Shown piece by piece: positions 1-64,000 of a DNA stretch of 64,000 nucleotides. How positions within the stretch are numbered: the stretch's first letter is position 1; each line of letters opens with the position of its first letter. This DNA comes from Lepidodermella squamata (lineage: Eukaryota; Animalia; Gastrotricha). The stretch is taken from positions 1-64,000 of the forward strand of contig JBLDXI010000058.1 of assembly GCA_047495785.1 (NCBI GenBank). The letters are read 5' to 3'. The notes under the pieces are model-generated. The model was not told the DNA's origin and did no database searches. It worked only from the letters and a program-made list of their open reading frames with translations. Both the position numbers and the translations under genes were made by a program.

Positions 1-12252: not shown

Positions 12253-12303
12253 GGGTCAAAGTCCACAGCGTTCAGTCCGACTGAACGCTGTGGACTTTGA
12301 CCC
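12253..12303. repeat. Perfect palindrome, 25-bp arms with a 1-nt centre
   Basis: GGGTCAAAGTCCACAGCGTTCAGTC-C-GACTGAACGCTGTGGACTTTGACCC. Confidence 0.97.
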
Positions 12304-15300
12304 GCACACGTCCGTTATACAGCAAGCTAAATTTGCGAGCAAGCAATCAAAATAAGACGATAATTATCGTTATCATTACCTATTACAATTGTGACATGCG
12401 TAGGGGCAGCGAAGAGCAAGCGAAAAGATGAAAATAGGAGCTATTTTACAGCAGATGTACTTCGCCATTTCATGAATGACGAGCAGGCGAAAAATAACAG
12501 CGGCAAGAGACAGCAGGTGAAAAGAGCATAACAATAGAGCGAAGAATGAGCAATAATTGGCACATGCTCTGGCAAAAAATAGTTCAACACAAGAATTGCC
12601 ACTGACCTCGCCGCAACTACCTAAGCAGTTCTTCTGCCAACTATTAAAAATTATTACAACAACTATTACAACAGGAAGAAAGCAAACAATCAGATTAATT
12701 TTTTCATCGGTGGATTTCCTTTCCAACTTTGATCGTATCATAGTGCGAAGATGCGAGCTGTATTAAATTTCAGAGAAAGCCATCATTTCTTCAAATCATC
12801 AGACTACAAAAATATAGTCTGAAAAAAATATAAATACAGCCACAAAATCACTGCCTTAATCTGTTCATTGCGTTCAGCAACAGTCGTCAAGAGGACGCCA
12901 CTTCACGCCCCTGCAACAAATCCACCTCATATTCACGTCATTTAGGGCAGGAATGATCATACTCAGAAAACGCGCGATAAATTAATTCAAAACTAAACGG
13001 GTTGTATGAACGGGACTAGTGATAGAAATGAGGTGAGAAAAACGCAAATCAACAGTATCGCAACTATCAGCCTGAATCAGTGGCGAGATTAGCAGCGCTG
13101 GTTGGCAACTGTAATAAATCTGCTTGGAAAATTGCTTCGATCAGCGAACAGTATTCAGCCGAAAACAAACGATCTTCCCTTGCAGGCTGAAACGGCATCA
13201 GCAAGACGAATAACAGTGCCACATTTGCAATAGCACGCAAGATTCCGACCAGCGCCGCGAATTCCTGAACAAGCGTTTGATATGCCGGATCGGCAACCAA
13301 TGTTCTTCGCACGTCTGTGGTGCGCAGGTGCCAATTGAATAACACCATCTAGGCGCCCAGAATTGCGAGGCAGAATGAAATTGCTGAAAGTAAAATGGCT
13401 CCAGAACGCCACAGATTCAATAAAAATGTCGTTTCCTTCCAGTCGCTCATGACTATCCAGCGTTCATTGGCGTCATCAGGAGAATATGCATCGCTCTCGA
13501 ATTCGGCATGCCATTGGGGGCGAATTCCTTCAACGTTTTGCATTCGCCTATAGAATGATAACCAACTGAAATTTTTTATTTGTTAACCACAGACATTAGA
13601 AGGGCTCGGTTCCAGGCATTCGAAAATTCGAAAAATCAGCATTCGAAAAAAACAGCCCCCTGTCGGCAATTGACGACGAGTAGAGATTGTTAGATTTCCT
13701 TTTCATTGTGATTTTTCTATGTGGTCCTTTTACTTCGGCAACAATTTTTCCAGACATCGCCGATAGTAAGGCACAAGCGTCCGCAACCCAGCGATGTCGT
13801 TCAGTCAGACTGAGCTTTCCTGGGACAAATCGGACGTACGCAGTGTTTTCAATCCGGAATCGCAACAACATCAGCCATTGCTAAAATTGCTGAACAGCGC
13901 CTCTGCCGTTTCATGCAGTCTATCATGTTTAGTTAATTTAAAATTTCTCTAAATCTGAAAACAATGAAAGAGTAATTCGATATCGATGAAATCACCACAA
14001 TAAATGGCGTGGTGCAAGGACATGTTCGGATAGCATACTTGGCAATAAATTGTTATAGAAACAGCACGTTACTTTCATTCATGAAAAAGAAAAAGGAAGA
14101 AAGCAATAAAATAACGCAGACGTCGGTTGCGCGTAATAAAACTTGGCTGCGATTGTGGGTCAGACAGTGCGACTGAACGATGTTGACTTTGCCCCCTATT
14201 GCAATCATTGCAGGTTGGTTATTGTTGCGGAATAGGTGAAAATTCACCAGATCAACGAGTTGCAACAGCTCTTCCTCGTCTTTTGGGCAGCCATTTGAAT
14301 TTACGAATTACCTAATTGTTTACAAAAACACGACACGAGCGCAGCAGCAACTAATTAAAAGACGATGTTAGAAAGGATAGTAAAATGTCTACTTGCGACA
14401 AGCGCAGGCGGCATAGGAGCAGAAAGACAGCGATAAGACGAATAAACGCTTTAAGAAGTTAATTCTGACCGATCAAGCAGCCTGAAATTATGTGCGCAAC
14501 AAACAACACAAAATGAAAACAAGAATGTAGCTGAACGAATGTGACTGATAGCGCCGTAATAATGGGTAAAATTGAAGAAAAAACAAAGCCGGCTGTGCTG
14601 CTGGGTGTAGGAATCGTATCACTGGCCTGACGAGCCAGAGACTAATCTGTGCTCTCAGCAGGGTTCATGTCTTCAAGAGGTACAATTTCTATACGCCGAC
14701 GTCGCGATGAGGATTGCGCACCGCTGGACTCCATCACTGGCTGTTCGAAATTTGAACCCGGCCCGGCCGATTCGCTGTTCCTAGGCGATTCCGAGCTACT
14801 TCGTTGTCATTTCAACAGCATTTCAACAGCACAGCGGGGCCGATCGTACAATTTAACAAGGTTTCGACCGCCTGGTTCTTTCAACGGCCGGCGCCGCGGC
14901 CTCTGCCTCCAACTGTTCGACAACGGAAGGAGGGTTAATTCTAACTGAAGGCTGGCTGTGTAGACCGACTAGGCGCGATGTGGATTGGGTACATCTTCTT
15001 CAATTGATTCAATCTTCAACGATGAGCACACCAGCACTGATTTTGCTGAGCTTTTTGCTGCAGACTGAGCAATTCTGTTTCGCATTCCCAACACAACGGC
15101 GAGTATAGACGGCTGCCTGCTGCTAAAATCATGCCAGGGATGTGATGATAATCACAATGCAACAATCTTGTGACCTCACACCGCGTTTCAAGTTAGATGG
15201 AACATTGGGAATAAGACAGTTGACGAATCAAATCGCCCAATGTAGCGGTGGCGATTAGGAACGAGGCGGGTTTTGCAAAGCGCCGGTTTTATTCCAAAAT

Positions 15301-15429
15301 ATTTTCGCCACGCAGGATTCTGCAGATATCGAAAAGTGAATAAAATGTCGAATAGGCATATACAAGACTCGTTCAGTCTCACCCATTTTGCCACCGCTAT
15401 TAGGGCAAACACGTGTTTGTGCTGCTGGT

Positions 15430-18400
15430 TCGGCGTTGCTGGAGGCGATGGCGAAAGCGCACCAGGCGCCGTTTGATCACATTTTCGACGCGCGACGGAT
15501 CGCCAGTGTCGGCGACGCCGATAACGGTCTTGGCCTTGAAGTATCAATGACGATCCGTGGCCCGTTGTCGAGTTTAGAGCGAAATAGGTCAATGCGCTCA
15601 ACGCGGGCGTAGTCGCCGGGGGCGAAAGAGCGCTGCTTTGCACGCGCGTTGTTGATGCGGCAGCGGCGTTCATGGGTGGCATCGAGGTCGTCAAAACGTT
15701 TCGAGCGGATCTCCGTCTAAAGGGTAACTACTGTTATTGACAGGTCCAGCAATACCAGCGCGAGAACCGGCCATGAATTGCAGCGCCTTTTCGAACACGG
15801 ACTCGTGCTAGACGCATGCCGGTGGCACTATGCGGTTTGATAGGCGCGCATCACCTGATACACTGATGCCCTAAGCGGCCAGTTTCAGCAACAACGGCGA
15901 ATGCCGGCGCTGGTCCGATGGGCCCGTTCGAGTACCGAGTTACCCCGGGCGGAAAAGGCACGCAGCCAGGCGCCGTCGATATTCGTGCACCGGTCAGAGA
16001 GCAACTCATCGGGCGTATTAAACTCGCAATAAATGCACCCCAGCACGTCAATCATGGACGATTTGGTTGATCAAAGCCGAACGGCAAACGCGAGCTCAGC
16101 AAAGACGTTGATTGTCGCACCGGCCTTTTTGAATCGACCCGTGCTCTCCTTTGCACTTCTCATTATACGATTTCTCAAATTGCAGAAGACCGCGGCTGCT
16201 CCCAAGGAGCCTGCCTCTCGCCACGCCCGGTTTTGCACGAGCCGGTTCTTGCTCTTGTTCCGCCTGCTCGCGATGCTGCACAAACCAGACGAGCCGGTAG
16301 AACTGTCACTGGTCGAGGTGGCGCGCGGCGCCAGGCACTTCACGCAGGAGCGCAGATTTCGCCAGTCGCCCAGCCGCTCAGCAACAACCGGTTTAGCAGC
16401 TTACTGCTTAACAGTACATCACTCCAATTAACGCTGATGCCCGGCCACAGCCCGCCTCGGTTCCGCGCGGTCCCCGTACCCCACTTTGTTCGGCTGTAAT
16501 CAGCCCACAGTTTATTGCACAACCGCAACAAAATGCACCACCAGCACCTCTGAACCGGCCACATTAATTCGGTAAACCAGTGCCACCTTATCCGCCCCAA
16601 GGACCCAGGGGCCCAACTGTAGGGGGCCCAGCGTTTCGACCTCCTGCCTCCGCCAGCTGCGGTTCCTCCCCGCTGTTGGATACCCATCGCCTCAGCGCGA
16701 GAAGCTGATGCACATAGCCGCCGTTTTCGATGTGCAGGCCTGGTCTCTTGTGCTCTCAGATGTTGTATCCATCCAAACCCAGGCTTTCAAGCTCAACGTT
16801 TGCCAAGCGCCTTCGCAGCGTTGTAGATGCGGCTGCGGATCTGGGCGCTCCTTTTGGAGAGAAGCCGACACGCGCCGATTATTGTCGGAATTACGCGCGG
16901 GCTCACCGCCGCCTCGCTTTCTGCGCGCAAATTGAATTTTATGCCATCTAGGCATTTCTTCTGTTTCGCGGGAGATTGCTGTCCCGTCCGCGTCGACCAC
17001 AGCGATCAAACGTTCGAACCACAGCTCGTCGCCATTGTCCGGGAAACAACCGCCCGCGAAACGGCGGTTACACAGCCGTGTCAACTGATCGCATTTCTTA
17101 AATCGATTCAATGTAATTATGTACCGCTTGACACCGCACGTCGAGCCGGGTTGCTTTCCGAGGCGTAAACGCCGTCGGTAGCGTTGTTAAGCTGGTCGTT
17201 ATCGCCCACCTGAGCGTGTAACTCGCAACTCTGCTCGTCTCCCCAGCATCGTTCAGCTGCTGTCTTGCCTCACCTTTGATCACTTCTCTTGCAGGGCTGC
17301 GAAGCATCGACCCGTTGTAATGTCAGGAACGTCGAGGAACAGCGAATTGCGACCGATGACTCGCCCGCCATGCAGTCACATGACAATTCGGATGAGAGCG
17401 CATACGACAAGGTGTCGTTCGATGTCGCCGAAGATGCTGCCGCCTTCGAAGTGATGGCTGTCAAGGTCGTGTCCAAGGTCGAGGTGAACCTCGTGGGGTG
17501 CAAGCTGGGGGCTAAGAACAACTCGTCTCCTTCGAGTTCACCTTTGATCTCTGACAAGCCCGCATTTGTGCCCTATCGATATTACAGCCTATTGCATGCT
17601 CGCGCCGAGCTAACGAACAAGTGTTGCCGCCTTGTAGAAGCCGTTCTCATGCACGAATCGCCACAGTCTTGACGCCGCTGTCTGAACCTAGTCGCGAAGG
17701 AACAGCCGCCAAATGCGCCGCCCACGCGCAGGGTCGCAGATCCTTGCCTTCTCAAATTCCGAAGCCGATCATATTCGAGCTGCCGCTGTACGAGATTGAT
17801 ATCGAGTGGCTGGGCAAGGAAGACCTCGACGTCTCGCCCACCGCTAACGACAGCGTGCAATAAGGGCATTATTTCGAGAAAGGTCGACCTAGCCTGACGA
17901 TGCTACATATCGTATTCGCGCCGCTCACGCACCGTGGGTTGGATTGCACCGTGGATTGCACGATCACCTTCAACGGCTGACGGGAGCTGAAGTGCTCACG
18001 GGCCCAACTCGTTCGCCTGCAGCTCGATGCCATGGGCAGCCATCATGGCACTCAGAGCGGCAAAATCGGGTGAGAGCGGCCGACGACGACGCTGAATGAC
18101 CTGGACCGGTCGAAGCGAAAACACTGCCTAGCTGGTGAAAGGCGACATGAGGTTGATCGGTGAGTGCCTCGACATAGCCGGCCTGGTCGCAACGGCAGGT
18201 CGGCGGAAAGGCGACTCCGGCCCCAGCAGCCGATGTGGATGCGTCCGAAAGTGCGCCAGCACCGGAAGCGGTGGCATAGGATAAGCCCTGTCGCGTTGCT
18301 GCGTCCCGGCTGCTCCGGTTGTGTTAGGCACGGGCCTCAGCCTCATTTACGAGGCGGATTCGTCCCTGGGCAGCGCGAAGCTCAAAACTCGCTGCCGCAT

Positions 18401-19559
18401 CGAACGCGGCGCTTGGCGACCTGGATAGGATATTATCGATATTCATGACCAGTCAGCGCACCGCACACCAATGGCGCACAGACCACTTCGGCGACGATAC
18501 GGTCAGCGCCTTGCGTTTGACACAGGACGCCGATAAGATTACATTGAGTAACTTCAGCTAAATCCTGCCAACCCTCGATCAGGTCTTCACGGGTGCGGCG
18601 CCCTCGAACACTTTCGATGCCAGCGACTGAGCCACCTAAATTACGCTGATTGGCTATAGGGCAGGATGGCCAAAAACGAGTCGCATCACGCGCCGGGCGT
18701 TTTCACCTCGTTGTCAACATCAATGGCGATATCATCCCGCCCTCGCGTTACGATTGCGATCGCTAAATTTGCGCCAGGCGTATGGTATCCAACATTGACT
18801 CGGTTGGCCCGCTCGCACCATCGTCGAAGAACAACCGCTGGTCGAAGAAACCGTCATTGAGCTTTCACACCCAATATTGTCTTGCCAGCAGCAACACAAT
18901 TGTCAACCACTAGTTGCCACTAATTTCAGTCCATGCCTCGAACACGACAGCTATGATGGCTATGATATCATGGTGGCGGGTAGATACTGAGATAAATGAT
19001 TCAAGTGACCCCCAGGTAGACGACCGGCGCTGACGATGAAAGAAGCTGATGCTACGAGGATGGCGGTGTTAAATGTACGGTTTTTTTTACGATCGAAAGC
19101 CGAACCACCAGATAAAGCAGTAAAGCAGAGCGAAGCGATCATGAACAAACGGAACCAATCAGTTCGGGATTAGAGGATAGCGAAAACATGATTAATGGTA
19201 ATTGGATCGGCGCTGCCGCCGGTCCTGTCGCAGCAGACTGGTAGCAGGTTAGGGATATCACCTGGGAGAAGCAATGGACCTCATCACCGGCCTCGTCGCT
19301 GATAGCTCAGGTAGCACCCGGAGTCCTGATCGTCGCCGCCAAATAATACTATCAAACTCATTCAGGTCAAATTTCACGCGGCCAGTTGCTACTTCGATGT
19401 TCTGACGATTGCTATCGTCTCGCCTTTACAACCTGCTTCGTCATCAACGTCAGCCATCGTGCTGTCTTGGTCATCGCTATGTTCTTGCTTCTCCTCCCCA
19501 TCCTCTTCATCATCGCTGCCATCTTCGATTAGAACCATCTGGGGGTTAGACGGCGACAT
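15430..19559 (-). mobile_element. Heavily decayed Ty3/Gypsy-type element (gag - protease - integrase)
   Basis: Frameshifted minus-strand translations: acidic N-terminus MSPSNPQMVLIEDGSDDEED (19559); two degenerate zinc knuckles (LCRGTHRSTSC; CFR..PGHSASS, ~18100-18200); protease-like PLLHAVVSGGRDVEVFL..DINLV (~17800); integrase LVYR..VLVV..WPG, EFNTPDELLSDR..GNSVLERAHRT, and GPY/F-like RSFAPGDYARV..SKLDNGPRIV. Confidence 0.7.
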
Positions 19560-21563
19560 TGACAAGCGGCTAACACGTCGCAGAGTGATTGCCAGTTAAC
19601 AGTCGTTTGAAGCGTGTTCCGTCGATGGCTGGTCAGCCGGATGCAATCGAGTCAGGGCCGAGTGACTAGGTGGGCACATTTGGCACCACCAGCCGTACCT
19701 GGCGACTGAATCAACACCAGAGTCAAGATTACCACCAGGCTGAGGGTGCTGGTTCGAATTAGCTGATTTTCTCGCATAGATCGGCACAGAGTTTAGATTA
19801 TCGCGCTATGCATGGTGGTAGTTCATCAGTCAGATCTGTTCTGTAGGGCGGAACGAGCAGCGCTTCACCTATCTTCTTGCCAAAAATTGATGCATTTACT
19901 AATGACAGGTACAATGAAGAACAATGCGGCTTCAGAGGCCAAGCGATGTCACACGAGCTAAAAGTAGTAACACCCGATGGCTATTGAAATTGGCTATTGG
20001 CATTGATCAACATTCGGACACAAAATTCAACGAGATTGAATTTCTCGGTAATCGCGAAGTCGGCTTTGACTGTCGTTAACTGTCGACGAACCATCGGATG
20101 CAGAATACAACAGCTTGCCAGTCTGAGCAGCGATTCCGATCCGATCCAATCCGACTATCGTCCGTCACCTGAAAATAACACTCAACATTTCAAATTCTGC
20201 AGTCAAATGAAAAATAAAACCAGATTCCAATTAAAAATAAGTTTCAGATAGAGCTAATAAATCAATCAGGAGTCAAGCATGCTTACATCGATCATCATCG
20301 AATTCCTCAAAACAAAGTATTGCAATATAATTTTACTAACCTCGCGAATTTTTCACAAATTGACCGCGTAATAGCGGCGATCGCCAGCGTGAGGCAGACC
20401 ACCAATAATTCAAAAACAGACGAATGGCTAGCTGGCAGCTTTTACAGGCGGCCTCGGCTTTCAGCTGTTGAATAATCGATTCATTTCGGTCGTCTTCCAA
20501 CCGATTTAGGTACCGTTGCCACCGATGTGGTTTTTCGACAACTTTCGAAGAAAATGAGCGCAGGTACGCGGATTCGATGGGTTGCTGCTTCGAGGTCTTG
20601 TTAGGACCAGCTAGGATGGCAGCCAAGCGATGCGCAAAAGATCTCGCTGAACAGCAATCGATGAAGACCATGATGCCGTTCAAAGCAGTGATTCCCAGTG
20701 GCGCCGAGACGCATGGTGCTTTTCGCCAACTAGCGTTGTTGGCAGGTTAGAATCATCAATTAGTTGACATTTGCGCTCAAGAACACCGAGCTACTCCGCT
20801 GTGATGCACTCGAGATCAACGATGCAGCTTTATGAACAATCAATTGATTGCTCTCAGCCAGAATTAACAAATCTGAATTCAATTAAAAACAGCGCATTTT
20901 TAAACCATATCAACTAAGATTAGGCGATTCTCACCAAATAAATCAAGATTTTCGTCAAGTAAACATTGAAATGTTATATTGGCAGGTTCGATAGGACTTT
21001 GCTCCCGAGCCAAGTCGCCGACTTGTCATGACCTTCTCCGTTAAATTAAAAAATTAGAGGCCACTATCTGATGACAGCGGCCGTGTTGCTGGCAGTTTGC
21101 GGTGCCACAGCTCGAGCCAGTTAGACGAATGCACTCAGCAGCGACCCATGTTATTGGTATTGAAGCGGCGCCAGCAGCAGTTGGCGGATCGGGATGAGTC
21201 AAACAGTAGTCAGTAGATTGGTTAGCCGAATTAGTGCGAACAGTCACTGTAGTGCAGACAGCCATCGATGCAGCCACCGTTCGGTGTCCTGTACGCCGCC
21301 AATTTACCCCTGAAAAATATATCGAAGAATAAGTCATTGATCAAAACCTCGGTAAGCCAGAGAATACGAGCATCAGATACAATTGATTCGTGTGCTCACG
21401 GTTAGGAGTTCCAATAGTTCAAATTAGGAAAAGAAAGTTGTGTGAAGATCAAAAGAAGGGCGCGCCGGGTGCGCGGCCGGAAAATTAGGGTCCTGGGCTG
21501 CGGATGCCTCTTCGCATTTTCTATCTATTCGCCTTTTAACACGTTATCAGCACGATAAGCAAG

Positions 21564-21657
21564 ATGCCGAGCAACAGCAACATCATAGTCCTAGATGAAG
21601 ATTCGAATTATGACGACTGGGCCTTCCAGATGGAGGGCTACCTTCGGCGGAAGCAGT
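21564..21657 (+). pseudogene. Ty1/Copia gag N-terminal fragment
   Basis: MPSNSNIIVLDEDSNYDDWAFQMEGYLRRKQ matches the Copia gag L..xNY..W...M...L motif. Confidence 0.6.
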
Positions 21658-24600
21658 CGGTTGTTGAAGGATTAGAGGAAACCTTCAACAATCAATACTT
21701 TATAACCTCCTTTTGATAATAAAATTTGCCGTTTTTATCCCGACTCTAGGTGATTTAACAATGAAAACTCGATCGGAAATAGGCATGGTTACGCCGCCAC
21801 CGCTAAGGCTAGGCTTTCATTGTAGCCTTATTATTGTACGCTTTGTCCAAGCTAGCGAGCCGAGGACGGCGTTGAAATTTGCGTCAACATTCATCGTTGC
21901 TATCTTTCTGCTTAATTTCCTAACTAAATATTTCCTACCGACAGGCAGTCAAAAAACCCGCAGATGTTTCATTCCAACCAGGAAATATGTTTCACTGTTG
22001 ACTAACCGACCTGTCCTAAAGTAATCCCCTGTCCTAATAGTCGTATAAGGCCGGCTTCATCATGCGCCGCCTTGGACTAAGCACGGACTCAGCTAACATC
22101 GAGTGGGACGAGTGAGTCGCCCAATGCAACCGCGGCGGTATTGTTCATCCGCATTTCCATGACGTCAAGAGTGTTTTGACCGCAATCAGCCACCCTGAAA
22201 ACGCGGGTCATATTCTCGACGACAATTTTCAAGATCAAATTGTCGCGTACCTGCCGCATTTCGATGAAACACGAGTTCGAGGTGAGTTCGAGGTGTGTAG
22301 TAGATTTAAATGTTCGTTTCGTCGCATACCGTCCGTTACAACCGAGACCACAAAGCGATCGACACGTTGCCGCCGCGAATGCGGCTTTACAACTCGACTG
22401 GCAGTTAAGGTTCATCGTCTTACTCGTCTACGCGTTCAGGGCAGCTGCGTGACAAGAAGCAGCAGGTGGCTATGAGTTGCTTTGGCTGGCTCTTTTCCGA
22501 ACCGCAAACCTTACAACAGTGTAATTTTGTCTAACATGTTGTCATTTCAAGAGTTTAAGTAAACTATTTTGGAGGAGTAATTTTCATCGAAATTTATATC
22601 AGACGTTAAGTAAAATCCTGAAATTTATTATAATAAAAATGTTCGGGAATTACAGGAGTTCTCCTCTGCACAATCTAGGGTAAATTTTTTGGATATAATG
22701 AGTGCTGATTGCCTCGTTTTCTTTGATGCATAATCGCGTGTCGAGTCCATAGTGTATTAGTCTCAAGATTTTTAGAGCCAATGAACTAATGTATCCCTCT
22801 GGCTAGTTTCTAAACGAAAGTAAAACGTCATCTCATACGAGCGCAAAATTGTGGCAAAATTGCGCAGTTCTTTTGATTGTCTCTATAAAGCTAGTAAATG
22901 AATCAAATAATAAAGAAACTTACAGATAGAAAGACGTGGGAAACCGACAACATGGCACATAATAACGACGAGGTAAGGAGAATCTGACGATCTGGCAGTT
23001 CTTTGATTGAATATGTACAGGGTTGTTGAAGCAGAGAAAAAGCGACAGAGCTACGAAAGAGTTCGCATCGAAGTCAGCTTTAGCATTGCCATTATTCATC
23101 GCTTTGCGCCCTGTTCGCCTCCCCACACATTAAACGCATTTGTTGAGAAAGTTTTCGCTAATAGGATACCCCAGCTCCTAATCCAACAGCAAACCCGCCT
23201 TGGTTACCAGCATGCCGTTGCGCGACAGGCCGAACATTCGCTTAAAAACAGTGGCTATTCAGCCAAAGCATGAAATGCGCCCAAGCCCAACGGTAGATGC
23301 AAAGACGTAAGCAAAGACAGGAATGACTTGGCGCCATCTCAATCGGCGAAGGCATCGAGAACAGTGAGAATCGGTCGCATTCTAGCTCAACATCGTTCCA
23401 GCCATCTCATCTAAAAACATGTATCGAAATTTAGCATTAACCCAGACTATTGACAATGGTCATGAATTTAAAAGCTAAACAGAGAATTTATGTAGCAATG
23501 CCTTATTCCGCAAAAATACTTCAAAAAATAGAATCAAAGCGAAGATCAATGCATTGCGATGCATTCTAAGGTAATATCTGTCGATGGCTCACCGTATCAT
23601 AATAAAGTTCTGCGACAGGTGGTTTTCGTTGCTAAGAGCTGCGGCGTCATTAGCACTCGGAGTATGTAAGTTTGACTCTGCCACTGGCTAGACTGGCTAG
23701 AGTTGGTGTTGTAGTCATCGCTGACCCCGACGACGGTTAGAGGATGTAAAATGACGCCCGCTTTATCGTCATCGACACTGCTCCATCTATCGGTCTAGCA
23801 ATTCTTATGCACGACCTTCATCGAGAGAGAGAGACGATAGTAACATTCAGCACATGACGAAATAAGCCGTTGGTATAGGAAGAAAATCGATCTGATTGTA
23901 GACGAACCTCCAATTAATTGCCGCATTAGGAGAGTAAGGAGAGTAAGAGTAAATAGTCAGATATGCGACAAGCACATGACCAAGCAAACCAGGGCACGGT
24001 GAAACAAGATTACACGTGTAGTTGATCCGACGTGCGGCTGGCAGAGCGACTGCGCCTACAACGAATAGATTAGGCGACTGACTGACGAATTGCGTTCCAG
24101 TGGATTGATTAGTTTCCAAGAAGAAGTTTCCAAGCCAAATAAAATGTACGATACGCGAGTTTGATACGTGATGGATCGCTTGAAGTGAACATAGACCCTA
24201 CAACCATCTACCGTGACGGCACTGATGCATGCCAATCAGTCTTTTGGCTGAAACAGCTTGAATTTCACCCAGTTTTGGCGAAAATAGCACTTGGAAGTAT
24301 GCCGAGGATGGTGAATCGCGACTAGATGAATCCGAATATTACCGGCTTTTTAGCGTTGCGTTACGTTTCATTCATCGGGTTCTTCACAACCAAGAAGTTT
24401 CAGCCGTGTCTCGGTGCATTCATGCGCTCAAATGAGGTATTGCATCACAGGTTTTATTAGGCCCAGCAGCCATCCCATTCAGCAGGTTAATTCGACTTGC
24501 GGAAATATTTCACACGTGTTAGGCTGCAGCTTAGCTGAAGCGAGCTGATGGCTGCTTAATAACAATTCTGCCCGATATTTCCTTCACTCGCTGATAGTTG

Positions 24601-26319
24601 ATGAAATATAGACGGACGACCACAGCAAGTTGAAATTGGGTTTCCATTGATTTCAACAGATCCTCCTGTTTACGGATGTTCGGCTCATTTGTCGGATTGA
24701 TCAATGTAGACGAGTCTTGTTAAGTAATCTCGGCATTCTTGCCAGTTTACGATCCCGTTCCACTTAGCAGATTATACCAATGCCCGCCCGTAAAACAACT
24801 GAACAACTGGATCTAGGCGCCGTAGCAGATTGCAAACGATGACCGCGCGAAGAGAAGCCAATGCATCAACGGTTTCGGTGATTCACAGGCATAAAGGGCA
24901 CGAGCAGCGCTGCATAAACCGCGTTCCACTGGCAGATAGAAACAAAAAGATGAGATGATGAAAGGGAACTAGTCAGCTTATTTCAATCGCATAGCGACGT
25001 TCAAATTCAAGCTAGTATTCTACGATGCATGCCTCTTTATGCGATGGTAATTTTTGCTGGAATTTCGAAGCTCTTCACTCCTCACACTGACTAGCGCTCT
25101 TAATTACAATAACTTAGTCCAAAGTCAGCCGATCATAAGCTGACTTGCGTAAAAGTTTTACATCAAAACGTCCGACTATTAGTTCATGTCAAGAAATATT
25201 GCCCACTGTACAGAGAGTGTGGCTCAACACGTGCACCCTCGGCTTGAAAATTACTTACTCTGAAGAAGAAGACGCCCAAGTCTGAGTCGAACGGCTGGGT
25301 GCTCTCGCTTTCGTCCCGCCCAACGAGGTTCCGGGTGTCATCAAAGCGATACCGTCCTGCAGACTATTGTTGCCAAACACCCGCGGATGGCCGAACTTTA
25401 CCAGTATTTCGAGCGTAACTGGATCAGCATTGGGCGTCATCCTTTGCAGATTTGCGTGTGAAAAGTGGAACATGGCAAAGCGGGATGAGAGCCGACAGCT
25501 ACCTCGGGGACTGCACGGCACCTGCAATTTAGCTATCAATGCGAAGAATTATCCGCACCTCTGGCGGCTCATCGAAAGCTTTATCGCTTTATCAAGGAGC
25601 AAAATCCTAATGGAGGAGCGGGTAGCCGATTTTCGATGGGACAGCCAAAGTTCGCTCTCTGTTGTTCGGTAGTAAATAGGCTCCACGCCTATAGCGAGGA
25701 TCGGTAACTAAAAATAGAAAATAGAAGACAGAAAATACAGAGTATGTAAAGGCAAGTTTCAGGTTGACCCTGATAGCAATTTGCAGAGCGTTGGTATTAT
25801 TCAAATATAGCCAAAGACAAAAACCAACACCTTATACTCGCAACATGAGACCAACCAGTCTTTATAACCAGCTCTACCCAAAATACCAATACTCTAACAC
25901 CAGAAATTCCAGGGAAATTTTAAGAAATGGGGGTATGAAAAAACGAATGAAAAAATACTCATTCGACATCGTGTAGTGATTTCTACTGAAAAATCAGTTC
26001 ACGTATTAATTAGACAGATTAATATGGGGACAAATTGAATTTTCACAGTTTATGCATATGCAAATGAGACAGCAACATGATCCTCTTGAGAAAATCCCAT
26101 ATTAGGGTTTCTAAGCATGATATTAATCCAACGATTTCGAGGTTTACCAGCAGATTTTTTGTTGGAAAAAAGCGTGCGTTGTCATAATATTTCTTGTTTT
26201 TAATAAAAAGATGAAACGCACAACATGTGCTGTTTTATGATAATATTGCTACTGTTGTCGGTCAAAAGATGTAAACAAGCGACCGTTTTTCCAATAAAAC
26301 AAGACCGTTGGAAAAAAAT

Positions 26320-26760
26320 TGGAAAAAAGCTGTAGTGGAAATGATACCTAAGGACGGTAAAGATGGGAGGACTGCGAAAGGGTACCGACCAATTTCTCTA
26401 CTCAGTTCAATCGGGAAAATAATGGAGCGCCAAGTGGCAAGGCGAGCAGTCCTAGAATAACTCCGGGAGCGAAAGATCCTTCCGCCAACTCAATCGGCAT
26501 TCCAAAACAGGCACTCGGTCGAAGACCATCCCTTCCGTATCGCACAAATGGCTGCTCTAGGCATGATTGAAGGCGAAGAAATATTTGTGAGCGCCATATA
26601 CATCGAGGGCGCGTTCGATAGAATTTGGCAAAGAGCTGTGCTATACAAAATGATAAATTTCAACTTCCCCGACATCGCGACGGCCTGGGTTGCGGATTTC
26701 TTGAGCGACCGTGAATACACATGCAGGATCGGAGCTGACCACAGCTCGGTCAGGATAACC
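26320..26760 (+). mobile_element. Jockey-like LINE reverse transcriptase fragment
   Basis: WKKAVVEMIPKDGKD..KGYRPISLLSSIGKIMER..QSAFQNRHSVEDH..IEGAFDRIW; paralogous to 30145-31560. Confidence 0.88.
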
Positions 26761-26763
26761 GAG

Positions 26764-27035
26764 TGTTGTTCTTATAACGCGCTCGGCTCATTAAATCAGT
26801 AACCTTTCAGCTCTGTATCTCTTAGTAAATTGGTTTCGCGTTGACCATATACGCGCTGCCGCTCATTAAATCAGTCTGTTCAATATATAATAATATAAGT
26901 TCTTCTCTGGCCTTCTGCCGCACTATAACAAACATACTTTAAGAGCATTATTGCTAACTACTGGTGGTATTCAAAGCTAAAGAGTTATCCTTTCGATCTT
27001 TTTAAAGCTAGTTTCATCTAGCTTAAAAATCAACA
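26764..27035. mobile_element. Candidate solo LTR (TGTTG...CAACA, 272 bp)
   Basis: Terminal inverted pentamers and an internal TATATAA; begins where the LINE fragment ends; no matching TSD found. Confidence 0.3.
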
Positions 27036-27173
27036 TACTGAGGTTTTTGACCATATTTTTCACGGTCATCTCAAACACGTGGCATTTGTTTATAAATAGA
27101 AAAGACGTATATATCTTGTACTTCTAAGTCCAAGCTTTTCTCTGCTATCTGCGCCGGTTCTCAATAAACGCCG

Positions 27174-28400
27174 GTGTTTGCGCCCAATCATCTCCATTGG
27201 GAAAGGCAACAGGAAAGGCACTTTCTTATTTCTACCTTGTCTACTTGGATGGCTCAACCTCGGCCTATGGGCCGGAACCGTCCGGGCGGATCTTTTAACG
27301 GTAATGAAAGCTCTTTCCGAAGCCAGTATACCGTCCAGCAAATGGGTGCTGGGGTCGCAGAAGGCTTCGACGTGAGGGTAAACGAACTGAAATCGCAAAT
27401 TCACAATTTGCAACGGAATTTCGAGATTCAGTTCAACTCGCTTCTCGCCGCTTTAACAACGATCGACCATCAAGATCTGTCGCTCCAACGAAAGCAACAA
27501 ACTAAGAGCGAACAGGGGCAACAGCGAGCCTCTCAGGTAGAAACCTCTAATCGCTTTCACTTGCTTGATTCGGAGGACATCAACGATTCCGATTTCGAAA
27601 ATTCTCACACCAAAAATCAAAAAAACCAAAAAAAAACCAAAATCAAAAAATTCAAAAAATTCTACTGACCAACAGCGAGAAAATTCTCGTGGTCAACAAA
27701 ATCAACGACCAAATTTTGACTCGTAAGATGGAAATTATGATCCAGAATCCTGTAAAAAATGATGAACTTCAATTTTCCCGATATAGCGACAGCCTGGGTT
27801 GCTGACTTCCTGAGCGACCGTGAATACACATGCAGAATCGGCTCGGTCAGAAAGATCACTGGTGGGGTGCCACAAGGAACATTGCGCATTGCCCTCAGGC
27901 TACCTTCAGGCCACACCACGGAAGACACGTACGAGTAACGGCCAAAGCTCCCAGTAGCTACCCTCAACTTCGCCTCAACTTGGACGCAATGAAAATTGAA
28001 CTATTGTAATATGTCGCCGCCAAATATTAATACAATTTATTGCCGCTTATTATTGCCGCTAATAACACCGTTAAATGATGTCGTTTATTGTTACCGGCGG
28101 GCCACGGGCCGCGTGCTATCGGATAAATATAGTTTGGGAAGAACAAGGAATAAACAGAATAAAGATTTCGGTTTTAAAACAAACTTGGTTTTTGTGAGTA
28201 ATTTACAACTATTCAAGGAAGAGATGTGCGAGAACTTCGACACTACCGATCTGACCTCCATAGAGAAAATATATGCAGCCATCGAAAACCTCGAGTCAAT
28301 AGTAAATAAAGCGACGACTAAGCTTGAAGGAGTAGCAGCTATTAAAATCGTATCGGTATACTGCCCGCCAACAACTCTAACCTCAAACTTCTGTCACAAG
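27174..28400 (+). mobile_element. Scrambled LINE fragments (ORF1-like coiled coil with SNRF..L motif, RT piece at 27750-27878, endonuclease-region pieces)
   Basis: ORF 27174-27668 (VNELKSQIHNLQ..ETSNRFHLLDSED); NFNFPDIATAWVADFLSDREYTCRI..GGVPQG; IKIVSVYCPP. Confidence 0.65.
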
Positions 28401-29728
28401 GTGAGCATAAACTACATGTAAGGGAAGGAAGGAACGCCTCGACCTGATCATAGCCGAAGAAAAGGTAGCTAAATATGCGGTGTCGGTTGAGGTGAGTCGG
28501 TAAACAATGTTCACGATTCAACAATTATTCATATTATGGTTTGCGTTAACAGTTTTATCCGTGAACACCATTCCTCCCAAAGAAAAAACGGAGTCTTCAT
28601 TCAATTGGTGGTAGCCTCGTTGAAAAAATTCACAAATTGAATGGCCTTAAAATGTCTCAAATGATTGTTCTGACAATACTACTAAAGCCGTCTATGAAAG
28701 GCTCACCTTTAATGCTGATTTCACGCTGTGATGCGCAAGCTCGATTTCCATTCAGATCACCCTGTACGTTTACGACTGCTTGTATTTCCGATTCGGAGAT
28801 ATCATCTTAGTGAACGTGGTTATCAATGGATGGTGTTCATGGTTTCGAGATGTTTCTGCGAACTTCAGTCGCTACAATCGACACCTGCAAAGTGCAGAAA
28901 AAAATACTTTAATGTTGATATATATATATATATATATATGTCGTATCGCAATGAGCAATTCTTCCAATTGCCGATAGAGATATCTCTTACCCCGATCTGC
29001 CCAAGATAGCTGCATAGCCTAAAGAGATATCTCATTGAGCAATAATTTTACTACGACACGTGCCGTTTATGAGACACGCGTTTAGGTTTTTAATTTTTTA
29101 ATACAATAAAAATTTAGAAAACATTAATCAAAGTAGCTGAAATCAGAGACCCATATTATAAAGCCTAAAGCTTTATTGCCCAAAGATTTAGCGGAGAATG
29201 TTCATCAAAGCCACTACAGTGGAAAGGTTGATGGTGTTACAGCCGATCGCAAGCACAATAATGTAATCAGACGTGCGTACTCATCATCCAGCCTTTCGCC
29301 CTGCCAAATTACTGTCCTTAACCATAAATTTTTGAATTTTCGACGTCCGTTGCGTGTTAAAAGTGTGTTGCGAAAAAAGAAAATCAGGCCTTAACCGTCT
29401 AAGTGGGCACCCTCATACATTTCTTACCGAAAAATAAAGAGCTGAAGTACTACTTGTTTTATAGAAAAATAAAGCAAAAATCTTAATCACGCTCACATGG
29501 TTCCGAATCCAGCGTAAAAAAATAAATTGCAGATAGGCTGAAATATCAATCAAACAATAAAACCTGACCGTATCATCCGAGTCGTCCTTGGCACACTCAA
29601 CCTGGCGCCTAGCGGACTTATTAGGGTCGTCGCTGAATGCTCTGAAAGCAGATCATCCAGGACCGGGCATCCAAGGAGGCATCCAATGTAACCTAGACTG
29701 GTCAACGATCTCGAAACCGAATCCAGAG

Positions 29729-29918
29729 CCACGCCGAGTGGGCTTTCTTAAGGCCCCGCCCAAGCATCACGAAACGGAGTGCGAGGGTACGGCAGCAGAT
29801 CGATCCAGTTCGATAAATTTAAAATTTTGTCAAACCCACGCCGAATGGGCTTGCCTAAGGCCCCCGCCCCAGCATCACGAAACGGAGTGCTGGGGTACGG
29901 GCTTGAGCAGATCTGACC
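29729..29918. repeat. Tandem pair of ~80-bp GC-rich structured modules (period ~107 bp) downstream of the LINE
   Basis: CCACGCCGARTGGGCTT..AAGGCCCC..AGCATCACGAAACGGAGTGC..GGGTACGG..AGCAGATC occurs twice. Confidence 0.85.
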
Positions 29919-30144
29919 GGAAAGAGAAAAATAGTGGCTTAGTAAAACCACCCGAGCAGAGGACCAGCCGGGCTTGTGAGAAGCCCGAGTCGAGGGCCAG
30001 TCATGCTCAGGTGTTCGCTGGTTGAACAGGCTAGTGTTGTTTATTTAAAAATTAAAGTCTAGTGTTATTTACGGACGTCGACCATCTAGTACTAGCCGCA
30101 TAGCTGACAGAGGCGGTCGCTTCGAGTTTCGATAAACTCGTTCA

Positions 30145-31560
30145 TCAACTGGTTTGCGCATTAGGATAGCACTTTCTTGTCCTACCAGGTTGTTGTATTG
30201 CAACGAACGGTTCAACCAGTTTGTTGCAAGCCTGGTTGCATGATCTCGGATCGACTCGATGCCCTGCCCTTTTACGAAGGTCCTCGGTGTTGTGCCAAGG
30301 CGGAAGTCGCAGGACAATTCTTAGCGCCTGGTTTTGAACGACCTCGAGTTTGTGCCAGAGCGAGCTGTCGATGCCGACCCAAGCAGGATAGCCGAATATC
30401 AACACACTTCTTATGTATGCCTTGTATACTGTAACAGCCGCTTCTTTCTTAAGGCCGAAACTTCTGCGACAGACGGCGTGAAGTGCTACGATTCGCTGTG
30501 CCGCCTTTGCGATAGCCAAGTCGATTTGCTTTTTGAATAGCAGCTTCGAGTCAATTGTCACGCCCAAGTATTTCACCTCGTTGTGCCACTTCAACAAGGT
30601 GTTATCCAACTTAATGGCTGACTCGGGCGGTTTTGACTTATTCGAAATTCGAATCGCTTGGCTCTTCCCAGCGTTTGCTTTCAGGCGCCATTTTTTGAAG
30701 TATGTCGAGACTTTCGACATACCGTTGTTAAGATTGGCGCGGGCAACCTCGCCTTTTTTATTTTTCGAGATTAAAGCCACGTCGTCGGCGAAAAGGCAGT
30801 TGGCTACTGATTTCGGTAGATCCCGCGAGAGGTCGGCCGTGTACAGGACGTACAGTATCGGGCTCAGCGGTGAACCTTGCGGAACACCGCCGGTGATTTG
30901 CCGTACGCTGCTGTGGTCGTTGCCTACCCGACAGCTGAATTCGCGATCCGTGAGAAAATCCGCAATCCACGCCGTTGCGATGTCAGGGAAGCCGAAATTG
31001 AGTAGTTTGTAAATTACTGCTCGTTGCCAGATGCGGTCGAAGGCACCTTCGATATCGAGGCGCGAAACGTAGGTTTCCTCATGGTTCAACAAACCGGTGA
31101 CAGCAAGTTGAACGATGCGGTATGGATGGTCTTCGACCGAATGACGGTTCTGAAAGGCTGACTGGGTTAGCGGCATGATTTTTCGCTCACGCATTTCCTC
31201 AAGCACCCGCCTTGCGACTAGGCGCTCAAGTATTTTTCCGATGCAGTTGAGGAGGCTGATCGGGCGGTAGCCCTTTGGCGTTCGCCAGTCCTTCCCTTCT
31301 TTCGGTATTAGTACGACGATGGCCTTCTTCCACCTGGCAGGCATATAGCGTACCGCAGGCAGGCGTTGAAGATATCAGTTGCTTTATCCCAGAAGGCATC
31401 AGGTGCTCTTTTCAGAACCGCATTAAGAATGCCGTCTTCGCCTGGCGCCGTGCTTTTCAGCTTCTTAACGATTGCTGTGACCTCGCCAGGTTTCACGTTC
31501 CAGCGGCCGGACCTATCACGCCTTGGGGTAACGGGACGTCCGATTTCGTCGATGACAATT
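30145..31560 (-). mobile_element. 5'-truncated Jockey-like non-LTR retrotransposon, RT region (399-aa ORF plus a frameshifted upstream part)
   Basis: APGEDGI, WKKAIVVLIPKEGK, YRPISLL, DIEGAFD, GVPQGSPLSP, LFADD, KYLGVTID motifs. Confidence 0.95.
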
Positions 31561-32399
31561 TATTAATTTGCTTCAAGGAGGCCCCCTTTAAGCAATTGCT
31601 AATAGAGATATTTCTATCGTCAATTGGAGGAAATTGCTCATTGCGATACGATGTTGTACGCCTAATTGGATTTAAGCCTTCGGAGTATGAGCATTATATT
31701 TCACCGAAATAATGGCCGAACCGTGAGGGTCACTGTGGATCATCATATATCAATCGTTGCTGTAATCAAGAGCTATCGATTGGTGCCCGATCGAATTCCG
31801 CGCATCATTTTGACATTATGCACGACTGAATTGTGACGACTGAACACTAGCCAAGAAACGAAGTCCGACTAATCAGAAGTGTCGACGATGCCAATATCAA
31901 GTGCTACGAATAAAAATTCGCTATCCGCCAAAACAATGCTAATTAATCAAATCCTGGTAGAATCACAGATTTAAGATTCCAGCTACAACTTTCAATATAG
32001 CATTTCAATTTCCTTTAGTGTTTACTGTTAGTTTCTCAGAAGCGAGCTGAGAACAGCACAGATTTTCCGAGTTAACTGGACCTATTATACATTACATGTG
32101 ACGTAGTTATATTGTCGACAATTGACTATGTACTCAAATTATGACACGTATGTATCTATAAACAATCAAGTTAAATGATAATTCGGTGACTACCTGGAAA
32201 CAAGGCACTGCTCTCTGCCGTCACCAGTTTCAAGCTCGCGCTTCGGGTGCAATGAAAATCGCATATCCTGTCATCGGCAGGACGATGTGGTCATGGAGAT
32301 CGCTTGCTTATTTGTTTGATGACTTCTTGTTCTCAAAGTCACTGTGGATAAACCGATAGCCAGAGATTCCGTTAACCAGTTTCTGATTTCGAGTTTGAA

Positions 32400-33630
32400 C
32401 TTGCGATGGCGGTTCCAATTATAAATGGCGAAATATTTTGTTGAAGGTGATCGCTGCGGGGTGGCTGATGCGACAATCAAAGGCGCAGATATTCTTCAGC
32501 ATTCATTTTTCTGACAAGGAAACCTCTCAACTCAAATATTCCTATAACAAAAATCAGAAAATATTAAGAAAAGACACTTCAGAAAATCAAACAAGAATAA
32601 ATTTGAGGAAGACGCTTTAGGGAGATGTCTTTCAAGCTTAAAGTATGCCGAGAAATTACTTGGTACGTATCTCAAAATGCAATTGCAAAATGCGCATCCA
32701 AATTCGAATTTCCAGAAGCGAAATTGGCGCACAAACGCTATCACCAAACCAGTCGCAGTGTTATTCGACGCCAGTTTGAAGTATTTACGAGCCAATGATT
32801 CACTCCGAGCGCAGGAGACTTGGAGTGGACAGTGTAACAAATCATATCAATACTTACATAAGAGAGCGCAAGAGTCGGGTTCTAGCTTCAATTTTCAGTC
32901 TCAATCAAGATGACCGCAATAGGAGACTCATAATTGTCACCATACGCCGCTCATCGCTGCTCACAAATGTGACTTCGCTTTGACCGGAAGATAAAACCCT
33001 TTGAATTTGGGGACCCATGACGTAAACCTAATAGTGTTGCTGAACATCAACATTAGTGTTCAGGAAACAGGCCGTTCCTTAGTGGTCAGAGAAGACGACA
33101 TGAGTCGTCGATTTGAGCGAATTCATTAGCTTTAAGAATTCTGACTAGATCAGCAGCGATCGAAGGGTTAGCAGTATTAATGTTCGAATCGCCATTGATG
33201 ATGACGTGGGCCATCTTCTCACATTATGCTACCAACAGGAAATAGAATTCTCGTCCAACTTTATTTGATTTTTTTGCATGCAGAAAATCGATCAGTTCAA
33301 ATCTTGGCGCGCGCGGGGAAATTGATACCCTTAAGTAGTAACGAATAGATGGTCTGTAAATAGAGGATACGCTGAACCCCCGAATTTATTCGGATGTCGA
33401 TCCAAATGTTCTAGATAGGTTGCTGGTTGCGAGAAGTAGAAGAAGGTCCAGGCAGTGCGGAAACCTCGGAGATGGGAGCAAGGTCGTGCACGGCGTTGAT
33501 TCATTGGCCAGATCTGTGTGGTTCAGCGAGTTCGGTGATGCCTAACATTACGATTTTTACAGAGATCGGATAAGAATTTATCTAGTGAACGGAGTACCAG
33601 CGACGTTTAGAAAGGGTCAATATCATGAAT
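32400..33630 (-). mobile_element. Decayed LINE apurinic-endonuclease region (CR1/L2-like)
   Basis: Minus-strand remnants of the GITE, VIINGDSNI (GDFN-like) and VFSDH motifs in the expected order, with stops and frameshifts. Confidence 0.6.
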
Positions 33631-33715
33631 GGCCCTGAGATACTAAGGCAGAGAATTGCATTGTAATATTGTAACTACTCGACAGCGAATGAAAGCTTTT
33701 CTGGTATCAAAGGTA

Positions 33716-34147
33716 CCGTATTTTACGAATTATTAGGGATGACCGAAATATAGGGCAGAGCCGGAACAACGGGCAGAGGGTAATGGTCATCTGAAATAAA
33801 GAGCAGAAGCGCATTAATAGGCAGAGCCTTGTATGACGTGGCATGAGCACCTGCTGGGCAAGTCGTACAAGCTGGATAAGTAGCGATTTTTCGTCAGTAA
33901 GAGTCAGTAAGTAAGTTTCGTCATTTATACACCTTAATCCACTTCACGAATTTAGTCACAGGTGGAAGACAGTAACTATAGCGGTTATTCGGCGGTTTTA
34001 ACTGTTGATCTAGGAATTCTTCAGACTGGCTGATTAGGTTCGAAAAAATGAAGGGCAGAACCGAAATAAAGGGCAGACCCTAAATACAAGGCAGGACTTG
34101 AACCCCCAAAAAATACAGGGTAGTGTCTTATAATTCGTGAAATACGG
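33716..34147. mobile_element. Tc1-mariner/pogo (Tc2-like) MITE, 432 bp
   Basis: TA|CCGTATTTTACGAATTAT ... ATAATTCGTGAAATACGG|TA, with internal GAAATAAAGGGCAGA-like repeats. Confidence 0.88.
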
Positions 34148-34982
34148 TAGTTTTCGATGCTATTGACCTGCTTTCAGATTCACCTGTCGAAGTAGAAGAA
34201 AATGCGAGAAAGTCACCGGCACGTAAATCCGGAAGTACTGTAAACATGCATAGGATTTCGAAAGCAACAATACAGCTGCAATCCAAATGGAGGTAACAAG
34301 CGGTAGCCAACAATACTGTTGAAGTGGTCATTTTCGCGGTCGGTCAATTATTCAACGATAATTAATTGCAAACGTCGGATCTTCTAGTACTGGGTTAAGT
34401 GCATGCTGATGATTGTTGTTTATTAAAACATTTCCAGTTTTTTCTTGCCCCAATACGGACTAATTAATCATTACTGTAATCTCAAATTTCTCAAATTTCA
34501 ATTACCAAACTCTTCTGGGTCCTCACGAATAAGCGAATTTATTTCGAAGGCCAATATAGCGCCAGTTTCAGGCTCGAAAAATCCGAATTAACGGCTCGAA
34601 ATCGGAAGAGTCGAAATCTTAGGAGCTAAAGCCTGTTTCAGCATCATCGTCACTACATGATGACATAATGTTGCGTGAAAAATAGTTGACTTGATCTGCC
34701 AACTATGGCTCGTTACGCTTATTTGCTAGGAACGTAGGGCATTTTCGATTAGTTATTATTCATGGCTTCACCAAACGTATTCCAAGGTAACAAGTAACGT
34801 GGAACGTGGCGCGCGGAAATAAAAGATTTTCAAATAGGCGTATTTTCCGACTAATTCATCGTTCGTAGGCATCGGAGGCTCACTTGAAAACTGGCGAACA
34901 TAACATGTATAGCAAAGCGTGTATAACTCCGTATATTTGCTGTCTGTAGCGAGAAATTTTTTCTGCCTAAAATTAGGCAGAA

Positions 34983-35357
34983 TTTTCCGCTATAGCTTTT
35001 TCTGCCTAAAATTTCGCTATGTAGCGGAAAGCCCCAGAGAGGATGCCAATGATCATTTTAATTGTATTAATCCATTTTTTTTGTCAAAACACGAATTAGA
35101 ATTAAAAATGAATCACAGATAGAAAGACAATGGCTAAAGATGCTGCGCCAAGACAGGCGAAGTACTTACGTGTCTTACGTCTTACGTGTGACCACCTTAT
35201 TATGCGCGCCCATGAGGAATTATTCACGGATTGAGCCATTTAGGTTAGTTATTATTGCAAGATGGACTAGAAAATTCAATTTGAAGGCATTTTATGGGGT
35301 TTTTCGCGATTCAAGCGCCTACTTACCATTTTAGGCAGAAAAAGCTATAGCGGAAAA
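34983..35357. repeat. 30-bp perfect inverted repeat pair (MITE-like remnant)
   Basis: TTTTCCGCTATAGCTTTTTCTGCCTAAAAT at 34983-35012 and its reverse complement at 35328-35357. Confidence 0.8.
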
Positions 35358-35789
35358 AGGCAGAAAAAGGCTAACCGTCTGTAGGGGCATGTCAACGAAA
35401 TTTACAAATGATTGCGCGCAGTGTTGGCAACTTGCTGATAGCTGATGAAGCTGCTCGGGTAGCGGGAGAGATCGGCTACAGGTTCACCGATTGAAGGGAG
35501 AATCTATGTTCGATAAGTCGAGACCACGCTTCTTGGCGCTCTTTGGCGCCCTTATTTTGAATTTTAATACGGTCAAAGACAACCCTCTAAATAATTTGTT
35601 AGTATCAATGAATATAAAAATATTTGTTTTATTTTAACTACATATTCATTTATGTAATAACGTGATTTTATTCGCCGCAGCAGATTCACCTTACGCACTT
35701 CATTTTTTCAGAGGCGTGCACAGCATTCGCTTGCAGCGTGAAAAAATATGAGCAGGTTCCTGGTTTCGTGCAAAGAATAAGTAGAGGTA

Positions 35790-36310
35790 GTAGATCTAGG
35801 TTTGCCCCATCCTGCAACGGCCCCTCTCCACTCATTCCTGCTTGCCGCAGGCTGTTTGGCCTCGATCATGTTGCGCTCTGCGAGGTCCCGCTCGATGGTG
35901 GTTCGCCACGAAAGCTTTGGGCGTCCGACTTTCCAATGGCGGACCCCAGAACAAATCTTGATTAAGAACACATCTTGATTATGGTGCCGACTCGTAATTG
36001 CTTATCACGCCAGACTTTCCCCAACATCGCGAAAGCTGCTCTCGCCTTCTTCAGTCTTGCGGTCACTTCTTTGCTGACACCGTCTGTGCTGATAACGCTA
36101 CCCAGGTAGGTAAAGTCGTCTACCTTTTCCAGCTCCTCTTGGCCGAGTCGTATAGTGACTTTACGTTTCAAAGTAAAATTCTGTGTCTTCTTCGCATTTA
36201 TCACCAGTCCGACTTGACTCGCAGCCATTCGTAGCCGATCTGTCTTTTTTGCAGTAGCGCATAAGGCTAAGAGCGCTAAGTCGTCCGCAAAATCTAAGCC
36301 CCTGAGACCT
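35790..36310 (-). mobile_element. RTE-clade LINE RT C-terminal fragment
   Basis: LDFADDLALL..GLVINAKKT..VDDFTYLGS..RLKKARAAF, then GRPKLSW..RNEWR. Confidence 0.88.
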
Positions 36311-36940
36311 TCAGCGGTCGCCTGTCGCACGACGTGCTAGCACGAATGCACTTGTTCTGGAGGACGTGAAGACAGAGCAACTGTTGCTTTGCGGCGGGCA
36401 AAAAACGACGCAGCCGAAAAAGGCGATCGAGCGGACGAGACGACGAGGCGATCCCAGGGCGCCGAACGATGGTGTGGTAACAGGAAAGACTTTGCCCGCA
36501 GCGGCACAGGGCGCGGTCCATGTTGGGCTTCTCCGATAGCTTCGCGTCTAAGTGAATGCCTAAGACGCGCAAAACTTCGACCTGAGGGATAGCGGAGCTG
36601 TTAAGCGCCAAATGCGGGGCTGGTGGTTGCTGCCCGAAAGCGAGCGCTTCACTTTTAGAGGCGCTGAACTGCTGTCGCCAGAGCCTGGCCCACGAAGACA
36701 CACGGTCGATTTCCTCCTGCACCCGCGACTCAGCCTCCGAAAAGGAATCACGGGTACCGAGGACGGTCAAATCGTCAGCGCGATAAGCATCAAGGACGCT
36801 ACCAAGAGCGCCGGGGCGTCGAGAAGAATGATGTAGAGCAAATGGGACAGCGGCGAGCCCTGCGGCACTCCGCAATTAACCACAAAGGAGCGACTAAGGA
36901 AACTGGCTACGCGTGCCTGCATGTGAGGTGCCACACTGCA
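36311..36940 (-). mobile_element. Second LINE RT fragment (I/Jockey group)
   Basis: GVPQGSPLS, ADDLTV, QEEIDRVSSWARLW..FSASKS, LRVLGIHLD. Confidence 0.82.
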
Positions 36941-36949
36941 TAATGAGAC

Positions 36950-38330
36950 TGAGGCATTTCGCGGCCGTACACCCATCATGTAGGGTGTTTTGTCCGTCGC
37001 CTCGTGCGGCGTCGACCTGTAGGCGCTGAGCGCCCGGGAGATGTTGTCATCCCAGTCCTTGCGCCACTTGACCGCCATTGTCGCCAAAATGTCACCGATT
37101 GTGCGGTTGAAGCGCTCGCACACGCCGTTCGCCCAAAGCGTGTATGCTGACGTACGTGCTTTTTTGATCGCGTACGCGTCACACAGTTTGTCGATCAGGT
37201 CCGATTCGAACTCGGCCCCTCGAGCCGACAACAACCAACAACCTCTCGCACACAGCATGATCGGCGAAGAACTTCTTCAAGCAGCTGGCAACCGTTGCCG
37301 CTGTTCGATTACGTGTGGGATAGGTTTGCGCCCACTTCGTGTAGTGATCAACCACCGTGATGTCCACCTGTTGCCACGCCGTGTTCGGGGTTTGGGGTAG
37401 CGGTCCAACGAGCGGGCCTTTCGTCGCTACCGTACTCGCCTTCCTGAGTTGGCATGTCGCGCAACCTTGGCAGTGCGTTTTGACGTCAGACAACATTACT
37501 GGCCACCAAAACCGATCACGAATCCGTCTGATAGCCTTGCGGTATCCGAGGTGTCCACCGTTGGGTGAGCCGTGCGAATGGTACACAATCAGAGGGCGCA
37601 ATCTCTTTGGTACACTAATGGCCAACTCACCCGTTGCCAACTTTTTGCACCAGATACATTCCCTTGGAGCATCTTCAACCAAGTCGCTGTCCTCTCGGGC
37701 CACCAGAAGCGTGCGCCATTCGCCGCTTTCTACCTTTTGACCACTCGTCTTCGCCCGTATCACGGGTCCGATTTCGTCGTCAACTGCTCACTCTGACAGC
37801 TCAGCAGTTCTTTCATGTCGGTTTGGAAGCATTCCTTGGAAATCATGTTGCAACAACCGTTGCTTTCTTCTTCAAGCTTTTCCGGGAAACATCTGGTAAG
37901 GGCATCGGCATATTGCTTCGTGCCAGGTACGTAGAGTGCGTCGAATTTGAACTACTGAAGTTCGTGTATCCACCCCCAAAGTTTCGGGGGAGGATCCTTG
38001 ATCGACATCAGCCAGTTGAGCGGCTGATGATCTAATCGCAGTTCGAAGCGATCATGAAAATAGACCTTGAATCTCTTCGTGACCGGCCAATAGTTAGCCA
38101 ATGCTTCACGATGAATCTTCGAATACCGGCGTTCGGCTTTGCCGAGAGACCGACTCGACGATGAGATCAACCTTAGCTTTCCCTCCTGCTCCTGACACAA
38201 TAGAGCGACGATGCCAATATTTCAAGCGTCCCTGTAAACGACAAACGGTTTGTTGAGATCTGGAACGCCCAGAACTGGAGCTTTCAGAAACGAATTATTG
38301 AACGCATTCACCCTTTCTCCTGTCCATGCA
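36950..38330 (-). mobile_element. Ty3/Gypsy pol fragment (RNase H + integrase)
   Basis: SRSLGKAERRYSKIHREALA..DHQPL (RNase H); H..GHLG..FWWP..CATCQ (zinc finger); VDHYTKW, GAEFES, NGVCERFNRT (integrase core). Confidence 0.92.
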
Positions 38331-39089
38331 CCTTATCTGTTTTTTAGCTGAGAAAGTTTTCGGGTGCGCACGGTTGGTTATAGCACAGGCCGTAGGACAT
38401 GTATCGAATATTTAAAAAAGCATGTGTCTATGACAGCAGGGAAGCATTCTTTCGGTATTGTATTTTGTATTCCATTTTCTGACGATACCAAGCATTTTCG
38501 ATTTCCTGCTTACTCGCCTCCAGTTGCCGTTGGAGGTCAGCGATCATCCCTTCGAGACGCTGACTCGCTGGCCGCCGTGGCAGCTACTTGCTGTAGGTCG
38601 CCGGACATTGCGAGCAGCCTTTCTTCGGTGACACCACCGCCAATTTTCATCACCACAAACCATGGCTCACTTTCAATCATAGCTTCCACCTTACACAATC
38701 GTTTGTCGAGCAGGTCGCATCTTTCACAGCCATTGTCCTTGTTCGCCGTGAATCCAGTGTATGGCTTAGCGAGTTCGTTGAGATGTCCGTCGTTAAAATC
38801 GATTCTTATCACACCTGCCGCCATCGCCGCTCCGGTGTCTAATCAATTTCAATAACAGCTCTATCAAAAAAGGCAGGAAACCAAACACGTCTCCCACCTA
38901 CTCAGGAAAATTCAATATTCAATCGCAGATATTCTTCCTGTCGCCTTTCGGTTGCTTTGCCAGGCTGATTTCATGGTTGTGTAGTTCGGATGATGATCGG
39001 GATGATGATCGACCCTGCTACGCCTTTTGAAAATGTGACTGAACTTTGAGCGAATTTGGGCGGTACCCCGGCCAGCTACGACGATCTTA

Positions 39090-39470
39090 TATTAATAAGT
39101 CATAACTCCTACGTATCGGCGGTGTCCGAGCGGTTTCAGTTTCCCGCCGGTGATGCTGCAGAATCTTTTCTGAACTCCGTCCAGTTTCTCTAGGACGGCC
39201 GACGACGCTGCAAACGTGTAAGCAACCGTGCCAAATTCAAGGAAGGGTAGCACGTAAGACTTGTAGGCGCTTTCCATATGGCTTGGTGACAAGTAAGATC
39301 TGAGTCTCAACAGTTGTGTGACGGCTGTTGTCGCCGGTCCAATCTTCTTGACGATGCACGTTTCCATCGATAGGCCAGAATCCGGGACAAGCCCGAGTAG
39401 GGTCGTTGTTTCGACCTTTGTCAGGTCGCCTGGTTCAGCGACAGTTGTGTTTTGTTCCTTCTTCCTTTAG
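39090..39470 (-). mobile_element. LINE RT C-terminal fragment (CR1/L2-like)
   Basis: YKSYVLPFLEFG..LEKLDGVQKRF..PLGHRR. Confidence 0.7.
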
Positions 39471-39811
39471 ATTCCCAAGATGAAAGTCTACTTTCGCAAA
39501 ACTTTTCCTTTTGATTTGCGCGAGCCTTTTCCCTCTTTTTCCACAACTTTTTTCCCTAAAACAATTCTTGGTAGTAAAATAACATACTGGCAACGAGACA
39601 AATCTCGTTTCCTCTTGTAATTAACGTTTGGCTCGCTGTTATTCATTAATTTTTCTTCTTTTAATTTTAACCCCCTATCTTCTAAATTAACAGGCTAGGG
39701 TCTAACCCAGCCTGTCTCCCATCTGACGATGTCGGAAGAGTAAGGCGATTCATCCGACTCGGACGCTTTATTGTTCCAAGATGAGGGCGAAATGATCAAA
39801 ATAATTGATGC

Positions 39812-40609
39812 ATGGGAGGTAAGAAGAAGCATGGGAGCTTGGGAGGTAAGAAGAAGCAGTCAATTGCCACTGTTGTACGAAAGCTGGAAGTCAGCCAATC
39901 TGCCCGTCTGGCAGCAATCGAGCTCTCCGACGAGATGCCGGCCCCACAGAAACGAAACAGACAGGCTGATACTGCTGATAAAGAGGTCAACAAATTTCGG
40001 AAAGAAAAACGTCGGCAAAGGATCGGATATGCTGCTCAACGTCTGGTTAAGGAATTTTCCGCGAGGTTCGAAATTACTTACCAGCAAACATCCAAGATTA
40101 GCTCAGCAACGGAATCCTCGCCTCCTAAACGTCCCATTTGGGACCTTGGAAGTGATGGGGGTGTGAACGAGGCCTACAACGACATCCTCAGCTCTTCAAC
40201 TTCCGATTCAGAAGAATCCGACTTCTCTGAGTCTGATGACATTTTGGGATGTGTTTTCACGCCTGGGACCTCGACTGGTCCAATAGCTGGATCCTCGACT
40301 GGTCCAATGGCTAGAACCTCGGCTGGTCCAACGGCTGGGACATCGGCTGGTCCAACGGCTGGGACATCGACTGGTCCAATAGCTGGATCCTCGACTGGTC
40401 CAATGGCTAGAACCTCGGCTGGTCCAACGGCTGGGACATCGACTGGTCCAATGGCTGGGACATCGACTGGTCCAACGGCTGGAACCTCGACTGGTCCAAC
40501 GGCTGGAACCTCGACTGGTCCAACGGCAGGAACCTCGACTGGTCCAACGGCTGGGACTTCGGAAAGACCTGCGCGTGGAACTGGAAATGACCAAAGCGGT
40601 CGTTACTGA
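39812..40609 (+). CDS. Low-complexity ORF with an 8-aa tandem repeat, probably part of a decayed TE-borne gene extending to ~42065
   Basis: 265-aa ORF: basic N-terminus, acidic S/D/E tract, then 12 copies of (T/A)GP(T/M/I)A(G/R)(T/S)S. Confidence 0.4.
   Translation: MGGKKKHGSLGGKKKQSIATVVRKLEVSQSARLAAIELSDEMPAPQKRNRQADTADKEVNKFRKEKRRQRIGYAAQRLVKEFSARFEITYQQTSKISSATESSPPKRPIWDLGSDGGVNEAYNDILSSSTSDSEESDFSESDDILGCVFTPGTSTGPIAGSSTGPMARTSAGPTAGTSAGPTAGTSTGPIAGSSTGPMARTSAGPTAGTSTGPMAGTSTGPTAGTSTGPTAGTSTGPTAGTSTGPTAGTSERPARGTGNDQSGRY
40265..40560 (+). repeat. 24-bp coding minisatellite, ~12 units
   Basis: GGRACMTCGRCTGGTCCAAYRGCT-type units with a higher-order duplication of the first units. Confidence 0.95.
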
Positions 40610-42439
40610 AACAATGTTGTCAGGTGGCGTATATTTGCTGCAAAACGGAGGGAGTGTTAAAATTTTCTCAACCGATAAAGAAGAGTTCTATCACGTAACC
40701 AGCAACACGTGTGCAGTGGACAGCCTGATTAACGCCGTGTCCCATAGGGAAATGGAGCGTTTCTGTGGGTCCGAGCTGGTGGACTATCTGAGGAATCTAA
40801 AGGACGCGGCTTCTAGTGAAAACGGCGAGAGGATGGCTCAGTTAGCAAGAAGGCTCAGAAAGCTCCCAAGGCTCCCAAGGTTCCTAAAACCATAAAAGGT
40901 AAGTCACGCAAGGGCGCTTGGACCTTCGATGATTTGGCTTCGGACGGATCGGAAGCCTAAGAAATCAGCTTCGCCTTGGGTCTCAGCGTGCTCGACCAAT
41001 TGCCTGCCTCTGACTGTGCAAGTCATGATGTTGACCTAAGAAGCACCCGACCTTTTGAACTATCATTTGCTATGGGCATGGCCGCAATCCGCCAAAGTCT
41101 CTGCCCAGGTAAATGGGTTTCTTATTTGGAAGCCATCAGCAATAAAGCAGCGACACGCTTCGAACTCCGAGCTAGGCGAGGCATTTTGATCAAAGAGCTC
41201 TACTCTGATTTCGCTGTTCGACGTGAAGATGGGGGCAGAGTGTACAGCTTCGACGACATAAGGCCCAGTCAGTTGTGCTCAGCGATCTTTGCTATTGACC
41301 GATGTGGGCTTACTAGGAAAGTTGGCAACTGCCAAAATGAATTCTGCACCTCTCCGCCTGGGACAGAATTCATTACGAATCCGTTCCTCATCATCGAGTC
41401 GGATGGGTTTGCTTTATCAATTAATTTGTTCGGATCAATTTTGAATGCCAATTAATTCGTAGCTTCCCATCTACGCGGCAGCTAGAGGAAATGTTGAGCA
41501 ACCGATTCGGTCAGACTTCAACCGATTGTCAATACGTGGAATCTAGCGGGTAAAATCAACTAAAGATTGTTAAATTAACGGCCAGGTTAAAATGTTGGGG
41601 TTGAAATTTGTTCAGATCGCCATGCCAGGGCACGAGGCTGATCAGTGTTGGCACGAAGATGGCCGAGTTTCGCCCAGCCCCACCATCATCATCGCCATTG
41701 ATGGTCTTGTAGCCCTTAGCAAATGCCTGAATCTAACGCAATTATCATTCCAGAATCTGAGGTAAATTTTTGTTAAGAAACGTAAAACCTGTAATGTAGC
41801 AGTAATATCCAGCTATGAAGTCGTCGCCGCCGTGGCTAGGCAAAGTGGCACGTCAAACTACGGCCTCCTCACGCCTGGCTTTTTCCCGTTGGATTATACC
41901 CTTGTCACAGAGGGAAAGGCGAGACGGAATTACCTGCGGCCTGAATCACCGGCCTTGAAAAAATGGCTAGGCGTTTTTCTTATTCTTGGGCGTACGCCAG
42001 ACGAACAGGAACTAGGCTGTCCGGAACCGGAACTGAATTCAGGCGACTACATATTTGACCGCTAACTATTTTTTGCGGTTTTGAATTTTTAATCTTCGCT
42101 ATTGGGTGCGTTTCTTTATTCTAGTTTTTGTGCATTTTATCAAATAAAATCGAAATAAAACAGCCATTTCATTGATCTGATGAGTTTATAAAACCAGCTG
42201 GTTTTTCCATTTCTTAAGCAGTGAATTTTAGTTTGTAAAATCAAGAGAAAAATCTAAAAATCTAAAAAATCAAGTAAAGAAAGGCAAAGAATTTTAATTT
42301 CTCAAAATAAATTGCTACAGAAATGTCAAATTTTTAATTTCATTTTCCAACAGAAAATCGCCGGGAATAAAGAAACGTGCCCATTGGTTTTCGTTGGGAT
42401 ACACTAATAACTACAGGGTATCGCTGGGTCTACATCATT

Positions 42440-44037
42440 CCATCGAACTAATAATTTCTTTCCGCGAACCATTTTTACTTAAAACGTCGGAAATATACAA
42501 AAAGGGTGAAAAATAAATTAAACCATCGGAAAGTCATTTTACTGCATTATTACATCGGAACACGAGCTTATTTCATCGGAACACGAGCTTAGGCCGTCGG
42601 AATACGCGTGACCTGGTTTGAATAAGGATAGTTTGAATAAGAACATCAAGTTATGGTACAAAGTCCACAAGTTGCTCACCGTTGTTCAGCTCGCTTTATC
42701 ACGTACCGAGGTATTCCGACGGTTTCAGTCGTTTATAAAATATATTATGCAAATTTTTCCCAGTTTTTGATGATTTGGCAGTTGGCCAAGAACGAATTGA
42801 TGCTTAGCGATCAGGCTGCCTTGTACCTCGAGTTCATCGCCTACTTCGAGCCAATTTATGTTTTTGGTCCGCTGGCTTATTGGTTTGAAGGGGCATCTGA
42901 GTTTTGCTGCACGAATAATGGTAACGAATCTTTGAACGCAAGGACCAAAGATGAAAATACCCATCGAACCGTGCATGCACTGACCGCGTTTCTTTCACTA
43001 TCGGATAACATCATTAACAGTTGGGTTGTCAACAACGTTCCTTTTGCAACAACAGCAGCTATCTCCAAACGGCTTTTCAAGGAAGGTTACGAGTTGTTTT
43101 TATCCTTCGATAACTGTTTCGAAGAAGTTGAAGAAAATTCCTGGCTGGTTTTCAAATCCGGGTGGCAAGTCAATCAGGTTGTTGCTGTAGCTCGAACCTC
43201 TGGTATTTGGAACAGCATTGCAGAGTTCGACTGCTCTCTGGACTATTGCTCCCTGATCTCAGTTGAAGGCAACAAGGTCTCCTGTACCTGTAGGGTCGGG
43301 AGTAAGAAGGTTCCCTGCATTCACTTGGTGGCGCTGAAGCATAGCCGTAATCCGGAGTTTATACCTGACGATTTCCAGTCGATCCCGCTCGTATTGATCT
43401 GGCTCATCCAGTCGACAAAGCCGTTCATGGACGCGGTCGAGCTATTTTCAACTCAGCTACCGCAACTGTAGCTATGCCTGTTCGAGGCAGGGGCCGAGGC
43501 CGACCCCGTGGGCGTGGTCGCGGAGGAGTCCAAGCTCCACCTGTGATTGAAGTGGAACCACCTGCCATCATCCGTGGTCGAGGCCGTGGGCGTGGCCAAG
43601 CTCCTAGGGTTCAACCTGTGCTTGAATCAGAGCCGCTAGGAGTTATTCGTGGTCGAGGCCGTGGGCGTGGGCAAACGGCTAAGGTTCAGCCTGTGCTTGA
43701 GGCAGAGCCAGTACATGCGATTACTCGAAGCGCTGCCCGTGGACGCGGCCAAGCTGTTATCCTACAAGAAGAGCCAACTGCTAGCATTCGGGGTCGAGGC
43801 CGTGGGCGTGGCCGAGCTAGCCGTGGTCGTGGTTGACTTTTGTACTTCAATTGATACATTCTCGTGACTCATTCTATATTTCGTGATTTAACGATGTCTT
43901 AAACCATCGGAATAGTATTTAAATAGTAAATTAAGTTAAATACGAGTTTCCGATGAATATAGAATAAAAATTATATTTTGACGGTTCCGATGGTTTAAGT
44001 AAAAATGGTTCGCGGAAAGAAATTATTAGTTCGATGG
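42440..44037 (+). mobile_element. Internally deleted Mutator-like (MULE) DNA transposon
   Basis: Near-perfect ~50-bp TIRs (CCATCGAACTAATAATTTCTTTCCGCGAACCATTTTTACTTAAA); subterminal CATCGGAA repeats; encodes TNNGNESLN and a SWIM finger CTC..PCIH. Confidence 0.85.
42653..43836 (+). pseudogene. MULE transposase C-terminal half (TNN..ES, SWIM zinc finger) with a frameshifted GRGRGRG-repeat tail
   Basis: ORFs 42653-43471 and 43474-43836; the second frame is open upstream (PVDKAVHGRGRA), indicating a frameshift join. Confidence 0.75.
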
Positions 44038-45048
44038 TTTCATGTTACTTCGTATCGCTGGACATTTATCGATTGGTCGATCCTGCATTGCCGGCACAAG
44101 CTCACCTGAGGCCAAAGGTCATTTTATTGCATATTTTCACGAAAAATAGCCCAAATCGAATTTTGCGCAGGTTGGACACGCAAGAGGATTGCATATTCGC
44201 AATCGGCGCAAAATTCTACCCCAGTCCACCAGGTTTTATGACTGGCACAGTATCCTGCGACGTTAATTTAGTCCAGGGCGCGTATACTGTGACCCTTAAT
44301 TGCGTCAATCGTTAATTACTAGATGAAATCGATGCAGCGATCTTTGGAATACACCTGGATCATCTATTTAGGTTCTCATACTGCTGGCACAAGGGTGGCA
44401 CATGAGCGAAAATGAGCGGAACACAATCCTGCAAGATACGTCCTGCTAGCTTCAGCCGGGTCGATTGAATCGCGAACATTTGCGAACGAAAGACAAAAAG
44501 ACCAGACATTCGAAAATTTGGCAAATATCACTCAACAGTTATACTTTTTCGCTCATTTAAAGCACCATATTCTGATTTTTTGTTCCAAATAAATAATAAA
44601 CATTTCAAATGAAAAAATCTATAGGTAGGTATTTTCCAGCATTCGCAGTCTAAGAGCGAAGTTAGACAACACAGCTGGTACGGATAAAGATAATCGACCG
44701 AAGGGCCCCCTTTTGTGGACTGATTGAACTGGTAGGGATTTTCCCTGCCATCCCTAGCGGGACTTCTAAATTCTTTCTTCGCAGGCTAGCAGGGACGCAA
44801 GAAATGTTGAGTGAGAGAAGCGGAGTGTGACATGTGACATTTCAACATTGCTCACTAACCATTCTTATTGCTAAACGTTATTGAATCATAAATTCATAAT
44901 TTCGGATTCTACTTCGCGCACTGGCAATCTAGCATGCAATTCGTGCGGGCGTTTTGAAATTTAACGTGATTTTATTAAAAAATTAAAACATCCTCCCTAA
45001 AATTTTAGTTTCAGTTTTTTTAAATTTGAAGCGGATTTTTTGATGGTA

Positions 45049-46979
45049 CAGTGCTCCCTCGATATCTGCAACCCCGCTATCTGCCCACCCCCGTTAGTAG
45101 TCATCGATTTGTGGACCCTGCTAAATAAATTAGTTGTAAATTTTTAATTAAACAAAAAATTATTATTTGATAAATAAAAAAAATTAAATGTGAAAATTTA
45201 GCGTTCCTGGAAACCTAGCGGTGCGTTGTCGTGGGTTTGAGAGATCCGTTTCGGATCCAGTTATTTCAAGTTCAGTTAAAACGAGTTGAAAGATCATCAG
45301 TGCATTAAGCTGTTCTTGTGGTTCTGAAATGACTTTGATTATGCAACAGAGTGTGTGGATTAGCTGCCACTCAAGTCGCGCTGTGAGTCGTCTTGCTTTT
45401 TTAGTTAAACTTTTCCATCAGAAATTACAGACAAAATCAGCAATTCATTTCAATAACTATAAAAATGCGTCAATCTTCTATCTCCTTGATTTGCAGATTT
45501 TTCCTCAGGTGAATTGCTGATCATCTAAAAGACTTATCTGAATTGCCCTGAATTTTCATTTTTTAGCTTTTTCCCGGCCAGAAAATCTCTTGAAATTTAC
45601 CAGCATTATTAGCATGATCAAATCAGGATATAATTCTTGATTTTTTAAGGAAACTGAAACTTCAGTTTTTCCCAATTTTGTTCCCAGCTGTGTTGCGTAA
45701 TCATGAATAATCACGTCTATATTTTAAGATTCATTTTAATTTCGATACTTGGATTTCTTCTCATAAAATTAGACCGATTTCATTCGTTCCAGTTGTCCTG
45801 AGTTATTGGAATTATTAGCCGATTTTCGATTGTCAATAGGCCTGATCTAACATGAAACTGGCTGCCACTACTTTACGATTTACTTGCTCAACGCCCTGGC
45901 AATTTTCCCGGTTTATTCACAACTTATTATAATTTAAACTTTGACTTTGAAAATTGCAACATCCCGAGGAGGGGCGGCGGGAGCTTCTGCCCGATTTTTT
46001 CAATTGCTCTGATCTCATTAGGCCATTTGAATGGGAACCAGACCATGCCTGGGAAGATAATAATTCATTCATTCAATCGATTTTCCTATCGAATTGGTGT
46101 TTCCTCTTGACGGTCTTTTGACTTGAAATTACGAAGTTTGTGACCGCTCAATCCTATTAGTTCGATGAAATTCATAAAAGGCAGAAGCAGCTTCGTAAAA
46201 ATTATCAAAAATATTACAAATTATTTTTTGAAACTCTTCGATACCCGAAGCTTTGTCACGAAAAATTCCTAGTCGGAATTTAATTTAATTTTGAAACATA
46301 GAATTATTTTAACGTATATGGATGGCATTCTCTCGATTTAATGGGATCATCCATCGACAAGACTAGCAAGAAACTGGCTTCTACTAATTCACCGTTGATT
46401 TGTTCAATATCCTGGCGATTACGTGCAATATTTTAACCATTTTTATCATTTTAATTTGACTTTGAAATCGTAACAACCCGAGGAGGGGCGGCGGGAGCTT
46501 CTGGCCGATTTTCCGACTAGGCCGGCCTTCACTCCGCTGATTTGCCAGTCGATGATTACTATTCTATCGAGATCCTACGCCTCTGCATATAAAATACTGT
46601 CGTTATTTCTGTTGATAGCTGGTAGCCTAGATCTTGAAATTTAACTCTGAAGGTTTTTTTAAAATTTAAAAATTTAAAATAAGAACTCAGGTGTCCCGCT
46701 GTTGCCGAGAAAGTTGATATTTATCGTGAATGCCTTAGTGCTAAAAATCACGAGGAAACGTGAACAATTTTCGTGGATGCGATTTTCCGCTCAGAATAAA
46801 AAGATTCAAGAGGCTAAATAAAAAATCAAGACGCGTTGTCATGTTTACTGTTTGTTCAGCGCCATCTGGCTAGCAACTCGCTCAAACTTAATCCCTGACT
46901 CATGTACAGCCCCCGTTAGCTGTCTCCCTCGATAATTGCACGACCCTGGACCCGGCCCCCATGCAGATAGCGGGGGATG
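45049..46979. mobile_element. pogo/Tigger-like non-autonomous element
   Basis: TA|CAGTGCTCCCTCGATATCTGCA at left and TGCAGATAGCGGGGGATG|TA at right, CCCCGYTA subterminal repeats, and an internal diverged duplication (CCCGAGGAGGGGCGGCGGGAGCTTCTG at ~45963 and ~46477). Confidence 0.5.
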
Positions 46980-47031
46980 TATAGCGATATCATAGTAGAT
47001 AATACTTCAAAAATTAAGCCAGGAACCATAC

Positions 47032-47068
47032 ACCGACGCGTTTCGGCTTTTATTGCCATCTTCAGGGT
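47032..47068 (-). ncRNA. Minimal type I hammerhead ribozyme (antisense copy)
   Basis: Reverse complement of the 47200-47236 motif. Confidence 0.82.
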
Positions 47069-47199
47069 CTAACAAAGAAATTTACAACATCAATTAAGCT
47101 CATTTCTAATTTCTAATTCTAATTCTAATTCAATTAAGCTAATTACTGATTGTTGACATCTGAAATTAGCTTAATTGATGTTGTAAATTTCTTTGTTAG

Positions 47200-47236
47200 A
47201 CCCTGAAGATGGCAATAAAAGCCGAAACGCGTCGGT
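47200..47236 (+). ncRNA. Minimal type I hammerhead ribozyme
   Basis: ACC-CTGAAGA-TGGC-AATAAAA-GCC-GAAA-CGCG-TC-GGT: CUGANGA and GAAA cores, stem II, palindromic ACGCGT stem III region, UC cleavage site. Confidence 0.82.
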
Positions 47237-48023
47237 GTATGGTTCCTTGGCCTTAATTTTTGAAGTATTATCAGTTTTTTTACTAAGTTTCAAGTTTCTC
47301 AGTCAATCAGCGTTTTTCGTGCTATTCTTTTTCTGCGATTTCTTGAACTTCTATTTTTCCTGAAATTCTTTTCATGTCGAGGGTGAAGAACACGCCTGCA
47401 ACCTTGAAATCTCACTGAAATCCACTTGGACAAGGAGGAATGCTATGGGCAATGGAACTGCTGAATCGAACCTCTGACTCGCTAAGCCAAACTGCTGAAC
47501 CGCTGTACCACGTCCGGACAAGATGGCTGGACCGATGACAACGTATTGGGCGAAGATTTGATTGAGCGCAGCGGCAGCGTGAGAAAACAGGACTGCAAAG
47601 CAAAATACAATGGCGAATGTGTGAAAAATGAATCAAACGCCTGCACTAGAAACGCAGTTCCGCCCTATCGACTCAAGTCCCGCGTTGTTTGGTACCATTA
47701 TCTATGGGCTGGAAAATTCATAATACAGTGTAACCCCGATTCTCCGTCTTTTACGGTTCCAAGAAAATCCTGGCGGGAAATCCGAATTGACGGGAAATAA
47801 TTTCAGCCGTATTTTTAGAGTTCCGAGCGAATAATTGATGGTTTTAGAGCAATTTTCACGATAAACAGCCATTGAAAGTATACAGGGACACTTTCACGCT
47901 TTTATTGTCTGTCATTATTACCAAATCTATTACCAATTTGGTTATTCTGAACCGCTTTGCGCGTGGCTTAAAGCACAATTTTTCGGAGTTTCTCATCCAG
48001 TTTCTGTGTCTGGAACATAAATA

Positions 48024-48784
48024 CCGTAACGAGTGGTAACTTTGGACGAAACGTGTTTTTCGAACATTAAAAATCAGCCTTTGCCCCTAAATTTCTGAAA
48101 TTTTTACCAAAGGTGGGGACGGTGATTCTTGAATTTACTGCAAATTGTAGAAGTTTTTAGAATTTTACCTGACCTTTGGCTAATTAATATGTGTTCCGGT
48201 AACTTTGGACAATTAGAGGGTAGTTTTGGACACTCATTTGCATATGCAATTTAATTGCAATTTCAATGTGAATCATCTGTTATTCATGGTTTTTCGTGGG
48301 TCAGATATCGAAAAAAATTATGAACAGATGGCGCATCATCTGTTTCTCGGAAGTTCAATAAAATTACGTTTCTGCGCAGCAGCATACTTAACCCGTCCAA
48401 AAGTGTCCAAAATTACCCCAATTTTCACCTGTTTTTCAGGTAAATGTCCTGCTAAAACGCTTCGACGGATTGTCATTTTTTCTTCGATTATAGGGAGAGT
48501 AAATATAAGAGAATGCTCATGCCAATTTTTATTGAAAACTGTTCGATTTTTAGAAAGATAGAAGGGGGGTCCCAAAACGGCACCCAAAGTCTAACTGCTT
48601 GCAACTTTTTCTGAGATCCGATTTCAGCTCCAATCGTCTTGATTTTTATGTCAAACGAAAGCTGAAGAGACGGAGAATTTTATGTGAAACCCCCATTATT
48701 TAAACGTTCAAGCCTGAAAAGCTAAACACCTGCAAAGCCGAAAGTGTCCAAAGTTACCGTGTCCACAATCACCACACGTTACGG
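48024..48784. mobile_element. Tc1-mariner/pogo-type MITE, 761 bp
   Basis: TA|CCGTAACGAGTGGTAACTTTGGAC ... GTCCACAATCACCACACGTTACGG|TA, with internal GGTAACTTTGGAC repeats in both orientations. Confidence 0.85.
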
Positions 48785-49120
48785 TAATGAGCGAATGTTT
48801 GAGATCCATTCGCTTCAACTCATCAACTCATCATTCAAGCAGGGATTTCAATTATTTTGATGATTTCCAAAAATGGATTTTCTTTGCGATTCTGGAATAG
48901 AAATGCGGGCTTTTCTCGTGATTGCAAGGTGTTGACCTTGTAGTAAACATTATCAATCTAGCTTTGCTCTACCGAAATAATCGGACGATAGGGCCTTCGA
49001 CGGTCGCAGCACAGTATTTCAATTGTTTTTCTCGCTCCGCTCGAAAAAATTCAAGTTCGTTAGCACACTGCCTTCTCGCTACGGCTGTACCTAATTATCT
49101 TGGCTGTTGCGCAACAATGC

Positions 49121-49615
49121 CCAGCCAATAGGAGCGCGCACGCGGAGGAAACACCGGCGGATGGGGGAATGTGCACTTCTCGGAAAAATCACATAATAAG
49201 CCTCGGCTTCGCCTCGTCTTATTATGCGAGTTTTTCCTCGAAACTGGCCTCCTCTAGGTCTCTCTCTATACATAATATCATGCTGAACCATGGTGGCGCG
49301 ATTTTATTTTGCTTGGAAATATTGTTGAGCGCCTTATCGATTGTCATCATTATTTCTCGCATATCTTCTTGATTTGCAACTTTTTGAAACTTGGTACTAA
49401 GTGAAAAATGTACTCTCGATGCGGGCGCTTCACATAGTTCACATGCTGATGGACTTTCTAGCTGACTTGTGGCTTTCTTGTGATTTTGCAGCGCGCGCGT
49501 AGAAAGCTGCAATTATTTGTTGCGCAATAAATGCGCGCGACGTGCGGTTACGCGTAAATTTAACCAACCAATAGGAATGCGCGCGTGGAGGAAACACCGG
49601 CGGATGGAGAAATGC
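49121..49615 (+). repeat. Diverged ~52-bp direct repeat pair containing a CCAAT box
   Basis: CCARCCAATAGGA..GCGC..GGAGGAAACACCGGCGGATGG at 49121 and 49564. Confidence 0.75.
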
Positions 49616-49939
49616 TTGAGACTGAAATGTGCTAATAGATCAGGTCGAGAGGAATTTTAGCTAAATAGCATAGCATTATCTTTATTTCATTATTCTTTAT
49701 TTCATTTCCTTCGTATTATTAGCCAACAATATTCAACAAATATTAACAAATTTTATAGTAAAAAAGATGAGAAGGAAAAATGACAAAACAAAAAATCACT
49801 CCGATGTACCCAGTTCGCCGGACGATAATTAAATTCACGCCAAGCGCGCCTAGAGGGTCGGAGGAGGACCGGTAGCAAGCTACCTATCCTGATCACCCAC
49901 CTCAAAAAAGTGTTCTAATCCGATATCACAATTTCCCCA

Positions 49940-50200
49940 AAATAACTCTGAATTTTGTTGTCAAGTAGTTCTATCCTGGGCCAGGGCATCGGCCTCCTCA
50001 ACATTTGTAATCCCTAATTTGTTCAGATGTTTTTGATGCAATCAATCCACCTCATTTTTTGATCGCCCTTGAGGCCCCTTTTGTCCTTGAGACTAATACT
50101 CTAGACTAATAGAGTATTAGTCTCAAGCTTTTGTCGCCAAGTATCATCTGCCGGCTGCCAGTACCGCATCTGGCTTGCCTTATGGGGTCCATGCGAGCGA
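49940..50200 (-). mobile_element. RTE-like LINE extreme C-terminal fragment
   Basis: Minus strand KHLNKLGITNVEEADALAQDR, preceded by a degenerate G.RK.GR motif. Confidence 0.55.
50086..50127. mobile_element. 42-bp palindromic micro-element with an 8-bp target-site duplication
   Basis: CTTTTGTC|CTTGAGACTAATACTCTA-GACTAA-TAGAGTATTAGTCTCAAG|CTTTTGTC. Confidence 0.85.
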
Positions 50201-50332
50201 CGTGCCCGCACCTGCGAAGTTGACCGCTAGCAATTTTGAATGCAAATTGTTCCGAGCCACACATATTTCGTCGCCTCGCCTCCTAAGAGGAAGTAAGAGG
50301 AAGGAAGCAATTCATCCTTTGAACCAATACAT

Positions 50333-51550
50333 CATGGAGTGCCGCAGGGATCCGTTCTCGGCCCGTTGATGTTCACTGTTTACGTAAACGAGCTACCGTC
50401 CGTTGTTAGGCATTGCAAAATAAAAAATACGCCGACGACATCACGATCTACTTTGCAAGCCGTAATATCAATGAATTACGCTCCGTCCTACAAAATGAAA
50501 TGAACCGGGTCTGCAAGTGGTTGGCAAACAATTCTCTACTTGTCAATGGTAAGAAGTCTCAATTTATATACTCAAGTGCGCCGTTCCTTCGGCTCCAAAC
50601 TTCGCTGTCACTATCGGCGATGCGGTTGTCCAACCGTCAAATGAAATGATAACTCTCGGATTTATCATCGACGACAAACTCGATCTGCGAATTTGATTTG
50701 TGTCTAAGGTATTGTTATAAAAAATATTGACATGAAGACGCTGGAACATCTGAAGGCTCTCACGGAGGAGATGAAGAAGATGAACGACCCGGAGATTAAC
50801 CGGTTTCTGGAGAGGAATGGCATATCGCTTGGAAATGTCCATTCGATCCTTGAAGAACTGATGATGTGTCTGTTTGAAGAGATGGCAGATAAAGCGGAGA
50901 AGAAAGAAGAAGAAAGGAGGAAGCACATTATAGACAAGTTTCTATTGGAAGACTGTATCGACGTATCCGGTCTATCAACTTTCGCAGATCAAGAAGCAAC
51001 GCTGAAGCAAATCCTGCCGAAAGCGACCTGGAAAGTTAAAAAAAACCATCAATGTCAACGCCAAAAGAATCCGCTTCTTAGAAGATGGAAAAAGAAACGT
51101 CAAAACAGCCTTGGAACTGGCGAGAACGAGCGCGGTGCACTCAGTTTAGGCTACCGCGGGCCTGATTGGTGGAACCAGCTTCCGACGGCAGCACATCAAG
51201 CAGAATCAGCGCATGAATTTCGTGAAGCTGTTTATCAGTAGGTACTGTTATTCCAATAATGCCGGCAAATTGAAATTGAATAAAAATTAACCTTGATTTT
51301 GTCTTGTATGTATCTTATATTTTTATAAAGCTATCCAGCTTGTCAAGAACTGTTGTTGCCTAAAAATTGTTTTCACATCACTACTACACTATCTGCACTC
51401 GTAAAAATCAATTTTTGTTATCATTTGCCAATGTCCTATTCATCTGTAAACTGTCGTGCAATTACATGTTCACTTTCAAATTACCTCTTGTCAAGCTGCC
51501 CTCTTCAGGGCGTTAAAGCTTATAAATAAATAAATAAATAAATAAATAAA
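50333..51550 (+). mobile_element. CR1/L2-clade LINE 3' part with (TAAA)n tail, interrupted by unrelated sequence at ~50700-51110
   Basis: GVPQGSVLGPLMF..YADD..WLANNSLLVNGKKS; C-terminal WWNQLP..EFREAV; (TAAA)n at 51522-51550. Confidence 0.85.
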
Positions 51551-51959
51551 CTGCAGAACACTGAGATGAGAAAAGAAACATGACAAGTGACAAGAATCAC
51601 ATGGGAGCAGGAAGATCACATGGGAAAACATCAAACATCATTCATCACTAAAATTGAGTAGGCGACAGGCGTGGTAGTGGCCCGTCGGCCACCTGCCTGT
51701 CGGTCGATACCCATGCCACCTTGACCAGTCCGTCCTCCTGTTGCTCCTTCACGTAGGCCACAATCCCTCGTACCCTTGAGGTACCTCAGGACCCGCCTAG
51801 CAGCGGTCAGATGCCGAGACAGACGCGAGACGGCACATGAGATGTCCGGTCGCGTACCGATGGCGGCGTAATTCAGGCTGCCAACCACGCTCTGGTAGAG
51901 CAGTGGATCGACAGGTCGGCTAGGACCGACGTCGGTGAGTCGGACGTTGGCGTCGTACA

Positions 51960-52909
51960 GGGTGTATTTTTATATTCCCCGCCTCGCCCGGGTCAGCCCG
52001 CCGGATTTCACGGAAAAACAATAAAAAAATCCAGGCTGGGCGGGCAATGAGCACATTTTTTTATTCGCCCGTGTTTTTTTGCGGATGAGCTAGGATTTTC
52101 CGGGAATCGCGGGAAAAAACCAATAAAATAATCCAGGAAACGCGGGCGCCCGAATGCATTCAGCAATACAGCCCAACTCTCCCGCGGGAAAGCAGGGAAA
52201 CGCGGAAAAATTATTGAATGTCAACGGGCAGATCCGGAAAGTAACATCGCCTGAGAGCGTTTTTAACGAGATGCGCGTGATTCATCTGCTAATCAGAAAC
52301 TCTATAGTAACTTCAAAAATATGATATTGTGATGCACATCGCTTTATTCTATCGACTTCTGCGAATTTTTCAAGTTGACACTAATTAGCTCTGTCAAACA
52401 CGAATTCCGTTATTTGAAGTGTTTTGTTTTCGACACCGATGAGGTTTTCATGGACTGGTTGATTTCCTTCGCGCTCTTCCAGGTCGCTCACTGCGTTAAT
52501 GGCCCTTTTTCGTAACCCCAGGAAAATTCGAAATTCGCTTCCGTAATTTGACAATCGGTATAAAGCGATCACAGCTAGGTTAGGCTGAGATGATTAATCG
52601 CGTATTCAAGTTATTTAAGTTAAATTAAGTCATTCTTATGATTTTTTGCTGTGAAATCGCGTGCCTGATCAATTTTTTGCTTCATCGCCCGGCCTCGCCC
52701 GGCCTTTAACATCATTCATCATAAGATGAAGCCGGGCGATGAAGCAAAAACGGGCTGGCCGGGAAGTGCGGGAAACCAGAGAAAGTTGCTGAATGCTCTG
52801 CGGACGATACGGGCGAGTCGGGCTGTGCGGGCAGAATAAAAAAATGTACATGGGCAGTGCCCGGCTTTTTTGCGTTCGGGCAGGCCGGGCTGACTATAAA
52901 AATACACCC
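51960..52909. mobile_element. PIF/Harbinger-type MITE (950 bp), 3-bp TSD ACA
   Basis: GGGTGTATTTTTATA ... TATAAAAATACACCC termini with GC-rich subterminal inverted repeats. Confidence 0.85.
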
Positions 52910-52953
52910 ACAGGGTGTTTCATAAAAAACCGTACGAGATGAGCCTTATATTA

Positions 52954-53004
52954 GGGTGTATTTTTATATTCAGCCCGGCCTGCCAGGAATATAAAAATAC
53001 ACCC
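52954..53004. mobile_element. 51-bp mini Harbinger MITE of the same family, TSD TTA
   Basis: TTA|GGGTGTATTTTTATATTC..GAATATAAAAATACACCC|TTA. Confidence 0.9.
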
Positions 53005-53790
53005 TTAGCATGCATAAATAATATAGGAAAATTACTGCCGATATCGATTTTTCATGTGCCATTTTATTTTTGCTGTGTCGCGGAGAGAAAAAAAGCGGCA
53101 AGAATGCGGAATTTCTACGGTGAAAACGTGGCATCTTACGGTGTGTTTACGGTGAATTCACGGTTAACCTGCGGTCAATTTCTGTGATTTTTAGCCTAAA
53201 TTATCCTCGAGGATAAAGATTAACAATGCCGTCAAAATTATTGCCGCGCATTCTTCCTTTTAGCTTTGGAGTGGGTTTAAGTGTGCGTTTTCCTATATAT
53301 CCGGCAGTTTTAAGGTAAACTGCGAGCAGATCAACGGTGAAACGACGGTTAATAGTTCTGCAAATTTGAGCAACTGTTCCAATAGGAAATTGAATAAGTT
53401 TTACCGTGGAAAAATAACGTTACCTGCTTTTCCCTCGTAGAATTTTAACCTGGGAGTGTGGGATTTCTTAGGTTTTTTGGACTTTTGAGGCGAACTGAAA
53501 GTAGATCACCGGTAAAACGACGGTGAAATGTTCGAATAGGAAATAAACGAAGGTAACGGCGGAATATTGATTTTCTCTAATTTCTCTTTTGAAATAACTT
53601 GTAAACTCCGTCCAAACCCGCTTCACTCTTTATTGGCTGTCGACTGATCTTACTTGTCTCGCTAGCGCATGCGCCGTGGAAAGTCACCGTGGAACTTTGA
53701 CGCGAACAATCGCTAACTTGAACGTGCAATTGCGGCAATGCATCCATATCTCGTATTATAAAGTGACGTACCCAGTCTGGCTGATCAAAA

Positions 53791-53857
53791 ATCGGGGGAT
53801 CGAACCCAGGATATCTCTCTAAGAAGGCGCGGCTACAAGCTTTGAGGCATCATGCCC
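53791..53857 (-). pseudogene. tRNA-derived sequence (pseudo-tRNA or SINE head) inside the DNA transposon
   Basis: B box GGTTCGATCCC and a degenerate A box at tRNA-like spacing; acceptor stem not intact. Confidence 0.45.
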
Positions 53858-56710
53858 AAAACACACTCTATCGGGAAACCGGAAGGGGAGAAGAACAGGA
53901 TGCCGCTACTGCGCCCATACCCTTCAGTGCTTGGTAAAGGCTATGGTAGATTTGACACAAATCAGCTTAGCTCGAGTGGCATTCTTCCATGACTCAATAT
54001 CCAGTATTCAGATCGGCGGATGTCATGCATGGACGCCGTGTTATTAGCGGTCAATGGGTTATACGTCAGTTACCTGTGGTAAATAATCCACGTAATAATC
54101 CTTGGGATGGGCCTACTTGTAGAAAACCCTCCGCTCAAACAAAAAGCTGCAAGCACAAAATTGAGAAACCCTGCGGACAATTTCATTTTATATCGTGAAT
54201 ACGGATATCTGCCAAAACCATATCGCAAAGAGAGCAATTTATGTATGTCTCTCCGTGCGGATTCGCATGCACTGGGCATTTGCGCCGTAATAATTCGCCG
54301 ATGGGACGCGAGTGATCGGCCGAAAATTTGACACGACTGACCGACGGCAACGCGATGTGCTGCTATTGTGCTTATTAAAGAAAATGCTCGTTTGTCATTT
54401 TCTCAATGAATTCGATTGCTTTAGTTGCCTTAGTGCATTCGCCTATTGCTTATCATGTGTATAAGATGTGCGCGCCCCCCATTCTCAAACTAAAACCGTG
54501 CGCATAGAAACCATTCCGGCAAAACATTTGGCCAGTGTGCTGTAAATAAATGCCTTCTGCCTCATCGCTTGTTTGGTCTTTGATTGGCATTTTTTGGCGC
54601 TACATCGGTGGTTGATACTTCTGCAAACCCCTTTTTTCGGGATATAATTGCCTCGTTTCGATCTGGGGGTGCATTTTTCAGAAGCTCGTCCAAACATGCA
54701 ACGGCTCATGATTCTTGGTCTTACAATGGCATGCCTTTTGGTGAACAGGCCGGAGAAGCACGACAACGCTGCGTGGTGTCAATAAGCGAGCCGCGCAGCA
54801 TCTCTGCATAGCCCTTGCTTTAATGTTTAACGACTCCATTTACACTATTAGACGACTTGTTCGGGGTGATGTATGCGCTGGGCGCCCCTCAAGAGATATG
54901 CCAATTAAGGTATTTTCTTGACACCGTTAGAGCTTATTACGATGGCAAAGCTCGCGATGTCGTGCACAATCATTTAGGAAAAACTGCACACGTGCCAGAC
55001 GAGGTGTCGGCCCGAGCACGGCGAAAACGTTGGGTTCTCGCCGTACTGGGACTGTACCCGGCGGAGTTAGACGTGCACAAAAATACACTGACCTACCTAT
55101 TTTTCTCTCCGCCCCACTCGGGTTGACACTGCCCTTGCCTGTGTCCACTCTGTCCACTCTTGCGGTATTTGTTAGAATTCGATTTAGCGTAATCCGGGCA
55201 GACCCCGGCGCGGACAGGCTTCAGTCTGCTTCCCAGTCGGGCTCGATGCCCAGCGCGAACGGTCAGATTTCAGACTTCGTCGCGGTGCGTTTGCCATCAG
55301 ATCAATAATATGGCAGTTTAACAGCTGATTTTGATACAAAAATTGAATTTTTGGTAACAGAGAAGCTCCTAACAAAATGTCACCAACGAATTTTCGTAGA
55401 AACCTTACTGAAAATGTAGATCGTGAAAAAATTTACCGGAGGAATTTTGATTTCACCGTGTAAAACTCACACTATAACAGAAAATGAGCCTGAAACACCG
55501 CTATTTTGGTTGCCGCTACCGCATGGCTTTCTCTCGGAGAAATGCGAAAAATTTGCGGTGACCGTGCGGTTTTGGTGCATTTTTGGAGAAAAAAATTGCG
55601 CTAGCGCAAAAAATCCATAACGCGCAGCAGCAGTACATTTTTATAGGAGTTCGGTTTTTTATGAAACACCCTGTAGGCGTGATCGAAACAACAGCGTCGG
55701 CCATCCCGAAGCGCTCGAGGACACGGTCAATGTAAGCTTCCTGAGAGATTTTGATGCCAGCGCATGTGCTCTTTACGGAAAAAACGATGCAATGGCCTAT
55801 CAGTCAAACATCAGTCTTTCATCTCGAACTTCGTCGACAGGGCGCGCTTGACTTCGCCAATTGCTCGAGGAGTGGCGGCAATGGTGTGGTCGTCAACGTA
55901 GACACCGATGATCGCGTCTTGGTGGTAGAATACGCAAGGGTCGGCGTCAACTGGTTTCGCGCAAGAAATCGGTGAGCAACGCATTCCAACAGGCGCCAGC
56001 GTTCTTTAAACCATACACCGCGCGGCTAAGTTTCCAGACTTTGCCGTCCGGGTCTGGGAAGTTGGGTGGCGGTTTCAAGAACACCGGCTCACTCAACTCG
56101 CCAGATGGCTGAAATGGCGTCCATCTGGTGAACCACTAGATCTTCAGACGCGGCGATTGCCAGGATCGTGCGGAACGACGACATGCGCATGACAGGCGCG
56201 CAGGAGTCCTCTCGCTCGATTATTTGGCGATTTCCTTGAGCAACGAGCCTCGCCTTGAACTTAATGATCTCGCCTTTCTCGTCAAATTTGCATTTAAAAA
56301 CTCATCGGCTAACGATGAGCGGCTGACCAGGTGGAAGGAACACCGCTTCTTTGACTTTCAGCTTATCGAAGGAGGCAAGCTCATCCAGGCAAGCGAGGAA
56401 CCACTGCGTAGCGTATCTTGATGCCATAGCTTCATCGAATGTGAGTGGCTCTTCATCCGATCCCCCGCAGAGCCACGTGCCAGCGCAGGGGCTTCAAGGC
56501 GGGTACTCCAGCGAGTAGTTCGGGAATCAGGGAGCGGACTGTTAAATGCGCGCACGCTTTCGGGAATAGCCAGATTTCTCAATTCACGCGGAATGCGCAC
56601 AGGATTTCTCCACTGGATTTCTCCACTGCGGCGTAGCGGCATTTTGCGTGGACGCGGCTTCAGACGTGGTGGGAGGCGGAGCCGGCGCTGGACTCGGTTC
56701 AATTTGCACA

Positions 56711-56721
56711 GGTTATGAGCC
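56711..56721 (+). promoter_or_regulatory. Primer-binding site, half-tRNAiMet type
   Basis: CA|GGTTATGAGCC, complementary to the anticodon stem-loop of initiator tRNA-Met, like Drosophila copia GGTTATGGGCCC. Confidence 0.85.
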
Positions 56722-56784
56722 TTTAGCAAGCTTCCACTGCTTTAACTCTAAACTCAACTCTCAAGAAAGCATCTTTTTTCTTCC

Positions 56785-59700
56785 ATGAGTTCCCCGGAAA
56801 TCATAAACTCAGCCGTGCGAATCAAACGTCTATCGCAAGTCGAGGATTGGCGCTTCTGGACAATTCAATTCGAGAACCTCCTCGGCGCCCACTCCTGCCG
56901 GAAAACAATTTTCTCTGATAGCGATACTGTGACAGAACCCGATCCGAAACCGGCCCTTACGCCAGAAAACACCTACGAAAGTTGGTACAAGCGGCAATGT
57001 TTAGCAAAAACTCTTTTGTTCGAAGCTGTCGATGACCGTATTTGGAAACTACTCCTACCCGACCCCGACGTCAAAACGGCCAGACAACACTTCGACCTAG
57101 TGAAAAACCATTTCCATGCTAAAACTGCTACTCGCAAAGTTGAATTAAATCGACGCTTTTTTAATTTTAAGATGAAATCCGGTGACCTACGTACACACCT
57201 TCGCAACTACGAACAACTGGTTTTGGATATGCAGGCCATCGAAATTTCACCCACCAAAGAAGCGCTGAAGGAACAACTTTTGACAAGCCTGCCACCGAAG
57301 TACGATCATCTGGCTGCGACCTTCATCCGAGATGGCGATGATTATGCTGTTCTAATGAAGGGTCTGAAAAGTTTCGCAGATATGGGCAAGGATAGGAAGA
57401 AAGAAGATCAAGACGGAGGAGTTGCTCTCGCTGTCGGGTCTTGGCCTGGCAAGTCAAACCGCAAAGGCCAAGGCCGGCCACGCAAGACTGGTAAAGGGAA
57501 TCGGCCAAGTGGTAAGACCTCCAATAAACCTTCAGGTTGCTGGAATTGTGGCGAGCAGGGCCACATCAGGTCAAAATGTACCAAGCCGAAGCAACAGGTG
57601 AAACACGTTGCCGCTGCTGTTCAAGAGGACAGCGAAGAAATAGGATTCGTCGTAACTGAGTGTCTGCCGGAATCAATGAACGAGGCCACGTTCTTGGTCG
57701 ACTCTGGAGCAAGCAAACACATGGTATACTCGCGAGACTACATCGACGAATACGAGGCTTTCCCGGCACCGAAAACGGTAACAATCGGCGACGGCAAAAA
57801 GCTGGAAGCGGCAGGCTCCGGCGTTGTTCACCTGGTATCAAACGGCGTCCGCTTCATGCTTCAAAACGTCCTACTGGTTCAAGCTCTGGCGCTCAACCTT
57901 TTTTCGGTCAGCGCTGCTACTGGGCAAGGAAACCAGGTGGAGTTTGATGGCGCCGAGTGTAAACTGAAGCGAAATGGCACGATCGTGGCTACGGCAGCTT
58001 TGAACAAGAACGTCTACACGCTACAGTGTCACGTATGCTTACCAAATAAAGATGAATCTTGTTATTCTGCTTTCGCCTCTTTGTACACCTGGCACGAGAG
58101 ATTGGGACACTGCAATGAGCGCACCATACGTGAGATGGTTCGAACCGGTGCTGTGCAGGATCTCGATTTCAATACGAAGGACAAAATGCCGTTGTGCGAA
58201 AGTTGCATCTTAGGCAAGATGACTTACAAACCCCGACCAGCAATCAACGAAATCCGCTCGAAACGACCGCTCGAAATGACCTGGACTGACCTAATGGGAC
58301 CGATCACCCCACAATCGCACAACCACTACCGTTGGGTCATCACCTTTGTTGACGACTATTCGAGGCATACAACAGTCATGTTTCTCAAGTCGAAGGATGG
58401 CGCTTTTGACGCTCTTAAAATCTACAAAGCTCAAATGGAGTCAAAACTCAATCTTAAGATGGTTAAGTTAAGGAGCGACGGTGGTGGCGAATATGTCAGT
58501 AATGAGGCCAAAAATTGGATGCTTCATCACGGAGTAGTTCAGGAACTAACTTGCGCAGGTCAGCCGTGGTCCAACGGTAAGGTGGAACGCATGGGCAGGA
58601 CGTTGATGGATATGGCAAGAGCAATGCTGAAACTAAGCGGCCTACCAAAACAGTTCTGGGTTGAAGCTGTTCGAACCGCCGCCTACATTAGAAATCGCGT
58701 TCTCAGCAAAGCTACATTGAAAACCCCTCTTGAATTATTCATGAATATTATTCCTTCATTGAAGCATTTAAAAGTCTTTGGATGTGCTTGTTTTGTCAGA
58801 ATACCAGATTCCAAACGGCAAAAACTGGACGACAAGGCCAAACGGATGGTTTTCGTTGGTTATGCCGAAAATCGCAAGGGCTATCGTCTGTATGATCCTG
58901 AGACAAGCCGCTTCTTCGAAAGAGATAATGTTATATTCGACGAGACCGAAGTTGGGCAGCGTATGGCGATCTTACCAGCTGGTGGAGCCGCCGATATCGA
59001 GAAACCCGAGATCGACAACACCAGCGAGGCTGATGAAACGCAACCTGTCAACGATTCTGGTCTTGAGGTGGAGAATGAAATCGAGCCGCCCAAACAGCTC
59101 GACAATGCAAGACCAAAACGTGATGTCAAACCCATTTCTCGTACAGACTATCCCAAACTTGGGGTACCTCGAGTTGACACTATAAATTTCGCTCAAGATT
59201 TCCCAGAAAATAGCTTTGTTGTGCTTGCTGCTTTTGTTCAGGACGCTGAACCAATCACCTACGAGCAAGCCATGGCTGGTCCAGAAAGCAAGCAATGGGA
59301 TGAAGCGGTTGATGTCGAAATGTTGGCTCTCGAGAAAAATAATACCTATAAGATCGTGCCGCGACCTAGCAACAAGAAAGTGTTGGGTAGCCGATGGGTA
59401 TTCAAGCGGAAAACTGACAAGCACGGCAACGTCTGCAAGTACAAGGCTCGCTTCGTCGCTCAAGGTCACAAGCAGCGCCCTGGCGTACCTGGCATCAGTT
59501 ATGATTTGGACAACATCTATGCACCTGTCGCCAAGTTCACCACTGTACGGATCTTGCTAGCCTACGCAGCGATGAATGGCTACACCGCCTACCAGTACGA
59601 TGTCTCTGGCGCCTACCTGCATGGTAAAGTTTCGGAAGAAATTTACGTTGAACCTCCACCGGGTCGAAAGCCGAACGGCGATAAAGTGCTGCATTTAGTA

Positions 59701-60810
59701 CGTTCTTTGTACGGAATAAAACAGGCTGGAAAATGTTGGAATGAAACGCTGGTAACAGCTTTGAAACAAGATGGATGGTCGCAAAGTTTGGCTGACCCCT
59801 GTCTGTTCGTTAGAACCGACGGCGACCTTCTCGCGCTCATGGTAACCTACATCGACGACTTCGTCATGGTGTGCAACAACGACGACTTCCGCATGAAACT
59901 CGAGAAGGAACTTCAAATCCACTTCGATATGAAACTACTTGGCGTCATGAGTCATTTTCTTGGCATGGCCGTAGAGTTCGAGTCAGGTAAAATTTATCTA
60001 CACCAGACCGCCTACATTTTGAGCATGCTAGAAAAATATGGTTTGCAAAATTGCAACGGTCTGGCAACACCGGAAGATACCAATGTTAAGCTAAGCAATG
60101 ATGAAAGCATGGGCAGTCTGGTCGATCAAGAACTGTATCAATCAATGGTCGGCAGCTTGCTCTATGCCGCCACTTGCACGAGGCCCGACATCTCGCACGC
60201 TGTCTCAAGCGTTTGTCGATACAACTCCAAGCCCCGTACTAGTCACTTGACGGCGGCTAAACGAATCTTCCGTTACTTAAAACAAACAGCAAACCTGGCA
60301 CTAGTATATGATCGCTCAAAAACATGTAATGAAGTTTTCGGTTATTCAGATGCTGATTGGGCCGGTGATCTGGCAACGCGTCGATCAACCACTGGATATG
60401 TATTCATCGGCGCGGATGCCGCAATTTCATGGCATTCGAAACTGCAGCAAGTTCTAGCCCTGAGCACTATGGATGCCGAATATTACGCACTCAGCCAAGC
60501 CTGTCAAGAAGTGAGTTGGCTACGTCAACTGCTGAAGGACTGCTTGTTTCCTAACCTGAACAAGCCGACTCTCATTCACGTTGACAATCAAGCAGCTCTA
60601 TGTTTGGCTAACAACAGCATGACCACCAAGAGATCGAAGCACATGGACGTCAAGGTACATCACATTCGCGACCAAATTCTCGCCGGAGAAGTTCAAGTCA
60701 AGTGGTGTTCCACAAAGCTTATGGCCGCGGATATTTTCACTAAGGCGATTCCTCGTGTTCAATTTGAATATTTAGTCAAATTAATTGGATTGAAAGAAAC
60801 CAAAAATTGA
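56785..60810 (+). CDS. gag-pol: Copia Gag-Pol polyprotein (Gag, CCHC knuckle, PR, IN, RT, RNase H), 1341 aa
   Basis: CWNCGEQGHIRSKC; FLVDSGASKHM; WHERLGH..CESC; WTDLMGP, VDDYSR, LRSDGGGEY, NGKVER; YKARFVAQG, SLYGIKQAG, YIDDF; GYSDADWAGD, DNQAA, ADIFTK. Domain order PR-IN-RT-RH. Confidence 0.99.
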   Translation: MSSPEIINSAVRIKRLSQVEDWRFWTIQFENLLGAHSCRKTIFSDSDTVTEPDPKPALTPENTYESWYKRQCLAKTLLFEAVDDRIWKLLLPDPDVKTARQHFDLVKNHFHAKTATRKVELNRRFFNFKMKSGDLRTHLRNYEQLVLDMQAIEISPTKEALKEQLLTSLPPKYDHLAATFIRDGDDYAVLMKGLKSFADMGKDRKKEDQDGGVALAVGSWPGKSNRKGQGRPRKTGKGNRPSGKTSNKPSGCWNCGEQGHIRSKCTKPKQQVKHVAAAVQEDSEEIGFVVTECLPESMNEATFLVDSGASKHMVYSRDYIDEYEAFPAPKTVTIGDGKKLEAAGSGVVHLVSNGVRFMLQNVLLVQALALNLFSVSAATGQGNQVEFDGAECKLKRNGTIVATAALNKNVYTLQCHVCLPNKDESCYSAFASLYTWHERLGHCNERTIREMVRTGAVQDLDFNTKDKMPLCESCILGKMTYKPRPAINEIRSKRPLEMTWTDLMGPITPQSHNHYRWVITFVDDYSRHTTVMFLKSKDGAFDALKIYKAQMESKLNLKMVKLRSDGGGEYVSNEAKNWMLHHGVVQELTCAGQPWSNGKVERMGRTLMDMARAMLKLSGLPKQFWVEAVRTAAYIRNRVLSKATLKTPLELFMNIIPSLKHLKVFGCACFVRIPDSKRQKLDDKAKRMVFVGYAENRKGYRLYDPETSRFFERDNVIFDETEVGQRMAILPAGGAADIEKPEIDNTSEADETQPVNDSGLEVENEIEPPKQLDNARPKRDVKPISRTDYPKLGVPRVDTINFAQDFPENSFVVLAAFVQDAEPITYEQAMAGPESKQWDEAVDVEMLALEKNNTYKIVPRPSNKKVLGSRWVFKRKTDKHGNVCKYKARFVAQGHKQRPGVPGISYDLDNIYAPVAKFTTVRILLAYAAMNGYTAYQYDVSGAYLHGKVSEEIYVEPPPGRKPNGDKVLHLVRSLYGIKQAGKCWNETLVTALKQDGWSQSLADPCLFVRTDGDLLALMVTYIDDFVMVCNNDDFRMKLEKELQIHFDMKLLGVMSHFLGMAVEFESGKIYLHQTAYILSMLEKYGLQNCNGLATPEDTNVKLSNDESMGSLVDQELYQSMVGSLLYAATCTRPDISHAVSSVCRYNSKPRTSHLTAAKRIFRYLKQTANLALVYDRSKTCNEVFGYSDADWAGDLATRRSTTGYVFIGADAAISWHSKLQQVLALSTMDAEYYALSQACQEVSWLRQLLKDCLFPNLNKPTLIHVDNQAALCLANNSMTTKRSKHMDVKVHHIRDQILAGEVQVKWCSTKLMAADIFTKAIPRVQFEYLVKLIGLKETKN

Positions 60811-60852
60811 TCGACAACAACACCACAAATTTATTATTTAGACTCAACAAAA

Positions 60853-61572
60853 ATGTTTATCCTCTATATAATGGTAACGATCATCAGCGCCCCAAGCGCG
60901 GCGCCGGCGAAGGTCAGCGCTAGCACCGCCAACCCAGCGACAACAATCTTCAACCAGTACGGCGTCTTCCCACTTTTCTTCTCGCCGACGGCACCAATAA
61001 CAGTTGAATCAGCAAATTCGGTCATAATAACAAATGTCGAGAAATCTAGGACAAGGAGGGAAATAATACAATGCAAGTCCACGTTAGCTCAAAAGGTGCT
61101 TCGTCAATGTGCGGTGAAGCAGCTGGAAACACTGGTCCGTGACGAAAAAGCGACTTTAGAACTGGTCGAGTCAGCAAGCCTTATATTTTCTGGAGAGGCT
61201 GAAATCGATATAAAGATATTCAATGTGATAATAGGAATGTTCAGGGACCTCAAGGCAAGCGGTCCGAAAATCGCCATGCTTCAGCAGCACGTGGCGGAAC
61301 TGAACAACACGCATAATTCCACGAGAATACTGGTCGCCCAATTAGCCGATTTGGCAAACAACGTTGGCAAGCAGGACGACGTTTGGGTGCCCGACGATAT
61401 CACTAATTGGAACATCACTATCACGGCGATTGCGTTGGCCACCGGGTCAATATTATTACATGTGATATTTTTTATCAAGACGTGTCGGTTCGCAACAACT
61501 ACAGCTGGACCGACGCAAACTAGGTCAGCGGACAGTGCCCCTCTGGCTGGCACCGCATATAAAGACTATTAA
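60853..61572 (+). CDS. Env-like type I membrane glycoprotein, 239 aa
   Basis: Hydrophobic N-terminus (aa 1-16), RTRR furin motif (66-69), heptad repeat (140-171), sequons N151/N155/N187, TM segment (188-208), short tail; located between pol and the PPT. Confidence 0.85.
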   Translation: MFILYIMVTIISAPSAAPAKVSASTANPATTIFNQYGVFPLFFSPTAPITVESANSVIITNVEKSRTRREIIQCKSTLAQKVLRQCAVKQLETLVRDEKATLELVESASLIFSGEAEIDIKIFNVIIGMFRDLKASGPKIAMLQQHVAELNNTHNSTRILVAQLADLANNVGKQDDVWVPDDITNWNITITAIALATGSILLHVIFFIKTCRFATTTAGPTQTRSADSAPLAGTAYKDY

Positions 61573-61599
61573 TAGAAATAAGTGTAATGATAATAGTTT

Positions 61600-61610
61600 G
61601 AGTGGTGGAG
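61600..61610 (+). promoter_or_regulatory. Polypurine tract
   Basis: GAGTGGTGGAG immediately before the TG of the LTR. Confidence 0.75.
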
Positions 61611-61784
61611 TGTTGGAAATTGGAACGACTCCAACCATTATAATGATATTACACTCTAGTGCTATTGTAGTTCGTACTCATGTTCTCTGTTAGCACTACA
61701 TGAGCACGTCAATTAGGCTATATAAGTAACATTGTTATATGAATAAAGCACACGAAAAGTAACTTCTCCGACTTAAATTCTACA
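61611..61784 (+). repeat. 3' LTR of Copia B (174 bp)
   Basis: TGTTGGAAAT...AAATTCTACA, TATATAA at 61719, AATAAA at 61742; Copia A sequence resumes at 61785. Confidence 0.85.
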
Positions 61785-64000
61785 CTGGTAGCCCGGCGGA
61801 AGACTGCGCCACAGGCGGCTCAGGACGCGCTCCCACTGGACCGGTGTCCCGCGGTGGGACGTGCGTGCGTGCAGGTGGCTTCGGCGGTCGCCCTAGGAGG
61901 CGGCGCCTGAATAGTGTCACCAGTATCACGGGTTTGCCGACTTTCACCGGGCGCGGAGCGGCTGGGACCAGGCTCGGGAGGTGAGTGGCGAAGAACTCGC
62001 TGTCGTCGCGGCCGAATATGACCGGTAAACGACGGGTGCGGACTTTTCTTTCTTCGAGCAGAAGCCTGGCAGGATCGCCGGTCTTGACACAGCGGCGTGC
62101 GTCGTCGTATGCGACAGCGAACTCGTTCTCGTTGAAGGTCACAGCATGGCGAATGATTACACTTCGAGTGGCTGGATCGAATAGCCTGGACCCTTTTTGT
62201 TCCAACGAGTAGCCGACGAAACGGTAGGTCTTCGCCTTCGCGTCGAACTTAGTGCGGTACTTGTCTGCAATGTGGGCGTACGCAATGCAGCCGAACGGGC
62301 GCAGAAGCGAGACGTCAGGTGCGCGGCCGTGCAGGATTTCAAAAGGCGCCCGGAACGGAATCAGGCACCCGATTCAATGTAAAGACGGAGTAGCTGGCCG
62401 CCTCGCCCCAGAAATACTTCGCAGCGCCGGCGTGAATCATGCTCCTACGCGATAACTCGGTCACCGTACGAATGGCGCGCTCGGCCACGCCGTTTTGCTC
62501 CGGGGTATCGGCCACCGTCAGCTCGTGCTTGGTCCCACGCTCGGCCAGGTACGCCTTCGTCTCGTTCGACACTTATTAGCCACCACCGTCGGTTCGGAAA
62601 CGCGCGATATTTTTACGCTGGGAGTTCGTCACTTCAGCCTCGAAGATCTTATACTTTTCGAAGACGTCAGATTTGTGGGCTATGAGAAAAACCTATACGT
62701 GGTGAGAATAATCGTTAACCATGAGCAGAAGCCATCTCGCGCGCCACCAAGAGATTCGACTTCTACCGGGCCGGCGACGTCGGAATGTACCAGATCGAGG
62801 TCATCTTCTGACCGGTCGTGCTCGGCGGTGAGCTTCAAGCAACGAGACTGCGGCGACGGCTCTGGACGTGTTGACGCGCAGTTAGTACAAGCCCTCGTTC
62901 TGGTCAGCGACCCCAACGGCGCGCTGAGAGTCGCCCTGGAAGACGAGCGCTTTCTCGGGCCCAAAACGAAGTAAGCCAGCGATTGAGGCAGCGTAGACCC
63001 TCAGGAGATTTGTAGCCAAAGCAGGGACGAACAGGACATTCTTGATAGATACGCGAATCCGCTTCCCATCATTGACCACCGCTAGGACGGTGCCAGTCTT
63101 CGACGCGGGAATTCGGCGTCCATCACCGAGCTTAACGTAAATCTCGAGCGGCTCAATATCCGATAATGCTGAAAGATCGTTCGTCATATGCATTGTCGCC
63201 CCGGAGTCGGCCATCCAGCGCCGATCAATTGGCTCGCCAACGACAGCTTCGCGACCCAGTGTCGTTTTTACCAAGTTGGCGGACACGAATCGAATCCGCC
63301 TGGGCACTCCCCCCTCACGACCGAGAGAGTGACGGAGGTAGTGCAACTCGCGCAGTTCGTGTCGCAGGTCGCTGGGTTCTCGGTCGACGACAGCTCGAAA
63401 CGCGGTTGGACCAGAACTCGCACCTTGGTCTCCGTCGCGACGCATATGCGTGACGCATCTTCGACCAGCGCTCACACAGATCGGCCCGTTGGCCGACGCG
63501 GTTACACTTTCGACACGATATGTTTTTGTCATGGCTGTACTTTTTGCACTCTTCAATCTTGTGGCCGCGGGCGTCGCAGTACGGGCAATTGAGAATAAAA
63601 TTCATTCGGCTTGTTTTCAATTTGTTTTCAAGTTTTAATATCGTTTTACGGAGTCGCCACACTGGTGGTCAGACGTCACGGCAGCGGACAGCCACTGAAG
63701 TTTTGCCTGGTTCCGCTCAAGACGGTAGACATACCTGCAACAGCAGCACTGAGTTGAGCAGTTGATTGCTGGTCGGGGGCCGGCGAGAACACAGAGGGAG
63801 CGGGGTGAGACGGAGGGATCAGCGGCGAAGGCGCGGCAGTAGCATGGGCAAAACTGCGACCCGGCACCCCAGGCGACAACTTGCCACTGCCAGTGGCACC
63901 CGCGGCGAGCTTCTTAATTTTCGCGGCGGCGTGAGCACGGCGGGATTCCACTTCAGCAGCCTGCGCAACTTTGAACGCTGGGCAGCCGCGCCAGGTACTG

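Follow-up and report, generated by a model that had tools for sequence, protein, structure and literature searches.

Within the 64,000-nucleotide stretch of Lepidodermella squamata DNA analysed here (contig JBLDXI010000058.1, hereafter the window), positions 56,711 to 61,784 are occupied by a copy of a Ty1/Copia retrotransposon with an additional open reading frame, ORF2, between pol and the 3' long terminal repeat (LTR). All features of the copy lie on the forward strand. It starts with a primer binding site (PBS) of the common Copia GGTTATG type (56,711 to 56,721), without a 5' LTR upstream, and continues with a gag-pol of 1341 aa (56,785 to 60,810) which runs in one frame without stops through gag, a CCHC knuckle, protease, integrase, reverse transcriptase (RT), and RNase H, in Copia domain order. 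Pfam domains were found at residues 303-382 (Pol_BBD), 495-594 (rve), and 852-1096 (RVT_2; E 8e-65). The pol order, the Copia type of the RT, the PBS at the 5' end, and the polypurine tract (PPT; 61,600 to 61,610), which directly abuts the 3' LTR, are all those of Ty1/Copia elements. A single TGA closes pol and is followed by 14 in-frame sense codons (60,808 to 60,852) leading to the ATG of ORF2 (239 aa; 60,853 to 61,572), a predicted type I membrane glycoprotein lying in the same frame as pol. By eye, a splice-acceptor-like stretch ending at 60,841 was also noted between the two genes. The 3' LTR (61,611 to 61,784; 174 bp, TG...CA) is the sole LTR copy in the window, instead of the two expected of Ty1/Copia. 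Because the 5' LTR is missing, only the ORFs are intact and not the element; the copy is a 5'-truncated, defective member of a Copia lineage and not a complete element.

The GGTTATG-type motif was also present in 19 of the 81 Copia loci fetched, and presumably pairs with an internal fragment of the initiator methionine tRNA (half-tRNA, Hemivirus-type priming); no tRNA pairing with the PBS was found in the window or in 20 of these 81 loci. The copy is inserted into an older, decayed Copia on the reverse strand, of which the RT side, with stops and frameshifts, lies at 56,100 to 56,710 and the protease and integrase side at 61,785 to 63,601. No host gene was recognised among the 124 window ORFs of at least 85 aa. 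The window does hold a eukaryotic rDNA unit, the SSU of which we take to be bilaterian by its motifs, and a LINE (30,148 to 31,374) whose named relatives come from a midge, a butterfly, bdelloid rotifers, and a spider, together with one record under an insect endosymbiont. The host is thus likely an animal, in line with the earlier placement.

The open frame of ORF2 including the 14 preceding codons spans 253 codons, a length which none of 5000 dinucleotide shuffles of the 801-nt interval between pol and the LTR reached (longest 222), so that a chance origin can be rejected. The protein is laid out as a hydrophobic start, a furin motif (RTRR, residues 66-69), a Cys74-Cys86 loop, a predicted helical hairpin (77-170), and an anchor. 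The signal-like start and the membrane segment reported earlier were both seen by hydropathy, the former with an 11-residue mean of 2.78 and the latter with a 19-residue mean of 2.28 starting near residue 190; the anchor is predicted at about 188-210, followed by a short tail. The other residues previously listed are likewise present: the heptad positions (I140, L143, V147, L150, V161, L164, A168, and V171), the juxtamembrane Cys211, Trp178 and Trp186, and sequons at 151, 155, and 187. An N-terminal hydrophobic stretch, a C-terminal anchor, and a furin motif occurred together in 2 of 20,000 residue shuffles, by criteria set after the protein had been seen. Synonymous codon use in ORF2 does not match that of pol, with 969 of 1000 shuffles scoring equal or better.

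A HMMER search over 1.84 billion proteins identified two relatives of ORF2, P0322 (E 7e-12, 30% identical) and P0323 (E 3e-4); a third match, P0324, is repetitive in sequence with an alignment of 32 residues and was dropped. ORF2, P0322, and P0323 align in all pairs, with E-values of 5e-18 to 3e-10 as single comparisons. P0322 is itself part of a second Copia, in which RT and RNase H (RVT_2) are followed, in frame and without a stop, by a hydrophobic segment and the ORF2 homolog. The pol of this element and that of the window are sisters with support of 100/99, under LG+G4 (72 rows) and under LG+C20 (30 rows), at 49% identity and a divergence of about 1.3 substitutions per site. The preliminary description had envisaged placing RT and RNase H against Sirevirus, Hemivirus, and GalEa; the pol trees deliver the sister, among proteins which include no named reference of these three. 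A first approximate tree lacking P0322 had put the window pol alone on a long branch next to pseudoscorpion elements, a weakly supported placement not upheld later. In L001, which represents the nearest lineage compared, belongs to the sister clade of this one, and has the same PBS type, the pol stop leads directly into the PPT and LTR with no ORF2, and an ORF with two hydrophobic segments was found in none of 46 other Copia loci with at least 800 nt downstream.

At about 24-30% identity, the three proteins share the furin motif, Cys pair, heptad pattern, and anchor. R66, R69, C74, C86, and the membrane anchor are invariant in all three, each of which carries a R-x-K/R-R furin-type motif ahead of the candidate fusion subunit; by hydropathy the anchor is present in 3/3 and the hydrophobic start in both of the proteins having an N-terminus. 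The best-kept part is the 40 residues at and after the furin motif, where 18 of 39 positions are identical between ORF2 and P0322. The piece N-terminal to the motif is variable in sequence and in length (about 65 aa in ORF2, about 120 aa in P0322), and the two Trp residues and two of the three sequons, all real in ORF2, are not conserved in P0322 or P0323. From the sister position of the P0322 pol and from the features kept in all three proteins we conclude, at the level of sequence, that ORF2 is a gene of an old, distinct Copia lineage and has been retained by selection. The family is known from these three members only: a word-based search with ORF2 scored 0 of 1678 candidates, scans of metagenome and viral contigs gave no relatives, and neither 324 proteins nor 5477 translated segments yielded another member to a profile built from the three.

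Class I viral fusion proteins have a signal peptide, a C-terminal anchor, a furin-type site, a fusion peptide, and two heptad helices. No hydrophobic, Gly-rich fusion peptide follows the furin motif in ORF2, as had been remarked before, nor in P0322 or P0323, and there is none, as peptide or loop, near the new N-terminus. The region after the motif has in all three a polar start, a polar or amphipathic 11-residue Cys loop, and 0-1 Gly in its first 40 residues. Over residues 136-172 one heptad register has 21 of 33 a/d cells hydrophobic versus 2-16 in the other registers. A model from the three-row alignment shows a helix (77-131), a turn, a second helix (136-170), and an anchor helix, at a weak mean pLDDT of 45 (57-72 over residues 91-170); AlphaFold on ORF2 as a single sequence gave a pLDDT of 33.5 and was set aside, and a three-copy complex of residues 60-215 modelled without alignment scored 0.15. 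The fold matches generic hairpins, namely SMC, ESCRT-III, and designed proteins at Z 10-11, with gp41 tied among them at Z 9.9. Foldseek, the check on structure suggested at the outset, returned no match to the ORF2 model at E 0.001, and the fold searches singled out no family. Pfam has no match for ORF2, P0322, or P0323 (A2M and NPV_P10 fell below the cut-off), PDB sequence matches to ORF2 were noise, and the Atlas matches listed with a family (HA, Baculo_F, Fusion_gly, and Gypsy), with scores of 0.82-0.85 and thus all below 0.9, are leads only. The short, poorly conserved N-terminal piece of ORF2 leaves little room for a receptor-binding domain.

The element resembles the plant Sireviruses in having an env-like ORF downstream of pol and ahead of the 3' LTR, a resemblance of position rather than of any homology shown to Sirevirus ENV, none of which was among the HMMER matches to ORF2 over the 1.84 billion proteins. 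In soybean SIRE1 pol and ENV are separated by just a stop codon, with expression via stop suppression (PMC8515867; as described in PMC2829016), and ORF2 likewise lies behind pol and one stop, here TGA. Sireviruses are, however, described as having multiple AGGGGGAG PPT copies and long LTRs (PMC2829016), whereas the window element has no AGGGGGAG octamer, an LTR of 174 bp, a GGTTATG-type PBS, and a likely animal host. Sirevirus membership was rejected, as the plant host, the AGGGGGAG copies, and the long LTR are all lacking. Because the element fails these features an independent gain of ORF2 is likely, which upholds one half of the earlier proposal of an independent envelope capture; for the other half, a viral envelope donor, none was found in Pfam, PHROGs, PDB, BFVD, or IMG/VR. 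With Drosophila copia and the Hemiviruses the element shares the single gag-pol frame and a PBS of the type presumably serving half-tRNA priming, but these have no third ORF (PMC8515867).

Among animal LTR elements, the rotifer Vesta4 and Vesta6c also have a small membrane-type ORF 3' of pol, an ORF3 of 210-230 aa described with TM segments, cysteines, RXXR, and a coiled coil, one being weakly gp41-like (PMC5408684). By that description they stand apart from the element reported here, as their order is PR-RT-RH-IN (gypsy-type) rather than that of Copia, and the two TM segments of Vesta4 precede RXXR and the coiled coil. The F- and gB-type Env proteins of Errantivirus and BEL/Pao elements are similarly encoded by a third ORF behind pol and have a signal peptide, a furin site, and a TM anchor, but their ectodomains are described as multi-domain, with a fusion peptide or loops, and their viral relatives as recognisable (PMC13524379), whereas ORF2 has 239 aa, sits in a Copia, and has no Pfam match to F or gB; an Env of these types was rejected on the missing Pfam matches for all three proteins and the Atlas scores. 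The best precedent for the role proposed below is the sORF2 of the Drosophila MDG1 group, a small FAST-like membrane protein described as enabling soma-to-germline passage of an LTR element without a classical Env (PMC11952523). As described there sORF2 is much shorter, often myristoylated, has a basic patch in its tail, and belongs to Metaviridae, unlike ORF2 with its predicted signal peptide, furin motif, and ectodomain of about 140-170 aa. A FAST-like protein was rejected for ORF2, given its 239 aa, its start with MF (no N-myristoylation motif), and an ectodomain which is not small.

Our main reading, to which we give a probability of about 0.5, is that ORF2 encodes a small furin-cleaved cell-surface glycoprotein which likely helps particles to pass from cell to cell. 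The product would be made from the pol frame by read-through of the single TGA or from a spliced RNA, and the P0322 version probably as a polyprotein cut at its internal signal sequence. After entry into the secretory pathway it would be cut after residue 69, shedding the variable N-terminal piece and leaving a membrane-anchored subunit of about 170 aa, in which an amphipathic tip closed by a disulfide would be followed by a long helix, a turn, another helix, and the anchor. Laid out in this way, it would act as the transmembrane subunit does in class I viral fusion proteins, drawing two membranes together, with the Cys loop taking the place of the missing hydrophobic fusion peptide. More tentatively, an old, unrecognised animal Copia clade may have turned retrovirus-like independently, by extending the Pol frame into a new minimal fusion protein. 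This fusogen, offered with similar reserve, would be a helical hairpin activated by furin, in which an amphipathic tip looped by a disulfide replaces the fusion peptide.

A selected but non-fusogenic accessory membrane protein, acting as a particle export tether, as a block to the entry of competitors, or in damping host defence, is a somewhat unlikely alternative which nevertheless deserves weight. Conservation and co-inheritance with pol point to selection and not to fusion, the missing fusion peptide and generic hairpin fold suit such a protein, and the P0322 version, being fused in frame to RNase H, could tie Pol or particles to membranes. Since the invariant furin motif precedes the best-conserved segment, however, activation by cleavage outside the cytosol may be inferred, which a simple tether would not need, and the Atlas leads, weak as they are, are to fusion proteins. 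The variable pre-furin piece would also suit a captured viral envelope, once larger, which has shrunk by losing its surface and fusion-peptide parts and no longer functions alone, and PMC5408684 suggests the same for the gp41-like ORF3 of Vesta6c; we regard this as improbable for ORF2, as both lineages have kept the open frame and both hydrophobic ends over the pol divergence and no longer relative appeared among the 1.84 billion proteins.

Capture of all or part of a host membrane-protein gene, of no benefit to the element, would fit the codon use of ORF2, which is unlike that of pol, and P0323 might be a host gene, but the best homolog, P0322, lies within a Copia, which largely refutes this origin; no host family matches, and neutral cargo would not remain open over such divergence. 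We consider it highly unlikely, and the possibility of a host fragment raised earlier can be set aside. Least probable of all is a non-animal source of a real lineage, with a fungus, protist, or other contaminant having supplied the stretch or contig. The named pol relatives do include plants, algae, fungi, and oomycetes, all distant, and the animal call on the rRNA presumes the motifs mentioned above; against this stand the rDNA unit with its seemingly bilaterian SSU, the mostly animal relatives of the LINE, and contigs of run X1, which may itself be the source of the assembly, that continue past both element ends for about 30 bases of flank each.

In the ICTV profile pseudoviruses are without an extracellular phase and a putative envelope is named for the plant Sireviruses alone (PMC8515867), where its function is described as disputed because of the cell wall (PMC2829016); no report of an env-bearing animal Copia was found in the literature searched. 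An animal Copia lineage holding on to a furin-type membrane glycoprotein through deep time would mean that the gag-pol-env plan arose separately within the Copia branch. If the more tentative reading is true, the lineage would be the first among animal Pseudoviridae to be enveloped or infectious from cell to cell, and its fusogens a new family. One small protein makes it possible to test in animal cells whether a Copia envelope-like protein can work. The two arrangements, fused in P0322 and separated by one stop in the window, suggest routes by which such a gene is wired into a single-ORF element.

Retention of ORF2 in other copies was raised as a check beforehand; ORF2 is kept in the distant sister P0322 and broken in related remnants. 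Pieces in the same run with a broken ORF2 have lost 7 nt at 61,128 or 233 nt at 60,798-61,032, and match little of pol. The differences in ORF2 listed for other copies are two, too few to weigh selection, one being silent and one not.

The preliminary description had placed a 1341-aa Copia gag-pol, a 239-aa ORF, a PPT and an LTR in succession, and this layout is borne out by the sequence. The gag-pol is one uninterrupted frame (56785-60810, +) that shows the domains of a Copia, in the order typical of one, and is followed by ORF2, the 239-aa open reading frame (60853-61572, +), the PPT on its 3' side (61600-61610, +) and a 174-bp 3' LTR (61611-61784, +), the sole LTR copy in the window; the ORF2 residue features listed earlier were also all found. 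ORF2 and pol share one frame, separated by a single TGA and then 14 sense codons, a point that the preliminary description had not reported. The open frame is not due to chance: dinucleotide shuffling of the 801-nt interval holding ORF2 never reached 253 open codons in 5000 trials, and the remaining five frames of this interval contain 8-21 stops. A second point missing from that description is that the element, unlike its ORFs, is incomplete: within the window no 5' LTR was found, the LTR sequence matching itself alone, and the left end is the PBS.

The element is inserted into an older, decayed Copia of the opposite strand. Sequencing run X1, in which every sampled window word was present, is possibly the source of the assembly and has contigs spanning both junctions by about 30 bases each. 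Depth in this run is about 43 over the element vs about 90 over the flanks. A contig in which 56706 is joined directly to 61783 (three letters are assignable to either side) looks like an empty site; these data are consistent with a recent insertion on one of two alleles, or with the older element being present in several copies of which one is occupied. No 5-bp target duplication was present at the junctions (56706-56711 and 61783-61786). The left end would fit a later small deletion that removed the 5' LTR, with its ends at short stretches of matching letters. It would also fit a reverse-transcription intermediate that integrated while still awaiting the second strand jump, a molecule expected to stop right at the PBS; under both readings the ORFs are intact and the element is not. 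Among the matches listed, run X1 also has diverged pieces whose similarity is confined to the RNase H end and the first half of ORF2, some of them broken (a 7-nt loss at 61128, a 233-nt loss at 60798-61032), so older relatives in this run bore ORF2 sequence as well.

Word-based and contig searches returned no relative of ORF2. A HMMER search of 1.84 billion proteins gave three matches: P0322 (E 7e-12), P0323 (E 3e-4) and a third, repetitive protein, which was discarded. P0322 is a Copia RT-RNase H that reads on uninterrupted into a hydrophobic segment (385-403); after this come a spacer, a RAKR motif, a Cys pair, helices with a heptad pattern and a membrane anchor. P0323 (190 aa) starts just ahead of its furin motif, and each is a single record. 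Invariant in all three proteins are R66, R69, C74 and C86, several sites in the helix that comes next, and the anchor; conservation is best over ORF2 residues 61-100 (18/39 identical to P0322, 13/39 to P0323). Of the features proposed earlier, the Cys pair 74/86, the furin-motif arginines and the anchor are thus shared, while the Trp residues and two of the three sequons are not kept in the relatives. The protein family was matched to no known one.

The window pol has no close relative, its best identity being 47% among 7986 scored candidates; it is 49% identical to the pol of P0322. The two are sisters (100/99) in an RT-RNase H tree of 381 columns and 72 rows (LG+G4), drawn from about 55 of the 120 listed matches, named or best-scoring, and 14 loci, and again with 30 of these rows under a mixture model (100/99); named Hemivirus, GalEa or Sirevirus sequences are absent from the trees, and the two tips have rather long branches. 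In L001, a Copia locus of the sister clade, PPT and LTR directly follow the pol stop. The RNase H end was reached in 77 of 81 fetched loci, and among the 46 with at least 800 nt beyond it, ORFs behind pol contain two hydrophobic segments in none and one in two; 103 of 118 pol matches extend no more than 40 residues past the last RNase H motif. The simplest reading is that ORF2 was gained once, in a common ancestor of the window element and P0322, and that its frame has since stayed open while pol diverged by about 1.3 substitutions per site. The interpretation proposed earlier is in part upheld, and is strengthened by this second, distant element.

Because P0322 has no Met from RNase H to the hydrophobic segment, its envelope-like protein would either be translated as a continuation of Pol, with a signal sequence inside the chain, or come from a spliced RNA. 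At its residues 380-405, RNase H passes into the signal-like segment with neither stop nor Met, so Pol and envelope-like protein may form one chain, a fusion that rests on one record. In the window element the single in-frame TGA would permit read-through, as described for SIRE1 (PMC2829016), and an acceptor-like stretch ending at 60841 together with ORF2's own ATG would permit splicing or re-initiation. The common frame in the two elements could be luck, at one in three each.

Class I fusion proteins have a transmembrane subunit that is a membrane-anchored hairpin. A three-row model of ORF2 (mean pLDDT 45) predicts a long helix (77-131), a turn, a second helix (136-170) and the anchor, which after cleavage would resemble such a subunit. 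The Atlas matches are envelope-type (scores 0.82-0.85) and serve as leads only. We consider a fusion-like role promoting spread about evenly balanced (roughly 0.5). It is weakened by generic fold matches, among which gp41 is only tied, by the failure of Pfam, PHROGs and PDB sequence searches to find a viral donor, and by the lack of a classical fusion peptide in ORF2, P0322 or P0323, which agrees with the earlier remark that none was obvious. A non-fusogenic accessory protein is a possible but less favored explanation, and a remnant is unlikely. Neutral cargo is more doubtful still, as it would not be expected to stay open over the pol divergence separating the two lineages.

Acquisition of env-like genes by LTR retrotransposons is known; what is likely new here is its occurrence in a Copia lineage, in a host that is probably an animal. 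ICTV gives a putative envelope in plant Sireviruses only (PMC8515867), and the accessible part of another account names Sirevirus as the sole Pseudoviridae genus with an ENV gene (PMC2829016); the element was rejected as a Sirevirus, the Sirevirus features tested being absent from it. A 2026 survey of envelope-carrying metazoan retrotransposons concerns Ty3/gypsy and, in the portion available, mentions Ty1/copia-like env ORFs once and names no animal case (PMC13524379). The nearest animal parallels, from excerpts of the sources, are the rotifer Vesta elements, with ORF3 proteins of 210-230 aa but gypsy order (PMC5408684), and, in role, MDG1 sORF2 (PMC11952523). Excerpts of PMC2774666, PMC6563192, PMC8672886, PMC13269885 and PMC7472051 name no env-bearing animal Copia, the last stating, without specifics, that envelope-bearing elements occur in all three groups. 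None was found in the accessible full-text literature; an earlier entry may exist, e.g., in Repbase, Dfam or GyDB.

No host gene was recognised among the 124 window ORFs. The first 8 kb are rDNA, the edge of an array (1-8149) with SSU (1-1159, -), LSU (3313-7032), 5.8S (7245-7397) and a last SSU missing most of its length (7807-8149), past which lies an A run (8388-8416). A 5S gene sits within the spacer on the strand opposite the SSU (2962-3080), a linkage that could help in placing the host. LINE reverse transcriptase pieces lie at 30148-31374 (-), 26461-26802 (+) and 27662-28000 (-); named relatives of the first are from midge, butterfly, bdelloid rotifers and spider, and a further entry is assigned to an insect endosymbiont. 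The host is very probably an animal; a non-animal source is very improbable given these LINE relatives and the SSU, which looks bilaterian by its motifs. Nine proteins 51-61% identical to the LINE stand well above the next group (at most 38%) and mark a distinct family, perhaps of the host's group. A decayed gypsy-type element (36770-38221, -) retains RNase H and integrase zinc-binding pieces. Open frames without a Pfam match (39809-41455, +) include a 24-bp tandem repeat (40259-40561, 12.6 copies) encoding Thr/Gly-rich units. A transposase-like frame with a SWIM finger, then a frame with repeated RGRGRG runs (42641-43836, +), presumably represent a Mutator-type element. Two 79-nt copies, 72% alike and 175 bp apart (53280-53533), are possibly a decayed satellite.
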